A DNA stretch of 64,000 nucleotides from an uncultured Gemmatimonadaceae bacterium. GTDB taxonomy: Bacteria; Gemmatimonadota; Gemmatimonadetes; Gemmatimonadales; Gemmatimonadaceae. Positions within the stretch are counted from its first letter, which is position 1; the number at the start of each line of letters is the position of its first letter. The stretch is from positions 609,077 through 673,076 of the forward strand of contig CAYTFY010000003.1 of assembly GCA_964437225.1 (NCBI GenBank). The letters run 5' to 3'. The notes under the pieces are model-generated. The model was not told where the DNA came from and did not search any database. It saw only the letters and a list, made by a program, of their open reading frames with translations. Both the position numbers and the translations under genes were made by a program. This document shows positions 1 through 64,000 of this stretch, in pieces.

Positions 1-403
1 TGATGCCTCATTCGTTCCTATCACCCATACCGGAAATCTTCGCATGCTGCCAGGATCCGGGGACGACACCTTCGACAGTCTCGTTGCGGCAATGGGAAAA
101 GGCGTGGCGATTCGGTATCTGGGCGCACAGATGGACTTTCAGCAGTTGAATGGCTTTGCGCAAGGGCAGGCGTATGAAGTGAAGAATGGCAAACGTGTGG
201 CGCTTCTGACAAATGGTGCCATTCTATTTAGAACACCTGAGCTATGGAAAAATATTACCCAACTTGGTGGTGTTGCCTCGACGCGCCGATTCGGTCATGA
301 GCCGGGAAAGGGTGAACCATACCAGAGCGGATGTCATAGCGTGACCGCCGTACCAGCCGCGTTCAAGAATCTTTCGTTTATCAATTCCCTGAGAAAAGCA
401 TGA
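1..403 (+). CDS. TldD-like protein (PmbA/TldD superfamily), C-terminal fragment; gene starts left of the window (cassette 0)
   Basis: The frame is open from base 2. The translation (HTGNLRMLPGSGDDTF...EVKNGKRVALLTNGAILFRTPELWKNI...GKGEPYQSGCHSVTAVPAAF) parallels the C-termini of the full-length copies at 14477, 26904 and 40250. Confidence 0.8.
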   Translation, partial: DASFVPITHTGNLRMLPGSGDDTFDSLVAAMGKGVAIRYLGAQMDFQQLNGFAQGQAYEVKNGKRVALLTNGAILFRTPELWKNITQLGGVASTRRFGHEPGKGEPYQSGCHSVTAVPAAFKNLSFINSLRKA

Positions 404-1899
404 CGACAGCGGGACGCATCGTGGGACACACGATAGAACACGCCGGAATACCGGATGACCGCATGATGACTCGAGAGCAATGCGACCAGCTTGCTGTTCG
501 GATCTCTCGGTTAACAGAAGGCGGTGGGACCACCATGGTCCAGATATACAGTTGGTGGTTTGGTGAGCTGCGTTGGGCACGGAACCGAGTGACGCTCACG
601 AGCGACCGTCGCCAAACTCAACTCTTTATTCTGCGTTCGATTCGGAACTCGACTGGGAAAGCGTGGACCAATCTACTTGACGACGATTCCTTGCGCTCTG
701 CCGTACGCGCCGCGGAGCGAGTCAGTGCACTGTTCCCGGGAATGGAGGTAAACGACCTGCGACTGCCGCCTCCAGAACTTCCAACACCAACTCCTCTCAT
801 CTGGAGTGACGCCACATTCAATGCCACGGCGGAAATGCGCGGCGATATTGGGAGCTTTCTGTCGCAACACGCGGCGGTATCGTCGATGTTATCCGCCGGG
901 TTTCTTAAAATGAATAGCGGTGTCATTGCTCGACGACGGTTTGGTTTCGACAATTCAACGAACGGCACAGGTGATCAGGCGACTACTGCAGCGGATGGTC
1001 TGGAATCTTCTGGCACTGGATCAAACGTCCTGGAATATGAGCCATACACCATGAGCGAATGTTCCATGACCGTACGCGAGGCGAACGGCATGGGATCGGG
1101 ATGGGCCGGACTGTCGGGATACGACTGGTCGTCCATCAATGGCAAAGCACTCGCGGAACGTGCGTTGGAGAAATGTCTGAAATCACTGAATCCTGTGGCG
1201 ATAGAACCCGGACGATATACCGTCGTATTGGAACCCACCGCTGCGTTGCCCATGGTTAGCATGTTGGTGGCACAGGCGAGCAGAGTTGCAGCGGAGAGTG
1301 GGCGTGGTCCGTTTGTGTTGGGACGCGATAACACGCTTGGGTTATTCCGGACGAAGCTGGGGATGAAAGTTGTCGATCACCGAGTGACAATTTCGCACGA
1401 CCCAGACGATCCAGCGCTTGGAGAACTTGCACACTCGGGCACAACTCCCATAACCTGGATCGAAAATGGGATTCTCAAAACAATGACGAATGATCGTGAA
1501 ACGTATGCCCTTCCCAAGTTGAATGATAATCTTGGTTCCCTCGGACGTCGAAGCTTTCGTATGCAAGGCGGAGACACATCCATTGAAGAGATGATCGCGT
1601 CTACGCGACGCGGGTTGCTGGTAACGCGATTCGTGAATATGGTCCTGCTCGATTCCACCAGCGTACTGTGCACCGGATTAACCCGCGATGGACTTTGGTT
1701 GATCGAGCGCGGCGAAATTACCAAAGCGGTGAAAAATATGCGATTCACCGAATCTCCGTTGTTCATGTTGAACAATCTGGAACAGCTCGGAGTTGCGGTC
1801 CCGGTGTTTACCGCCTTTCGTCAGCAGCCAGCTCCGGTAATCGTTCCGGCGCTCAAGATCAACGATTTCAGCTTTACGTCCATGGTTGATTCAATCTAG
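400..1899 (+). CDS. PmbA/TldE-like protein (PmbA/TldD superfamily), no signal peptide (cassette 0)
   Basis: 499-aa ORF. The ATG overlaps the upstream TGA (ATGA). Family-typical segments are WWFGELRWARNRVTLTSDRR, GRYTVVLEPTAA, ITISHDPDDP, RRGLLVTRF, GLTRDGLWLIERGEI and RFTESPLFMLNN. It is paralogous to 16114, 28580 and 41875. Confidence 0.85.
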   Translation: MTTAGRIVGHTIEHAGIPDDRMMTREQCDQLAVRISRLTEGGGTTMVQIYSWWFGELRWARNRVTLTSDRRQTQLFILRSIRNSTGKAWTNLLDDDSLRSAVRAAERVSALFPGMEVNDLRLPPPELPTPTPLIWSDATFNATAEMRGDIGSFLSQHAAVSSMLSAGFLKMNSGVIARRRFGFDNSTNGTGDQATTAADGLESSGTGSNVLEYEPYTMSECSMTVREANGMGSGWAGLSGYDWSSINGKALAERALEKCLKSLNPVAIEPGRYTVVLEPTAALPMVSMLVAQASRVAAESGRGPFVLGRDNTLGLFRTKLGMKVVDHRVTISHDPDDPALGELAHSGTTPITWIENGILKTMTNDRETYALPKLNDNLGSLGRRSFRMQGGDTSIEEMIASTRRGLLVTRFVNMVLLDSTSVLCTGLTRDGLWLIERGEITKAVKNMRFTESPLFMLNNLEQLGVAVPVFTAFRQQPAPVIVPALKINDFSFTSMVDSI

Positions 1900-1908
1900 T
1901 CGCGAGTA

Positions 1909-3405
1909 ATGAACATGAATTCAGCAATGTATCGTTCCTGCAGGCTTGGCCGACGAGTTCGTCGTATCGGTCGCCATATCGTTCCCGTTTTGCTTGGCTT
2001 TGTGTGTACGGGCATGAGCGTGTTAGCGTGGCCATCTCTCGTCGTTGCTCAAGCGACACAAACACGGTTTCTCTGGCCGGACCGTCTCCCCGATGTAACA
2101 CGGTACGAAACTCCAGAGCAATGTTTGGCCGCAACACAGCGGATTCGGGATAGCGTGTTAGGTCCGCGCCAAATTGTGGCGATCACATCACCACGGGGTA
2201 CTCCTGAATCGCTGGCGTCGCCGAGGGCAGTGATCGATGCAGCGCAACAGTGTAGTGCGCGATGGCCATTGGAGCACGCGTCACTCGAAATATTCTACGC
2301 ACTCTTCCCCTTGTATCTACAAGCCGGACGAGATGCAGACGCCGACTCTCTCGCATCTCGACGCCTAGCTCGAGTGGCACATGATACAGGGGACGTGCGG
2401 TTTGCCGTAATCGATTCGATCGCGGCCGTCTATCTGTACGCGTCGCCCGCACGGATCAGTCGTGCTGAACCAATGCTCACGCTGCTTGGCGAAATCGAGA
2501 GCACAACCGACCAACGCTTTAGGCGATTCGATCATCTGCACACGCTTTTACAGCAAAGCGATGCACTCGGCGATACCATTCGCGCATATCGCGCGGCCGA
2601 AGAGATGACTCGGCTGGCCGCTGCCTTGCCGGATGCTGATCGGACTCAGGAGTGGTGGACACGGATCGGACGGTTTCAGGCGTATACAGGGTATGACTAT
2701 CTGAGCACTCAGAAGCAGTTCGACAGCCTTCGCATCAGTACGGCTGCATACGCAAAAGTCGTTCGCGCCAACTGGGCGTTTGCCAACCACGAATCTGTCG
2801 GTACCGTAGAGTTCCCGGTGGGATCGCCGGCGGCTCCGTTGCAGAGTACGTTCGTGTTTCCTCCGGTTCTTGAGACTCAGAGCGCTGGAGCGCCGAGATC
2901 TGATGTGAGGGGGAATGCGCTTGTGCGTCCGGCACCGGGTGTAATTTCATTGATTGTTTTTCTCGACCGATGCGATATGTTTGTGCTGCAGTGTCTGGAG
3001 ACCTATGCGACGATCAAACGGATTGCGAGCCAGTATTCGGAACTCGAATTGACGTTGAGCGCACAAACATACGGGTTTTTCTTTGATCAGAAACCGCCGG
3101 TTCCAAAGGAAGAAGCGGATCTATATCAAAAGTGGTGGTTGGAGTTTCATGCGCTACCAGCGATGTTGGCTGTTACGGAAACACCGTTTTGGCGAATTAC
3201 AGATCCCGATCGACGGCGCATTAATGAAGTGATCGATAATCGGAAGAATTATTCGTTTGGCAGTTGGGTGATTCGGCCGCAGATGGGGGTGTTGGTTGAC
3301 CGGGATGGGACGATTGTGTATACGAATATTTTGGGGCGAATGGCGGAGCGGCGGTTTGGGGAGTTGATTCGGATTTTACTTGAAGATCGCGCTGTCCATC
3401 GGTAA
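1909..3405 (+). CDS. Cassette-terminal secreted protein of unknown function; helical N-domain plus thioredoxin-fold-like C-domain without CxxC (cassette 0)
   Basis: 498-aa ORF with a signal-like N-terminus (VPVLLGFVCTGMSVLAWPSLVVAQA). It carries the conserved motif WPD...VTRYETPEQCLAA. The C-terminal pattern is ISLIVFLDRC...LELTLSAQ...ITDPDRRRINEV...VLVDRDGTIVY. Paralogs are at 17525, 30000 and 43350. Confidence 0.7.
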   Translation: MNMNSAMYRSCRLGRRVRRIGRHIVPVLLGFVCTGMSVLAWPSLVVAQATQTRFLWPDRLPDVTRYETPEQCLAATQRIRDSVLGPRQIVAITSPRGTPESLASPRAVIDAAQQCSARWPLEHASLEIFYALFPLYLQAGRDADADSLASRRLARVAHDTGDVRFAVIDSIAAVYLYASPARISRAEPMLTLLGEIESTTDQRFRRFDHLHTLLQQSDALGDTIRAYRAAEEMTRLAAALPDADRTQEWWTRIGRFQAYTGYDYLSTQKQFDSLRISTAAYAKVVRANWAFANHESVGTVEFPVGSPAAPLQSTFVFPPVLETQSAGAPRSDVRGNALVRPAPGVISLIVFLDRCDMFVLQCLETYATIKRIASQYSELELTLSAQTYGFFFDQKPPVPKEEADLYQKWWLEFHALPAMLAVTETPFWRITDPDRRRINEVIDNRKNYSFGSWVIRPQMGVLVDRDGTIVYTNILGRMAERRFGELIRILLEDRAVHR

Positions 3406-3513
3406 ATCAGTATGTAACGCCAGAAATACTCTACTCGAGTCCCGCAGCAACTCGAAGATCCTTCAACAATTGAACACGTCGTAATTCTGAATGCGGTGAC
3501 AGCGATGATTAAA

Positions 3514-3570
3514 TGCCTCCCCAAAAGTTGGACACCGCGTCCATCCTTTGGGGGGCACTTCAGTTAGGGG
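3514..3570 (+). repeat. Hairpin-forming intergenic element, copy A
   Basis: The core caaaagttggacac (3522-3535) recurs as an exact reverse complement at 5130-5143. The flanks (tgcctcccc.aaaag / cctttggggggca) can pair. The trailing cttcagtta is also shared with copy B. Confidence 0.5.
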
Positions 3571-3725
3571 CGTGGAGCCGAGTTCTCCGAACCCCCCGGG
3601 AGAAGCGTATCGATTAGCCGAATAACCTGTGCAGAAACCGCTGGGGCGTTACATTTAAACGAATGTTTTGAGAGTCGTGCAGCTCTACACGCCTGAGAAA
3701 ACGCCTTGCGACTTCGTAACTACGT

Positions 3726-4757
3726 ATGAACATTCCCATACCCCGAACGATGCGATTTCAATACATCCTTTCGTTAGCATTGTTGTTAGCAGAAGCTGTC
3801 CCTCTGACTGCTCAACAATCCTCCGTCCCGCTGAGTCAGACTCTCAAAATCTCCGGGACTACTGTAGAGGTAATTGGTCTCAAGAAGTGGAATCTTAAGA
3901 TGCTTCAGGATTCACTCAAAAAGCACGATATCTCCCTCACTTCCGGGATGTGCGCTGCCACGATGCGATATTCCTTAGGGTTCGCAGATGCAGCCGTTAT
4001 AGGAATCAAGTCGGAATATAGGTTAGTGACTCTGACGGAGCCACAAGATTCATCCCATATTCGATATCGCCCGATGCCGTTCGATACGACACCTGGTCGC
4101 GCGGAGTGGTCTGAGATGGAACACCTGGCCAAAGTGTTTCCTGAGCAATTTGTGCTTGCAGTTGCCAAGTATCCTGCTTATAAGGACTCCGCGATCAGCG
4201 CACTTCCTCCCGACCTACGGAAAGATTCAACGGCCATCCGTAAACTGTGGAATTTTATTCGCGCTCACAATACGCCGAGCGATGAAAAAGCCGCGATCAT
4301 GGCATTGAAGTCCGCTTCGCAGGTCGCGGATCGTAGGACAGCCATGGCCATCGCCATGAACTTTCCTGAGAGTGATTCCGTTTGGGCAGCTGTGGCGAGC
4401 GGTATGATTGAAACTGATGGTCCAATAAAACTCCTTGCCGCCGACGCAATTAGAGGGTTTATAGCTGCAGGTCATCGGCCATCCAGCTGGGAAGCGATCG
4501 CTCCAACTGTGAGCGCTATCCTGAACGGAACGAGTCAGTTTATGATATTTGAAGCAATGGATCTTGTCGAGTCGATCAAGCCGGACTCCGTATTGTCGAA
4601 GAGTCTGTTAAAAGACGGCGGTTCGTTACTGCTTGCTTATGCCTCATTGCAGCGTCCGCGTTACCGAGAACGAGCATTGACTACATTGAGAACATTGAGT
4701 GGAAAGGATTTTGGTGCTGATGTTTCCAAGTGGCAAGCCTGGGTGGCATCGTTATAG
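3726..4757 (+). CDS. Hypothetical secreted protein, alpha-helical repeat-like
   Basis: 343-aa ORF with a signal-like start (MRFQYILSLALLLAEAVPLTAQQ). No recognisable catalytic motif was seen, and the C-terminal half looks helical-repeat-like. Confidence 0.55.
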   Translation: MNIPIPRTMRFQYILSLALLLAEAVPLTAQQSSVPLSQTLKISGTTVEVIGLKKWNLKMLQDSLKKHDISLTSGMCAATMRYSLGFADAAVIGIKSEYRLVTLTEPQDSSHIRYRPMPFDTTPGRAEWSEMEHLAKVFPEQFVLAVAKYPAYKDSAISALPPDLRKDSTAIRKLWNFIRAHNTPSDEKAAIMALKSASQVADRRTAMAIAMNFPESDSVWAAVASGMIETDGPIKLLAADAIRGFIAAGHRPSSWEAIAPTVSAILNGTSQFMIFEAMDLVESIKPDSVLSKSLLKDGGSLLLAYASLQRPRYRERALTTLRTLSGKDFGADVSKWQAWVASL

Positions 4758-5094
4758 TCGTTTTGTTTTGATAGGCGGAGAGGGGCTGTAAAAGGGTTTT
4801 ATCGCTAACATTTGAAGTGGGTGGCAATGATTGCAGAGTTGAGCCTGTCTGCAATGATCGGTTGACATGTCCGGCTTTTGTCAGGGATGAACGCAGAGTC
4901 GACGCAATCATTCGTCGTGAGCTGGATAGCCAATTACGCGCACAACAATAGAGGGTCGGCGATGCGCGAAGATTGTAGTTCCGGAGCAATGATTCAAGTC
5001 CGCAAGCATCTATCATCAATTCCTTTATGTGTATTCGTAATACGGTATACGCGCAGCAAATTGTGAAGCCGATCAAATCAAAAAAATGACGAAA

Positions 5095-5153
5095 CCGTAA
5101 CTGAAGGGCACCAGAAAAGTACTGATGCAGTGTCCAACTTTTGAGTGCCCTTC
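5095..5153 (-). repeat. Hairpin-forming intergenic element, copy B (inverted relative to copy A)
   Basis: gtgtccaacttttg (5130-5143) is the reverse complement of the copy A core. The outer stem is gaagggcac (5103-5111) / gtgcccttc (5145-5153). ccgtaactgaaggg mirrors the copy A tail. Confidence 0.5.
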
Positions 5154-5199
5154 ATCCGGACCTGACGCGTCCGCGCGGACCGTCGGACGAGGTGCGTGA

Positions 5200-5730
5200 T
5201 TACGCAGGAACGTACGTCAGGCGAATCGTGTGCTCACCAATGCGATCGCTGGCCACTAGGCGTAGCGGCGGCCGAGGGCCGGCGAAGAAAGGCGTGCCGT
5301 GACCAAGCACGAAGGGTAGGAAATAGAGGCGGTACTCATCGATAAGACCCAGGTCGGTCAGGCTTCGCGCCAAGTCTGGTCCGGAAACAGCAATCTCCCC
5401 AGCGAGCTTGGTCTTCAGGTCAAGAACCACCGCCTCGACGTCCTCCGACACCAGTGTGGCGTTGGGGCCGACCGACTTTAACGAGCGCGACACGACCCAC
5501 TTCGGTTGGCGCCGCCACGCCGCCGCGAAGTCGCGTTGCTCCGCGTCCCACTCAGGATGGTCTTCATCCCAATACCGCATGACCTCGTACATACGGCGGC
5601 CGTACACACTGCCGGCCAGGTTGCGCACATGCTCGACCCAGTGACGAAAGAGCGCGGGGTCGGTCTGCATTTTCTGGTGGTCGACGTATCCGTCCAAGGA
5701 CTGATTCATTCCGAAAACGAGCTTCGCCAT
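5200..5730 (-). CDS. Dihydrofolate reductase-family protein (RibD C-terminal domain type)
   Basis: The start is taken at MAKLVFGMNQSLDGYVD. The later segment GEIAVSGPDLARSLTDLGLIDEYRLYFLPFVLGHGTPFF is the classic RibD_C signature. Confidence 0.85.
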   Translation of the reverse strand: MAKLVFGMNQSLDGYVDHQKMQTDPALFRHWVEHVRNLAGSVYGRRMYEVMRYWDEDHPEWDAEQRDFAAAWRRQPKWVVSRSLKSVGPNATLVSEDVEAVVLDLKTKLAGEIAVSGPDLARSLTDLGLIDEYRLYFLPFVLGHGTPFFAGPRPPLRLVASDRIGEHTIRLTYVPA

Positions 5731-5825
5731 GCTGCAAGAACCTCCACTCCAAAGGGGCAATATATGCAACCTGGTGTTAATCGAAGTCGACTACGATTAC
5801 TCATCAGGAGTCTTTCCTAAAATTA

Positions 5826-6479
5826 ATGGGAAATAACACCTGTGCAGCTTTTTACCAGGTCAGTACACAACTACCCTGCTTAGCTCTCTATATGGGCGAT
5901 CTGCTATATTCGTTCATGGCACTCATGACATGGTCCCCAGATTTCCTTGCTGAACTGGTTGCACTCGACGACAGTATCACCGCGCTATTCGCGCTGCCAT
6001 CGGAGCAATTGGTCCGCACTCCGGCCCCGACCAAGTGGTCAGCGCTCCAGGCGATCGACCACATCATGCTCACCAACCGCGAGTACTTCCCCGAGATCGC
6101 GCGGGCGATCCGAGATTCACGCGCGGCCAACCGGCATGCGACTGAACCATTTCATTACTCGTGGCTGGGTCGGCAAATCGTCACCCTATTCGAGCCACCC
6201 CCGAAGCTTCGTATCCCTCTCCCCACTCGGCGCATCGCTCCTCCGGTGATACCGGACTTCGATACTGTCCGGCGAGCGTATGAAGAGCATACCGTCCGCT
6301 TCGGGGAATACATCCGGGAGGCCATGACCGTCGATATGCGGCGCACGAAAGTCCGCTCGCCGTTCTTGATCGAACGATGGGTGCCTCTCAACCTTGGAGC
6401 GACTATCGGCGCACTCCTCGCGCACGGCCGGCGGCATGTATATCAGGCACAGGGGGCAGTTAATGGGAGCGAGCGATAG
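5826..6479 (+). CDS. DinB-family (DinB_2-like) protein
   Basis: Contains WSALQAIDHIMLTNREYFPEI and a C-terminal LLAHGRRHVYQA, typical of DinB-like four-helix-bundle proteins. The true start is probably an internal ATG (5892 or 5916). Confidence 0.6.
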   Translation: MGNNTCAAFYQVSTQLPCLALYMGDLLYSFMALMTWSPDFLAELVALDDSITALFALPSEQLVRTPAPTKWSALQAIDHIMLTNREYFPEIARAIRDSRAANRHATEPFHYSWLGRQIVTLFEPPPKLRIPLPTRRIAPPVIPDFDTVRRAYEEHTVRFGEYIREAMTVDMRRTKVRSPFLIERWVPLNLGATIGALLAHGRRHVYQAQGAVNGSER

Positions 6480-6662
6480 TATCGCGGGCTCGCGAAGGCC
6501 CTGTTCCTCAGCAACTATAGCGTGGCGTCAGAAAGAATTCGACTGCCGCCGTTGTTATACTATAAAATAATTGAAAGTTGTTACAGCCCATTTAGTCCGA
6601 TTTCACTTAAGAACTCTCCAGGACATAGACCGGATGATAAAATAGTACATTCTGGATAGGCA

Positions 6663-7289
6663 TTGAACTTGCGAAATCCTAGAGTGATGCACGACGACCC
6701 GAATCACCAGGACGTAAACTCCGTACGTGAAGGTGATCAACATATCGTCGCAAGCATTCGGCAAGGCGATCATGTGGCGTTTGCCGCGTTATTCAAAACG
6801 TTCGCGCCGCTGCTCTATCGTATCGCGTTCAGTTACCTACGGTCCGACGCCACCGCGAAAGATATCGTACAAGACATAATGTTCTCCTTCTGGAAAAATC
6901 GCCAGACTCTGATCATTACAGAGACACTCCACGCCTATCTAACCTCCGCAACAAGAAAGCGTGCACTCAAAGTACTGGTGAGCACATCACGCTCTGATAA
7001 GTACGTCGAAGCCTATTCATGGGAAGACGACATCCCTGGCATGGGCCAGCATACGGACGATCCTGAACGACAGGTTGAAACAAACGACGTAACTGTCGCG
7101 ATCATCGACGCCGTTGAAAAACTTCCCGAACGGTATCGGCGAGTTCTCATGCTTCGGGCAACAGAGCAACTCTCTTATCCAGAGATCGCAGAGCTCCTTG
7201 GCCTCCCTCTAAAGACAGTCAAAACTCAAGCGCGTCGTGGGATGGAGCGACTGCAGAGGGTTCTCGCACGTTACTTCCCGCTGCCATAA
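6663..7289 (+). CDS. ECF-type RNA polymerase sigma factor (cassette 1)
   Basis: Region 2 is DIVQDIMFSFWKNRQTL. Region 4 is LPERYRRVLMLRATEQLSYPEIAELLGLPLKTVKTQARRGMERL. The ORF-track start is TTG, and an in-frame ATG at 6687 is an alternative. Confidence 0.85.
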   Translation: MNLRNPRVMHDDPNHQDVNSVREGDQHIVASIRQGDHVAFAALFKTFAPLLYRIAFSYLRSDATAKDIVQDIMFSFWKNRQTLIITETLHAYLTSATRKRALKVLVSTSRSDKYVEAYSWEDDIPGMGQHTDDPERQVETNDVTVAIIDAVEKLPERYRRVLMLRATEQLSYPEIAELLGLPLKTVKTQARRGMERLQRVLARYFPLP

Positions 7290-7398
7290 TACGCGAAGAC
7301 CGTCTGGATAATCGGGGTGGTTTTTTGCCTCTTTCAAAAAAAATGAAGCCTTTTTGTGCCGTCGGGGAACCTACATACAGAGCCCCCCGACGGTATTT

Positions 7399-8481
7399 AT
7401 GGATAACCCTGATCTAAATTCCAACTTGGAGACTCCAGACGCGCTAGTGTTGGAGTCCTACTTTGCTGGTGACTGCAGTAAATACGAAACTCAACGCATT
7501 GAGTCTTGGATCTCTGCTCATCCGCAACACCAAGACTATGTCGAGGCGATGCGGTTAGCATGGAGGCAATTAGGGCATCCAACGCAAATTCCAGCATACA
7601 ATGTGGAAGTCGAATTGTTGCGATTGAGCCGAGCGATCCAAGAGGAGTGGGATACGGTTTCGGTGCAACCTTCTCAGGTTAGTGAGTTTACCGACCGGAT
7701 ACTTCGATCGCAAACGGTTGCTGCTTCTACACGTTGGCCGTCTCGAAATGTTGTTCGTACGTTTGGGATCGCAATAGGCGGTCTTTGTACAGCGATCGTA
7801 TTGATCTTTTCGGGATCATATTGGACACGTCGCTCCGTCGACCAAACGCTCTCGCAGCAGGTGTCTACATATTCCACGACGCCAGGAAAGCAGGCGAGTG
7901 TCGTGTTGCCTGATGGAAGTACTGTGATTCTCAATGTTGATAGTCGTCTCGACGTTCCTTCGGACTATGCTACAGGAAATCGTACGATTCATTTGTCTGG
8001 TGAAGCGCTCTTCACAGTCAATCATGTGGAACATGACCCATTTATTGTCGTTGCCGGACCGAGTACAACGCGTGTGTTGGGCACCCGGTTTGTCGTACGA
8101 CACTATGTAACGGATACTATGGCGGTTATTGCTGTAGAAGATGGAAAAGTTGCGGTGGAGTCCACGGTATTGACTGCGGCGCAACAAGTCTCGGTTGGGG
8201 AGCGAGGGGCCGTATCAGATGTCACCCCGGTGCAACTAGGACGTTTTTCTTTTGCGCGCGGTGTGTTAACGCTCGACAACGTCCCACTTTCCGCGGCATT
8301 GGCCGACCTCAGTCGTTGGTATGACGCCACCCTTCAACTCGGCGATCCAGCGCTGGCAGATCGCATATTGATTGGACGGTTCACCACGGGTTCGATTTCG
8401 GATCTTGTTGAGAATCTTGAATGGGCATTCCAACTGCGTGTCGTGCGAAATGGCCGCACATTAACACTCTATCCAAAGTGA
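7399..8481 (+). CDS. FecR-family anti-sigma factor / transmembrane sensor (cassette 1)
   Basis: N-terminal anti-sigma motif (LESYFAGDCSKYETQRIESWISAHP). TM segment FGIAIGGLCTAIVLIF. FecR domain (VVLPDGSTVILNVDSRLDV...LSGEALFTV...TRVLGTRFVVRHY). C-terminal LSAALADLSRWYD. Confidence 0.85.
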   Translation: MDNPDLNSNLETPDALVLESYFAGDCSKYETQRIESWISAHPQHQDYVEAMRLAWRQLGHPTQIPAYNVEVELLRLSRAIQEEWDTVSVQPSQVSEFTDRILRSQTVAASTRWPSRNVVRTFGIAIGGLCTAIVLIFSGSYWTRRSVDQTLSQQVSTYSTTPGKQASVVLPDGSTVILNVDSRLDVPSDYATGNRTIHLSGEALFTVNHVEHDPFIVVAGPSTTRVLGTRFVVRHYVTDTMAVIAVEDGKVAVESTVLTAAQQVSVGERGAVSDVTPVQLGRFSFARGVLTLDNVPLSAALADLSRWYDATLQLGDPALADRILIGRFTTGSISDLVENLEWAFQLRVVRNGRTLTLYPK

Positions 8482-8490
8482 TGACTACCA

Positions 8491-11400
8491 ATGTGGAGAA
8501 TCGGATATTACGAGATGCGATCACCTCTTCAGACCTCCAGGATATTCTTGGTTGGCTCGTTAGTAATCTCGACGGTATGGACGAGCATCGGAATTTCGAT
8601 ACTGAGTGCACAAGCAACACCCCAAGAGGCAACGATTGAGGCAACCTCAATGGTTGTTGGAACACGCAATGCCGCGAATCGACAGCAAGATAAGAAAGTT
8701 ACATTGACGGTACGCGACAGTACCATTCGATATATCATTCATGCACTTGCCGCCCAAACCAATATGATGTTGGTCGGTGACGTCACCGACCAATCACTGT
8801 CAAAGCGAATCTCCGTTCAGTTTAATAATACAAGTCTCTCAAAGGCACTCGCCACCGCGCTGAATGGAACCGAACTCGTCGCTGGGCTTTCATCCGATGG
8901 TGAGACAATTCTGATTCGGAAAAGAGGTGCAGATTCCATCACAACGCAGACGCGAAGTGGAGATATCGTTGGAACCGTTACCGATTCCGCTACCGGGAAG
9001 GGAATTGTCGGTGTCATCGTTAGCATCGTTGGAACAAAGTTGGGAACTACGACGAAAGACGAAGGGCGATATATGCTGGGTAAGGTCCCCGCCGGAGAGC
9101 ATCGTATCAACTACAAGCTGTTTGGGTATAAATTCATCACGAGAGTTGTCACTGTTGTGGAAGGAAAATCAACAACGATGCATGTTGTCATGGCTCCCAC
9201 TGCAACACAACTCTCTGGAGTTGTAACCACTGCGACAGGGTTACAGCGGAAAGTAGAAGTAGGGAATGATATCACCCAGCTTAGCGTCCCTGAGGTGATC
9301 AAGACAATGCCGGTGTCGAACATGAGTGAACTGTTGGCGACGCGGGTCCCTGGTCTGGAAGTCGCACCCACATCGGGAGCACCCGGGGCTCCTTCAAGAA
9401 TACGCATTCGGGGAGTTAGTAGCATTAACGCTACAAATGATCCGATCATCATTGTAGATGGCATCCGAGTGTACGCGGCTCAGACTAATTACAGTGGCTC
9501 CTCCCCGAATGGCGTATTGCAGTCTTCGCCTATCGATCAGCTGGATGTGAACAATATTGAAACGGTAGAAGTGCTCAAAGGGCCATCCGCGGTAGCGTTG
9601 TATGGCTCTGATGCTGCCAATGGTGTAATCGTCATCACATCAAAACGTGGACAGGTCGGTTCGCCCAGATGGGATGCGCAGGCGATATTTGGAGTGACGA
9701 CTGACCCCGGGAAGTGGCCGTTGAACTATTGGATGTGGGGGCACCAACCCCCGTTCGAATCAAGTGTGATGCAATGTACCGTAGGAACGACCTGGTGTGT
9801 GCAGGATAGTTTAGCTAGGTATCAATTGCTGAATGATCCGGCGACGACGGTCTTTGCTCGTGGAAGCACCCAGGAGTATCGGACGAACGTCAGCGGTGGT
9901 CGATCTGGAATGACATACGTCTTGTCAGCCTCATCCAGTCGTGAATTGGGGGCACTCAAGTTGCCAGATGCTGATGTGGCGGTCCTGCGGCGTCTTGGCG
10001 CCACCATACCTGCCTGGCAGCGGCGTCCCCAACAGAACTCTGTACAGAGTGTGCAGGCGACAGTTGGGCTTGATATCGGGAGTAATTCGGATGTTTTGCT
10101 CACGAACAGCGTCACGCAGAATACGAATCTTACCACGCCTTGGTCGAGTGCAATCGAAGTCACAAAACGGATGCCTCTCGATGCACAGTCAGTCGCCGAA
10201 ATTCCCGATTCGCTCTGGGGGAGTGGGGCGTTGTATGAGATCCCCGACTTTCGTGCTAAAACAACAACGAAGGTATTAGGGTTCCGCAATAGCGTAAATC
10301 TCAACACCAGATGGCCATATGCTATCACCACGCAGGCCACAACTGGTGTCGAAGTCCGTCGGGGACAGGATATCACTAAGCTCGAGCGCGGTGCTTGCAT
10401 GGAGGCGGGGTTCGCTCGTGCTTGCGGTCCGACTGAGTTCAATGGGTATTACAATGTTGGGCGACAGAATAGTTTAATCCCGACCGTGAACCTTCGTGCG
10501 AGTCAGCAGCAAGCATTGAACCGGTGGTTATCCTTGCGAACCTCAGTTGGGATGAATTATACGTCCGATCGGTTTGATTACGTATACATGTATGGGTCCG
10601 ACATCCCGGCTGGTGCGAACTCCCCCGACTTGGCTGTGTCCAGATCCGGAAATGAGAATCGTAGTGTGCAGACCACTGCGGGAGGATATGTAGAGATGTT
10701 AATCGGAGTGGCCGACCGGTTTTTCATTCCTCTAGCGTTGCGCAACGATGCGGGAAACGCATTAGGTCCTCAGGTCACAGTGAAACTCCCAAAACTATCG
10801 TGGTCATATCTGATGTCGGAAGAACCGTGGTTTCAGGATATTCCGGTCCTCAGAAAGTTGTCAGTATTTCGGCCACGTGTAGCGTATGGGCAAGCAGGAG
10901 TGCAACCAAAGGTCGGTGGTGGTACTCGTACGTATATGTTCAATAATGGAGTGATTGATGGGAGCACGGTTCCCTACGTGACCATCAGTTCTCCTGGTAA
11001 CTCCAAGCTGTTACCTGAACGAACTCGAGAATTGGAAGGCGGCTTTGACGCCGAGGTTGGCCAATGGATAAATCTTGGATTGACTTGGTATCATAAAAAA
11101 ACCTACGACATGCTTACCACGGAACCAACCGCAGCCTCGGCGGGATTTGGCGAGCGACCGGCTACCTACAATCTGGGAGATGTGCTTAATACCGGCTTTG
11201 AGGGACACCTCGAAGGGACGCTGGTGGATAAGCGAATGGTTCGAGTGGATACTCGCTTGAGTATCTCAGGGAATAGAAATCGACTGCTCAGGCTGGGAGT
11301 GAATACTGAAGATCGAGCGAGGCAGACAAACAGCGGTGCCAGTCAAAATCGAGTTGGATATCCTCTCAATGGAGTATGGGTGTATCCGATCGTTGCTGTG

Positions 11401-11955
11401 GAGGACAAAAATCACGATGGGTTCCCCGATAACAATGAAATACTCTGGAGCGATAGTGCCGAGTATAAAGGTGTTGGAGTACCGAAATACACGTTTAATA
11501 TGGGTCACACGATGAGGCTCGGACCGTGGGTGACGGTAGCAACGACGTTTAGCTATCAGAGCCAATTCACGCAATATATGCGCGGCTATGGTCATCGGTT
11601 GTCGGCGGTATTGAACGATCCAACAATTTCGTTACGAGAGAGGGCGATTTTGCTCTATGGTAGTTGCGTAACTATAACAACGATCAACAACGATTGTGGT
11701 GGGAACATAATTCAGACCGTGTCGATTTGGCGGTTCAATGAATTCTCTGCCGCTGTGGCGATACCGGCCGAACTCACGCGTACTGTATTAGGGCCACGTC
11801 GCCTCCACATAGCCCTTCAGGGCAGGAATCTCAGGCTGTGGACCAACTATAGAGGTAAAGATCCCAACGTGAATTCATCGGTTGGCGATCAATTACTTGA
11901 TTTCGGGTCACAACCAACACCACGTATATGGCAAATCTCCCTGAGGATCGACTAA
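8491..11955 (+). CDS. SusC-like TonB-dependent transducer with N-terminal STN signalling domain (cassette 1)
   Basis: STN-like segment (VTLTVRDSTIRYIIHALAAQTNMML). CarboxypepD_reg-like segment (GTVTDSATGKGIVGVIVSIVGTKLGTTTKDEGRYML). Plug (DPIIIVDGIRVY, IETVEVLKGPSAVALYGSDAANGVIVITSKRG). Barrel end (LQGRNLRLWTNYRGKDPNVNS...PRIWQISLRID). Confidence 0.9.
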   Translation: MWRIGYYEMRSPLQTSRIFLVGSLVISTVWTSIGISILSAQATPQEATIEATSMVVGTRNAANRQQDKKVTLTVRDSTIRYIIHALAAQTNMMLVGDVTDQSLSKRISVQFNNTSLSKALATALNGTELVAGLSSDGETILIRKRGADSITTQTRSGDIVGTVTDSATGKGIVGVIVSIVGTKLGTTTKDEGRYMLGKVPAGEHRINYKLFGYKFITRVVTVVEGKSTTMHVVMAPTATQLSGVVTTATGLQRKVEVGNDITQLSVPEVIKTMPVSNMSELLATRVPGLEVAPTSGAPGAPSRIRIRGVSSINATNDPIIIVDGIRVYAAQTNYSGSSPNGVLQSSPIDQLDVNNIETVEVLKGPSAVALYGSDAANGVIVITSKRGQVGSPRWDAQAIFGVTTDPGKWPLNYWMWGHQPPFESSVMQCTVGTTWCVQDSLARYQLLNDPATTVFARGSTQEYRTNVSGGRSGMTYVLSASSSRELGALKLPDADVAVLRRLGATIPAWQRRPQQNSVQSVQATVGLDIGSNSDVLLTNSVTQNTNLTTPWSSAIEVTKRMPLDAQSVAEIPDSLWGSGALYEIPDFRAKTTTKVLGFRNSVNLNTRWPYAITTQATTGVEVRRGQDITKLERGACMEAGFARACGPTEFNGYYNVGRQNSLIPTVNLRASQQQALNRWLSLRTSVGMNYTSDRFDYVYMYGSDIPAGANSPDLAVSRSGNENRSVQTTAGGYVEMLIGVADRFFIPLALRNDAGNALGPQVTVKLPKLSWSYLMSEEPWFQDIPVLRKLSVFRPRVAYGQAGVQPKVGGGTRTYMFNNGVIDGSTVPYVTISSPGNSKLLPERTRELEGGFDAEVGQWINLGLTWYHKKTYDMLTTEPTAASAGFGERPATYNLGDVLNTGFEGHLEGTLVDKRMVRVDTRLSISGNRNRLLRLGVNTEDRARQTNSGASQNRVGYPLNGVWVYPIVAVEDKNHDGFPDNNEILWSDSAEYKGVGVPKYTFNMGHTMRLGPWVTVATTFSYQSQFTQYMRGYGHRLSAVLNDPTISLRERAILLYGSCVTITTINNDCGGNIIQTVSIWRFNEFSAAVAIPAELTRTVLGPRRLHIALQGRNLRLWTNYRGKDPNVNSSVGDQLLDFGSQPTPRIWQISLRID

Positions 11956-13295
11956 TGCGGCGATGGTGGACGTGTGGGACGCACTATATGTATTTACTCG
12001 CGCCAGTTGTCCTTCTCACTGCCTGTTCGTTGCAGGACTTGGTCGGCAAAACCGGCCAGGATAGCTACGTCACAGATCCCAACGCAGTGAAGGATAAAGC
12101 GGGAGCGATCGCACGCTATAACAGTGTGCCAATTTTGTTCACGGCGATGATGGGGAGAGCCACACTCAGCCCTCCATCTTATATCTTCGTCTCAGGTGTC
12201 TTGTCTGATGAACTCAAGATGAACACCGCGCCCTTCGTCGATTTTCCGTCCGTGTATTTCGATCAGTTGGACAGTCGGACTGTGGCGGGGGCGGTTTTAG
12301 TTCCTTCTTCGCCGTACTCCGCTCTTCACGAGGTTCGAGGACGAGCCGTAGAAGGAATTGGAGCGTTACGAAAATATGCTTCGGATATGCCGACGTCCTA
12401 TGTCGGCTACCTTTATGCGCTCAAAGCGTATGCTGAGCTGTTGCTTGCGGAGTTTTACTGTTCGGGGATTCCGCTTAGTGAGCCGGTGTTTGAAGGAGAC
12501 TTTTACTACACGCCTGGCTATTCTAGGGATAGCGTCATGCGGCACGCAGTGGCCTTGTTCGATACGGCGGCAACACTGGCAACGGATAGTGCGAGAATTC
12601 TCCATTTGATTCGGGTTGGGAAAGGGCGCGCGTTACTCTCGTTGGGTGAATACGCACTCGCAGGCGCTGCGGTGAAAGAAGTCCCGACTGACTACGAGTA
12701 TGCGCTCCAGTATTCGTCCGAAGTGAAGAAGTGGGGCCCTTCGGCGACCGGTAATGTGGCCAATATGGCTGATAACGAAGGGGGGAACGGGGAGCCATAT
12801 CGGTCAAGTGGAGATCCGCGACTTGCTCTTCCAAGAATCCGGGACTCTCTCGCATCGCTCCCAGTAGCCACTGGGGTTGAGGCACGATTGATCGAAGCGG
12901 AGACGGCCCTGCAGACAGCAGGCGAAACGCCGGCGTGGTTGAAAATTTTAAATGCGTTGCGAACGACGTGCACCGACGCTCTAACCTGTCCGTCCCCAGC
13001 GCCTGCGGGCACCGGAGGCATCGCGGGACTGCCACCTTTGACAGACCCTGGGACGCGAGACACACGGATCGATCTAGTGTTTCAGGAGCGCGCGTATTGG
13101 ATGTATTTGACGGGACATCGCCAAGGTGACTTGCGGCGGCTCGTGAGGGTGTATGGACGACCACAGGGAACCGTCTATCCCGTGGGAGGATGGGGGAGAG
13201 AGGGAATAACAGCCTATGGACAAGATATCTCTTCACCGGTCCCAGCAACTGAACAACAGTATAATCCTCTCTTTCAGGGTTGTCGAGATGATTAA
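11955..13295 (+). CDS. SusD/RagB-like outer-membrane lipoprotein (cassette 1)
   Basis: The start overlaps the SusC stop (TAATG). Lipobox in MRRWWTCGTHYMYLLAPVVLLTAC. SusD-like helices (YALKAYAELLLAEFYCSGIPLSE and ERAYWMYLTGHRQGDLRRL). It sits immediately downstream of SusC. Confidence 0.75.
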   Translation: MRRWWTCGTHYMYLLAPVVLLTACSLQDLVGKTGQDSYVTDPNAVKDKAGAIARYNSVPILFTAMMGRATLSPPSYIFVSGVLSDELKMNTAPFVDFPSVYFDQLDSRTVAGAVLVPSSPYSALHEVRGRAVEGIGALRKYASDMPTSYVGYLYALKAYAELLLAEFYCSGIPLSEPVFEGDFYYTPGYSRDSVMRHAVALFDTAATLATDSARILHLIRVGKGRALLSLGEYALAGAAVKEVPTDYEYALQYSSEVKKWGPSATGNVANMADNEGGNGEPYRSSGDPRLALPRIRDSLASLPVATGVEARLIEAETALQTAGETPAWLKILNALRTTCTDALTCPSPAPAGTGGIAGLPPLTDPGTRDTRIDLVFQERAYWMYLTGHRQGDLRRLVRVYGRPQGTVYPVGGWGREGITAYGQDISSPVPATEQQYNPLFQGCRDD

Positions 13296-13371
13296 GCAGA
13301 CACTGGCGAGTCGTGCGACACAACAGCTGTCGAGAACACAATCACTGACCGGGCGATGCTGGTTTCGTCCG

Positions 13372-14487
13372 ATGAAGATGATGACCGTGTTGTGTGTTGG
13401 GATCATCCTTAATTTGGCGGGGTGTGGTAATGAACCTACCGAGATCCCAGTCGAATATCGTAGTTCCAGGTACTGGGCGTTAAGGGTGAACTATCCAGCT
13501 GTTCAACTGTCTACCGCCAGTCCGTACGATACAGTTCGGTTGATGGCCATTCCTCACGGATTCGATGGGGCCCCTCTTTCTAGTTCGGAGATGAGCGATT
13601 CCGTACTCGCGGCTTCACCAACGAAATGGTACTCCACCGACTCGGCGTATGTGGAGGTCAATCAGGACGGATTGGTACGGGCGCGAAAGAATACAGACGC
13701 ACGGAAGATCTATGTGATTGCCACGCGACAACTCAACTGGGTGACGCATACGGATACTACATGGGTTGCTGTAAACGATGTTGCAACCGCTTCGACCTTC
13801 GAAACCTTTCAACTTTCGATCCCCGATTCGCTCAAACGCGCAGCGGGTACGAACACCGGATTGATACTCACTGTTACCGATAATGCGGGAAATCCGGTGC
13901 CCACTACTACGCTTCCGCTTCGGTTTGCAGTCAGTGGTCAAGACGAGAAATCTCCGGATGTATCATTCCAGAATTCCTGGAATGGGACGGTTCGCATCAG
14001 TCCATCAGCCATCCCCGAGCGGAAAACGACTGTGTCTGTACGAACGTGGGCATATGGCGTTGCGTATGAGGCGTCATTCCAGTTGGAAATCGGCTGGCCA
14101 ATCTTTTGTATCGTAGGATGTCCCTACGTTGGATGGGAGTTCAATAGCAAGGGTGAGATGAAACGTCAAATCTTTACCCCAGAGATCGATCTCGGACCAG
14201 GCGCTGAGGTCTCTTGGTCAAACTATTCCGGCTGGGAAGGATTTAATGAGATCGGAGTACCACACGAAGGAGATACGATCAGTGTCGTCTTTGACGATCC
14301 TACGAACGTTCTCGCATCGGCAATTCCCAGTAATAATACTGGAGGTGGTAACATGATCATCCCTGGAGACACTCTATTACCTCCGGATCAGAAATATCGA
14401 GTTCGTCGGTTCGTAAAGGTCGGGACCTACGATTATACAATCCAACCATTTGGCGCTCGCGGGAGAATTATTGTTCATGCACGGTAA
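13372..14487 (+). CDS. Surface lipoprotein with Big_2-like Ig repeats and a cupredoxin-like C-terminal domain lacking Cu ligands (cassette 1)
   Basis: The start is chosen at MKMMTVLCVGIILNLAGC (lipobox). Big_2-type strand LSTASPYDTVRLMAIPHGFDG. C-terminus GAEVSWSNYSG...ISVVFDDP...VGTYDYTIQPFGARGRIIVHAR. The ORF track begins earlier (13216), inside SusD. Confidence 0.65.
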   Translation: MKMMTVLCVGIILNLAGCGNEPTEIPVEYRSSRYWALRVNYPAVQLSTASPYDTVRLMAIPHGFDGAPLSSSEMSDSVLAASPTKWYSTDSAYVEVNQDGLVRARKNTDARKIYVIATRQLNWVTHTDTTWVAVNDVATASTFETFQLSIPDSLKRAAGTNTGLILTVTDNAGNPVPTTTLPLRFAVSGQDEKSPDVSFQNSWNGTVRISPSAIPERKTTVSVRTWAYGVAYEASFQLEIGWPIFCIVGCPYVGWEFNSKGEMKRQIFTPEIDLGPGAEVSWSNYSGWEGFNEIGVPHEGDTISVVFDDPTNVLASAIPSNNTGGGNMIIPGDTLLPPDQKYRVRRFVKVGTYDYTIQPFGARGRIIVHAR

Positions 14488-16114
14488 TCCGATTCTGCGT
14501 CGGCAATTTCTACAGCGGAGTGCCTCGGCAGCCGCTGCAGTTGCTGCGTGTGTGTCAACCGCATCACTGTGGACACAGCCAACACCGTTGCTCGCGCAAA
14601 TTAGCAGCATCCCGGAACCGATTCCGTCCATTGATGACCCACGATTAAAGGAATTAATCGATCGCGCAATCGACGCTGGGCGCGCTGCGGGAGCTATCTA
14701 TGTTGATGTTCGCTTAACCCATTCCTATTTACGTGGCATTTCCAACGACCGTACTATCAGCGATCATGAATCGATGACGGTAGGTGTGCGGGCGTTAGTA
14801 GATGGCTACTGGGGCTTTGCCTCGGGCCCCGTCTGGAATCTGGATGAAATGGTACGTTTAAGTCAGGAAGCCGCACAACAGGCTAAATCCAACGCTCTCG
14901 GTAAACCTCGGGTTACAACACTTGCACCGACGCCCGTTGTACAGGGGCACTGGGTGACACCAATTCGTATCGATCCTTTCGGTATTCACCCGGTGGAAGT
15001 TCTCGATTTGTTAGGCGGGATCGATATCTACGCAAGGCGTCGCCCTGAAAGAGTGTCGACGAGGTATGGCACGTCATTTCTCAAACAAGACAAGGCTTTT
15101 GGGTCTAGCGATGGCAGCTATTGCACACAATGTCGATATCTGACCAGTGGACGATTCGAAATCGAAGTTGAGTTGCCGGATATCGGGAAGAGTTCGGATG
15201 AAATCGACTTTCTCGATCCCGTAGGTATGGGGTTCGAGTTGTTTGATGAACAACGACTGCGTATCGGCGTGGATCAGATTATGGACGACATCAAAGCCGA
15301 TTCGCTCCTCCCGATCCAACCGGTGGACGTGGGCCGTTATGATATTCTCATCGATGCGAAACCGCTGGCGGGGATTATAAGTGGAACCATTGGCGTGGCT
15401 ACGGAATTGGATCGTATCCTTGGCTATGAAGCCAACGCAAGTGGGACCAGCTATCTCAACGATCCCGCAGAGATGATCGGTACGCTGAAGTTCGGATCTC
15501 CAGCGCTTACAGTGACGATGAATCGCAACGAACCGGGTGGTGCGGCTACAATACAATGGGATGACGATGGCGTCGTTCCCGAACCGGTGGCGTTAGTGAA
15601 AGATGGGATTCTCAATGATGTCCAAACCACACGAGAAGCCGCGGGATGGCTGCAAGCACTATCCAGTACACGAGGTCGTTCAGCAAAATCGACCGGTTCA
15701 TCGTATGCACCATCCGGGATGGATGCTCCATTGATCCATACAGGGAATCTCGTGCTCACGCCTTCCACGGAGAATCGGACACGCGACGATCTCCTCAAAG
15801 ACCTCAAGAACGGTGTGTATTTCTCGAGCCTCAGCACCAGTCTTGATTTTCAACTATTGAGCGGAATATCCGCTGGACGAGCCTATCAAGTGAGCCACGG
15901 GAAAAAGGTCGCTCGACTACAGGGCGCAGGATTGATGTTTAGAGCATCTGAGTTTTGGAAAGGGCTTTCTGCGATGGCCGGCGCATCAAGCGCGCGACGA
16001 TCGGCTCTCACTGTAGTAAAAGGACAACCGCTACAACGGTCATCGCATAGTGTAACGGCGGTTCCAGCGGTGTTCACACAACAGACGATTACCGATTTCC
16101 TGAGAAAGATCTGA
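14477..16114 (+). CDS. Tat-signal TldD-like protein, HExxxH-less (cassette 1)
   Basis: Twin-arginine leader (MHGNPILRRQFLQRSASAAAAVAA). TldD-type N-domain (AGAIYVDVRLTH...VGVRALVDGYWGFAS). The motif region reads IISGTIGVATELDRILGYEANASGTSYL. C-terminus KGQPLQRSSHSVTAVPAVF. Confidence 0.85.
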   Translation: MHGNPILRRQFLQRSASAAAAVAACVSTASLWTQPTPLLAQISSIPEPIPSIDDPRLKELIDRAIDAGRAAGAIYVDVRLTHSYLRGISNDRTISDHESMTVGVRALVDGYWGFASGPVWNLDEMVRLSQEAAQQAKSNALGKPRVTTLAPTPVVQGHWVTPIRIDPFGIHPVEVLDLLGGIDIYARRRPERVSTRYGTSFLKQDKAFGSSDGSYCTQCRYLTSGRFEIEVELPDIGKSSDEIDFLDPVGMGFELFDEQRLRIGVDQIMDDIKADSLLPIQPVDVGRYDILIDAKPLAGIISGTIGVATELDRILGYEANASGTSYLNDPAEMIGTLKFGSPALTVTMNRNEPGGAATIQWDDDGVVPEPVALVKDGILNDVQTTREAAGWLQALSSTRGRSAKSTGSSYAPSGMDAPLIHTGNLVLTPSTENRTRDDLLKDLKNGVYFSSLSTSLDFQLLSGISAGRAYQVSHGKKVARLQGAGLMFRASEFWKGLSAMAGASSARRSALTVVKGQPLQRSSHSVTAVPAVFTQQTITDFLRKI

Positions 16115-17535
16115 TGGCGAGTCTAGAATCTTTAAAAACTCCCGTACCACGTATTCTATCGCATGAAGAAGTGAGTCGTATTGCACAACGTGTCCTGGGG
16201 TTCGCGCGCGATGGCGGAGAAACAACCGTCTATATACAAAGTTGGTGGAATGGCGAGTTACGGTGGGCTCGTAATCGCACGAGCCTCGCGGGCGATCGAC
16301 GAGATATTACCGTGCGTGTCTCACGTTTGAGTCATAATGGCGTCGGAAATGCATCCACGAATCAGTTGGATGATGTCTCCTTGGAATCAATCGTTCGCGC
16401 CGCGGAGCGCGGAGCTGTGTTTGCACTCCGACGAGACATCCCATCATATCCGGTGACACCACCGTTTCTGCGGACGCCAGAGACCCGTATCTGGAGCGAT
16501 CAGACATACAACGTGTCAGTCGCTCAACGGGCATTACTCGTACAAACATTGACGGAACGCGCGGAGCAACAATCAATGCTCTCCGCGGGCTATATCGAGA
16601 TGCGGGCGGGTGAGACTGCAGTGCGAAGCACAGCGGCCGCGACACCTGAGACGATTGACTACTACCCGTACACGCAAGCACAGTGCTCCACGACAGTTCG
16701 CCATCCCAAAGGAGCGGGGGCAGGGTGGGCAGGGCTTTCGAGCTATGACTGGTCAGCAATCGATAGCGGCGCACTTGCGACACGCGCGCTCGATAAATGT
16801 ATCGCGTCACTCAATCCTGTTGCAATCGAACCGGGCCGATACACCGTAGTATTGGAACCGCAAGCCGTGAACGATCTCATCTCTCCGCTATTCGGTGGCC
16901 TCAACGACCGCATTACAGCGGAGCGGGGGGAGGGGCCATTCGCCTGGACCATAGATACTGATTTTGGTATATGGCGGACAAAGCTCGGGCTAAAGATTGC
17001 CGACGAACGGATTACGATCAGTCACGATCCCACCGATCCATTGCTTGGTGTCGTTCCCCTACCGGGAATGCAGCCAATTACCTGGATCAATCAAGGAGTT
17101 CTGACAACGTTAGCATACGATCGAACCTATGCGTTACAACAGTTGAACGACAATCTCGGAGCCGATGCGCGACCGGCATATCGCATGACAGGAGGAACAA
17201 CGTCGATCGACGAGATGATCCTCACGACAAAACGTGGGTTGTTAGTCACGCGGTTTTCGAACCTGATGCTGCTGGACTATAGCAGCATGCTTTTTAGCGG
17301 TGTGACACGTGACGGACTCTGGTTAATCGAAAATGGAAAGATTTCAAAGGTGGTAAAAAATCTGCGGTTTACGGAATCCCCACTCTTTGTGCTGAATCAA
17401 ATCGATCAGCTTGGTGTCCCGGTTCCGGTATTCCGACCTATGGAAAATCCGTATGTACCTGGCCTAAGTCCCGGGATCGTTCCTCCACTCAAAGTCAACG
17501 ACTTTAGCTTTACGGCTACCATCGATGCCATATAA
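16114..17535 (+). CDS. PmbA/TldE-like protein, no signal peptide (cassette 1)
   Basis: The ATG overlaps the upstream TGA by 1 nt (TGATG). Contains WWNGELRWARNRTSLAGDRRD, GRYTVVLEPQAV, ITISHDPTDP, KRGLLVTRF and RFTESPLFVLNQ. Confidence 0.85.
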   Translation: MASLESLKTPVPRILSHEEVSRIAQRVLGFARDGGETTVYIQSWWNGELRWARNRTSLAGDRRDITVRVSRLSHNGVGNASTNQLDDVSLESIVRAAERGAVFALRRDIPSYPVTPPFLRTPETRIWSDQTYNVSVAQRALLVQTLTERAEQQSMLSAGYIEMRAGETAVRSTAAATPETIDYYPYTQAQCSTTVRHPKGAGAGWAGLSSYDWSAIDSGALATRALDKCIASLNPVAIEPGRYTVVLEPQAVNDLISPLFGGLNDRITAERGEGPFAWTIDTDFGIWRTKLGLKIADERITISHDPTDPLLGVVPLPGMQPITWINQGVLTTLAYDRTYALQQLNDNLGADARPAYRMTGGTTSIDEMILTTKRGLLVTRFSNLMLLDYSSMLFSGVTRDGLWLIENGKISKVVKNLRFTESPLFVLNQIDQLGVPVPVFRPMENPYVPGLSPGIVPPLKVNDFSFTATIDAI

Positions 17536-18925
17536 TTATATACCCGTCAGGAAAATCCTCACAGCCTGGTTGATCTTGGGGTCTGTTGCCATGCTCGTAT
17601 GTCCCGCGATAGGACTATCGCAAACACGGCTGACCTGGCCTGACAGTCGTGTGGATGTCACCAAATATTCGTCGTTGGAATCCTGCCTTGCAATGGCCAA
17701 GCGGGTCGGGGATAGTGTATATGCACATAGTGATACGCTGACCGATACTCTCCCCGCCACGACAATACGAATTATTGCAGTAGACACCCGTCTTGCCTCG
17801 GCGCAGGTCAAAACCGCCGTTCGGCAATGTCTCGCGCATGTTTCGCTCGAGACAGTACCGTTAAAGTACTACCTTCTGGCACAAGAACTCTATTTGATCG
17901 CGGGACAGGATACAAATGCGGTCGATATCATAAATCGAAGACTCTCCGCTGTTCCGAAGATCGATAGTGCACAACGAACAGCCGTGCTCGATACAGTGAT
18001 TCAAAAGTATGTAACGATAGCACCGTTACAGATCGAAGCAATTCATTCATGGGCCAAACAATTGGCGTCTGCGAGGCAGTTCTTGCCGTGGCAAGATCAG
18101 CTGTCATTCTACTTTCTTATGGTCGGGTACAGCAAGCAGTTTGATCGTGATGCGCAGGTTCAACAATACGGGCAAGAATTACTCACGATTGCTCGGTCGT
18201 TACTTGATACTCTGAAATTATCGGAAGACCGCGAAAGTGTTCGGCAAATGATGCTGTTTGCCAAACGCATGATGTTGCATGATGTGTTACTCGATAGTTT
18301 ACGCAAGAGTACAGCATCATACGCCAACCTGCGAGCGCAGATGGCTGCTGAGGTACAGCAAATAGATCTGAAAGAAAGCGCGAGTCTGATCTCCCCGGGA
18401 CACCAAGCTCCCGAATTGAATGGCGATTTTGTTTTTCCCGCCACAGCACGAAACGATCGGTTGCCGAGAGCGGGAAAGACGTCGTTGGTCATACGGGTGT
18501 TGGGTGATCAACGACGTCAGATTAGGGAGTTCTCTCGTAATGTGGTGATCCGTCGACTTAAGCGGCAATTCCCGGACCTCGATATCATTGTTGTCGCAAC
18601 AACAACGGGGGCGGTTGTGCCGCTTGTCCCTCCGTCGCCTGCAGAAGAAGCCGAGTTGTTTAACAAGATGCTCTTCGATTATGGGAAAGTTCCTGTTACA
18701 CTGGTGGTGAGTTCTCCGCCATTCATCCGGGTCCCAGATCCTGATCGACGACGACTTAATCAACCTTCCGAATTGGAAGAGCGGTGGAGTTGGTTGCCGT
18801 ATATTGGAAGTGCTGTGCTGATCGATAAAGCAGGTATGATTGTGGATGCTTTCTCGATGGATTTTTACGAGAAAGAGTTGATGGAGTTGATTCAGGTGGT
18901 GTATGAGCGAGATCAGGGAGGCTGA
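17525..18925 (+). CDS. Cassette-terminal secreted protein; helical N-domain plus CxxC-less thioredoxin-like C-domain (cassette 1)
   Basis: Signal-like start (LTAWLILGSVAMLVCPAIGLSQ). Motif TWPDSRVDVTKYSSLESCLAMA. C-terminal SLVIRVLGD...LDIIVVATT...VPDPDRRRLNQP...VLIDKAGMIVDAF. Confidence 0.7.
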   Translation: MPYNYIPVRKILTAWLILGSVAMLVCPAIGLSQTRLTWPDSRVDVTKYSSLESCLAMAKRVGDSVYAHSDTLTDTLPATTIRIIAVDTRLASAQVKTAVRQCLAHVSLETVPLKYYLLAQELYLIAGQDTNAVDIINRRLSAVPKIDSAQRTAVLDTVIQKYVTIAPLQIEAIHSWAKQLASARQFLPWQDQLSFYFLMVGYSKQFDRDAQVQQYGQELLTIARSLLDTLKLSEDRESVRQMMLFAKRMMLHDVLLDSLRKSTASYANLRAQMAAEVQQIDLKESASLISPGHQAPELNGDFVFPATARNDRLPRAGKTSLVIRVLGDQRRQIREFSRNVVIRRLKRQFPDLDIIVVATTTGAVVPLVPPSPAEEAELFNKMLFDYGKVPVTLVVSSPPFIRVPDPDRRRLNQPSELEERWSWLPYIGSAVLIDKAGMIVDAFSMDFYEKELMELIQVVYERDQGG

Positions 18926-19192
18926 GCCGCGTGTGCCTTGAAGCAAGACTGGTAACACTTCAAGATGGTTACGTACTTCAGTGACGGTATAAACAGATAT
19001 GTCGCGAACTAATGATATCCGCCGTTTAATCTCAGCCTTGCGCCGTTTCATGTTTCGACGTACCGTACTAAATCAGAGTTAATCCACGAATTCTGAGCAT
19101 TCGTGGCATTATTCTAATTTGCTTGACGTTTTCTCTCGTATCATCAACACCTGTCGCATACACCCCGTCTTTGCGCTTGAGCGAGTCTTGTG

Positions 19193-19879
19193 ATGTCATT
19201 GCCATTTGACCTGCGCGGATACCTTGCGTCGGCAGAATTCTCAGATGCTGACGGAGGGTATTCCGAAAGTCGTGTGAGAGGAACGCCGAGCCGTCCTTCG
19301 CGAGCGATTCATGTCCCTTCCGAAATTGTGGCTGGGGTACAGAGCCAGGACGCCGAAGCTTTCCGGGAACTTGTCCGGCTGACTTATATCCCACTGGTTC
19401 GCTTTGGCAGGACAATCGTTGGCTCCCGGGATGAAGCGGAAGATGTAGTGCAAGACGTGTTCGCTTTGCTCTGGGATCGAAGCGCTCAATGGCAGCCTTC
19501 GGTCGATCCGGCCGCGTACTTGTTTCGAGCGGTGCGCAATCACGCCCTAAACGAGGTTCGCCGTCAGGACCGCGCCGTTCGGCGAGCCCAGCGAGCAGAA
19601 GAGTCGGTCGTTGGGCGTGATCGTTCTGATGGGTCTCCGAGTGTTCTCGAACACATAATCGACGATGAAGTACATGCTACGCACGCTAGAGCGATTGCGG
19701 CAGTTCTTGCTAGTTGCACGGAACGGCAGCGGACGGTGTATGACCTTAGATATTCACGAGGGTTTTCAGCCGCTGAGGTTGCCGCGGTCCTGGAGATCAC
19801 TCCGAAGAGTGCAGCAAAACTCATTGGGCGTGTAACCCACTTGGTTGTAGATCGGCTCCGGCAAGAATTAAAAAAATAA
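19193..19879 (+). CDS. ECF-type sigma factor with an N-terminal extension of about 45 aa (cassette 2)
   Basis: Region 2 is DVVQDVFALLWDRSAQW. Region 4 is CTERQRTVYDLRYSRGFSAAEVAAVLEITPKSAAKLIGR. The N-terminal FDLRGYLASAEFSDADGG is conserved in the cassette 4 sigma. Confidence 0.85.
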   Translation: MSLPFDLRGYLASAEFSDADGGYSESRVRGTPSRPSRAIHVPSEIVAGVQSQDAEAFRELVRLTYIPLVRFGRTIVGSRDEAEDVVQDVFALLWDRSAQWQPSVDPAAYLFRAVRNHALNEVRRQDRAVRRAQRAEESVVGRDRSDGSPSVLEHIIDDEVHATHARAIAAVLASCTERQRTVYDLRYSRGFSAAEVAAVLEITPKSAAKLIGRVTHLVVDRLRQELKK

Positions 19880-19929
19880 AATAGACGGGAGTATGGGGTA
19901 ATTTCGATTGGTGGTGGTGTCTCCTGTAC

Positions 19930-21066
19930 ATGAGCGACACTGCGTTTTCCCTTCCGAAGCCCACTGATGCAAGTCCTGCCGATCGTCTGGTCGAGTTGTA
20001 TCTGGCCGGCGAATGCACTCTCACAGAACAGGCTGCGATGGAACGATGGATTTCGGCAAATCCAGAGATTGGTAGCATCTTCCGATCACTGCGGGCCTAC
20101 AGTAACGACCAGGCGAGCCTCCCAAGTGGTCCTGAAGTCCTGGAAGGAGTTCGCGCAGTCGTCAACCGAATTCCTGCTATTTCCGCTCCCTCTACTGTCA
20201 GGGGACACGACCTCCCCTCCCAACAAATCCCCGGCCCAGGCCAGTCCAAACTCGGGACATGGGCTCGTGCGATTGCAAAGCCATGGTTAGGGGTTGGGAT
20301 CATTACCAGCGCCATCCTCATTTTCTTCAGCCCCATGTGGTCGTCACACACTCGGAGTGAACAGCGCGTCTATTCCACGACGACACACACGGCACAGCTG
20401 ACCCTGGATGACGGCACCGAAGTGATCCTTGCACCGAGAACAACGCTTCGGCTGTTGAGATTCAACACGCAGGCCCGCACGGTATCTATCGATGGAGAAG
20501 CCCGTTTTACCGTCGTCCAAAGTGAAGGTGTCCCATTTGTAGTACAGGCACGAGGTGTTCAGACCCGGGTCCTGGGTACCACGTTCGTCGTCCGTCGTTA
20601 TGCAACCGATACAGTGGCCCATATCTCGGTGGCGACAGGGAAAGTGGTCGTCATTCCCGAACCACATCCGGATCGTGGTGCTGTACTTACCGCTGGTCAC
20701 GGTGTGATCGTCAGCGAGTCCGCTGTCACGAACGTTGACGTAACACGGTATCCGGAATGGCTCGGCTCTGAATTTGTCTTCAGCGAAACTCCGGCGAGCG
20801 ACGTGCTGGAGTCGTTATCCCGGTGGTACGGATACGATTTCAACCTGAATGATTCTTCTATTGCGCGTGAGATCATCACCGTGAGCATCAATACGACGTC
20901 CCCTCAAAATGCACTGTCGACACTCGCGCTCTGTCTTGGCGTCACTATTCGTGTCGAAGCGAACATCGTAACACTAACTCGGCAGTCCGGTACACAGACT
21001 TCTGCACAGACTTCCAGGCAGGAAGCTCAGGCCAAAATCGTGGTTAGCCCTATGGATGACAAATGA
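19930..21066 (+). CDS. FecR-family anti-sigma factor (cassette 2)
   Basis: Contains LVELYLAGECTLTEQAAMERWISANP. TM segment LGVGIITSAILIFF. FecR domain (LTLDDGTEVILAPRTTL...IDGEARFTV...TRVLGTTFVVRRY). Confidence 0.85.
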   Translation: MSDTAFSLPKPTDASPADRLVELYLAGECTLTEQAAMERWISANPEIGSIFRSLRAYSNDQASLPSGPEVLEGVRAVVNRIPAISAPSTVRGHDLPSQQIPGPGQSKLGTWARAIAKPWLGVGIITSAILIFFSPMWSSHTRSEQRVYSTTTHTAQLTLDDGTEVILAPRTTLRLLRFNTQARTVSIDGEARFTVVQSEGVPFVVQARGVQTRVLGTTFVVRRYATDTVAHISVATGKVVVIPEPHPDRGAVLTAGHGVIVSESAVTNVDVTRYPEWLGSEFVFSETPASDVLESLSRWYGYDFNLNDSSIAREIITVSINTTSPQNALSTLALCLGVTIRVEANIVTLTRQSGTQTSAQTSRQEAQAKIVVSPMDDK

Positions 21067-24000
21067 TACTAGTCTTTTCGCCGACGTCTGTTCGTCATGC
21101 TGTCCTGAAAGCCAATCTGGCGGTCGTGTTCATGTCATTCGTTCTTGGAACGATCATGAACGCTCAGCGGGCACCGGTTCCCGAGCCGGAAAATACGAAG
21201 CCAGCAATGATCGACACGTTGCTCAATCGTCTCGTGACTGTACATGTAACTGACGTATCCCGGAGCGATGCACTCAAGGCGATCTCGTCCCAGACGAATA
21301 TCCTGATTCAATATCGGACAGGGTTGTTGGCTTCCTTCAAAGGTACCGTCACCATTCAAGTCGACAAAGTTCCACTGCGTGATGTCATTGGTCAGGTGCT
21401 CGCTGGTACGAGATTGAAGGTAGTCAGTGACTCGAATGGTCGACTCGTGATCGTAGAAACGTTGCCCGATGCGAAGACTTCCCGCACCGATGCGACTGGA
21501 ACGGTGACAGGGATAGTCCTGGATTCCGCAAGTGGTCAAAGAATACCGGGAGCAACGGTAACAATTTCGGGAACGAAGTTGACGTCAGTAACCGATCTGG
21601 ACGGAGCATTTATGATGAAACTTGTGCCAGTCGGATCCCAGACCGTTGTCGTCAAAATGTTAGGATATATCTCGGTGAAACGTTCCGTTCGCGTGAGCGA
21701 TAATCAGCAGAGTACGCTTCGAATTGCGCTCAGGCCCAACACAACAACTTTATCAGAAGTCGTGACCACCGCGACAGGAATGCAGCGAAAGATCGAAGTC
21801 GGAAATGCAATTACGTCGATCAATGTCGATTCAGTAATGCGAGTCGCTCCAATTCAAACCCTTACCGATCTCTTGGAGTCACGCGTCCCGGGATTGACGG
21901 TTCAGCGTACATCTGGTGCTCCGGGGGATCCGTCCCGACTACGACTACGTGGTGCTGCCAGCGTGACCGGAAACAACGATCCGATCGTGATTGTCGATGG
22001 TGTGCGAGTGTATGCGGCACAATCCGACATACGAAATACAAATCTTACCAATACCGGATACGCGGCGCCGTCGCCGTTGGATCAGATCGATCCGAATAGT
22101 ATCGAGACGATCGACGTGTTCAAAGGTCCATCTGCCTCCTCGATGTATGGTTCAGATGCCGCAAATGGTGTTATCGTCATCACCACCAAACGAGGACGAG
22201 CTGGACCGGCGCGTTGGACCGCCTCGATCAATCAGGGCGTGGCGTATATTCCTGGAAAATACCCTGTAGGGTTGTTCCGGTTTGGAAGTTCCATTGGGCA
22301 AGTTGGTGCATCCGGGCGATGCTCCATTTTCGACTTGTTGTGTCAGTTGGACAGCGTCGTGCGGTTCCAGGCACTAAACGATCCGAAGTATACAGTCCTG
22401 GGAACCGGCTTGGAATCTGGAGTGAGTACATCTGTGTCTGGTGGGACACAGGCACTTCAGTACGCGGTAACCGCGAGCGGAGGGAACAACCGAGGATTGC
22501 TCAAACTCCCATCCTCTGCTGCTCAACGATATAAAGACATACTCGGCAGCTCACCTCCATCGTGGATGCACCATCCAGATCTCTACCGAACCTGGAGCGG
22601 GGAAGGGACCGTAACGGCGCAAATCAATCCAGCGTTGCAGATTGGTTTCACCAGCGCACTGTTCAACAGTAACCAACATCGGAGTTCACTGGGGCTTGGA
22701 GCGATTCCAACGCTCATGGCCCAGTATATCGATCCGGTAGTCTTCAACACGTCGGAGTTGATCAAGTTTTATGAGAAGATCAGCGCCAGCAATTTGAATT
22801 CGACCCATACCGCGCGATTGAATTGGCGTGTGACGCCTTGGCTCCCGGTGACAGCGACAGCCGGACTCAATATCATGAATCGAATGGACGAAGCCGTGAT
22901 CCCTCGTGGCGCGTCCCCATTACCCATCGACAGTCTCGGAGCATTTAGTATAGGGCGCGGCTCCGCGGTCAATCGGTCGTTTGCCTTGAATGGACAAATC
23001 CCGACCTGGGGAGACTATGTAACTTCCATGATTGGTCTGAACTTGGTGAATGAATCGATTACAGACATCGTCAGCACGACTGGAGATCAGGGGATTCCTA
23101 ACGGAGTATCTCGCCCGACGTTGTTTTCGCAATCGACCGAAAGAACATCAGGCCGCACGACATTCGGATGGTTCATTGAACCACGAATCAACGTCAAGTC
23201 ACGATTCTTCGTAATGCCTGGGTTTCGGTTAGACAACAACGGTCTGGCTGGATCTGACGCAAAGCTAATGGGGTTGCCGAAAATGAACTTTTCGTGGGTG
23301 GCATCTGACGAATCATTCTTTCCCTTGCAAAACATCATTTCATTATTTCGGCTCCGCGCCGGTTTTGGAACCGCAGGGGTCCAACCCGGTCCAACAGCCC
23401 GTCTACGATTATTCTCGACGTTAATGGGGAACCAGAATTTAGCGGAGTTTTATGGTAACTCAATTATTATGACACAGCTTGGAAACACCCAGTTGCGTCC
23501 CGAGCGCTCAACGGAGTTCGAGGGTGGCTTTGATGCGGATCTCTGGAATGGCCGACTCCGCGTCGAGATGACCGGATATCGCAAAGTACGCCATGACGCT
23601 ATCGTCTCCGCTCCCTTGGCCCCATCGGTATTTACATCCGGTAGTAATTATTACAATGCCAATATTGGTGTCGTTCGCAACACGGGAGGGGACATGACGC
23701 TCAACGCACAACTCATTGAATCCCAAAGCGTTGGGTGGCAGATGGGATTCTCGGTGAGCCAGAACGACAATCTTGTGACTCGACTCAACGCCGGCCAGAC
23801 GTCCGTTATGGTAGTTGGTGTCGGCGTCTCTACGCGAGTCACGCCAGGATACCCACTCTTTGGCCGGTGGGCAAACCCCATCGTTGGATATGCCGATGCC
23901 GATGGCGATGGTCGTATTATCGCCAGTGAAGTCGTTGTTGGAGATTCCGCAGTATATCTGGGAAGATCAGAACCGAAAAACACGATGGCGTTAAGCAACA

Positions 24001-24434
24001 ATCTGACAATGTTTGGAGGCCGGATACAGTTTAATACACAGTTCAGTTACACAGGCGCTATGGCGCAATACAATGAGGTGATGAGTGCATTGACGAGTCC
24101 GTTGAATCTCGCGGCCAATGATCCCAATGCTCCCTTTGCTCAACAAGCGGCTGCTGCGGCTAGCGCTGTAACCCCGTACGGACTGATTCAGACCGTCACT
24201 ACATTCCGATTTCAATCGGCATCGGCAAGCTACGTGGTGAACCCGGCGTTGGCGCGGCGCTTGGGCGCACGTAACATGACGCTCGCATTGCAAGGAAGCA
24301 ATCTCTGGCTCAGGACCGGATATCGTGGAAAAGACCCCAATGTTAATTCAGTGCCGTACGGGAATGATGCTGTAGATGGAGGCGCTCTTCCTCAGCCCCG
24401 TACGTGGTCGCTCAGAATCATGTTGGGGAATTAG
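21063..24434 (+). CDS. SusC-like TonB-dependent transducer with STN domain (cassette 2)
   Basis: ATGA overlap with the FecR stop. STN (VTVHVTDVSRSDALKAISSQTNILIQY). CarboxypepD_reg (GIVLDSASGQRIPGATVTISGTKL). Plug (DPIVIVDGVRVY, IETIDVFKGPSASSMYGSDAANGVIVITTKRG). Barrel end LQGSNLWLRTGYRGKDPNVNS...PRTWSLRIMLGN. Confidence 0.9.
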   Translation: MILVFSPTSVRHAVLKANLAVVFMSFVLGTIMNAQRAPVPEPENTKPAMIDTLLNRLVTVHVTDVSRSDALKAISSQTNILIQYRTGLLASFKGTVTIQVDKVPLRDVIGQVLAGTRLKVVSDSNGRLVIVETLPDAKTSRTDATGTVTGIVLDSASGQRIPGATVTISGTKLTSVTDLDGAFMMKLVPVGSQTVVVKMLGYISVKRSVRVSDNQQSTLRIALRPNTTTLSEVVTTATGMQRKIEVGNAITSINVDSVMRVAPIQTLTDLLESRVPGLTVQRTSGAPGDPSRLRLRGAASVTGNNDPIVIVDGVRVYAAQSDIRNTNLTNTGYAAPSPLDQIDPNSIETIDVFKGPSASSMYGSDAANGVIVITTKRGRAGPARWTASINQGVAYIPGKYPVGLFRFGSSIGQVGASGRCSIFDLLCQLDSVVRFQALNDPKYTVLGTGLESGVSTSVSGGTQALQYAVTASGGNNRGLLKLPSSAAQRYKDILGSSPPSWMHHPDLYRTWSGEGTVTAQINPALQIGFTSALFNSNQHRSSLGLGAIPTLMAQYIDPVVFNTSELIKFYEKISASNLNSTHTARLNWRVTPWLPVTATAGLNIMNRMDEAVIPRGASPLPIDSLGAFSIGRGSAVNRSFALNGQIPTWGDYVTSMIGLNLVNESITDIVSTTGDQGIPNGVSRPTLFSQSTERTSGRTTFGWFIEPRINVKSRFFVMPGFRLDNNGLAGSDAKLMGLPKMNFSWVASDESFFPLQNIISLFRLRAGFGTAGVQPGPTARLRLFSTLMGNQNLAEFYGNSIIMTQLGNTQLRPERSTEFEGGFDADLWNGRLRVEMTGYRKVRHDAIVSAPLAPSVFTSGSNYYNANIGVVRNTGGDMTLNAQLIESQSVGWQMGFSVSQNDNLVTRLNAGQTSVMVVGVGVSTRVTPGYPLFGRWANPIVGYADADGDGRIIASEVVVGDSAVYLGRSEPKNTMALSNNLTMFGGRIQFNTQFSYTGAMAQYNEVMSALTSPLNLAANDPNAPFAQQAAAAASAVTPYGLIQTVTTFRFQSASASYVVNPALARRLGARNMTLALQGSNLWLRTGYRGKDPNVNSVPYGNDAVDGGALPQPRTWSLRIMLGN

Positions 24435-24436
24435 AT

Positions 24437-25873
24437 ATGAGATTGAAAAGGAATAGAAGTAAGCAAGGCTTCCGGCCGAATAGCATCATCCTCCGTTCGT
24501 ATGCACACATCTTCGCGGCCATGTTGATCGTCGTACAAACCGCCTGTCAAGATATGTCTCCGCCACTTCCAGCAGGGACAATGGGTCCGAATACAGTCCG
24601 GACATCAGCGGGCGCATTGGCGATGCACAAAGGTGCGTTGAGTATCGCGCACACGGGATTTGTGTATTTCCTAATGGCGACGGGGCGTTTGACTGATGAA
24701 TTAATGACAGTCTCATCACTTTCCCCACAGAATACGGGGGGAGGACCTGACGTCCGTAACTTTGATCGTGGTCCAGGAGATTTTCAAGACCAATATACGT
24801 ACACGGCACTACACGGAATTCGGAACACGACTAGCCTGGCGATTATTGCGCTGGAACGATACGCTCCGGACAGCCCTCCCGCGCTTCGAGGTGAACTTTT
24901 CGCGTGGCAAGGGTTCTCCGAAGTCATGTTAGCTGAAATGTATTGTTCTGGTATTCCGCTGAGTACCGTCGATTTCGACGGGGATTGGACATATCGTGCG
25001 GGATCAGCAGACAGCGTCGTGTTTCGTCACGCAATTACATTGTTTGATACAGCGATCGTCTTGAGTCGAGATAGTGCGTACGTGAACTACTTCGCGAGGA
25101 TTGGCAAGGCGCGAGCGCTGGTTGGCTTAGGCGAATTTGCAGAAGCGGCCCAAGTGGTGGCTGATGTGCCGAATGGGTATCGATATACCATTCTCAATCC
25201 GAGCACAATATCTGACGCAACAGAGTGGCGGATGTTAAAATCCGACAACACCATTTCCGACCGCGAAGGTGGGAATGGATTGCCGTTTCGAAGTTCGAAA
25301 GACCCACGCTCGTTAGTGCATTCGCGGGCCAAGCAGCAGTTTTGGATTGATTCGCAATATGTTGCCGTCAAATACGATATTCCCATCCCCAATGGTATCG
25401 TCGCGGATGCAATAGAAGCTCGGCTCATTGCCGCTGAAGCCGACTTGCGTGCCTCTGGGACGCAATGGCTGACCATGCTGAATGCGCTGCGTACCGATGG
25501 AACGTTCACGGTTTCTTCACCTAACCCATCCGGAGACGTTGATACACTATGGCATGCAGGTACAGGAGGCGTTGATGGACTTCGCCCATTGCGTGATCCT
25601 GCGCTCGATCACATTCCAGCGGGTAAGGCCGCCAGTGACGTGCGTATCGATCTTCTGTTCGCGGAACGTGGCTATTGGATGTTTCTCACCGGGCACCACC
25701 AGGGCGATCTTCGTCGGCTCGTTCGGTATGATCGACGTAATTCAGAAACAGTCTATCCAACGGGCCGATATGGGTTCTCCTTGACATATGGTCGCGATGT
25801 CGTCGTCCCTGTACCAGAATCGGAACAACAGTTGAATCCATCCTATCGAGGATGTCTTGACAGGAATGCATAA
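24437..25873 (+). CDS. SusD/RagB-like lipoprotein (cassette 2)
   Basis: Start at MRLKRNRSKQ with lipobox LIVVQTAC. Contains EVMLAEMYCSGIPLST and ERGYWMFLTGHHQGDLRRL. Confidence 0.75.
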   Translation: MRLKRNRSKQGFRPNSIILRSYAHIFAAMLIVVQTACQDMSPPLPAGTMGPNTVRTSAGALAMHKGALSIAHTGFVYFLMATGRLTDELMTVSSLSPQNTGGGPDVRNFDRGPGDFQDQYTYTALHGIRNTTSLAIIALERYAPDSPPALRGELFAWQGFSEVMLAEMYCSGIPLSTVDFDGDWTYRAGSADSVVFRHAITLFDTAIVLSRDSAYVNYFARIGKARALVGLGEFAEAAQVVADVPNGYRYTILNPSTISDATEWRMLKSDNTISDREGGNGLPFRSSKDPRSLVHSRAKQQFWIDSQYVAVKYDIPIPNGIVADAIEARLIAAEADLRASGTQWLTMLNALRTDGTFTVSSPNPSGDVDTLWHAGTGGVDGLRPLRDPALDHIPAGKAASDVRIDLLFAERGYWMFLTGHHQGDLRRLVRYDRRNSETVYPTGRYGFSLTYGRDVVVPVPESEQQLNPSYRGCLDRNA

Positions 25874-25876
25874 CCA

Positions 25877-26890
25877 ATGAATTCGCAAAATATGAACGGC
25901 AATGCTATCCGTTGTTTCCTGCACTTCATAGGAATTTACTGCCTCTTGCTCGTAGCGACCGGATGCGGCGATACAACGAAGTCTGTAACAACCGTGGTTC
26001 CTCCCGATCAACTCTTCTGGGCGTTGACAATCAACTATCCATCGGTCAATCTTTCGACGGAAGCTCCCTATGATACCGTGCAACTTGTTGCCATGCCACG
26101 CAACGTGTATGGTGAGATCCTTCCCAACGCTCCCGCGGCTAGCTTTGCGCAACCGCAAGACGCATCTGTTCGTGTGACCACCAATGGCTTGGTGACCGGA
26201 CTCAGTCACCAGGCCAACTCCGAAGGCACAAAAGTCGTTGGCACTCTGACCTACAATGGCGTTACGCGGACGACCAACACGTTCGTAACGGTAACCGAAT
26301 TGCATGGACCACCACCAACGTTGGCACAGCTGTCCATTCATCTCCCGCCGGACGATCGATACGAAGTGAATACCTGTGGTGCCTGTATTGTTCAGGTAGC
26401 ACGTCAGCTCCCGTTGATAGCAACAGACATCAATAATCAACCAATCGATCGCCTCAACGTCCAGTGGACTTCTTCCGATACGTCGATCCTTTTGGTCGAT
26501 CAAACAGGATTAGTCACCGGACTTCGACCTGGGAAGGCTTCCATTGTGGCGAGCGCCAATGCATACGGAGTGGCCATGCGCGATTCGATCCAATTGACAG
26601 CGACCGCGCCGAGAGATGTGGTGATCTGGCTGCTCGCTCTCGATGTGTCTCGGACATTTGCGGTCACAATCCCCGTTGGAGGCGAAGTCTTTTGGGTCAA
26701 CAATGTCACCGATACTCTGGACGTTGTATTCGATGCTCCCGATGCCGCCGAGGAGTCACCGTCGTTGCCGAGCGGTGTTGGCAACTTCCGTGTGGCGAGT
26801 GACTTTTCCGCACGTGCTTTTTACCACGCAGGGGTATATCGGTGGCACAGTACAAAATATCCAATTAGCGGCACCATTACCGTCAAATAA
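25877..26890 (+). CDS. Big_2-like / cupredoxin-like surface lipoprotein (cassette 2)
   Basis: Lipobox CLLLVATGC. Contains LSTEAPYDTVQLVAMPRNVYGE. C-terminus VGGEVFWVNNVTDTLDVVFDAP...AGVYRWHSTKYPISGTITVK. Confidence 0.7.
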   Translation: MNSQNMNGNAIRCFLHFIGIYCLLLVATGCGDTTKSVTTVVPPDQLFWALTINYPSVNLSTEAPYDTVQLVAMPRNVYGEILPNAPAASFAQPQDASVRVTTNGLVTGLSHQANSEGTKVVGTLTYNGVTRTTNTFVTVTELHGPPPTLAQLSIHLPPDDRYEVNTCGACIVQVARQLPLIATDINNQPIDRLNVQWTSSDTSILLVDQTGLVTGLRPGKASIVASANAYGVAMRDSIQLTATAPRDVVIWLLALDVSRTFAVTIPVGGEVFWVNNVTDTLDVVFDAPDAAEESPSLPSGVGNFRVASDFSARAFYHAGVYRWHSTKYPISGTITVK

Positions 26891-26903
26891 CGTCTCTCTT
26901 CGA

Positions 26904-28583
26904 ATGCCTTTCTCTCGTAGACAATTTATCCATCGTTGCTCATCCGTTGCGACACTGAGCGCAATCAGCGGACAGCATCTTTACGCGTCTTCCTTCGCGA
27001 AAGGCTCTGGAGCATCGACCAGCCCGCCAATCACAACGCGTGCCGCCTCTCTTGCCGACCCTGAATTGGTACGGAAGTTAGCGCTCCAGGCGATCGACGC
27101 TGCACGACAGGCCGGTGCAACATATGCTGATGTACGACTGACCCGAATTGTGTCGCAGTCGTTCATCAACGGAGAATTTCAGAGTGACCGAGAGACGGTG
27201 GGAATCGGTGTGCGAACCCTGGTGAACGGATATTGGGGATTTTCGGCGAGTCCATTCTGGGAGGGCGATGAAGGTGCGCTCTTGGCGCGTGATGCTGTCG
27301 CGCAGGCGTCGGCCAACGCGACAGGAAGTGCTCGAACCGTGGATATGGGGACCGTCCCCGCCATCGTAAATGGCACATGGACGACTCCAATCCGCAGAGA
27401 TCCATTTACAATCCCATTGGAAGAAAAACTCGACATGCTTTCCTCGATCATGGCGTACGCAGGAGCGTATGGAAAAGCCAGAAGCGTTGGCCAGAAAGAA
27501 TCTGGTCCTCAACTGGCAGTAACGATTGAGCGGGAAGAGCGTTCGGTGGCGACTACGGACGGTTCGTATTTTACACAAGTATTATACAATACTGGCGGCT
27601 CGCTCGAATACACGATGCAAGACCGCCAATATCAGGGGCAATCTGACAAGCTTCCGCTATGGACATCCTTCGCGCAGGGACTCACCAAAGCGCAAGGCGG
27701 TTGGGAAATCGTCGAGGATGCGAACCTTTACGCTCAGATTCCTCGACTCTACGCAGAGTGCGACGAACAGGTTGGGCTTCCGGTCAAGCCGGTGGATGTC
27801 GGTAGGCACACAATAGTCTTTGACGCCGCGAGCTCGGCGAGCCTAGTTGATCAAACCATTGGAATAGCCACAGAGCTAGATCGCGCTCTGGGATATGAAG
27901 CCAACGCGGGCGGCACAAGTTACCTCACAGACCCCGTCGAGATGCTCGGTACATATTCGTTTGGGACGCCGTTGCTTACCGTTACAGCCGATCGCACATC
28001 TCCTGGCGCGCTGGCAACCGTGAAATGGGACGATGAAGGCGTCACGCCTGATACATGCACACTCGTCTCCAACGGCACTCTCACGGATTTTCAGACGACG
28101 CGGGAGCAAGCGACGTGGCTTGCACCGTGGTATGCGCGTCAGGGACACCCGGTGCGTTCCCATGGATGCGCCGGAGCAGACTCTGCGCTTTCGATTCCAA
28201 TGCAACACGCACCCAACCTTATTTTGGCCCATGGACATGAAGACGTTGGATTAGAAAATCTTGTGTCGAATACGGCGAAAGGCTTTCTGATGATGCGCGG
28301 TCGCTTTTCGACTGACTTTCAGGCGAGAAACGGCTTTGGGAGTGGGATTTTAAGAGAAATTAAGAATGGAAAGTTAGGAAATCATGTTGCCGGTGGAGGA
28401 GTTTTATTCAATACATCTGAATTATGGAAAAGTTTGATAACGATCGGTGGCTCTCGATCCGCTGAATGGTTCGCGATGCGGCGGGAGAAAGGACAGCCTG
28501 TACAACACACGAATCACAGCGTTCGTGCCGTACCATTTACCGCAAAAGAGATTGCGGTCATTGATCCGCGGAGAAAGGCATGA
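26904..28583 (+). CDS. Tat-signal TldD-like protein, HExxxH-less (cassette 2)
   Basis: Start at MPFSRRQFIHRCSSVATLSAISG. The ORF-track N-extension overlaps the previous gene and is rejected. Contains GATYADVRLTR...IGVRTLVNGYWGFSAS, LVDQTIGIATELDRALGYEANAGGTSYL and KGQPVQHTNHSVRAVPF. Confidence 0.85.
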   Translation: MPFSRRQFIHRCSSVATLSAISGQHLYASSFAKGSGASTSPPITTRAASLADPELVRKLALQAIDAARQAGATYADVRLTRIVSQSFINGEFQSDRETVGIGVRTLVNGYWGFSASPFWEGDEGALLARDAVAQASANATGSARTVDMGTVPAIVNGTWTTPIRRDPFTIPLEEKLDMLSSIMAYAGAYGKARSVGQKESGPQLAVTIEREERSVATTDGSYFTQVLYNTGGSLEYTMQDRQYQGQSDKLPLWTSFAQGLTKAQGGWEIVEDANLYAQIPRLYAECDEQVGLPVKPVDVGRHTIVFDAASSASLVDQTIGIATELDRALGYEANAGGTSYLTDPVEMLGTYSFGTPLLTVTADRTSPGALATVKWDDEGVTPDTCTLVSNGTLTDFQTTREQATWLAPWYARQGHPVRSHGCAGADSALSIPMQHAPNLILAHGHEDVGLENLVSNTAKGFLMMRGRFSTDFQARNGFGSGILREIKNGKLGNHVAGGGVLFNTSELWKSLITIGGSRSAEWFAMRREKGQPVQHTNHSVRAVPFTAKEIAVIDPRRKA

Positions 28584-29959
28584 GTAGCCATCAAACCGAT
28601 CGGCCACAATCTCGATTTCTCTCTCGAGACGAATGTCGGGCTATTGCCAACCGCACTGCGCGCATGGCGGTTGGCGGTGGGATTACAGCAGTGCAAATCC
28701 AAAGCGCGTGGAACGGAAATCTCCGTTGGGCCCGGAATCAAGTGAGTACATCCGGTGATGTGCGCAACAACGAGATCAGTGTGGGACGCAGCATCAACGG
28801 CGCAGGCGCGGGAATGTCGTTGAATATGATTGATGACATCGCTCTGGAAGCCGCCGTGCGCCGAGCCGAGCGGATCATTCCATTTCAATCAGTCAACCTG
28901 GAAAGCCATTTCCCAAAGATTCCAAGACACGAAGCACACGCCACTCCAGATATCTGGAGCGATGTGACCTATAATCTGAGCGCAACACGACGAGCGGAAA
29001 TCATGCGACAACTCACCGAATCGGTGGAACATGCCGGGTTGCGTGCTGCAGGATATATCGATGTCTCAGCTCAAGGGCGCGCGGTCATGGATGACGAAAG
29101 CACATCCATGTATTACCCTTACACTAGCGCCCAATATTCGATTACAGTTCGAAATCCTAAAGGGACTGGGAGCGGATGGGCTGGGATCGATTATGCCGAT
29201 TGGAGTAAGATCGATACGGACCGGATTTCGTCAATTGCAATCGAGAAATGTATTCGTTCGCAGAATCCGGTGAGAATTGAACCCGGGCGCTATACCGCCA
29301 TTCTCGAACCGCAGGCGGTCTGTGATTTCGTCCAGCTCTTGTTTGATCCTGGGACGCTCGATCGCATGAGAGCTGAGAATAGTATCAGCGTTTATAGTGG
29401 ATCAAACGGTGATTCCCGAATCGGTGACCGTCTATTCGATGAGCGAATCACAGTAACGACCGATTGCATGAACCCTGAGTTGGGATTTGTGCCATTTGCT
29501 TCGAACGGAGAGATCTATTATCCGGCCACTTGGGTCGAAGCAGGGGTGTTGCGCGCGCTCTCGTATAGTCGCCGATACGGCGTCGAGAACCTCGGGAAAA
29601 ACACAGGATTGCCTGCATCAGGCGCATTTCATATGAGTGGTGGTACGACGAGTCTCGAGGAAATGATTTCCACCACTAAACGCGGTGTGCTCGTGACACG
29701 TTTTACCAACGTTACTGTCCTCGATGAAGTCTCGATGCTCTCTGCAGGATATACACGCGATGGCCTCTGGCTGATCGAGAATGGAAAAATCAGCAAACCC
29801 GTCTGGAACTTTCGATTTACCGAGTCTCCGATGTTCGCGTTGAACAACATCGAACAGCTTGGAGTGCCACAAAGAGTGTTTCATCCTTCTGCGCCTGTTG
29901 TCGTCCCTTCGTTAAAGGTCCGGGATTTCAGCTTTACCAGTCTGTCGGACGCGATATAA
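28580..29959 (+). CDS. PmbA/TldE-like protein, no signal peptide (cassette 2)
   Basis: ATGA overlap with the TldD-like stop. Contains AWNGNLRWARNQVSTSGDVRN, GRYTAILEPQAV, KRGVLVTRF and RFTESPMFALNN. Confidence 0.85.
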   Translation: MSSHQTDRPQSRFLSRDECRAIANRTARMAVGGGITAVQIQSAWNGNLRWARNQVSTSGDVRNNEISVGRSINGAGAGMSLNMIDDIALEAAVRRAERIIPFQSVNLESHFPKIPRHEAHATPDIWSDVTYNLSATRRAEIMRQLTESVEHAGLRAAGYIDVSAQGRAVMDDESTSMYYPYTSAQYSITVRNPKGTGSGWAGIDYADWSKIDTDRISSIAIEKCIRSQNPVRIEPGRYTAILEPQAVCDFVQLLFDPGTLDRMRAENSISVYSGSNGDSRIGDRLFDERITVTTDCMNPELGFVPFASNGEIYYPATWVEAGVLRALSYSRRYGVENLGKNTGLPASGAFHMSGGTTSLEEMISTTKRGVLVTRFTNVTVLDEVSMLSAGYTRDGLWLIENGKISKPVWNFRFTESPMFALNNIEQLGVPQRVFHPSAPVVVPSLKVRDFSFTSLSDAI

Positions 29960-29999
29960 ATCCCCGTCAAACATGACACCACAATTATGAAATGAACGT

Positions 30000-31445
30000 A
30001 TGCAAAACGAGATCACCCTATTGCGGAACATGACACCCGTCTCGAGCAAGCATGGCCGAATTACGACCGTCCTGTTGTTACTCTGCGTGATGTGGCCTTC
30101 GTTGATGTCGGCGCAGCGGCGATCGGATTCAACACCAAAAACACAGAGAGAGTATGTCGTCTACGATCCTCAACTGGCGTTGCCCTCTGACACTGGACGC
30201 ATGCTTCGTGGACATCGACAGTTCGATCAATATACGCGCCCATCTCAGTGTTATACGGCTGTCCTGCAAATGACAGGAATCCTCTGGCGAACATTTTTGA
30301 TAGATACCATGGAATATAGTGCGATGATCGCGCTCTCGTTTCCGCAACAATCCATCGATGCCGGCCGTAGCTGCCTCGCCTCGCTTGGGAATATGCATTC
30401 TCTGACCGACCCACTCGAATTGGAGTTTCTGCAACGATTAGCCCTGCTCGTGAGCGATGATACCCTGGCCAACAACATCATAGCCTACCGAATGGGCTTC
30501 GCCCGCTCCAACGAAGATTCGGCGAAAGTGCTATGGGACAGCTTTGACAAGTATTTGGACAATAGGCCTCGCCGATTTGAGGCCGCTACGCAAACGCTCG
30601 CACTGTTGGATCGTCTCTCCCCCAATACGTATCAAGCCAGGCTATCAGCGCATTGGCGATTATTGGAAATCTACTCGACGAGTTTCGATCTCGACAAGGT
30701 CAAACAAGAGGGGACGCGCATGCTTGCGATTTGCGCGGAAATGGAAACAAAAGGTATTGTCTTGCAGCATAATGCGTGTGGAAATAATGGCGTCACATGG
30801 TGGGAAATTGACTTGGCTGTCTACAATGATCCATCGCGTGTCCCCCAACTTGCCTCGGCGGCTCTGGATATGAATGAAGCACAACTCCGAGCAATTCCGC
30901 CTGGCAACCCCGCGAGCGATTTTATCGCTCGTGTCGACATGATTGGTCAGCCTGCACCTCCGTTACAGCTTTCTCCGTCCTTCTGGTTTAGATCTGACGG
31001 CACAAAACAGTGGCCCGTCCCCGGAAAAGCGTCATACATTTTGTATACAGAGCAAAACTTTGGCGCGATGAACTATCGAAATGTCGTGCAAATTCGCCGC
31101 GCGTTAGATAAATATGGTTCGTCTGGTTTAGATGTAACGATCATCGTTCCAACCGCTGGATATACTCGTTGGAGCGATAGTCCACCCCAGACTCCGGAAG
31201 AGGAAGCCGAGTCTGTGCGGCAGTATTATCAGGATATACTGAAGGTTCCCGTGTCAGTTGTCGTCGAAGAACTTCCCTTTACTCGAAAGCCCGACGGACG
31301 TCGAGTCAACGAGCGTTCCAAATTTTTGACGATGTATCATGAGTCGATCTCAATCTTGACCGATCGGGCTGGACGAGTGGTGGGAATGAATTTCGTTAGT
31401 GAGGGCGAGTTAAACGCGTATATTCGGCGCGCGTTAAGACGGTGA
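30000..31445 (+). CDS. Cassette-terminal secreted protein, divergent copy (cassette 2)
   Basis: Signal-like start (ITTVLLLLCVMWPSLMSAQ). C-terminal SYILYTEQN...LDVTIIVPTAG...RKPDGRRVNERS...ILTDRAGRVVGMNF has the same layout as the other copies. Confidence 0.65.
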   Translation: MQNEITLLRNMTPVSSKHGRITTVLLLLCVMWPSLMSAQRRSDSTPKTQREYVVYDPQLALPSDTGRMLRGHRQFDQYTRPSQCYTAVLQMTGILWRTFLIDTMEYSAMIALSFPQQSIDAGRSCLASLGNMHSLTDPLELEFLQRLALLVSDDTLANNIIAYRMGFARSNEDSAKVLWDSFDKYLDNRPRRFEAATQTLALLDRLSPNTYQARLSAHWRLLEIYSTSFDLDKVKQEGTRMLAICAEMETKGIVLQHNACGNNGVTWWEIDLAVYNDPSRVPQLASAALDMNEAQLRAIPPGNPASDFIARVDMIGQPAPPLQLSPSFWFRSDGTKQWPVPGKASYILYTEQNFGAMNYRNVVQIRRALDKYGSSGLDVTIIVPTAGYTRWSDSPPQTPEEEAESVRQYYQDILKVPVSVVVEELPFTRKPDGRRVNERSKFLTMYHESISILTDRAGRVVGMNFVSEGELNAYIRRALRR

Positions 31446-31561
31446 AGGGGGGTACCGAGGGATACTGCTTGGATTTCGACTCAGTTTTCAAATGGCGCAA
31501 TAGCTGTTCTGCGAGCTATGGGATCGAGTCAACCCTGGTTTCTCCAGAAGCGGTAAATGCT

Positions 31562-32002
31562 TCAGAAGAGTTCCTCGGCTAGCGCGACGATGATGCCCGC
31601 AGGGCCTCGCATGTAGCAGAGTTTGTACTTGTCCTCGTACTGGGCCACCTCACCGATGAGTTCGGCGCCGTTGGCTTGCAGGCGAGCGACGGTGTCGTCG
31701 ACGCTGTCGACGGTAAACATGACGCTCCGGAGGCCCAGCGTGTTTGGTGGTGCGATTGCCGGTTTGATCTCGACCAGCTTGGGGTTGCGAAACTTGGTCA
31801 GCTCAAGTCGCCCGTGCCCATCTGGGGTCCGCATCATCACGATGTTGACTTGGACACTGTCGATCCCGTTGACTCGGTCTACCCACGGACCTTCGATCGG
31901 TGCCTCGCCGTCGACTGTCATGCCGAGCGCGGTGAAAAAAGCGATAGCGGCGGGAAGATCGTCGACGACGACGCTGATGTGGTCTAATCTCTTGATCATC
32001 AT
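31562..32002 (-). CDS. VOC-family protein (glyoxalase / bleomycin-resistance / dioxygenase fold)
   Basis: Start at MMIKRLDHISVVVDDLPAAIAFFTALGM (ATG ATG at 32002/31999). The second beta-alpha-beta-beta-beta half is LRSVMFTVDSVDDTVARLQANGAELIG. The longer ORF-track N-extension looks non-coding. Confidence 0.85.
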   Translation of the reverse strand: MMIKRLDHISVVVDDLPAAIAFFTALGMTVDGEAPIEGPWVDRVNGIDSVQVNIVMMRTPDGHGRLELTKFRNPKLVEIKPAIAPPNTLGLRSVMFTVDSVDDTVARLQANGAELIGEVAQYEDKYKLCYMRGPAGIIVALAEELF

Positions 32003-32475
32003 GTTTGTAGTATAGCAGAGGTTATGCGTGGCGGTCCAGGTCGACTGTTCATGTGAGGTGGAGTTGGAGGTGGGTTTGCTGAGGGAACGTAGGCAGGGGC
32101 GGGTGCCGCGTTGTCGATACCGACAGATCTCCTTATCTGGAAAGCGAGGTAGCCAATTCCGGAGCGCTGGTGGGATGACAGCGATTCTGTTAGCACGGAT
32201 CACAGTGTTACGCGCTATACGATTCCCCAATGAGTGCGATAGGATCAGGGTTGCCTTTAGGATTAGCCACGGGGACGTGAACCACGATCACGTACAAGAC
32301 AATTCACAACACCGCGATGATGTGAAGTGAAGAGCGACGCTTGGTACCGAGTTTGGGTGCCACGCGTCGTGTCGTCTCAAACATTCCGTAATGCGCTGAG
32401 CTCGCGTGCGTTCTATATGAATTGTTGGTGAGAGAAAGAGATAAGTATATTTTTGCAACCCAAGGATAGCGTTTT

Positions 32476-33135
32476 TTGAATACTCCCTCAAAGTTTGATG
32501 TTGAGTTGTACGGCGCGAACCTTTATGTAATGTCCGTATCGATGGTTTGGAATCAAACGTTCGAGTCCGAAGATACTCCGGCACACGTGCAGGAGCATCT
32601 TCTCGTTGGCCGAATTCGTGATGGCGATGAGCACGCATTTACCGCGATCGTCGCCCAATATCTCGATACCGTCACGCGGTTTGCTTTTTATATCGTCCAA
32701 TCACACGACGTCGCTGAAGACATCGCGCAAAACGTCTTCGTTGCCCTGTGGGAACATCGCGACACGCTGGGCGATATCCGCTCACTGAAGTCTTATTTGT
32801 TGCGCGCCGCGCACAATCGTGCCATCAACGACCAGCGCGCCGCCGGCGTTCGGGAACGGTATCAAACGCATCTCCGGACCGAGCTTGAATTAGGAGGGCT
32901 GCTCGACGACCCCCCTAGTGCCGATGAGAACGAGTGGCCCCTCACCGATTCTCTGGTGCAAACCGCCGTCGATCGCCTCTCGGAACGCCATCGGTTGGCG
33001 CTCCGCCTTAGGATTTTGGACGAAATGACTAATCCGGAGATTGCCGGCATCCTTGGCATTTCCACGGAAGCCGCCCAACGATTGATCAGCCGTGCGATGG
33101 CAAATTTACGAAAATTTCTCCGACCGTCTGAATAA
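32476..33135 (+). CDS. ECF-type sigma factor (cassette 3)
   Basis: Region 2 is DIAQNVFVALWEHRDTL. Region 4 is LSERHRLALRLRILDEMTNPEIAGILGISTEAAQRLISRAMANL. The TTG start is uncertain, and an ATG at 32530 is possible. Confidence 0.8.
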   Translation: MNTPSKFDVELYGANLYVMSVSMVWNQTFESEDTPAHVQEHLLVGRIRDGDEHAFTAIVAQYLDTVTRFAFYIVQSHDVAEDIAQNVFVALWEHRDTLGDIRSLKSYLLRAAHNRAINDQRAAGVRERYQTHLRTELELGGLLDDPPSADENEWPLTDSLVQTAVDRLSERHRLALRLRILDEMTNPEIAGILGISTEAAQRLISRAMANLRKFLRPSE

Positions 33136-33159
33136 GCTCCACTGGCGTGTCTTTGGAGT

Positions 33160-34293
33160 ATGATGAGACCCGGCACGCCGTCTGGTGACACTCCCCCTGA
33201 TGACACACCGTCCAGTCCGGACGGAACGAGTCATGAGTCGCTCGACGATTTAATCGTTCGTTATTGGACGGGCGAAACCTCGGCTGATGAAGCGGCACGG
33301 CTCACGGCTTGGTTCGCGCGTCATCCCGGACGTCAGTCATGGTATGACGACCTTCATCGCCGTCTCCGAAAGGAGAAGTGGACTACCCTCAGCCCCAATG
33401 TCGTCGCGGAACGAACTGTCAACATCGTTCACGCGGCACGCATTCAGGGGAAACAACCATCGACAAACGTCACACCGCGACGGCCGTCATCGTATTGGCG
33501 ATATGTGTTGGGTGGGACGCTGGCAGGAATGCTCTTGTTGAGCGTGTTCTGGCAGCAACGCGTGCCGCAGCGGATCGTGCACGCCACCACTCCGCGCGCG
33601 GGAAATTCTATCTATACTACAGGCAATGGTGAACGCGCACGGGTCACCTTACCCGATGGAAGTACCGTACAGCTCAACGTCGCTAGCCGGCTCGAAGTGC
33701 CATTTGATTATGATCGTGGAAACCGAACTATACGGCTCACGGGCGAAGCGTTGTTTACGGTTGCGCATTATCAAGGAAATCCATTTACCGTCATCACCGA
33801 ACAGAGTACAACCCGAGTGCTCGGCACGAGTTTTATCGTGCGCCAATATGCAACGGATACCGCGGCTGTCGTTGCGGTGCACGACGGAAAAGTCTCGGTT
33901 GAATTCAACTCGGAATCCGTACGCGAATCCATGGGGCGATCTACGCGTAGCGCTCAGCATGGAGCTGTCGTGGTTACCGCGGGATACGAAACCGTCTTGA
34001 TGGCGGGACATATTCCACGGGTCGATACCGCGAATGCGAGGCGCTTTAGTTTTGCTCAAGGCACATTGTCGATCACATCGTTAACACTCCAAGACGCCAT
34101 CCCTGAATTGAATCGATGGTATAACGCCGACATTCGACTTGGAGACTCCACGTTAGCCACGCGACCCGCCTCCGGCTCGTTGGAGGTTGGTTCGATTACC
34201 GATTTGATGTGGCTGCTACACACCGCGTACGACGTGCGTGTCGTCAGGACCGGTCGCGTGGTCACGCTTTATCCTGAGGAGAGTGCACCGTGA
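33160..34293 (+). CDS. FecR-family anti-sigma factor (cassette 3)
   Basis: Contains LIVRYWTGETSADEAARLTAWFARHP. TM segment VLGGTLAGMLLLSVFW. FecR domain (VTLPDGSTVQLNVASRLEV...LTGEALFTV...TRVLGTSFIVRQY). Confidence 0.85.
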   Translation: MMRPGTPSGDTPPDDTPSSPDGTSHESLDDLIVRYWTGETSADEAARLTAWFARHPGRQSWYDDLHRRLRKEKWTTLSPNVVAERTVNIVHAARIQGKQPSTNVTPRRPSSYWRYVLGGTLAGMLLLSVFWQQRVPQRIVHATTPRAGNSIYTTGNGERARVTLPDGSTVQLNVASRLEVPFDYDRGNRTIRLTGEALFTVAHYQGNPFTVITEQSTTRVLGTSFIVRQYATDTAAVVAVHDGKVSVEFNSESVRESMGRSTRSAQHGAVVVTAGYETVLMAGHIPRVDTANARRFSFAQGTLSITSLTLQDAIPELNRWYNADIRLGDSTLATRPASGSLEVGSITDLMWLLHTAYDVRVVRTGRVVTLYPEESAP

Positions 34294-37200
34294 AACCTGA
34301 AGTACAGGGAGCTGAGATGCAGGCAACGATAATACGGGCAACGCGGATGGATCAGACGTTCAGTAAAGGGTATAAACAACGACGATTTACTCCGAATATC
34401 GTCACACTCGTTGCTGCCATCATACAGTTGGGGAGCTTCATCAGCGTCCCATTAGGGGCGCGGGCGGCCACTGTCGTCCCTTCCGTGCAACAGCCAACGA
34501 GGAACGATAGCACTGCCGCTTCAACCGCTTCCCAACCCTCGGCGCAACAGATCCGATTGGTCATGAATGCGAGTGCGTTGCGAACGGTGTTGCTGACGCT
34601 GAGCCAAGAGAGCAAACAGCCGGTGTATTTTACCGATAAAGATCCACGTTTCGATCAACGGATCAGCGTGAACATCACGGCCCCGAACGTCATGGCCGCA
34701 TTCACCGCAGTTCTGAAAGGGACAGGACTCGTCGCGACCTTGGGGCCTGATGGCCGAACCATTGTGATTGCCGGTGTAAAGGGTGCAAAAGTAAATACAA
34801 ATAAAGATGAAGGTATCATTGTCGGCGCCGTCGTCGATTCAGCGACGAAAAAGCCCCTCGCGGGGGTGACGGTCTTGATTCGTGGCACAAAGCTCGGAGC
34901 AACCACCCGGGAGGATGGTCAGTTCCGCTTTACAAACGTTCCGATTGGGTCTCGTGCGGTGGTGGTACGACTGTTGGGATATCACACACGCACCGTCACC
35001 GTCACAGTCACTGCAAGCGACACGGCGCGCGTGGTGGTCGTGCTCCAGCAGTCATCGACCTCGCTGACCGAAGTGGTCACGACCGCGATGGGACAACAAC
35101 GCCGCATCGATATCTCGAACGATGTGGTGACGATTAACGCCGACAAACTCATCGAATCAGCGCCAATCCGAAACGTCACCGATCTTTTGGTCGCCGCGCA
35201 GGTACCGGGAATGATCGTGACAAAAAGTTCAGGGGATCCCAACGCGCCCACTCGTATTCGATTCGGAGGACCTGGAAGCATTTCTCAGAGTAACGACCCG
35301 GTGGTGATCGTTGATGGGATCTGGATCAAATCGTCGTTTTCTACTCCGGATGTACAGCGAGGGCTGGCGACGCTCAATGGCGTTCCCTCGACATACGTAT
35401 TGGGTGGAGGATCACAATATGTCCCCTCTCGGCTTGATGAGATCGATCCCTCGATGATCGAAACGATCGAAATCGTGCGGGGTCCAGCCGCCACTTCTTT
35501 GTATGGACCCGATGCAGCAAATGGAGTGATCCGAATTACCACCAAACGTGGACGAGCGGGGCCGACACGGTGGGACATCACAGCGTTCCGGAATATTGGA
35601 TCACCTGTGGGAAACAAGCCACCAACGTATCAAGGGTATGGGCACACCACTCGGTCATCCGAAACGACGCTCTGCGGGACATTGGAGCTGTCATACGGGG
35701 CATGCATACAGGATTCATTAGTGATATACGATCCTGATAGTCCGCTATTGAATAACGAAGGAGGTACCTATACAAATAGTCTTTCATTGTCGGTGAGCGG
35801 TGGTTCAAACGCATTGACGTATAACGTGACCGGTTCGATGCAAGACGGTATTGGCCCGCGCCGGTTTCCGGGTGCTTTACGCGTAGGACTCCGTCAGATG
35901 GATCTTCCGATGATCTCGAAATTCCAATTGCCCAGCCAAAATCGGACACGCGCATTGTCTGCTCGAATTGGAATGACTCCTCGTCCTGGCTTGGAAGTCT
36001 CGCTCGATTTCAGTGGGAGTCAACGTAATTCGCAAGAAAATACCGTTGACATCGTTGGGCTTGGAGCTCCGGACGACACGATAACGACGCTTCGTCAACC
36101 GGTCACCTTCACACCGAGCCAAAACAATACCACAGTGACGCATGGTACGATGAACGTGTCCACGACATGGAATGCCCGTGCATGGATGAACGCTACCGCG
36201 ACTTTGGGAGTGGATCGGACCTATCAAGACGAAGCCAATACATCGACAGACAAAAATTGTACGGCCGGCGCCGGGTGTATAGTCTTTGGGAGTGGGCAGG
36301 CCGGAGCAACTGGACGGTCATCGGTGTATTCCATGCGCATTCAATCGAACTTCTTCCCGCAGCTTGGATGGGCTGGTCGGTTCATCGCCATCCGTCCAGG
36401 GATCGCGTTTGACGTGCGGCGGGATGTCAACGCTGGATCCGGACTATTTCTCTATTCACCAGTTGGCGGCGCACAACGCACAACGCTCAGTGCTCCTTGG
36501 AGTAATAGTACCGCGCTTGCGGGATTGAGTGTCAACGCCTACGTCACACTCTTCGATCGCATTTCATTCGACCCAGGCTTCCGTCGTGATTTTGCGAGCT
36601 CACGATCATTTCAGAATGCGCAGAAGTCGTATCCTCGATTTGGGACGTCGTGGCTTATTTCCGATGAATCGTTTTTTCCTAAAACACAATGGATCACTCT
36701 CTTGCGGCTCCGTGGCGCATTTGGGTATGCCGCAGTACAGCCGGATCTGGCTGCGGTGCAAGGTGGGTATTTGGGAGGATCAACCATGGTCAACGGGCAA
36801 AGTTATCCCGTCGTTCGTTTCGTCAGACTTGGGAATTCGGGGTTGGCGCCAGAGCGAAGTGTTGAACTCGAAACAGGATTCGACGCGGAGCTATTGGGAG
36901 ATCGTATTTCATTGACGTTTACACACTCCAACAAACGCAACATCAACACGTTGATCAATCGTGTTGTAGCGCCGTCGTCCGGTGTTCCAAACGACCGTCA
37001 AGAGAATGTGGCGCGGATCCTCAATCAGCAAACCACGTTGGAACTCATGACACGTCCGGTCGATCTTCCGAATCTGACGCTGCGTCTTGGCGCTAACATC
37101 GCCGTGCTCAACAACAAGGTCCAAACCCTCGGGCAAGGCGTAAGCCCGTTTGGTCCGGGTGAACAACGGTATGTCGGAGGATATCCTGTTGGTGGATTGT

Positions 37201-37757
37201 GGGCACTTCCACTCCTTGGCGTACACGACATCAATGGAGACGGATACCTGGGGCTCAATGAGTACGATGTCGGTGACACGTTAGTGTACATTGGCTCCAA
37301 TGTGCCGAGGTACACCGTTGGGTACAATATCGAAGTTGGTTTTTTGCAACGGTTCTCGTTCAGTGCCCGGATGGACTATCAAGGAAAAGGCATGCAAAAT
37401 CGCACGATCGACCCTAATAGCTTGCGTGGACGGTGGGATGCGGACGCGTCAATCGCTGAGCAAATGTTGGTGTTCGGATCATGGGCCGCGAGCACCGCTG
37501 CCGACTATCAATCTATCTCGATGCTTCGGTGGCAATCCGCGTCGCTCACGGTGGATCTGCCGAATTCCTGGTTACGTGTCATGCGCGCGCGACGAGCGCA
37601 ACTGTCGTTGCAAGGGAGCAACCTCGGACTCTGGACCAATTATCACGGACGAGATCCCGGTGTGAACTCCACCCCGATTGGTGAACGAACTACCGATAAT
37701 GGATTGGCACTCGGGATTCCGCGTGCGTATGTCGTACAACTACGATTGGGGTATTAA
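34290..37757 (+). CDS. SusC-like TonB-dependent transducer with STN domain (cassette 3)
   Basis: A GTG overlaps the FecR TGA (GTGA); later ATGs at 34317 and 34347 are possible starts. STN (IRLVMNASALRTVLLTLSQESKQPVYF). CarboxypepD_reg (GAVVDSATKKPLAGVTVLIRGTKLG). Plug (DPVVIVDGIWI, IETIEIVRGPAATSLYGPDAANGVIRITTKRG). Barrel end LQGSNLGLWTNYHGRDPGVNS. Confidence 0.9.
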   Translation: MKPEVQGAEMQATIIRATRMDQTFSKGYKQRRFTPNIVTLVAAIIQLGSFISVPLGARAATVVPSVQQPTRNDSTAASTASQPSAQQIRLVMNASALRTVLLTLSQESKQPVYFTDKDPRFDQRISVNITAPNVMAAFTAVLKGTGLVATLGPDGRTIVIAGVKGAKVNTNKDEGIIVGAVVDSATKKPLAGVTVLIRGTKLGATTREDGQFRFTNVPIGSRAVVVRLLGYHTRTVTVTVTASDTARVVVVLQQSSTSLTEVVTTAMGQQRRIDISNDVVTINADKLIESAPIRNVTDLLVAAQVPGMIVTKSSGDPNAPTRIRFGGPGSISQSNDPVVIVDGIWIKSSFSTPDVQRGLATLNGVPSTYVLGGGSQYVPSRLDEIDPSMIETIEIVRGPAATSLYGPDAANGVIRITTKRGRAGPTRWDITAFRNIGSPVGNKPPTYQGYGHTTRSSETTLCGTLELSYGACIQDSLVIYDPDSPLLNNEGGTYTNSLSLSVSGGSNALTYNVTGSMQDGIGPRRFPGALRVGLRQMDLPMISKFQLPSQNRTRALSARIGMTPRPGLEVSLDFSGSQRNSQENTVDIVGLGAPDDTITTLRQPVTFTPSQNNTTVTHGTMNVSTTWNARAWMNATATLGVDRTYQDEANTSTDKNCTAGAGCIVFGSGQAGATGRSSVYSMRIQSNFFPQLGWAGRFIAIRPGIAFDVRRDVNAGSGLFLYSPVGGAQRTTLSAPWSNSTALAGLSVNAYVTLFDRISFDPGFRRDFASSRSFQNAQKSYPRFGTSWLISDESFFPKTQWITLLRLRGAFGYAAVQPDLAAVQGGYLGGSTMVNGQSYPVVRFVRLGNSGLAPERSVELETGFDAELLGDRISLTFTHSNKRNINTLINRVVAPSSGVPNDRQENVARILNQQTTLELMTRPVDLPNLTLRLGANIAVLNNKVQTLGQGVSPFGPGEQRYVGGYPVGGLWALPLLGVHDINGDGYLGLNEYDVGDTLVYIGSNVPRYTVGYNIEVGFLQRFSFSARMDYQGKGMQNRTIDPNSLRGRWDADASIAEQMLVFGSWAASTAADYQSISMLRWQSASLTVDLPNSWLRVMRARRAQLSLQGSNLGLWTNYHGRDPGVNSTPIGERTTDNGLALGIPRAYVVQLRLGY

Positions 37758-37761
37758 ACGA

Positions 37762-39114
37762 ATGCGTCGTCGATATTCTTTGGTGATGACAGCTTGTGCG
37801 AGTTGGTTCGTCATTGTTGCGCTATTAGTTGGAACAGGTCCTGTTGCCTGTTCGTTGAATTCACTGCTCGATGGAAGCCAATCTGGAATCGATAGTACGA
37901 GTGTGGTTGATCCCGACATCGTCAAATCGTATACGGGAGCAGTTGGTATGTACTACGCGGCGATCTCATCGACGCGCATTGCGATCGGACAACAGGTGGC
38001 GGTTGTTGGGATGTTCACCGATGAGTTGAACGAGTCTGGTGGAAATCAGAATAAAACACTCGACGGACGTATCGCGACGGACTTATTGACTGGTGGTATT
38101 GTTGGGTCTTATGCGGGATTGCAGACCGCGCGTGTGCAAGCGGCACAAGCCAGCGCCGCATTGTTACGATATGGAACTCCCGCATCATATCCACTCGTTG
38201 GACATGCATACGCGCTGCAAGCGCATGCCATTACGTTGCTCGCGGAGATCTTTTGTTCGGGGATTCCACTAACTGAGGCTCCATTGGGAGGCACCCTGAC
38301 GTATACCCCAGGGTTCTCGACAACGGCCCTCCTCGAACGTGCCGCGGCGTTATTCGACACCGCATACCAATACGGCAAAGATAGCTTGCCTATCGCGACA
38401 TTCGCGAAAGTCGGGAAGGGGCGTGCGCTTCTCGATCTCGGGCGGTTCGCCGATGCACGCGCGGCTGTTTCCGACGTGGCGACAACCGCGCAATATCTGA
38501 TGGAATTTAGTGATCAGGAGCCATACATCCCTGTTGGGACATCGTTGGACGTGAATGAGAATCGAATCGCGACAGCGGACCGGGAGGGACGTAATGGCAT
38601 ACAATGGACTGCTCCAACACCGGCGCAACAAGATCCTCGGCTTCTGTTCGCAACGAATAGCGCCTCGTTTGTCGTTCCACTGAAAGAGCAGAAGTATCTC
38701 AGCGCCTCCGAGGTTGTTCCCATTGCTGATGGCATCCAGGCACGGATGATTGAGGCGGAAGCCAATCTGCAACCAGCGGAAGCGCCAAGTGGGATGTGGC
38801 TGCAAGCATTGAACGCGGCGCGTGCAACAGTTGGATTGCCGGATACGACCGATCCCGGAACAAAAGATGGCCGCATCAATCTCGTCTTTCGCGAACGCGC
38901 CTTTTGGTTTTATCTCAGGGCGCAACGTCTTGGCGACCTGCGCCGATTGGTGCGGCAGTACGGCCGGCAGCCTGTGCAAGTATATCCGACGGGGCCGTAT
39001 CCTTCTCCGAGTCTCGAAGTCCCGTCATACGGGTCGGAACTCGTCTTCGTTCCACCATTGAAAGAACAACAATACAATCCTTTGTACAAAGGGTGCATCA
39101 ACAAGAGCGCATGA
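37762..39114 (+). CDS. SusD/RagB-like lipoprotein (cassette 3)
   Basis: Start at MRRRYSLVMTACASWFVIVALLVGTGPVAC (lipobox). Contains ITLLAEIFCSGIPLTE and ERAFWFYLRAQRLGDLRRL. Confidence 0.75.
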   Translation: MRRRYSLVMTACASWFVIVALLVGTGPVACSLNSLLDGSQSGIDSTSVVDPDIVKSYTGAVGMYYAAISSTRIAIGQQVAVVGMFTDELNESGGNQNKTLDGRIATDLLTGGIVGSYAGLQTARVQAAQASAALLRYGTPASYPLVGHAYALQAHAITLLAEIFCSGIPLTEAPLGGTLTYTPGFSTTALLERAAALFDTAYQYGKDSLPIATFAKVGKGRALLDLGRFADARAAVSDVATTAQYLMEFSDQEPYIPVGTSLDVNENRIATADREGRNGIQWTAPTPAQQDPRLLFATNSASFVVPLKEQKYLSASEVVPIADGIQARMIEAEANLQPAEAPSGMWLQALNAARATVGLPDTTDPGTKDGRINLVFRERAFWFYLRAQRLGDLRRLVRQYGRQPVQVYPTGPYPSPSLEVPSYGSELVFVPPLKEQQYNPLYKGCINKSA

Positions 39115-40238
39115 TGATGATCATAAATCTTTCTCGTTCGCGTGCGAGGATACTTGGGATATCTCACTGCGGGATATCGCGCTACGCCGCGATGTGCATA
39201 GCGGCGGTGGTATTGATGTCGTCGCTATGGTCATGCGCGGACGCACTCTCGACGTCACCCGTGGCGCCAACCGAAGAAGTCCTGCATGAAATCGTCCTGA
39301 GCCCCAATGTGTTGACTATGGCGGTTGGGGATACGATGCGGATCACCGCGACTCCTCGAAATATCTTGGGGGATACACTTCCCGTAGATCCCAGCGAGCC
39401 CGTACAGTGGAGTACGCTCGATAACGACATCGTTTCGGTCGATGCCAATGGGGTCATCACCGCCCGAGCGTCCAACGACAACTTTGTGAACGTTACCGCA
39501 ACGTGGCACCACGGTGGTGTGACTCGGTCCGCGACCGTATCGATCAATGTGACCGCGATTCGATATTCAGTGGCGCACTTCGCGCTCATACCCAGAGACA
39601 GCGCGCGCGCGGGCGTAGGGTTTCCGATGTTTGTGCCAATGACCTATCTCGAGATCGGTACGGTCGACGCAGAGGGGGAGTCGTCGTTGGCTCCAGCGGT
39701 TGGTTTTGAATTCCACGATACGCTTGGGCAGATGATCCCTAATGGCTTCGGTGGAGTCAATCTGCAATATGAATCCGTAGGGCGATATTCGATTTCGACC
39801 TGGGGATCCGAACGCACCTACGGCAAGTTTTGGGTGATCGCGTATGCGACCATGTATGGCGTTCCCGTCCGCGACAGTATTGCGTTTGTGGGGCTGTATT
39901 CCACTGATGTCAGCATCGAGATTACCCAGGATCCTGTCACAGGGGTCTTGACGAGTTCGATGCAAGGTGGATCCGCGCAACTGCAGCCATGCGCGTTTGT
40001 CTCATTTGTTAATAGCTCACAAACACCACTCGATATCGTCTTCGACGATCCCAGCCAAGCCAAAGGGTGTACGACGGCGGATGATACCTCGAAAGGAAAT
40101 ATTCTCGGGATTGGCTACGGTGAGGGAGGAATTCGACAATTTCCTGTGGTTGGAACACGAACATGGTCTGCCCGTAACGCAACCACCGGCGCGGTCATTC
40201 CACGAATAAACGGAACACTCGTGTTCCGTGAACCATAG
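39111..40238 (+). CDS. Big_2-like / cupredoxin-like surface lipoprotein (cassette 3)
   Basis: A triple ATG overlaps the SusD TGA. Lipobox VLMSSLWSC. Big_2 strand LTMAVGDTMRITATPRNILGD. C-terminus FVSFVNSSQTPLDIVFDDP...VVGTRTWSARN...INGTLVFREP. Confidence 0.7.
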   Translation: MMMIINLSRSRARILGISHCGISRYAAMCIAAVVLMSSLWSCADALSTSPVAPTEEVLHEIVLSPNVLTMAVGDTMRITATPRNILGDTLPVDPSEPVQWSTLDNDIVSVDANGVITARASNDNFVNVTATWHHGGVTRSATVSINVTAIRYSVAHFALIPRDSARAGVGFPMFVPMTYLEIGTVDAEGESSLAPAVGFEFHDTLGQMIPNGFGGVNLQYESVGRYSISTWGSERTYGKFWVIAYATMYGVPVRDSIAFVGLYSTDVSIEITQDPVTGVLTSSMQGGSAQLQPCAFVSFVNSSQTPLDIVFDDPSQAKGCTTADDTSKGNILGIGYGEGGIRQFPVVGTRTWSARNATTGAVIPRINGTLVFREP

Positions 40239-40249
40239 ACCATCACTGT

Positions 40250-41872
40250 ATGTCATATACTCGTCGCGATCTTCTCAAACGTAGTGGTACCCTAGCCGCA
40301 TTAGGGACTATCGGTACGCTGCCGCACCCGCTCTACGCCATGCTTCCCCGGGAGCACCGTCGTATTCCGCACAATGTCATCTCGCTCCTTGCCGATCCGA
40401 ACGTCAAGGCGTTGAGTGATGTGGCGTTGAACGCCGCGAAGAGCGCTGGCGCGGTGTACGCGGACGTGCGCTTTACACATACCTTCACCCGTGACGTATC
40501 GATCGGCTCGGTGTGGGATTCTGAATCGATGACCTTGGGTGTGCGCGCATTGGTGGAGGGGTATTGGGGTTTTGCCGCCAGCCCCATCTGGACCCCCGAC
40601 GAAGCGGCGCGACTCGCGCGGGCGGCGGTGGAGAATGCCAAGGCCAATACCTTGGGAAAACCTCGAGTCATCGAATTAGCGCCAGTGGCGGCGATCGACA
40701 ACGGGCAGTGGAGTACCCCAATCAAAGACGATCCGTTTATCACGAGCGAAGATGAAATTGGCGATTTCTTGACGGGATTGTTGTCGTTTATCCAAAAGCT
40801 CCCGCACGTGGGCTCTGCCTATACAGTCGCGACATTCATCAGACAGGACAAAGCGTATGCGTCCACCGAAAATCAATTTGTGACGCAGCGGTTCTACCAA
40901 ACGCAGGGGATTGCCCAATTCGTAGTCATAAAAAATCAAGAACGGCAGAAAGGGGTAGCACTTGATACGATCACTCCTGCGGGGCTGGGGTTCGAATATC
41001 TGCGGGAACAACCACTTCGGGATCAAATCGTCGCGCGGCACGAAGAGGCGATGAAGGATATGGAGCTCCCGCTGAAACCCGTGGATGTGGGACGGTACGC
41101 ATTGGTGTTCGATGCGCCGAGCGTTGCGCAGTTGGTGAGTGCCACCATTGGGAGCGCGACCGAATTGGATCGGGCGATGGGCTACGAGGCGAATGCAGGT
41201 GGTACCAGTTACATCACTGATCCGCAAGCGATGATCGGGACACTCAAAATTGGCGCGCCGGCACTCACGGTAACAGGTAATCGAATGGAAGCCGCTGGTG
41301 CGGCCACCGTCAAATGGGATGATGAAGGTGTCTCCCCCCGGGAGTTCACGGTGGTGAAAGACGGGATCCTCACCGATATGCAGACGAATCGCGAAGGCGC
41401 AGGGTGGCTCAAGGAACAGTACGCAAAACGAAACCTTCCCTTTGCCTCGCACGGATGCGCGTATGCCCCGGAGGGGATTCATGTGCCGCTCACGCACTGC
41501 GCAAATTTGAGAATGCAGGCGGCCACGACTGATGCGACCTTCGAGACCTTGATTGCCAATACGACAAAAGGGCTCGCGATCAAACGCGCCAGTGTCGATA
41601 TGGATTTCCAACAGGTCACTGGGCTCGGCGGCGGTGAAACGTTCGAAATCAAAAACGGGAAACGTGTCGCGGAAATTCAAGGTGCGGGATTCCTCTTTCG
41701 AACACCAGAACTATGGACGGCACTCGCCGCCGTCGGTGGCTCTGCGAGTCTCCGACGGTTTGGGATCGAAGCAACGAAAGGACAGCCGGAACAAACGTCG
41801 ACACGGAGTGTCACGGCACCACCTATCGCGATCAAAGAACTGTCGATTATCGATCCAACGCGGAAAGCATAA
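40250..41872 (+). CDS. Tat-signal TldD-like protein, HExxxH-less (cassette 3)
   Basis: Tat leader MSYTRRDLLKRSGTLAALGTIG. Contains GAVYADVRFTH...LGVRALVEGYWGFAAS, LVSATIGSATELDRAMGYEANAGGTSYI and KGQPEQTSTRSVTAPPIAI. Confidence 0.85.
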   Translation: MSYTRRDLLKRSGTLAALGTIGTLPHPLYAMLPREHRRIPHNVISLLADPNVKALSDVALNAAKSAGAVYADVRFTHTFTRDVSIGSVWDSESMTLGVRALVEGYWGFAASPIWTPDEAARLARAAVENAKANTLGKPRVIELAPVAAIDNGQWSTPIKDDPFITSEDEIGDFLTGLLSFIQKLPHVGSAYTVATFIRQDKAYASTENQFVTQRFYQTQGIAQFVVIKNQERQKGVALDTITPAGLGFEYLREQPLRDQIVARHEEAMKDMELPLKPVDVGRYALVFDAPSVAQLVSATIGSATELDRAMGYEANAGGTSYITDPQAMIGTLKIGAPALTVTGNRMEAAGAATVKWDDEGVSPREFTVVKDGILTDMQTNREGAGWLKEQYAKRNLPFASHGCAYAPEGIHVPLTHCANLRMQAATTDATFETLIANTTKGLAIKRASVDMDFQQVTGLGGGETFEIKNGKRVAEIQGAGFLFRTPELWTALAAVGGSASLRRFGIEATKGQPEQTSTRSVTAPPIAIKELSIIDPTRKA

Positions 41873-41874
41873 CG

Positions 41875-43353
41875 ATGCCCAAACTCATGAATGTACAGGA
41901 CACTGCGCAAGAGAAGGAGAAGAAAGTCTTCCTCCGTGACGAAACAGAGCGTCTTCTCAAGCGCCTTGAGTCGTTGACGGAAAGTGGGGGAAGTTCCTTC
42001 TTTGTCGTATCGAACTATTGGCAAGGCGAACTGCGCTGGGCCCGCAATCGCGCGAGCATGACCAGCGACCGGCGCGATACCACCATTTCTGTCAACCGAA
42101 CAATCCGCGGGGGGAGTGGAGGCGCGATGACGAATCAACTGGACGATGCGTCGTTGATAGGCGCTATTCGCTCAGCGGAACGGCGCGCCTTGAAATACGC
42201 CAATCGTGCGACGCAAGACATGGCATTCGATCTGCCCTCGTTGTCGGCGATGCAGACCACCACGTGGAGCGATGCCACGCTCGCACGTACGATGCAAGAG
42301 CGTGCGGCTTTTGTGCAAGCGGTTACGGAAGAAGCGGAGCACAATACGTTGCTTTCTGCAGGCTATTTAGAATCGCGTGGAGTTGCGGTCGGCTCATTCG
42401 TGATCGATGAATATGGTCGTAAGGAGTCATTCTATGGTCAGATGACACAAGCCCAATGCTCCGCGACGGTACGACATCCGCAAGGGACCAGCTCGGGCTG
42501 GGCCGGGCTCTCTGGATATGATATTACGAAGATCGACGAGCAATCCATCGCCAAACGCGCGCTCGATAAATGTCTGTCGTCGCTCAATCCCGTGCGGATC
42601 GAACCTGGGCGCTACACCACGATCTTAGAACCACAAGCTGTCGCGGATTTGATGGAGATTTTGATGGGGGCGGTCGATCGATATTCCCCCGAACACGTGC
42701 CCCCTAATATTCCGCCGAACATGCCGGCGGGAACGCCATTCTTCTTGCAATACGATGCGACGGTGAGCCGAGATCGCAGTAAACTCGGGCAACGCATGAT
42801 CGATGAACGGATTACGGTCAGTCATGATCCGTCAGATCCGCTCTTAGGCGTCCTGCCCGTCAAAAATGTCAAACCGATCACGTGGTTCAAGAACGGCGTC
42901 TTGCAAACGTTGAACTACGACCGTGGGTATGCGCTTAATGAGTTGAATGACAACGAAGCGGCCAGCGGACGCGCCGCATACCGGATGTCTGGTAGCACGA
43001 CCACCATGGACGAAATGATCGCAACCACCAAGCGTGGCTTGATTGTGACTCGACTTGCCTCGGTACGGATGGTAGATCGAGGTAGTTTGCTTTCGACCGG
43101 ATTAACGCGCGACGGGCTTTGGCTTGTAGAAAACGGAAAGATATCCAAAGCCGTCCGTAACTTCCGGTTCACCGAATCACCGCTCTTTGTACTCAATAAT
43201 GTGGTGGATTTAGGTGTCCCGACTCCAGTGTTTCGTCCCTCACGGAGGCCACAATATGCGGGATTTGCTCCTGTCAATGGACTCATGTCGGCTATCGTTC
43301 CACCACTCAAAGTCAATGACTTTAGCTTTACGTCAACCGTTGACGCAATATGA
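41875..43353 (+). CDS. PmbA/TldE-like protein, no signal peptide (cassette 3)
   Basis: Start at MPKLMNVQDT, 2 nt after the TldD-like stop. Contains YWQGELRWARNRASMTSDRRD, GRYTTILEPQAV, ITVSHDPSDP, KRGLIVTRL and RFTESPLFVLNN. Confidence 0.85.
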   Translation: MPKLMNVQDTAQEKEKKVFLRDETERLLKRLESLTESGGSSFFVVSNYWQGELRWARNRASMTSDRRDTTISVNRTIRGGSGGAMTNQLDDASLIGAIRSAERRALKYANRATQDMAFDLPSLSAMQTTTWSDATLARTMQERAAFVQAVTEEAEHNTLLSAGYLESRGVAVGSFVIDEYGRKESFYGQMTQAQCSATVRHPQGTSSGWAGLSGYDITKIDEQSIAKRALDKCLSSLNPVRIEPGRYTTILEPQAVADLMEILMGAVDRYSPEHVPPNIPPNMPAGTPFFLQYDATVSRDRSKLGQRMIDERITVSHDPSDPLLGVLPVKNVKPITWFKNGVLQTLNYDRGYALNELNDNEAASGRAAYRMSGSTTTMDEMIATTKRGLIVTRLASVRMVDRGSLLSTGLTRDGLWLVENGKISKAVRNFRFTESPLFVLNNVVDLGVPTPVFRPSRRPQYAGFAPVNGLMSAIVPPLKVNDFSFTSTVDAI

Positions 43354-44960
43354 TACCGAAGTGCGAATTCAATAGTCAAAGATCATCAATACAACCTTGT
43401 GGCACGCGGCGAAGTCTTGTATCGCGTCATAACGATATTCGCTGGATGATCCTACGTGTTATGGACATCTCTATTTCGAATGCATCAATTATACGGACAC
43501 GCAGCAAACGATCGAGATTCATGCTGTTGTGGATGATTCCTGCAATGTTGTGTCTGGGGCCTAGTGTTAGTGTGGTCAATGCACAAACACTCTTTCAGCC
43601 ATACGATACCATCCCCGCGCTATCGCGCTATCGTTCCGTCGAAGAGTGTCTTGCGGCCGTCTCGCGCGTGGCGGGTAGTGCGGCGTTAGCGCGTCCTGAG
43701 TTTCCGGATACCATGCCGTTCCGAAAAGGTGTAGGGCGAGATTCAACGGACATGGCCGCGGTCGCGGTCGCGGGGCAATGTGCTACACAATTTAACCCGG
43801 ATTCTGTCGTCTTGACCGGTGCGGTCGAGACGTATAGCGACTGGATACAACTGTATCTCACAGCCAATCGGGATGACGCGGCGGTTCGAGTCGTCCAACG
43901 TCGTGTCGCCAATGCTCGGCAACACCCCAAAACGCCACGTGATTTGTACGATGTGTTGATGGGGATCATGGGTGCATATGGAGACGCCCGTCCGATGCGG
44001 TGGGACAAGGTGCAAGAAACCGGTGTACAACTCGAAGCAAAAGGCGTGGCACCGGGGCCGATGGAGTTATACAAGGTGTATGTGACACAATATCAGCTTG
44101 CGGAAACGATGAACGATACCGTTGTCCAAACGACGATGGCCGAACGCATGCTCTCGACCGCAGAGACGATGCTTCCAGAGGTCAAAAACCGGCCGGAATT
44201 CATGTTCGTGCGCTACATGAACTTCGGTGCGGCCAGCTTTCTAACACGCGCCGCACTCATGGACAGTTTACGCCGAGGTCCTGAGGCTTATGTCGCTCTC
44301 GCACGTGCCAATTGGAAGAAAGTCGCAGAAAGCTCGATGTTCCCAATTCCCATGATGATCGGCGAAAAAGCGTTACCGCTCACCGCTGATTTTTGGGTTT
44401 CCTCGAGCACCGCTCCCGTGACCACCACCAGTGATCATCCCCGCCCATCGCCTGGAAAGATCGCACTCGTGGTCTTTCTCCGTGAAGGGTGTAATGCAAG
44501 AACGCCGATATTTTCCGGAGGATTGGACCGTGCCACCTTTGTGGATTCTTGCTGGGGCACGTATACGAGTCTTCGCCGTCTCGCGCAACGATTTCCATCA
44601 CTTGAAATCACGCTCGTCTCGCGGACGATGGGTTACATCGGTAATACCGGTCCAATGTCGCCACAGGACGAAGCGTTGGTATTACAGAAATGGTGGTTAG
44701 GATTCCATAAGTTATCCGTGACTCTGGCAATCACGAATACCCAATTCTTCCGGCTCGAGGGCGTCGACCGCCGCCGCATCGATCAACCAGTGGCGAACGA
44801 CGTCAACTATCTCTTTGGACAAGGGCAGGGCGGGAATGAGGTTGGATCCCAGATGTCGTATCTCATCGATACCAATGGGATGGTCATCTACTCGGGTGGG
44901 CTGGCCCAGGAATGGATCTTCACTCAAATGCTCGACGTGATCATGCAACGGGGGAAGTGA
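43350..44960 (+). CDS. Cassette-terminal secreted protein; helical N-domain plus thioredoxin-like C-domain (cassette 3)
   Basis: The ORF begins with an ATGA overlap, but the signal-like segment (FMLLWMIPAMLCLGPSVSVVNAQ) suggests a start at 43461 or 43521. Contains SRYRSVEECLAAVSRV and IALVVFLREGC...LEITLVSRT...LEGVDRRRIDQP...YLIDTNGMVIYSG. Confidence 0.7.
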   Translation: MIPKCEFNSQRSSIQPCGTRRSLVSRHNDIRWMILRVMDISISNASIIRTRSKRSRFMLLWMIPAMLCLGPSVSVVNAQTLFQPYDTIPALSRYRSVEECLAAVSRVAGSAALARPEFPDTMPFRKGVGRDSTDMAAVAVAGQCATQFNPDSVVLTGAVETYSDWIQLYLTANRDDAAVRVVQRRVANARQHPKTPRDLYDVLMGIMGAYGDARPMRWDKVQETGVQLEAKGVAPGPMELYKVYVTQYQLAETMNDTVVQTTMAERMLSTAETMLPEVKNRPEFMFVRYMNFGAASFLTRAALMDSLRRGPEAYVALARANWKKVAESSMFPIPMMIGEKALPLTADFWVSSSTAPVTTTSDHPRPSPGKIALVVFLREGCNARTPIFSGGLDRATFVDSCWGTYTSLRRLAQRFPSLEITLVSRTMGYIGNTGPMSPQDEALVLQKWWLGFHKLSVTLAITNTQFFRLEGVDRRRIDQPVANDVNYLFGQGQGGNEVGSQMSYLIDTNGMVIYSGGLAQEWIFTQMLDVIMQRGK

Positions 44961-45547
44961 TTGAGGGGCGGTGGGCTCGAAATAGGAGTAATGAGTGACA
45001 ATTAACGTTAACTTGTCGGATTTCAGAGGGGAGATTGAGCATCGGCGCTGGTCTCTTCGTGACTCGATGTCCGAAATTTGTATACATTTTACGGACAATG
45101 TCTACTCCATCTTTGAAACGCGATATTGAGGCTCGTATGACTCAACAAGCGCCATTTGGTGTTTGGACACCCGCCGATTTTCTTGATCTTGGCCCGCGGG
45201 TGCGATTCGCCGCCTGTCGCAGGGCATACGTGATCTGCTCGTCTGAAAATCTCGACCGCTTCATCGTGCATCCTCCAAATATGTGGTTGAGGAGCCCGAC
45301 GGAATTTACTCTAGTTTAGCCGTGTCCCGCTTTCCGGGGGAACGTCATGGGGGAGTCGTGAAAGCGTGGGAAGAGAGTGGACTACTTAAATCGTTGAGCT
45401 CACGCGAGGCCGTTGGGTAACGTTACCCGTCCGATAGAGTTGTATGTCACCTCAGGCAGGGGATTCTGACTTGTACATAGTTGTTACGTCTATTTTGCTA
45501 TGCTAAAATGGCAAAATCCGTTACAAAAACACGAGCCCAAGCGCGGT

Positions 45548-45778
45548 TCATTCATTATGCATAGTCCTCAGGTACAACTGCTCGACTTTCGTACGCGCCC
45601 ACGGCGTCTTTCGTAGAAACTTGAGACTCGACGCGATACTGGGATCGCTCGTAAAACACCGAATATTGATGTGTTGACCCATTTCATCCCAGCCTAAAAT
45701 GCTCACTAATTCAGTCAGCATCCGCTTCAGCGTGATGCCATGCAGCGGATTGTTTGTTGTACTATGCGAATCGGCCAT
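45548..45778 (-). CDS. VF530/DUF2132-family small DNA-binding protein
   Basis: The 76-aa ORF ([61 protein letters not shown]) matches the remembered DUF2132 consensus almost along its full length. Confidence 0.75.
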
Positions 45779-46195
45779 GATACAATTTGTACGAATTTAC
45801 GCTTGGGCGCATCTCCCACTCGTCGCACTATCGGGATTTCGGAGGCCATCGAAGCCGAGATCCCGATGATCATCGGAAAACTAGGAAGATAAAGCGCTCG
45901 ACAGGCCTCTCTCATCCGTCTCGTACGGGTCCCATAGGCCGTCACCACATAATTCATAAACAGATTGCCGAAATCAGTGGATTTCTAGGGGCTGAGGTGT
46001 GAGAATCTTGGCGTAATGAGTCGATCGTTATGCTGGGCAATAGTAGTAAACGATTGCTGATCGAAGCATTCGCAGGAGACTAACGCTATGTGGCCGAAGC
46101 GGAAGCTGTTTCCGCAATGGTGTATCTTGCCATCGATGTATGGGTCGAAAGCCACTTTGCGGAATGGATTGCGAAGTATCTCGAGGTGAGGTTCA

Positions 46196-47140
46196 CTATT
46201 TCCAACTCGGGCTATCCATCTCCGTCGCATACAGCAGTGGGACGACTTGTCCTGTCGTCACGCGGACCAATACCAAATACGTCCCTTCGACCGCCCCATC
46301 GTAGGTGTTACCGTCCGGCCCGCCATTTAACACTAGCCACCGACTATCCGGCGACCACGCGATGGACTGTCGCGCAAAGCGTTGCCCGTAGGCCTGCCCC
46401 AGGGATACAATCGCGCGCCGGTTCGATCCGTCAGGATTCATGACCATGAGCGTGCCATCAGATGCCGATAAGTACGCTACATATGCCCCGTTCGGCGACC
46501 ACGAAGGATAGACGCCGTTGACACCGACCGGCTTTAAGGTGCCGGTCGCGACGTCGATGATGCGGATCATCGAATATCCCGCGCTGTCCGTGACGAACGC
46601 GACCCGGCCTCCATCGGGCGAGGGGGCCGGGCTGAACGCCGGTACCTGTGCTTGCGACTGGGCCATGGAGAAAGCCGTCGCGTTCGAACCCTGTGTATTT
46701 GTGCGGTACAAACAATAATTGCTCTCCGAGCACTCCGTGGTGTGCCCGGCGAAGTAAACCCACTTGCCGTTGGCGGTCGGCATCGGTGCGTCCGCATTAA
46801 TAATGCTGGGTGCTGCGGAAGTCAGGAACGGCGTACCAGGCCTTATCACGCGAGCGTTCGCATTCGTCCGCATCAGGGTGATCGGTCCAGATGCGAGTGT
46901 TTGCGTATACACAATGATATTCGTTCCCGGAATTCAGCGCGGGGAACCAAGGCTCGCCCCTGTCACTGCCGTGACAACCGTGTCCATATTGGAACCGTCC
47001 AGATTGAATGCGACGATGTACGGTCCCCGTCGCGCAACGAGACGTGATGTTGGGGACGGATTCTCTATTGGTGCCGTCCCATCGTTTCCGCATCCCAGGC
47101 TCAGGAGGCATACCACTACCGATAAGGAAAGTCTTTTCAT
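46196..47140 (-). pseudogene. PD40/TolB-like beta-propeller lipoprotein interrupted by an in-frame TGA (46934-46936)
   Basis: Lipoprotein signal MKRLSLSVVVCLLSLGC. PD40 repeats (SPAPSPDGGRVAFV, YPSWSPNGAYVAYL, SIAWSPDSRWLVL). ORFs 46934-47293 and 46196-46912 are in the same frame and are separated only by the TGA in ...GSPR*IPGTNIIVY. Confidence 0.7.
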
Positions 47141-47146
47141 GGCTGA

Positions 47147-47269
47147 AAAATACCAAAATCCGACGCGGTCCGTGTAATTGCGGACTGGATCCAGTTCTAT
47201 AACACGTGTCGTCGATCCAAGTGTTGGCGATGAAAAACCCCTGTCGAAGCGTTCGCTTTCGCAGCTTGA
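47147..47269 (+). mobile_element. Degenerate C-terminal remnant of a DDE (rve-type, IS3/IS481-like) transposase
   Basis: The translation is AVRVIADWIQFYNTCRRSKCWR*KTPVEAFAFAA. The integrase-core tail consensus is ..W..FYN..RPH..LG..TP.E.F. The remnant has an internal stop and no upstream catalytic domain. Confidence 0.5.
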
Positions 47270-47356
47270 TCTGTGCAGATTCTGCAGGGTCACTACAATA
47301 GGCAGAGAGTCTTGTTTGACGAATGATCGTTCATAAACATCCTAGCACCGACCGCT

Positions 47357-47808
47357 ATGCCGACCGAGCAACACCTCGAGATTTACCGACAACACCGTGC
47401 CGTACAGGAGAAGTATGTCTACTCCTTGCTGGCGTCCGTCGGGGCGGCAATCGCGCTTGCGGTCACTCGAACGCAGGGCGCGAGCTTGGCTTGGTCACAA
47501 ATGCCGCTCGCATTTGCGGTCCTCCTTTGGGGCTCAGCTTTTACTTTGGGTGTCGGCATCTCGTTTATGTTGAGTCCACCCTTTTTGCAAATGCTGCACT
47601 GCTGAAGGTTGAAGCCGGTGAACATCCGGAAGTAGGTCGCCATCCTCAACTCATGGCGGCAGCGAATGAAGGCATACGCTCTGCCATCGAGTCCAACTCA
47701 AATTGTGCCAGTCGGTTCGCGCGCTTGCAGTTTCGCTTTCTTGTATTGGGTGCGATAAGCTACCTCGGCTGGCATGTCTATGAAATGTTTCTTCGTGCCG
47801 TCTCGTAG
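47357..47808 (+). pseudogene. Small 3-TM membrane protein, apparently frameshifted near 47575-47590
   Basis: The frame from 47357 gives MPTEQHLEIYRQH... followed by two clean TM helices, then stops at 47605. The +2 frame continues with a plausible coding tail (LKVEAGEHPEV...LQFRFLVLGAISYLGWHVYEMF) to 47808. The junction lies at a ccaccctttttg homopolymer run. Confidence 0.35.
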
Positions 47809-47959
47809 GTGGGTCCGCTTGACCATTGCAGTATAATTATACGAAGGTCTCGACGTTCGATGTGCTCAAGCGGAAAACGGAAGAAAGCGTAATCGAAGCC
47901 TTCGAAATAGCGTGCCTGCTAACGGGCAAAGGATTCCATTAGCCTATATCTAGTAAATC

Positions 47960-48397
47960 ATGAGTGATCTAATACCAGGTCTAGTTGGCGCAATTGTAGG
48001 ATATATGCTGGGTTGGGGTAAAGAGTTCCTTGATCGATCAAGAAAACGCCGTGCGGTTGCAACGGCCTTGATCCTTGAGATTGAGCGACATATTCCGGTG
48101 CTTCAGCGAGCGACTACACGCGGGTGGGTGGTACCAGATGACTACGGGATGCTCTTATCTCCGATCACGGATCGAATATCTGACTGGGTAGATCTATTTG
48201 ATGCGAACACGGTCGAACAGGTACTGCAATACCGAGCGGTGTTTGCGAGTGTTCATGAGCATGCGACGATAATATTCAATCGCATGGGGCAACAAGTTGT
48301 CTTCCCGCATGGAGCGCCAGGATACCAGAAGCACATTGCGGATTGCGTAGATCTTGCTGAAAAGGCGGTGAAAGCGTTGCGTCATGAACGAGGCTGA
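47960..48397 (+). CDS. Hypothetical protein with N-terminal TM helix
   Basis: 145-aa ORF starting MSDLIPGLVGAIVGYMLGW, followed by a soluble helical region. No recognisable family. Confidence 0.5.
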   Translation: MSDLIPGLVGAIVGYMLGWGKEFLDRSRKRRAVATALILEIERHIPVLQRATTRGWVVPDDYGMLLSPITDRISDWVDLFDANTVEQVLQYRAVFASVHEHATIIFNRMGQQVVFPHGAPGYQKHIADCVDLAEKAVKALRHERG

Positions 48398-48570
48398 ATC
48401 CGCATAGCGTTTTAAGAGTACTCAACAATCTCCTTCATAGTTACAGCTTTTCTTCAGTAGCTCGCCAGGGAGAAAAAACGGACGCGATGGCAGTCTTCCC
48501 TGGCCGTCTTAGGCGTCAGAAGTACAAACGGCTAGGTGAAGTCCGAGCCTAGCGATCGGACGTGGACTTT

Positions 48571-49761
48571 TTAGCTCTGAAAGAGAGAAGTCGATAGCTC
48601 GGTCAATGATGCTGCTTTTTGGGGAGGTCTGACTTTTGAAAGGGAAGAAGGACAATCTTTTCTACGCAAAGCTTGGGAGGTAAATTCGACAATTCTCTTA
48701 TCCGTCATCAAAACATCTACATAAGGAAGATAGGCAATGTGTTGAATGTCAAGTTGGTCACTGGCAACCGGAGTGTTGGTTGCTTTTGCCATCTGTAACT
48801 CTACCGCGCCTGCTAGCCACGTACCGGGGCACTGATCGATTTGAACAAGCGCTGCTATAGAGTCAATCGTAGATTCCTCGGTGACATTAAGAAAGTTACG
48901 GAGTATTTCCTGAACATTTTTACGAAATACTGACTCCTGAATTAAGATGTCAATGTGTTTCTTCTGCGACGTACTGCTGTCCGCGATCGGAAGTAGCGAT
49001 TCCAGACCCTTCCTTGGGCCCAGGTCAGTCATTGTTTGAATAATATCCCGGCCAAGCTCCTCTGTGAGCTTTTTTAGCTGGGTGATCGCTGCGGCCGGAA
49101 GAAGTTGTTCTATACCTTCCCAAACAGAATTGTCCTCAAGAGCTTTGCGGAACATTTCATTTGCTGTCGCAACATCAAAGTCACTGGGATACTCTTCCGG
49201 GATTTCAGAGAGACGCGGTCGTTCATACTGCTGTTCTTTAGGTCGTACCCTTGCACGTGCTCCAGTAGTAAGCGCGCTGCGCAGAAACCGTGATGTATGG
49301 GCGAGAACGGGATCTTCGATGATTACGAGCTGGTCGATTTCCTCGGCTGTTCTTAATACCCCAGGAAAAATGTCAATCCAGCGAGTAATTGTTTCCACTA
49401 AGTTAGGCCCGGTGCCTCCGAGGATGCCAAGTTCGCAATAAGCACGGACGATTTCTCGGCCAACGAGTAGGCGAGGACCTAATGGCTCGACTTCCTCGGT
49501 AGGGAAATCAAGAACTAGAGGAGCGAGGCTTTGGAAAGTTTTTCGGCGGGCTTCCCGAGTGATCTGGTCAGCATGCTGACGTAGTTCCATCAAATGCGTA
49601 AGAGTAATAACTAACGCATTAGAACTTTCTTTCCATCGCTTTATAAACTTGCAAAACTCCCGCTGATCTTTTGCTGCAGCAGTTGCTAGTAAATGATGGT
49701 GGCTTGTGTCAAGATAAATGAGTCGCGCTCTATGCTCGGGAAATAATATAGGCTTGGTCAT
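48571..49761 (-). CDS. Hypothetical 396-aa protein with PIN-like N- and C-terminal motifs
   Basis: A clean ORF with N-terminal RLIYLDTSHHHLL...LTHLMELRQ and C-terminal IAYLPYVDVLMTDKRIVEF. These resemble the first and last acidic-residue strands of PIN-like nucleases, separated by a long insert. The assignment is tentative. Confidence 0.6.
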   Translation of the reverse strand: MTKPILFPEHRARLIYLDTSHHHLLATAAAKDQREFCKFIKRWKESSNALVITLTHLMELRQHADQITREARRKTFQSLAPLVLDFPTEEVEPLGPRLLVGREIVRAYCELGILGGTGPNLVETITRWIDIFPGVLRTAEEIDQLVIIEDPVLAHTSRFLRSALTTGARARVRPKEQQYERPRLSEIPEEYPSDFDVATANEMFRKALEDNSVWEGIEQLLPAAAITQLKKLTEELGRDIIQTMTDLGPRKGLESLLPIADSSTSQKKHIDILIQESVFRKNVQEILRNFLNVTEESTIDSIAALVQIDQCPGTWLAGAVELQMAKATNTPVASDQLDIQHIAYLPYVDVLMTDKRIVEFTSQALRRKDCPSSLSKVRPPQKAASLTELSTSLFQS

Positions 49762-49933
49762 TTCTGGGTGGAGTCAATGTTGCTCATGTGCTATTGTTCA
49801 AAATTGGATTAACACAACGCCCCACAGAGTATAACACTCACCTGTCATCGCGGCTGAGCACCACCTCGCTGGTGCGGAGTGGCCAAGTTTAGGCAGGTCG
49901 CGCGCCACTGCATTCCGCTCCTAAGTGGTTCTC

Positions 49934-49977
49934 AAGGAGAGCTCTTTAAGCTGCTCTCAGCTAAAAGAGCTCTCCTT
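49934..49977 (-). terminator. Strong hairpin immediately downstream of the 3-TM gene
   Basis: A perfect 14-bp inverted repeat: aaggagagctcttt (49934-49947) / aaagagctctcctt (49964-49977). An inner agctg/cagct pair is also present. No clear U-tract follows, so intrinsic-terminator function is uncertain. Confidence 0.4.
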
Positions 49978-49983
49978 CGAAGG

Positions 49984-50802
49984 CTACCTATTAAGGCTTA
50001 ATAATCCGCCCACGACGGTCAGCGACACCAGTATCGTCACCACGTGAAGTGCTAGAAGGGCGTTCGGCACCCAAATCTCACGAGACGTAAAGGAACGGTA
50101 AATCTTGGGATCTTCTCCCCTTCCAAGAGCTTCCCACTCCGCGGCATAAATCGAGGCCTTTAGATAGCGCTCGATATAGTTGATAACCTGAAACTTACCT
50201 CGATTCAATTGTCCGAACGATGAGATCAAACTTCGCCATGCACCGCATAAAATGGCACCGGCCACAGCCAGTACAGCTACACCAAGTCCGCCCATTCTGT
50301 TGCCACCGGAGTTCTGAACAATCAATCCCGAAGCGGTGAGGAGTGCTCCATTCATCGTCAGAAAAAAAGTATTTACCGCCTGCCGGCGACCAACAAGGCC
50401 CTCCGAGCTTTGAACCATAATCTTGTAGAGATCAAGAGCTTGCTGAGTCGCGGCGTCGCCTTCAGGGGGGCCGAACGGGAAAAGAACTTCGGCGAAACGC
50501 GGTCGAGACGGAGTGCGTATCCCGAGTTCATCTGCAGCGCGGCGAATGGCAACGACGAAGATCCGATCCTCGTCTTGAACGGAGCTTGGTAATTCGTCGT
50601 AAGCGACCAGAGAGGCGTGAGTAGAATCGCGCTCAGCCATCCAAGCTGACCATGCGTCGTGAACATCACTTTCGCTCACATCACACCCTTTAGAGCGAAG
50701 GAGAATAGCATACGTTCGAAGCAAAGCTTCGGCATGGCCATTCGGCATACGCTCATCTGGGATGTGCTTTCGGATTCGGGCGGCGATATCGTCGAGGTAC
50801 AT
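49984..50802 (-). CDS. Membrane protein: soluble N-domain with RyR-like motif plus three C-terminal TM helices; candidate effector partner of the TIR gene
   Basis: 272-aa ORF starting 6 nt after the TIR-like gene stop. N-domain VHDAWSAWMAERDSTHASLVAYDELPSSVQDEDRIFVVAI. TM segments FFLTMNGALLTASGLIV, GLGVAVLAVAGAILCGAW and ALLALHVVTILVSLTVVGGLL. Confidence 0.7.
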   Translation of the reverse strand: MYLDDIAARIRKHIPDERMPNGHAEALLRTYAILLRSKGCDVSESDVHDAWSAWMAERDSTHASLVAYDELPSSVQDEDRIFVVAIRRAADELGIRTPSRPRFAEVLFPFGPPEGDAATQQALDLYKIMVQSSEGLVGRRQAVNTFFLTMNGALLTASGLIVQNSGGNRMGGLGVAVLAVAGAILCGAWRSLISSFGQLNRGKFQVINYIERYLKASIYAAEWEALGRGEDPKIYRSFTSREIWVPNALLALHVVTILVSLTVVGGLLSLNR

Positions 50803-50808
50803 AGATGA

Positions 50809-51192
50809 CTAAACCCAGGTTCTTAACCACTTCGCTATCTGATCGAAGTTCCAGCGGATGACGTCACTGCTTGGAATACCTGTCGGAATTGAGTGCGACT
50901 TATCCTTGTTGATCTGAATGCCAAAGAGGTAATGACCTTGTCGGGTCGTCTCCGCGATCTCCCAAAGTACTGCGTCCGATTTCCAAGTCGTGGGGCCAAT
51001 CAAGACGATGGTTCCTTTCGTTATGCCAATCCTCTTAGAGCATTCAGTCTTCCATTGGGAATCAAAAGGACTTTTCACAGAGTAGTCGTAAAACTCGATG
51101 TTGTTTCGGTCATCTCTAGCATGCTGCGCTAGAAAATCGCGCGCCCATTTGTCCTCCATTTCGAAGCTGATGAATGCACGAGGTGTAGCCAT
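50809..51192 (-). CDS. TIR-like (DUF1863 / ThsB-like) protein
   Basis: Start at MATPRAFISFEMEDKWARDFL (ATG at 51192, with GGAG 7 nt upstream). GTIVLIGPTTWKSDAVLWEIAETTRQGHYLFGIQIN matches the ThsB pattern ..VLIG..T..R.WV.YEI......IIGI.IN, including the glutamate. The ORF-track N-extension to 51501 is Arg-rich and rejected. Confidence 0.7.
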   Translation of the reverse strand: MATPRAFISFEMEDKWARDFLAQHARDDRNNIEFYDYSVKSPFDSQWKTECSKRIGITKGTIVLIGPTTWKSDAVLWEIAETTRQGHYLFGIQINKDKSHSIPTGIPSSDVIRWNFDQIAKWLRTWV

Positions 51193-52197
51193 GGATAATC
51201 TCCGTTGTCCTGTTTTGAATTGGATGCGAGGGACCGCCGACTGAGCGGCCCCGTAGACCCGCAATGGGGGTGGCACTCTAACGATATTTGGACTGCAAAG
51301 CTTCAGTTCATATAAGTGATGTAAATTAGCCCTCTTCAAAATATATGCTGAACGCCGCCTGCAGTCGCATCGCAGTTTGCTCGGAGCGTCCCTCCCCCAG
51401 AGAGTGCGCGAACTGCCTGCATTCTTGGTTGGGTGACCGAGCGAAAGAATCGGTCTCCGAACGGTCCCGGTAGGCGGGTGATAGTGACCGTTGGACGTCA
51501 AAAATCATCCAAATCTGGTCCTTGCCTGGGCTGACCGCATTGAAGGCCATGGGCATTGGGGCTGGAATCGTAGTGTTCTTAAAGGGTGTTTTGGGACCGT
51601 ATATTTAAGGCGTCGGAACCAAGGCGTATCCAACCTACCTGACAGTGAAACAAGGTCTAGGAACACATGGGCGAAGGTGGGTCTTACGCCTGGTGAGCCA
51701 TTTCTGACGCAGAATATGCCTTAGAAAAAGTTCGTCAATTGCCAGGAATCTGCACTCGTGACGGTGATTCATTCACAATGGCAGAACGCACTGGATGAGC
51801 GATCTCATGGAAGATTGGTCGGCCATTCGATTGGCGAACCGCTCAGGCACTCATTGATGAGGATCGGGTTGAACGCTAAAAGATCAATCGCGTCGGTGGG
51901 TCTCTTTCACTCAACATCGGAAGACAACAGGGACCGCTTCCAATAATCAGCAAATCCCAGAAATCCGCAGCGGACGTTTTGGGCAAGTTACAAATACGGC
52001 AAGGCTGGATTGGTACCAGCGATCTCTTACAGCCTCTGGATGAGAAGAGTCTCTCGTCCTCGCTAATGTTTCCGTCGATCGAGGCATGGGGCTCTCGAGT
52101 CCGTGGCACGGGGGGCTACCATAAGAGAAATCCCGACGAAAAGATATGAAAATATCAAAATTGTGATGTTTGTGTAAGATATTTAAGAAATAAAAAC

Positions 52198-52230
52198 TGT
52201 GTTGACACGATAGTGTGTACAACACATTAT
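52198..52230 (+). promoter_or_regulatory. Candidate promoter with overlapping operator palindrome upstream of the XRE gene
   Basis: TTGACA (52202-52207), a 17-nt spacer, then CATTAT (52225-52230), 6 nt before the ATG. There is an imperfect palindrome tgtgttgacac (52198-52208) / gtgtacaacaca (52215-52226). The host promoter consensus is unknown. Confidence 0.3.
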
Positions 52231-52236
52231 TGTGTT

Positions 52237-53076
52237 ATGCGAAATCGTGTTCGTGACCTTCGTACTCGACTCGGGTGGTCCCAAAATGAGCTTGCCAAAG
52301 CCGCAGGAACAAGTCAGCAGCAAATTCAACGTATTGAAATTGGCGATCAAAGCGTCAAGCTTGACCTTGCTATACGTCTCGCAACTGCTCTAAAAGCCGA
52401 CCTGACAGAAGTATTTCCGCAAGCAAAGCAAGCGCTTGGAAGCTCGCGTCCTCATAACGTCGCAGACCTTACACAGTTAGCCGACAATGACAAAAAGCGT
52501 CGTGCTCTAGAAGATGCAGGACTTGATACCGATAGTGATTCTTGGTCTTTAGTTATCGGCTTAAGAACCGGAGCGAAAGTTCATTTACCAATTAGTACTG
52601 AAGAGAAAAATCGGTTTAGACATAATTTGATATCGATAGAACCAAGTGCACCATTTTTTGTATTCGATTCAGGCCATTTTCATGTTGGTATCAACCTCCT
52701 TGAAATACAGTATGTGCAGGAGTTATGGGAGCCAGATCCAACAATTAGTGAATGGGCCACGCCCAAATTTGATAAAACGGATATCACCGTCTATCTAAGA
52801 GGAAGAGCCGAACCATTGTTGTTCAGTGGTAGTCCAGATTGGGAAGACAGTTCAGATGAAGAAGATATCGGTCAATTCGAAAGTATATTCCAGATAGCTC
52901 AGACATTCATCGAAAAATACCACTTTTTTGACTTCCTTGACGGTGATGGTGAGTCCGTGCATTTACGAGCGCAGGATATAGAACTTTTAGCGATTCCTAT
53001 GTGGTTGACGGATAAAGAGTTTATTGATGATGAGTTAGATAAGGACGATAGTGAATCAAGCAACATCGACGAGTGA
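52237..53076 (+). CDS. XRE-family HTH protein with an uncharacterised C-terminal domain of about 210 aa and an acidic tail
   Basis: MRNRVRDLRTRLGWSQNELAKAAGTSQQQIQRIEIGDQSVKLDLAIRLATAL is a canonical HTH_3 domain. The C-terminus is unassignable and ends DDELDKDDSESSNIDE. Confidence 0.8.
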   Translation: MRNRVRDLRTRLGWSQNELAKAAGTSQQQIQRIEIGDQSVKLDLAIRLATALKADLTEVFPQAKQALGSSRPHNVADLTQLADNDKKRRALEDAGLDTDSDSWSLVIGLRTGAKVHLPISTEEKNRFRHNLISIEPSAPFFVFDSGHFHVGINLLEIQYVQELWEPDPTISEWATPKFDKTDITVYLRGRAEPLLFSGSPDWEDSSDEEDIGQFESIFQIAQTFIEKYHFFDFLDGDGESVHLRAQDIELLAIPMWLTDKEFIDDELDKDDSESSNIDE

Positions 53077-53095
53077 GATGCTGGAATAATAGCAT

Positions 53096-53827
53096 ATGAT
53101 GATACTTGAATCAGTATTGACGTGGCTTCGTGACCCTATCTGGCAAAGCTTAGGGGTATTAATCGCAGTTTTTGCTGCAGCTTGGACAGCAGGGCGACGA
53201 GATAAGAAGCAGATATATTACGAGACTTTTTCATCTCCAGTTGTGGTTCCTGATGCTGGATATGGAGATCGAGTGAAAGTATTGTTTGATGAGAAAGAAG
53301 TCTCGAATGTATGGACTGGAAGATTTTCTATTCAAAACAGAGGAAACATCCCAGTCAAATCCGGGGATTTTGAACAAAATATTGTTTTAACTGTCGGCCC
53401 AGAAAGTCAGTTTTTGAGTGCCGCTATTGGTCGAGTATCGGAACCAACTCTGAATCCAAATCTTGAGTTTGTACCAGGGAGTTCACAACTATCTATCCGG
53501 CCCATGTTACTTAATCCAGGAGATCGCTTCGAGATAAACTTTGTTTCAGAGGGAGTACGTCCTACGATCAAAGTAATGTCAAGAATTTCTGGTATCAAAT
53601 CTATAAAGCCAGATCCTGCGTTTGCTCGGGATCTATTCTTCAATAGCATTCTAATATGTAGTATCTCTCTAGGGATGACTTTTTATATAGATAGAAACCC
53701 ACAAATGCGTGACGCTGTGGGCGGCAACGGCGTGCTCGTTTTAATCGCATCCGTAACCGTAATAGGTATATTTCTGTCGAAGTCTTCATTTTCTGAATGG
53801 AGACGTAAGGAGCGTTTTGATAGTTAA
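53096..53827 (+). CDS. Hypothetical membrane protein (1 N-terminal and 2 C-terminal TM helices around a beta-rich domain)
   Basis: 243-aa ORF starting 19 nt after the XRE gene. TM segments SLGVLIAVFAAAW, FFNSILICSISLGMTFYI and GVLVLIASVTVIGIFL. The coding sequence is A+T-rich. Confidence 0.65.
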   Translation: MMILESVLTWLRDPIWQSLGVLIAVFAAAWTAGRRDKKQIYYETFSSPVVVPDAGYGDRVKVLFDEKEVSNVWTGRFSIQNRGNIPVKSGDFEQNIVLTVGPESQFLSAAIGRVSEPTLNPNLEFVPGSSQLSIRPMLLNPGDRFEINFVSEGVRPTIKVMSRISGIKSIKPDPAFARDLFFNSILICSISLGMTFYIDRNPQMRDAVGGNGVLVLIASVTVIGIFLSKSSFSEWRRKERFDS

Positions 53828-54222
53828 TTTCAGAGCCGTGTAGTGTTTATCGATACACTCGGTGCTCACTTTGGACAGTGTTGTATCATCACTACATACT
53901 CATCGCATTTGTTATCACAGAGCGAAGCGTGATCCCAATCTGAACAGCTGAGCGTAATTAACTTCGATACGTGGAACAGACCCTGATATCATCGTACGAC
54001 TAGAAAACGATCCCGTGTATTGTGACTACCTATTATACAGATAGCTCAATGTAACGACCCAGCCATTTTTGCACAGGTCAGGCGGCTAATCTAAATACTT
54101 CAGCCGAGGTTTTCATCGCCAGCGTCTCGCGTCTGCCCGGGGCTCCGTCCTGGCCTCGCTCTTATCGAGCACCGCGTTCATGGATGAGCGCGTTTGCCTT
54201 CCCGGCGTTTGCTCGTTGTAAA

Positions 54223-54252
54223 GGCGGAAGCGGTGGGACTTGAACCCATCAC
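54223..54252 (-). other. tRNA 3'-end fragment (T-arm plus acceptor 3' strand), no matching 5' half
   Basis: The minus strand reads GTGATGGGTTCAAGTCCCACCGCTTCCGCC. This has a GGGTTCAAGTCCC T-arm followed by a 7-nt acceptor strand, a discriminator and CC. The complementary 5' acceptor strand (cttccgc on +) is absent within the next 100 nt. Confidence 0.55.
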
Positions 54253-54483
54253 TCCGTTGCTAGTTTTCAGGTGCATTGATGGGGTTTGCATTTAGTTTTG
54301 TCCTCTCGCATTTTCCTCTACACAGTCCGCGAGTTCACCCATGAATCGCGTTTATGCTGGGGGCATGGAATGCATTCGAGGCTGTTAGAGCACGGGAAAG
54401 GTACTTTCCAGTTGTCCATACCGTCTAGTTACTGGCTGAGTCAGGAGTACCTTCGCGCACAGAGACTCGCTTTAGAAAGGAAA

Positions 54484-54941
54484 CTAAGAAACGGACCCTA
54501 AAGGATTTCCGGTAGGTGATGCTGTGACAATTTGCCCTATTCCTGCCCTATCTGTGCTCAATATGCCCAATCGTATGGAAATATCAACGACGCTCGAAAA
54601 TGGTCGTGCCAGATCATATTGCGAAAAATCTACTTTCATCTGCACCGAGATATCCGATCCGCGTCCAATATGCCCCATCCGTGGCTCACGTACTTTTGCG
54701 ACGGATTCATGAAACACAACATCTGGCGTGGTGAGCCAACTCGGAAGTTGTATATATCTCTTTCGAAGCTGTCGAAATATCTCCTTGCGTGCTTCGACGA
54801 GATACCCATTCACCGTACTCGCACTGACCTGCATGATCATTGCTGCTGCATCATGCGACCGTTCTGCCACACCACATAACAAGAAGGCCTGTCGACAGCG
54901 CAACGGTAACCGTTGAATAATATTATGGAACCCGCGTTCTT
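54484..54941 (-). pseudogene. Sigma-70 region-4-only ORF; likely truncated sigma-factor remnant
   Basis: IQRLPLRCRQAFLLCGVAERSHDAAAMIMQVSASTVNGYLVEARKEI is a region-4 HTH. The homology runs upstream of the only available start (TTG at 54903) to a stop at 54940-54942. No region 2 is present. Confidence 0.4.
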
Positions 54942-55262
54942 ATGTATAGATGTGCGCTACGCACGTCTATACATAAAATCAATAATTCTTACATCGTTCA
55001 CTTCGCAAATACGTGATTCGCGTGCAGATTACAAGTATTCTCCTAAGCTGATGATTCACATTGGATACTGACCCATTCACGGCATGGGGTGCTAGTGATA
55101 GCAAACGGTGAGATTTATAACGTTGACGATGTGTTGCTATGGAGTAGCTTATAGTGAGACCACTCGAATACATTCTGGGAGCATCCCGCGCATAGAAAAC
55201 ATACATTGCCGTGTTGATCTCATTATTAATGCTTACATCTGTTCGCGTGAGAGGGAACTCGT

Positions 55263-55958
55263 ATGACGTTTTCTGCTGATCTGCGTGCCTTCGCATCGTC
55301 TCAATTCGATGACGATGCCGGTGGTATACAACCAGGGAAACGACCGCAGGGAGAAAGATCTCGTCCCACCATCATCCTCGCCGCATCGCTCATTAGCCGA
55401 GTACAAGCGCGCGACGCCGACGCGTTCCGCGAATTGGTTCAAACGCTCTACGTTCCACTCGTTCGATTCGCGCGTTCCCTCCTTGGCTCACATGATGATG
55501 CCAAAGATGTCGTACAGGACGTATTAGCTCTTGTCTGGGACTTGGGTCCACGTTGGATACCAAATGGCGATCCGGTCGCATATCTATTTGCCAGCGTACG
55601 TAACCACGCGTTAAAAGAAATACGTCGTCGAGACCGCGCACACCAACGCGCTCAACGGGCACACAGTGTTGATTTGGCCGTTCCCGGTAACCCTGAAGCT
55701 ACAGAGCACCCCAACGCGCTCGACCAAGTCATAGAAACCGAAGTCGATATCGTGCATCGACAACATGTGAGCATAGTTCTGTCAACACTCTCGGAGCGCT
55801 ATCGTACTGTCTACGAACTCCGCTACCGACGAGGGCTCTCTGTGTCTGCTATTGCGGAAGTCCTGGGTACGTCTGTGAAGAGCGCAGAACACCTGACCGC
55901 GCGAGTCACGCAGATGGTACTCGAACGGCTTCGACAAAGAATTTCAAGAATTATTTAG
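55263..55958 (+). CDS. ECF-type sigma factor with N-terminal extension (cassette 4)
   Basis: Region 2 is DVVQDVLALVWDLGPRW. Region 4 is LSERYRTVYELRYRRGLSVSAIAEVLGTSVKSAEHLTAR. The N-terminal ADLRAFASSQFDDDAGG parallels the cassette 2 sigma. Confidence 0.85.
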   Translation: MTFSADLRAFASSQFDDDAGGIQPGKRPQGERSRPTIILAASLISRVQARDADAFRELVQTLYVPLVRFARSLLGSHDDAKDVVQDVLALVWDLGPRWIPNGDPVAYLFASVRNHALKEIRRRDRAHQRAQRAHSVDLAVPGNPEATEHPNALDQVIETEVDIVHRQHVSIVLSTLSERYRTVYELRYRRGLSVSAIAEVLGTSVKSAEHLTARVTQMVLERLRQRISRII

Positions 55959-55998
55959 AAAACCGGGGGTTTGGGTGCGTCGGCGGGATGTACCAGGT

Positions 55999-57078
55999 AT
56001 GAGAGACGACTCGTTCACTTTACCGCGACCCACCGATGCGATGCCTGACCCCCGACTGATTGAGCGGTACGTCGCGGGCGAATGCACGCTGCCGGAGCGA
56101 GTGGTAATACAACGATGGATAGCTGTGAACCCGAATTGGGGTGATGCCTTAGCAGCTATGCGTTGTGACAGCGCGCACGAGCTTGCAGGGAGAGAAGAGT
56201 CGATTGATGAGCGTGCTGAAACACAGCAACTGTTCGCACGAGTTGGATTGCAAAATCTCGATAATGCGAACATGCCGGAGAATGGATGGGCCGAGACCGC
56301 ATCTGCGCCCTCAGACGTTCGTCGAGTCCGCAACGCATATTTTGGGTTCAGCGTACGTCGTATCGCATATGGAGTTGCAGCGACCGGCCTGTGTCTTGTG
56401 ATCGCCGCTGTGACGGTTCTCGGATGGGCCCGATCTGCAGAGCCGACCACCGTTCCCGTTTCTACCTACACAACAGGAAATGGTGAACGCGCGACGATCA
56501 AGCTCCCTGACGGAAGCACCGTTGTGCTCAACGTCGCCAGTCGTCTCGAAGTGCCGATCGACTATCTTGAAGGGCATCGCGCGTTGCGATTGGAAGGTGA
56601 AGCGAGGTTCTCTGTTGTTGCACAATCAGACGCACCGTTTACTGTGGAGTCTGGTAAGACAGTGACACGTGTGCTTGGGACACGCTTCGTTGTTCGCCAT
56701 TACGAGACCGATCCGTCGACTATGGTTGCGGTGCACGACGGGAAAGTTGCCGTCAACGGTGCTGTCTTGACTGGCGCACAGCGCGCCGAAATCTTTGCAA
56801 ATGGTGAGACCATTGTGTCCAGGGTCACTGACATGGATAACACATTTGCCGATGGTGTACTCATACTGCGCGGTGCGTTGCTATCCGATGCTATTACTGA
56901 TCTCAATCGATGGTACGACGTAGATGTACGAATTGTTGATTCGTCTCTTGCCACCCGTCGGTTAGATGCAAAATTGGATGCTGGATCGCCATCTGATTTG
57001 CAGACGATTCTGGAGTTGACCTTTGGTGTGCGCGTGGTGCGCGATGGACGAGTTCTTTCTCTGTACTCCGGGCGATGA
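55999..57078 (+). CDS. FecR-family anti-sigma factor (cassette 4)
   Basis: The start is chosen at MRDDSFTLPRPTD by alignment with MSDTAFSLPKPTD of cassette 2. Contains YVAGECTLPERVVIQRWIAVNP. TM segment GVAATGLCLVIAAVTVLGW. FecR domain (IKLPDGSTVVLNVASRLEV...TRVLGTRFVVRHY). Confidence 0.85.
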   Translation: MRDDSFTLPRPTDAMPDPRLIERYVAGECTLPERVVIQRWIAVNPNWGDALAAMRCDSAHELAGREESIDERAETQQLFARVGLQNLDNANMPENGWAETASAPSDVRRVRNAYFGFSVRRIAYGVAATGLCLVIAAVTVLGWARSAEPTTVPVSTYTTGNGERATIKLPDGSTVVLNVASRLEVPIDYLEGHRALRLEGEARFSVVAQSDAPFTVESGKTVTRVLGTRFVVRHYETDPSTMVAVHDGKVAVNGAVLTGAQRAEIFANGETIVSRVTDMDNTFADGVLILRGALLSDAITDLNRWYDVDVRIVDSSLATRRLDAKLDAGSPSDLQTILELTFGVRVVRDGRVLSLYSGR

Positions 57079-60000
57079 GTGTGCGAACAAAACAATATTT
57101 GATGTGTGGAGTGATGGTAGGTTTAACTGGTATGATGCCCACGACGGTGGTGTGTGCACAATCGGAGATTGGGACGCAGACCGACGCGCGATATACGGTG
57201 CAATCCGGGAGAGTTGCTGTGCAAGAGGACGATAAGGCGCAGCCACAGAAACGTGATAGTAAAACGTCGGAACGTTCCGTCACACTTAATGTGCGCGACA
57301 GTTCAATGTTGTATGTCATCAATGAGATATCACGGCAGGCTGGGCTCCGCATTGCATTCGATCGAACCTTATCGCAGTTCAAATCGAAGGTGAGTCTGAA
57401 CGTTACACAGATGAAGCCAGCGGCTGCGTTGGCCGTTGCCGTAAAGAGTTCGGGGTTGGAGGTGGTAGTGGCGCCTGATGGGCGAACTGTTGTCATTCGT
57501 CCGAGCACAAAAGATGGTGCTGGGAGATCCGAATTACAGGATACAGGAGCGGTATTCGTTCGTGTGACGGATTCGGCGTCCGGCCAGCGGATTTCTGGAG
57601 TGACTGTCGCCATCACGGGAACAAAGATCGTGGGAACTACCAATGGACAGGGAGAGCTTCGATTGATGAATGTTCCACTTGGAGACCGATTAGTGACGAT
57701 TAAAATGTTTGGTTATCGTCCGACCAGCCGTGCCATTGAGGTGAATAAGGAGAAGCCGACCTATCTTCTCATCGCGTTAGTATCCATCCCGACAGCATTA
57801 TCTGGAGTTGTTACTACAGCAACAGGAATGCAACGCAAGCTCGAGATCGGGAATTCCATTACATCGATTAATGTCGATTCGGTGATGAACGTTGCGCCAA
57901 TTGCGACGTTGACTGATTTGTTGGAAACGCGGGTCCCGGGATTGATAGTGCAGCATACGTCAGGCGCACCCGGAGATCCATCTCGTATTCGAATTCGTGG
58001 TTCGAGTAGCATTACGAGAAGTAATGATCCGATTGTAATTGTGGATGGGATTCGCGTGTACGGGGATCAGTCTGTTGGGCAGAGCCAGAACTTATCGCAA
58101 CAGGACGCTGGGCAAGGGGGGCTCAACATCATGCAAGCCAGAACTCCTTCACTCGCGCCGTCACCGCTAGATCAGATCGACCCGAACAGCATTGAGACGA
58201 TCGACGTATTCAAAGGTCCGAGTGCTGCCGCACTGTACGGGTCGGACGCCGCGAATGGAGTTATCGTGATAACCACTAAACGTGGCCGTCCGGGAAAGAC
58301 GCAGTGGACCGTGGCTCTCAATCAGGGCATTCAATACCTTCCCGGGAAGTATCCAGAAGGTACGTATCAGTTTGGGCATATCGAGGGTAGTTCATTCCAA
58401 TACGGAACTTTACGTTGTCCACAATCAGTGCTGCTAGCTGGTACGGCGGGGTGCGTCGTCGACAGCCTAGTACGGTTTCAGGCGCTCAACGATTCGCGAT
58501 ACACCATTCTCGGTCACGGTTTAAATAGTGGAGCCAGTATGACGGTGCGAGGCGGGGTTTCAAATCTGCAATATGCGCTGACTGGCACGGGCTCAAGTAC
58601 GCTGGGCCTACTTCGCCTACCAGCGGCCGAAGTGGAACGTTTCACAGCTTTGCATAGCCGACGGCCTCCTGAATGGATGCGGCGACCCCAAACCTATAAC
58701 ACGTGGGGGGGAACGGGCTCAGTCACGGCCCAGGTCAACCCCCGAACTTCCGTTACGCTGTCGAGTGCATTATTTCATAGCAACCAACAGCGCTCATCCC
58801 TGGAGTCCGCACTACCCGCGCTTGCGGAAACGTATCTCGATCCGGCATTACTGGGTGAGAGTCCGATCATTAACGACTTCTATCGACGTGCAACATCGGA
58901 GGGGCTCACGTCGCGGAACAGTCTACAATTACAATGGGTGCCGATTTCGTGGCTTCCCGTGACTGCGACCGCAGGGCTCAATATAGGGACGCGCACCGAT
59001 CAGACACTCGTCCCCCGTGGGTATCTAACCTCGGTCGTCGATAGCAGCGGACGGTTTGCCATTGGAAAGGGCAGTGATCAGACTCGCTCGTTTTCGGTAA
59101 ATACCAGCGTCCCGTTTCCATGGATGAGAACCGTACTTGCCCTGGGATTCAGTGGGAACGCTCAGTCCGTCGCCACCGTGCGGGCGCAAACAAATGTCAT
59201 TCCCCCGGGAGTCGACCTACCAACCGTGTTTCCCACTGATCAAGTCAACGTGAGCAGTATCAGCCAAAGCACCACGGCAGGAGCGACTTATGGCTGGTTT
59301 GTTGAGCCGCGCTTGAATGTGACCTCGCGTTTCTTCGTGATGGCAGGGTTGCGCTTGGATAACAACGGACTGGCTGGAGCACGGGCCGGAATTATGGGTC
59401 TTCCGAAGATGAACTTCTCATGGATCGCCTCCGAGGAGCCGTTCTTTCCTTGGAAGGGTCTGTTCACGACGTTACGACTGCGGACAGCTATCGGCTCCAG
59501 TGGAGTGCAGCCAGCGCCAACCGATCGTCTTCGTACCTATGCTGTGTTGACGAGTGCGGACATCAATGCGGCGAGTCTGTCCTCGACCACAGTCGTTTCG
59601 AATCAGCAACTGCTTGGACTAAATACGCTCGGCAATACACAACTTCGGCCAGAGCGATCCCGGGAGTTGGAGGGAGGCTTCGATGCCGACCTATGGAACA
59701 ACCGATTGCATGTGGAGGTGACGCGATATCAAAAGACGAAACAGGATGCGATTCTCAGCATTCTGCTCGCGCCGTCGTTGGGTGGCTACAGCTCCTCGCA
59801 ATCCATCAATATAGGAGTGGTGCGAAACACAGGGCTCGAAATGAACCTCAGCACGCAAGTGCTCGATCTGCAGCAGGTCCGATGGACTGTAGGGACCTTG
59901 ATCAGTCGGAATAATAATGTGGTGGTTCGCCTCAACCCAGGGCAAAGTGCAATCACGTTTCCAGAAGCCGGGGTGGTTGGCAGCACGCGGGTGGTGCCAG

Positions 60001-60608
60001 GATACCCGCTGTTCGGGCGATGGGTGAGGCCGATAGCGGGGTTCGCAGATGCCAATGATGACGGTTTCATTGATCGGAGTGAAGTGCGCATCAGCGATAG
60101 TTTAGTCTACGTCGGGCGGCAGGAGCCCGACTACACCATGACGATGAATACCTCGGCAACCTTTTTAGGAAAATTCAGTGTTAATGCGTCTCTCAGCTAC
60201 CAGCACGGCGTTGTGCAAGTGAACAATGCGCGGAGCACAAACTCGGGAGATAGCCCATTTTCTCCCGTCGGTCCGGATGTGCCGCTTAGCACGCAGGCGG
60301 CATACGCGGCATTGAGTTCTGGGGTGATTACGACCGAGTCGGGGACCGCGTACGGATTCATCCAATCAGTGAACACGCTACGTTTTGAGACATTCTCGGT
60401 GTCTTATAACATGCCACAGACTGTTGCTCAATGGTTGCGAGGGCGCTCGATGCTTCTTTCTCTACAAGGGAGCAATCTAGGCCTTCGGACGAATTACCGG
60501 GGCAAGGACCCTAGCGTTGGGGCAAGAGCGACGGGGTACAGCATCATCGACGATGGGCAGGTTCCGTTGCCACGCAAATGGGAACTTCGCGTACAGGTGG
60601 GCAACTAA
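57075..60608 (+). CDS. SusC-like TonB-dependent transducer with STN domain (cassette 4)
   Basis: ATGA overlap with the FecR stop. STN (VTLNVRDSSMLYVINEISRQAGLRIAF). CarboxypepD_reg (VRVTDSASGQRISGVTVAITGTKI). Plug (DPIVIVDGIRVY, IETIDVFKGPSAAALYGSDAANGVIVITTKRG). Barrel end LQGSNLGLRTNYRGKDPSV. Confidence 0.9.
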   Translation: MSVRTKQYLMCGVMVGLTGMMPTTVVCAQSEIGTQTDARYTVQSGRVAVQEDDKAQPQKRDSKTSERSVTLNVRDSSMLYVINEISRQAGLRIAFDRTLSQFKSKVSLNVTQMKPAAALAVAVKSSGLEVVVAPDGRTVVIRPSTKDGAGRSELQDTGAVFVRVTDSASGQRISGVTVAITGTKIVGTTNGQGELRLMNVPLGDRLVTIKMFGYRPTSRAIEVNKEKPTYLLIALVSIPTALSGVVTTATGMQRKLEIGNSITSINVDSVMNVAPIATLTDLLETRVPGLIVQHTSGAPGDPSRIRIRGSSSITRSNDPIVIVDGIRVYGDQSVGQSQNLSQQDAGQGGLNIMQARTPSLAPSPLDQIDPNSIETIDVFKGPSAAALYGSDAANGVIVITTKRGRPGKTQWTVALNQGIQYLPGKYPEGTYQFGHIEGSSFQYGTLRCPQSVLLAGTAGCVVDSLVRFQALNDSRYTILGHGLNSGASMTVRGGVSNLQYALTGTGSSTLGLLRLPAAEVERFTALHSRRPPEWMRRPQTYNTWGGTGSVTAQVNPRTSVTLSSALFHSNQQRSSLESALPALAETYLDPALLGESPIINDFYRRATSEGLTSRNSLQLQWVPISWLPVTATAGLNIGTRTDQTLVPRGYLTSVVDSSGRFAIGKGSDQTRSFSVNTSVPFPWMRTVLALGFSGNAQSVATVRAQTNVIPPGVDLPTVFPTDQVNVSSISQSTTAGATYGWFVEPRLNVTSRFFVMAGLRLDNNGLAGARAGIMGLPKMNFSWIASEEPFFPWKGLFTTLRLRTAIGSSGVQPAPTDRLRTYAVLTSADINAASLSSTTVVSNQQLLGLNTLGNTQLRPERSRELEGGFDADLWNNRLHVEVTRYQKTKQDAILSILLAPSLGGYSSSQSINIGVVRNTGLEMNLSTQVLDLQQVRWTVGTLISRNNNVVVRLNPGQSAITFPEAGVVGSTRVVPGYPLFGRWVRPIAGFADANDDGFIDRSEVRISDSLVYVGRQEPDYTMTMNTSATFLGKFSVNASLSYQHGVVQVNNARSTNSGDSPFSPVGPDVPLSTQAAYAALSSGVITTESGTAYGFIQSVNTLRFETFSVSYNMPQTVAQWLRGRSMLLSLQGSNLGLRTNYRGKDPSVGARATGYSIIDDGQVPLPRKWELRVQVGN

Positions 60609-62014
60609 TGCGCTCAAGCATACAGATTGGACGAAGTGTCATCCTGGGTGTTGTGCTCGCCGGGGGGGCCGGTTGTGATATGATCGGCACACCAGAGCTG
60701 CCCGCTGGCACGCAGAAGGTAGAAAACTTCAATACGCTAGACGGCGCAATGGGACTCTATCGAACAGCAGTACTCCAGTTCGGTCCCGTAGTGGTAGAAG
60801 CGTCACTTTTGGGCGGTGTACTGAGCGATGAGCTACAGGCGAATGCACTTCTGGGCAATACAGATTTGAACACCGCTGCTGCGCTAAGTGTGACGGATAA
60901 TGCAATTGTTTTGACTGATGCGCGGCAATTAGGCGTAAACACGTTCAACTCCTACACGCAGTTGCAGACGCTTCGCAACCAGACGAGACAGGCAATCAGC
61001 GTCTTCGCCAGGTATGCTCCGACTGCGGTGCCTACCGTACGCGGAGAGCTCTATGCTATTCAAGGTTACGCGGAGATCTTGCTCGCAGAGCTCTTTTGCT
61101 CAGGGGTGCCACTCAGCACGATCGAACTCGACCAGGACTATACGTACCGGCCTGGCTCGACTACGACACAGGTGTATGAACATGCGGTAGCACTGTTCGA
61201 TACCGCACTTGTGTTGAGCGTCGACAGCGCGCGAGTACTGAACTTAGCACGTGTAGGCAAAGGGCGGACGCTCCTTGCGCTCGGTCGCTATGCCGAGGCG
61301 GCACAAGCCGTGGCCGATGTGCCGGCGGGGTTTCAGTACCAGCAAGCGCTCACTTGGCGCAGGCCGAGCCTCGGTACGCTCTTTATGGTAACCATAGCCG
61401 ATCAAGAAGGGGGAGTTGGGCTCGCATATCGGACAAGCCGAGATCCACGTACCGATACTGTCTTTGTAGGAACGAACGACTATGGGATGCGGCTATTTTT
61501 GCCGAAGAAGTCGTACGCGACACCAACCAATGCCGCGCGCCCGTTCGTTCTTGCGGACTGGGTCGAGGCGCGACTCATACAGGCCGAAGCGCAATTGCAG
61601 GCCGATGACGTGGCTGGCTGGTTACTGACGCTCAACGCGCTGCGTACAGACGGTACCTTCACGGTGATTACCCAGCCCTTGCCCTCCACGGGAGTGGATA
61701 CGGTGTGGGGGCTTGGCACAGCCAAAGTCAACGAGCAAACGGTCGGCGTTCGGCCGCTTCGTGACCCTGGCACACAGGCGACACGAATCGACAGCCTCTT
61801 CGCCGATCGTGCGTTCTGGTTATACCTGACGGGGCATCGGCAAGGGGATTTGCGCCGTATGATCCGCGAGTATCGGCGGGATGCCGACTCGGTCTATCCT
61901 GTTGGCGGTTATCCTGGGACTGGGCTCCAATATGGCTCCGAGATCGCGTTGCCGATTCCGGATACAGAGTTTAGAAACCCTCTTTTTCGTGGATGTTTAA
62001 GCAATGAGGCGTGA
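60608..62014 (+). CDS. SusD/RagB-like lipoprotein (cassette 4)
   Basis: TAATG overlap with the SusC stop. Lipobox in MRSSIQIGRSVILGVVLAGGAGC. Contains EILLAELFCSGVPLST and DRAFWLYLTGHRQGDLRRM. Confidence 0.75.
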   Translation: MRSSIQIGRSVILGVVLAGGAGCDMIGTPELPAGTQKVENFNTLDGAMGLYRTAVLQFGPVVVEASLLGGVLSDELQANALLGNTDLNTAAALSVTDNAIVLTDARQLGVNTFNSYTQLQTLRNQTRQAISVFARYAPTAVPTVRGELYAIQGYAEILLAELFCSGVPLSTIELDQDYTYRPGSTTTQVYEHAVALFDTALVLSVDSARVLNLARVGKGRTLLALGRYAEAAQAVADVPAGFQYQQALTWRRPSLGTLFMVTIADQEGGVGLAYRTSRDPRTDTVFVGTNDYGMRLFLPKKSYATPTNAARPFVLADWVEARLIQAEAQLQADDVAGWLLTLNALRTDGTFTVITQPLPSTGVDTVWGLGTAKVNEQTVGVRPLRDPGTQATRIDSLFADRAFWLYLTGHRQGDLRRMIREYRRDADSVYPVGGYPGTGLQYGSEIALPIPDTEFRNPLFRGCLSNEA

Positions 62015-63056
62015 ATACTTGCTGATGCCGAAGACCGAGCATTTCTTGTGGGGAGTTCTACTGATGGCTGTCGGAGGCGGATGCGTGCCAGATCTTGTTA
62101 CTCGGCCTGCGCAAGATCCAGCGGAGCTATTCTGGGCTCTGAAGCTCAATCATCGCGCAATTACGTTGGACGTGACTGCGCCTTACGACACCGTTCAGCT
62201 CGTAGCGACGCCGAAAAACGTCGATGGTATCCCGCTTACCGCGCCTCCTGCCGTCAGGTACAGCACATTGGATACAACAATTCGTCTGAGTCCAACTGGT
62301 TTTGTTCGGGCGAGCTCTGTGACAGCCAGTACAGGTGCGCGTGTGATCGCGTCACTCACGGTGAATGGGGTTTCATTGGCGGATACAGCGTTCATTCGCG
62401 TCACGAAAAATTTAGTTCCCAGTCTACTGGATACTTTTGCGATCACGCGAGTGGTGGGAGACAGTGCCAAGGTAGCCTTTGGGATGGCTGCGCCGACACT
62501 CTCGGTTACTGCAAACAACGACGCTGGCGCGTCGATGTCGCCGCCCGTGTATTATCGATCATTGAATGAGAGGGTTGCCACGATCAATCGGGTGACGGGA
62601 GCAATCAAGATCAAAACGATTGGCAAGGTTACCTTCATCGTCACGTCGCGCGTCTACGGTGATATCCGCGAGGATTCGCTTCCTTTCACAGTGGGCTTTC
62701 CACTGTTGACGATCGTAGCGGCGAAGGCGCGTCCCTCTGCGACCGGAACTACTCCATTGAGTTACTTCGATGCTTCCGTGATCACTTTGGGAGTAGGCGG
62801 AGAAGTGAATTTTCTGAATATGTCGGGACGGTCTGTCGACATCGTGTTCGATACGCCATCCGCGGTGGCAGGGACTACTCGAAATGGACAATCCCTCAGT
62901 GACAGTGGAAATATCGCTGCCTTTGAGAGCGGTAGTCCCAGTCTTTTTGCTGGTGCATCGTTGCGAGCTCGCCGATTCCCAGTTGCAGGCACATACCACT
63001 TTCGTAGCACGTTGTACCCCGAGGCCACTGGGACCATCCTGGTGAAAGCTGAATGA
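62004..63056 (+). CDS. Big_2-like / cupredoxin-like surface lipoprotein (cassette 4)
   Basis: Lipobox LLMAVGGGC. Contains LDVTAPYDTVQLVATPKNVDG. C-terminus VGGEVNFLNMSGRSVDIVFDTP...VAGTYHFRSTLYPEATGTILVKAE. Confidence 0.7.
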   Translation: MRREYLLMPKTEHFLWGVLLMAVGGGCVPDLVTRPAQDPAELFWALKLNHRAITLDVTAPYDTVQLVATPKNVDGIPLTAPPAVRYSTLDTTIRLSPTGFVRASSVTASTGARVIASLTVNGVSLADTAFIRVTKNLVPSLLDTFAITRVVGDSAKVAFGMAAPTLSVTANNDAGASMSPPVYYRSLNERVATINRVTGAIKIKTIGKVTFIVTSRVYGDIREDSLPFTVGFPLLTIVAAKARPSATGTTPLSYFDASVITLGVGGEVNFLNMSGRSVDIVFDTPSAVAGTTRNGQSLSDSGNIAAFESGSPSLFAGASLRARRFPVAGTYHFRSTLYPEATGTILVKAE

Positions 63057-63084
63057 GCTTCGTTCCTATCTAAACAAAACGCAC

Positions 63085-64000
63085 ATGACTTCACAATTTA
63101 CCCGGCGTGACTTCGTCCGTCTGAGTTCGCTGACGGCACTCTCGACCGGTGCCAGTCGTACGGCCGGCGCCACGTTAGCGAATCGTTTACCTTCGCAGAC
63201 GCAACGCTTGGTTGGGCTGACTGATGCGCCGTTGGGCCAGCTTCTTGATCCAGCCGGTGTCCGTCTACTAGCCGAGCGTGCGATTGAGGCGGCACGCGCC
63301 GCTGGAGCTTCCTACGCCGATGTTCGACTCACCCGGACTATTAAGGAAGCCTTCAGCGGGGAATCCTTGCAGGCCCGCTACACCTCGACAATTTGGGGAG
63401 GTGAACGGCTTGGTGTCCACGACAAGGCCCCAACCGACGACGAAGCGTTTGGCGTTGGCGTGCGAGCACTCGTGGACGGTTGCTGGGGGTTTGCCTCCAG
63501 TTCTCGCTGGACCTTCGAGGAGATGCCGCGCTTGGCGCAGGCAGCCGTACAGCAGGCGAAGAAGAATGCGGCGGCTACGCCACGTCGTACTGAGCTTGTC
63601 CCTGTAGCTGCGACAACGGGGAGTTGGCGGCCCGCCGAGGTTATCGATCCCTTTCTCATTGCACCCGAAGAGAAACTCGAACACCTGCGCGCGTTGACTG
63701 ACTACCTTGTGCCAAAACGAATCCCGCCACGTCCAAGTGAGGAGAGGAAGTGGGCTGCGAAATTTGAGTTCGCTTTTACGCGCCAGGAGTGGGCGCTGGC
63801 GACGAGTGAAGGCACCTACTGTACCCAGCAGCGCTACACTTCTAATGGGGACATAACGCTGGGGGTGATGATGAGTAGAATGGGAGGGTATGGGGGTGAG
63901 AGTATGAGTGCAGGCTGGCCGGGCTTGATGGCGCAGGGGTGGGAATACTGCGAGCGGACAGCAGCGCTCGCTCGCTTGGACGCAGCAGTTGAGCTGTATT
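63085..64000 (+). CDS. Tat-signal TldD-like protein, N-terminal part; runs off the right edge (cassette 4)
   Basis: Not in the ORF track because no stop lies within the window. Hand translation from the ATG at 63085 gives MTSQFTRRDFVRLSSLTALSTGA...AIEAARAAGASYADVRLTR...FGVGVRALVDGCWGFASS. The frame stays open to base 64000. Confidence 0.8.
   Translation, partial: MTSQFTRRDFVRLSSLTALSTGASRTAGATLANRLPSQTQRLVGLTDAPLGQLLDPAGVRLLAERAIEAARAAGASYADVRLTRTIKEAFSGESLQARYTSTIWGGERLGVHDKAPTDDEAFGVGVRALVDGCWGFASSSRWTFEEMPRLAQAAVQQAKKNAAATPRRTELVPVAATTGSWRPAEVIDPFLIAPEEKLEHLRALTDYLVPKRIPPRPSEERKWAAKFEFAFTRQEWALATSEGTYCTQQRYTSNGDITLGVMMSRMGGYGGESMSAGWPGLMAQGWEYCERTAALARLDAAVELY

Follow-up and report, generated by a model that had tools for sequence, protein, structure and literature searches.

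Two adjacent genes on the minus strand of the 64,000-nucleotide stretch of Gemmatimonadaceae DNA analysed here (the window) probably form a Thoeris-type abortive-infection module, in which a signal made by a TIR protein would be sensed by a DUF7701 domain and converted into membrane damage by an 8xMP domain. The upstream gene encodes a 127-aa TIR protein of the ThsB type, and the downstream gene encodes a 272-aa protein in which an N-terminal domain resembling a repeat of the ryanodine receptor (RyR) is joined to a C-terminal 8xMP membrane domain. A preliminary description of this DNA had read the pair as a ThsB-type TIR coupled to a membrane effector, with a RyR-like sensor belonging to none of the SLOG, SIR2 and Macro families, and this core reading was borne out by our comparative tests.

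The features of the locus are listed in Table 1. The two ORFs and the distance between them were exactly as previously given, and the sequence motifs cited at that time (AFISFEMEDKW, VLIGPTTWKSDAVLWEIAE, LFGIQIN and VHDAWSAWMAERDSTHASLVAYDELPSSVQDEDR) were all found in the translations. The short intergenic spacer indicates operon coupling of the TIR and effector genes and, together with the Shine-Dalgarno-like site and the terminal hairpin, supports a single transcription unit. The hairpin (dG of -35.2 kcal/mol, z = -3.7 against shuffled sequences, as obtained by RNA folding) is the probable terminator of this operon, and it was missed by a simple terminator scan because it contains no T-run. 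The counts of promoter and terminator motifs obtained by such simple scans were at chance level.

Table 1. Features of the TIR/effector locus, in window coordinates
Feature	Position	Strand	Basis
TIR gene, thsB-like; bare TIR domain, presumed signal synthase	50809..51192	-	PF08937 match; ORF reading (ATG at 51192, stop at 50809)
Effector gene; DUF7701 (RyR-like) + 8xMP membrane protein, 272 aa	49984..50802	-	Pfam, AF2; ORF reading (50802-49984, downstream of the TIR ORF)
TIR/effector intergenic spacer, 6 nt	50803..50808	-	sequence reading; 3-7 nt at related loci
Shine-Dalgarno-like GGAGA, 7-11 nt 5' of the TIR ATG	51199..51203	-	direct sequence reading
Long hairpin beginning 3 nt past the effector stop; no U-tract	49931..49981	-	RNA folding
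Codon of Glu78 (in LWEIAE), candidate catalytic glutamate of the TIR	50959..50961	-	alignment to ThsB Glu85
DUF7701 domain, residues 2-90; N-terminal, cytoplasmic, RyR-repeat (R12)-like, four-helix, presumed cADPR-isomer sensor	50533..50799	-	profile, AF2, Foldseek
RyR-like ligand-pocket motif, residues 46-80: DVH48DAW51SAW54...H62ASL...L71...D79R	50563..50667	-	family conservation
8xMP domain, residues 123-261: amphipathic helix with RRQ, TM1, TM2, amphipathic stretch, TM3; presumed membrane-disrupting/channel module	50020..50436	-	PF24838, AF2

The 127-aa protein matched the Pfam ThsB_TIR family (PF08937) over residues 7-98 with an E-value of 1.2e-14. Weak matches to ThsB and PDC-M50B were obtained in PADLOC, and weak matches to the ThsB structures 6lhy and 9b7d in a PDB search. 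Glu78 aligns with the catalytic Glu85 (in YEI) of Bacillus cereus ThsB and is kept in 98% of the 54 aligned sequences, which comprise operon-linked TIRs and two reference TIRs; the assignment of a ThsB-type TIR with a conserved glutamate thus holds. The protein is also closely related to TIRs that have already been catalogued, and the pair is less unprecedented than had been implied. Table S1 of a preprint of December 2025 by Yirmiya et al. (bioRxiv 10.64898/2025.12.03.692087), whose labels are noisy by the authors' own warning, contains under 'DUF2270 - Type V' Thoeris the TIRs IMG 2515435456, 2516918698 and 2523091958, which are 66-78% identical to our protein (78% for IMG 2515435456). In the text of the same preprint, 'RyR' does not occur, 'ryanodine' occurs once in an unrelated sense, the RyR-like domain is unmentioned, and the DUF7701-8xMP subfamily is absent from the 30 operons tested (10.64898/2025.12.03.692087). 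The TIR relatives are known computationally, and the RyR-like head is undescribed in the literature searched.

The N-terminal domain of the effector matched Pfam DUF7701 with an E-value of 1.6e-30, and its likeness to RyR repeats, which had been suspected from a short signature, was confirmed both by sequence profile and by predicted fold. A Bt-hRyR chimera (PDB 6uhi) was matched by the single sequence with an E-value of 0.0033 and by the DUF7701 family profile with an E-value of 4.3e-5, followed by weaker matches of the profile to 6uag, 6ug5, 4n05 and 3nrt. PF02026 did not match the 272-aa protein at E<=1 in the Pfam scan, and Pfam keeps DUF7701 as a separate family. A Foldseek search with the full-length two-domain model yielded meaningless helical matches, and the N-terminal domain was instead re-modelled alone (pLDDT 92.7, pTM 0.86). 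The top six PDB matches of this AF2 model were all RyR repeats, each of them statistically weak (E-values of 0.25-2, the matches to solved RyR repeats as a whole ranging from 0.25 to 4). In BFVD, the same model matched DUF7701 proteins of Streptomyces phages (E-values of 1e-5 to 2.5e-4, TM-scores of 0.68-0.75), and ranks 4-14 included about 10 phage RyR-domain proteins with probabilities of 0.92-1.00. DUF7701 genes are present in 40 Streptomyces phage genomes; gp205 of Paradiddles and gp194 of Annadreamy are DUF7701 proteins of such phages. DUF7701 is thus, by profile and by model, a compact RyR-repeat-like domain with conserved pocket residues.

Within the pocket motif, the DUF7701 family shows no variation at H48, W51, W54, L71 and D79 and very little at H62; the invariance of H48, W51 and D79 and the near-invariance of H62 extend to the standalone copies of actinobacteria and phages. 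This pattern corresponds to H75/W78/H100/D117 of RyDEP and H129/W132/H154/D171 of RyR Tad, both of which contact 3'cADPR (PMC13232231 and 10.64898/2026.06.04.730250, respectively). Phage RyR-domain proteins bind 2'/3'cADPR (and cADPR) with nanomolar affinity or cleave them (PMC13232231; 10.64898/2026.06.04.730250). In addition, the two residues that form the catalytic dyad in the glycosidase RyDEP have H48 and D79 as their counterparts in DUF7701.

The membrane half of the effector was assigned to Pfam 8xMP (PF24838) with an E-value of 3.8e-33 and a score of 114.6 bits (cut-off 30), the alignment covering positions 1-135 of the 136 positions of the model. In the AF2 model of the full-length monomer (mean pLDDT 88), helices span residues 116-164, 169-211 and 238-264. 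Three hydrophobic helices had been described here; the model agrees with their number, but only two are strongly hydrophobic, whereas the first (residues 143-163) is moderately so. Among 127 8xMP representatives, R140, E222 and W223 never vary, and Y126, R139, K203, E211, Y235, E242 and P246 are nearly invariant. The SLATT-like layout that had been noted was not accompanied by a match in sequence: the SLATT_1-6 models did not match the effector at E<=1, and SLATT models did not match the 127 representatives at E<=0.001. At the level of sequence, the SLATT assignment was therefore dropped in favour of 8xMP. SLOG, SIR2 and Macro models also failed to match the effector at E<=1 in the Pfam scan, in agreement with what had been stated before. 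A PDB profile search with the 8xMP family found no solved relative, and neither PADLOC (2023) nor NCBIfam contained a model matching the effector. A literature search on 8xMP, DUF7701 and RipA as an octamer returned no relevant paper. A set of 5.8 billion proteins contained 510 homologues of the effector, some of which carry the NCBI name 'RipA family octameric membrane protein'. This name hints at non-immune roles for some relatives.

The co-occurrence of the two genes, which had been named as a check on their coupling, was found across phyla. A TIR gene encoding 125-127 aa ends 3-7 nt upstream of a fused DUF7701-8xMP gene in 21 of the 22 assessable loci, which belong to Gemmatimonadota, Acidobacteriota, Proteobacteria, Bacteroidota, Verrucomicrobiota, Planctomycetota, Chloroflexota, Spirochaetota and Actinomycetota, and the pair is also present in Marinobacter salarius. 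The association extends to 8xMP proteins in general: ThsB_TIR is fused to 8xMP in 15 and TIR_2 in 9 of the 127 representatives (these counts may overlap), 5 of the 6 sampled standalone 8xMP genes have an adjoining TIR gene, and many TIR + 8xMP operons and TIR-8xMP fusions occur without DUF7701. 8xMP is therefore a TIR-linked effector family in general. The TIRs of the DUF7701-containing subgroup form a tight and distinct clade (66-80% identity), as opposed to 30-38% identity to the TIRs located beside bare 8xMP. DUF7701 and 8xMP are found fused, split in the same order (locus L085), or split in reversed order (46 of the 52 Actinomycetota loci, where DUF7701 is a separate small protein), and the existence of all three forms suggests that the two are functional partners. 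Thus, the features by which Thoeris systems are generally recognized, a TIR with its glutamate and an adjoining, co-conserved effector gene, are both found at this locus.

The surroundings of the pair bear on whether it is an immune module at all. It could conceivably consist of a membrane protein with a housekeeping or envelope-regulating role, as in the case of Francisella RipA (which affects LpxA), and a co-transcribed TIR-like regulator, or be an addiction pair of the toxin-antitoxin type. Such a non-immune role would be in line with the RipA-family name given to close homologues, with the ordinary metabolic genes found among many neighbours of the related pairs, and with the absence of an adjacent TIR gene from about half of the 8xMP + DUF7701 pairs of Actinomycetota; these TIR-less loci contain no informative neighbour domains except DUF4328, which is encoded upstream in five loci and was confirmed by Pfam in two. 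Francisella RipA is a membrane protein required for intracellular growth; its described link is to LpxA and not to immunity, and no TIR or RyR-like partner of it is mentioned. Its likeness to the present effector lies in a product name that NCBI has assigned to proteins sharing 67-69% identity with the latter, and RipA itself is at most a putative member of the family. Against a non-immune role, the distribution of the pair is patchy and crosses phyla at 66-91% identity, and no neighbour is conserved: a third conserved gene was sought in the related loci, and the 396-aa, HTH, 243-aa, 145-aa and 161-aa neighbours were not kept. BREX, DISARM, Hma, Old, methyltransferase and extra ThsB genes adjoin individual related loci, one of which also has a type IV-like pair of TIR and caspase genes next to it. 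Considering these defence neighbours and the DUF7701 copies encoded by phages, we regard a non-immune function as highly improbable. At the locus itself, an A+T-richer island had been reported, and the region at 47.3-55.2 kb indeed has a GC content of 0.48 against 0.53-0.55 in the flanks, the pair itself being at 0.51. The reported mobile-element scars were not recovered, with no integrase, transposase or recombinase domain in the scanned ORFs and no tRNA in the window.

In the proposed mechanism, phage infection would switch on the ThsB-like TIR, whose Glu78 would convert NAD+ to an ADP-ribose-derived messenger; an isomer of cyclic ADPR is the most likely identity of this signal. The messenger would be bound by the cytoplasmic DUF7701 domain, in the pocket formed by His48-x2-Trp51, His62 and Asp79, and binding would shift the state of the three-helix 8xMP domain, which presumably assembles into an oligomeric ring. 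The 8xMP domain would then permeabilize or depolarize the inner membrane, and the infected cell would be halted ahead of phage release. More specifically, DUF7701 may be a host-side RyR-repeat receptor that recognizes the TIR-made cADPR isomer and directly gates a ring-shaped channel. In that case, phages would mimic the receptor: their RyR sponges and hydrolases, and likewise the DUF7701 proteins encoded by Streptomyces phages, would act as decoys that arose either from it or by convergence. We put this version forward tentatively, as possible rather than probable. The receptor may also be self-limiting through slow hydrolysis of the ligand by His48/Asp79.

The receptor role of DUF7701 is open to doubt because so many TIR + 8xMP forms do without this domain, and 8xMP may itself be the sensor with DUF7701 as an accessory. 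In addition, because H48 and D79 match the catalytic dyad of RyDEP, whose relatives are sponges or hydrolases (PMC13232231), the function of DUF7701 might lie in breaking down the signal and not in passing it on. Another explanation, which we consider unlikely, is therefore that the 8xMP ring receives the signal in positively charged cytoplasmic pockets between protomers, and that DUF7701 is a sponge or slow glycosidase that sets the threshold or switches the effector off, comparable with the ring nucleases of type III CRISPR systems. The conserved Arg139, Arg140 and Lys203 on the predicted cytoplasmic face of 8xMP are consistent with this, as are the occurrence of DUF7701 as a separate small protein in Actinomycetota and of standalone copies in phages. 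Similarly, ThsF, the type V effector, forms a heptamer ring in an AF3 model, with ligand pockets modelled between protomers, and was itself proposed to be the sensor (10.64898/2025.12.03.692087). However, an N-terminal ligand domain followed by an effector is the usual sensor-effector layout (SLOG-SIR2 and Macro-TM), and the separate TIR clade of the DUF7701 subgroup fits a synthase and a receptor that have evolved together, both of which argue for DUF7701 as the receptor.

TIR NADases are activated by oligomerization, and the TIR-8xMP fusions place the TIR on an oligomeric membrane scaffold. The flow of information could thus be reversed, with the membrane protein sensing a perturbation of the envelope or membrane caused by the phage (at entry or lysis) and activating the TIR as an NAD+-depleting effector, and the authors of the Thoeris survey do caution that the TIR may be an NADase effector in unverified types (10.64898/2025.12.03.692087). 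This direction is improbable in our estimation. It leaves the conserved nucleotide-pocket motif of DUF7701 unexplained, small ThsB-class relatives of this TIR supply separate effectors with N7-cADPR or other signals, and the verified system composed of a TIR and a 3-TM protein acts by signal-to-effector toxicity (10.64898/2025.12.03.692087).

If the proposed mechanism, with DUF7701 as the sensor, is true, the RyR repeat would be a third Thoeris sensor fold beside SLOG and Macro, and a bacterial receptor of the RyR fold would explain the source of the 2'/3'cADPR pocket in the phage proteins reported in 2026. The more tentative version, in which the receptor directly gates a channel, would also provide a prokaryotic precedent for the opening of a channel by cADPR via an RyR-type domain. 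The direct action of cADPR on ryanodine receptors via Repeat12 is still debated, and the module, with two genes in about 1.2 kb and a single domain of about 90 residues, would be a tractable bacterial model that bears on this eukaryotic question. Two predictions follow: the DUF7701 proteins of Streptomyces phages are expected to constitute a new anti-Thoeris family, and the split 8xMP/DUF7701 genes of actinobacteria, whether or not a TIR accompanies them, to represent additional variants. Searches with Pfam 8xMP and DUF7701 can recover TIR-linked effectors missed by PADLOC 2023.

Among the known systems, type V Thoeris (ThsB + ThsF) is similar in being a two-gene operon of a TIR and a small three-helix membrane effector. 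In the verified B. thuringiensis type V system, 3'cADPR triggers the 3-TM effector, whereas the same molecule elicited no response from another type V system (10.64898/2025.12.03.692087). The verified ThsF proteins differ from our effector in their size (132-141 aa), and that of B. thuringiensis (141 aa) has no N-terminal RyR-like/DUF7701 domain; the ThsB of the latter species, 252 aa long, is a different TIR in which no similarity to the 127-aa TIR was detected. B. thuringiensis ThsF aligned collinearly with Pfam 8xMP at positions 6-130 of 136, with a sub-threshold E-value of 0.012, and the alignments between 8xMP and the verified ThsF family obtained by hhalign and hmmsearch were also collinear and non-significant. 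Weak matches to DUF2270 and 8xMP were found in 7 and 3 of 35 ThsF family members, respectively. The 272-aa protein has three helices in a ThsF-like layout, and PF10028 (DUF2270) did not match it at E<=1.

Type I Thoeris, with its SIR2-SLOG protein ThsA, differs from the present pair, in whose effector neither SIR2 nor SLOG was detected at E<=1. Type II Thoeris (TM-Macro, with a His-ADPR signal) is similar in that a TIR synthase is combined with an ADPR-ligand domain joined to TM helices, with killing at the membrane, as proposed here; in contrast, our effector has no Macro domain (E<=1) and combines a presumed sensor, predicted to fold as an all-helical RyR repeat, with an 8xMP membrane domain, and the TIR belongs to another clade. 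In type VII Thoeris, ThsB TIRs making cADPR are paired with SLATT effectors; these effectors and those of CBASS are also small, multi-helix, nucleotide-activated membrane proteins with a similar overall layout. Finally, the all-helical RyR-repeat fold predicted for DUF7701 and its His-x2-Trp/His/Asp residues are shared with phage RyDEP and RyR Tad and with animal RyR Repeat12 (PF02026). The loop between Trp51 and His62 of DUF7701 is shorter by about 11 residues, and, unlike in the phage proteins, the putative ligand domain belongs here to the host and forms one polypeptide with a membrane effector whose gene follows that of a TIR.

The coordinates of the pair and of the related features are collected in the table. 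The preliminary description proposed a Thoeris-like pair composed of a TIR protein and a RyR-like, three-TM protein, and all of the motifs that it quoted are found in the sequence. The Thoeris-like two-gene arrangement is confirmed. The upstream product matches Pfam ThsB_TIR (E=1.2e-14). In the effector, residues 2-90 match Pfam DUF7701 (E=1.6e-30) and residues 123-261 match Pfam 8xMP, the 'octameric membrane protein family' (E=3.8e-33). No Pfam model for SIR2, SLOG, Macro or SLATT matches the pair at E<=1; the first three had been described as unrecognisable, and the membrane half, likened to SLATT-type effectors, belongs to 8xMP instead. The TIR gives a weak ThsB match in PADLOC, and NCBIfam contains no model for either protein. 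The hairpin downstream of the effector has a z-score of -3.7 against shuffled sequences.

Coordinates of the TIR-effector pair, its neighbours and features of related loci
Feature	Location	Strand	Remarks
TIR ORF, 127 aa	ATG 51192 to stop 50809	minus	ORF reading
Effector ORF, 272 aa	50802-49984	minus	begins 6 nt past TIR stop
GGAGA site	7-11 nt ahead of TIR ATG	minus	
Long hairpin	49931-49981		starts 3 nt past effector stop; dG -35 kcal/mol
396-aa ORF	48571-49761	minus	~220 nt downstream of effector, same strand
XRE/HTH_3 (287 aa) and 243-aa genes	52213-53827	plus	20 nt apart; GC 0.42, lowest in window
139-aa ORF	54484-54903	minus	
Upstream cassette	32476-37757	plus	positional counterpart of ECF sigma gene: ORF 32476-33135
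Downstream cassette	55263-60608	plus	confirmed ECF sigma factor: 55263-55958
L018 (Phycisphaerales MAG) composite Thoeris island	5611-9511		contains the pair
L018 additional ThsB_TIR gene	7446-8084		
L018 Peptidase_C14 caspase-like gene	8096-9070		
L018 convergent TIR	9113-9511		
Actinobacterial split genes, L041	5971-6743		
Actinobacterial split genes, L051	5926-6722		
Annadreamy gp194 (phage locus L083)	2081-2755		DUF7701 protein
Paradiddles gp205 (phage locus L084)	1477-1746		DUF7701 protein
B. thuringiensis DAR 81934 (L081) ThsB and ThsF	4001-5198		verified type V
L081 UvrD-helicase and OLD/TOPRIM ATPase pair	5454-8759		Gabija-like; adjoins ThsB and ThsF

The TIR protein is a bare TIR domain, and its Glu78 (LWEIAE) lines up with Glu85, the catalytic residue of B. 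cereus ThsB, and with WEI in the type IV ThsB from Pseudomonas. This residue is kept in 98% of 54 aligned sequences, comprising operon-linked TIRs and two reference TIRs. The TIRs of the DUF7701-fused subgroup form a tight clade (66-80% identity), whereas their identity to TIRs adjoining bare 8xMP genes is 30-38%.

A search with the effector yielded 510 homologues at E<=1e-3, the best 120 of which are 66-91% identical. Scanning a single genome for each species returned 75 loci, including 23 close ones (effector identity, 49-75%) from Gemmatimonadota, Acidobacteriota, Beta- and Gammaproteobacteria, Bacteroidota, Verrucomicrobiota, Planctomycetota, Chloroflexota, Spirochaetota and Actinomycetota. 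The window effector is closest (73%) to one from a Gemmatimonadota MAG. Of the 22 close loci where DNA upstream of the effector exists, 21 have a TIR ORF of 125-127 aa that ends 3-7 nt 5' of the effector; the co-occurrence sought in the preliminary description extends across many phyla, and Marinobacter salarius contigs also carry the same pair. No other window neighbour recurs in the related loci, where the neighbours are mixed and include housekeeping genes, and BREX, DISARM, Hma, Old and methyltransferase genes each occur beside the pair in one locus only. TIR and effector together form a module that is conserved and self-contained. Extra ThsB genes lie beside it in some related loci; L011 has two TIR genes 5' of the effector, and L009 and L021 have an additional TIR 3' of it. 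At L018, the TIR and caspase-like genes directly beside the module constitute a type IV-like system.

In the window, the pair lies in an A+T-richer island, as had been noted, with a GC content of 0.48 across 47.3-55.2 kb compared with 0.53-0.55 in the flanks. However, the mobile-element scars previously mentioned were not borne out, as the ORFs scanned showed no remnant of an integrase or transposase and the window has no tRNA. The island is flanked on both sides by similar cassettes of the ECF-sigma/FecR/TonB-receptor type. Each encodes a FecR-like anti-sigma protein and a CarboxypepD_reg-containing TonB-dependent receptor, and the ECF sigma factor is confirmed for the downstream one. Within it, the XRE/HTH_3 protein, whose C-terminal ~200 aa have no assigned family, and the 243-aa protein, which has no family match but, read by eye, is hydrophobic in one segment close to its N-terminus and in one or two close to its C-terminus, may represent a separate defence or TA-like pair. 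The 396-aa ORF has no match in Pfam, PADLOC or NCBIfam, and its sole other copy found is on an identical metagenomic contig (L001). Residues 1-45 of the 139-aa ORF match sigma-70 region 4 and the PhyR sigma-like domain; lying where the low-GC stretch ends, this ORF may be a sigma-like gene that is truncated or has diverged.

The RyR-like character of the effector N-domain was upheld. A single-sequence search hit 6uhi, a Bacteroides/human RyR Repeat12 chimera (E=0.0033), and the family profile matched it at E=4.3e-5, with other bacterial RyR-domain structures ranking next. The confident AF2 model of residues 1-105 (pLDDT 92.7, pTM 0.86) has four helices, and the six PDB structures that match it best are RyR repeats without exception, although the matches are statistically weak (E 0.25-2). 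Among predicted viral structures, the top three are Streptomyces-phage DUF7701 proteins (E 1e-5 to 2.5e-4, TM 0.68-0.75), and approximately 10 of the 11 at ranks 4-14 are phage RyR-domain proteins (probability 0.92-1.00), of which eight bear the name 'Ryanodine receptor Ryr domain' protein. The N-domain is RyR-repeat-like. Nanomolar binding of 2'/3'cADPR (and cADPR), or their cleavage, has been shown for phage RyR-domain proteins and involves a His-x2-Trp, another His and an Asp (PMC13232231; 10.64898/2026.06.04.730250, 2026 preprints), namely H75/W78/H100/D117 in RyDEP (PMC13232231) and H129/W132/H154/D171 in RyR Tad (10.64898/2026.06.04.730250). The window effector has the same pattern, with a loop ~11 residues shorter; H48, W51, W54, L71 and D79 are invariant in the family, and H62 is nearly so.

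DUF7701 proteins, standalone or C-terminal to another domain, also occur in 40 Streptomyces-phage genome records and are 31-45% identical to the effector N-domain. H48, W51, W54, H62 and D79 are invariant in the two that were aligned, Annadreamy gp194 and Paradiddles gp205. All 25 listed annotations read hypothetical protein, and these proteins are candidate sponges or hydrolases that would constitute a new anti-Thoeris family.

The predicted three-helix membrane half agrees with the AF2 model, in which a long amphipathic helix leads into TM1 (116-164 for the two together). TM2 continues into an amphipathic segment (169-211), and a short helix precedes TM3 (238-264). R140, E222 and W223 are invariant across 127 representatives, and R139, K203, E211, Y235, E242 and P246 nearly so; all of the conserved polar residues are on the predicted cytoplasmic side. 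An exhaustive search identified 2291 representative clusters with the 8xMP domain at E<=1e-3. Among 127 representatives scanned with Pfam, 126 contain 8xMP, 12 also DUF7701, and none matches DUF2270 or SLATT; fusions to ThsB_TIR (15) and TIR_2 (9) were found. A TIR gene adjoins five of the six standalone 8xMP genes sampled, and many members of the family are standalone proteins of 170-200 aa that have one or two ThsB genes as neighbours. 8xMP is a TIR-linked effector family, which may escape current pipelines; PADLOC 2023 has no model matching the window effector.

DUF7701 and 8xMP are also found as separate adjoining genes. One metagenomic contig keeps the fused-gene order, and in Actinomycetota (L029-L080) the order is reversed in 46 of the 52 loci (8xMP, ~155 aa, then DUF7701, ~96 aa), with stop and start overlapping or near-adjacent. 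A TIR lies 5' of these genes in only 23 of the 52. Five TIR-less loci have a homologous upstream ORF instead (DUF4328 in both of those scanned), and another neighbour-ORF cluster, present in 18 loci, has no Pfam domain.

Beyond the anatomy, co-conservation and pocket residues of the pair, which are observed, the most economical reading is that phage infection would switch on the TIR, which would produce a cADPR-type messenger; the RyR-like head would capture this messenger, and the 8xMP ring would then damage the membrane. The main rival is the same system with the ligand sensed by the 8xMP ring and DUF7701 acting as a buffer or hydrolase, because TIR and 8xMP systems without DUF7701 exist and H48 and D79 correspond to the RyDEP catalytic dyad. 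A reversed flow, with the membrane protein as sensor and the TIR as NADase, and a non-immune, RipA-like role are less likely. The earlier interpretation is supported except on SLATT and the mobile-element scars.

The TIR operon survey that defined Thoeris types V-XI (Yirmiya et al., Dec 2025; bioRxiv 10.64898/2025.12.03.692087) provides the closest comparison. In its Table S1, whose type labels are noisy according to the authors, TIRs 78%, 70% and 66% identical to the window TIR are labelled 'DUF2270 - Type V', and one with 65% identity 'Caspase - Type IV', the latter plausibly an adjacency effect as at L018. In B. thuringiensis DAR 81934, whose type V system is verified, 3'cADPR activates the three-helix ThsF, a heptameric ring in the authors' model (10.64898/2025.12.03.692087). 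Its ThsB is a 252-aa TIR with no detectable similarity to the window TIR, and neither ThsB nor ThsF has an above-threshold Pfam match. ThsF matches 8xMP at E=0.012 only, yet collinearly across 125 of 136 positions; weak matches in the current Pfam to DUF2270 (best E 0.033) and to 8xMP occur in 7 and 3 of the 35 ThsF family members, respectively, and profile-profile tests of this family against 8xMP gave no significant similarity. The pair is not categorically new, because near-relative TIRs are catalogued as putative type V and TIR systems with three-TM effectors are experimentally established. However, the DUF7701-8xMP operon is absent from the 30 operons tested in that survey (10.64898/2025.12.03.692087), no mention of DUF7701 was found in the searchable literature, and the part of it joining 'Thoeris' and 'ryanodine' concerns other matters, mainly phage proteins. 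A RyR-repeat-like head on a TIR-linked effector is undescribed in this literature, and the pair is therefore a new variant. Whereas the verified ThsF is 141 aa long and lacks a RyR-like domain, the 272-aa window effector has one, and this head ties TIR immunity in bacteria to phage counter-defence by RyR-domain proteins and to the cADPR-RyR question in animals.
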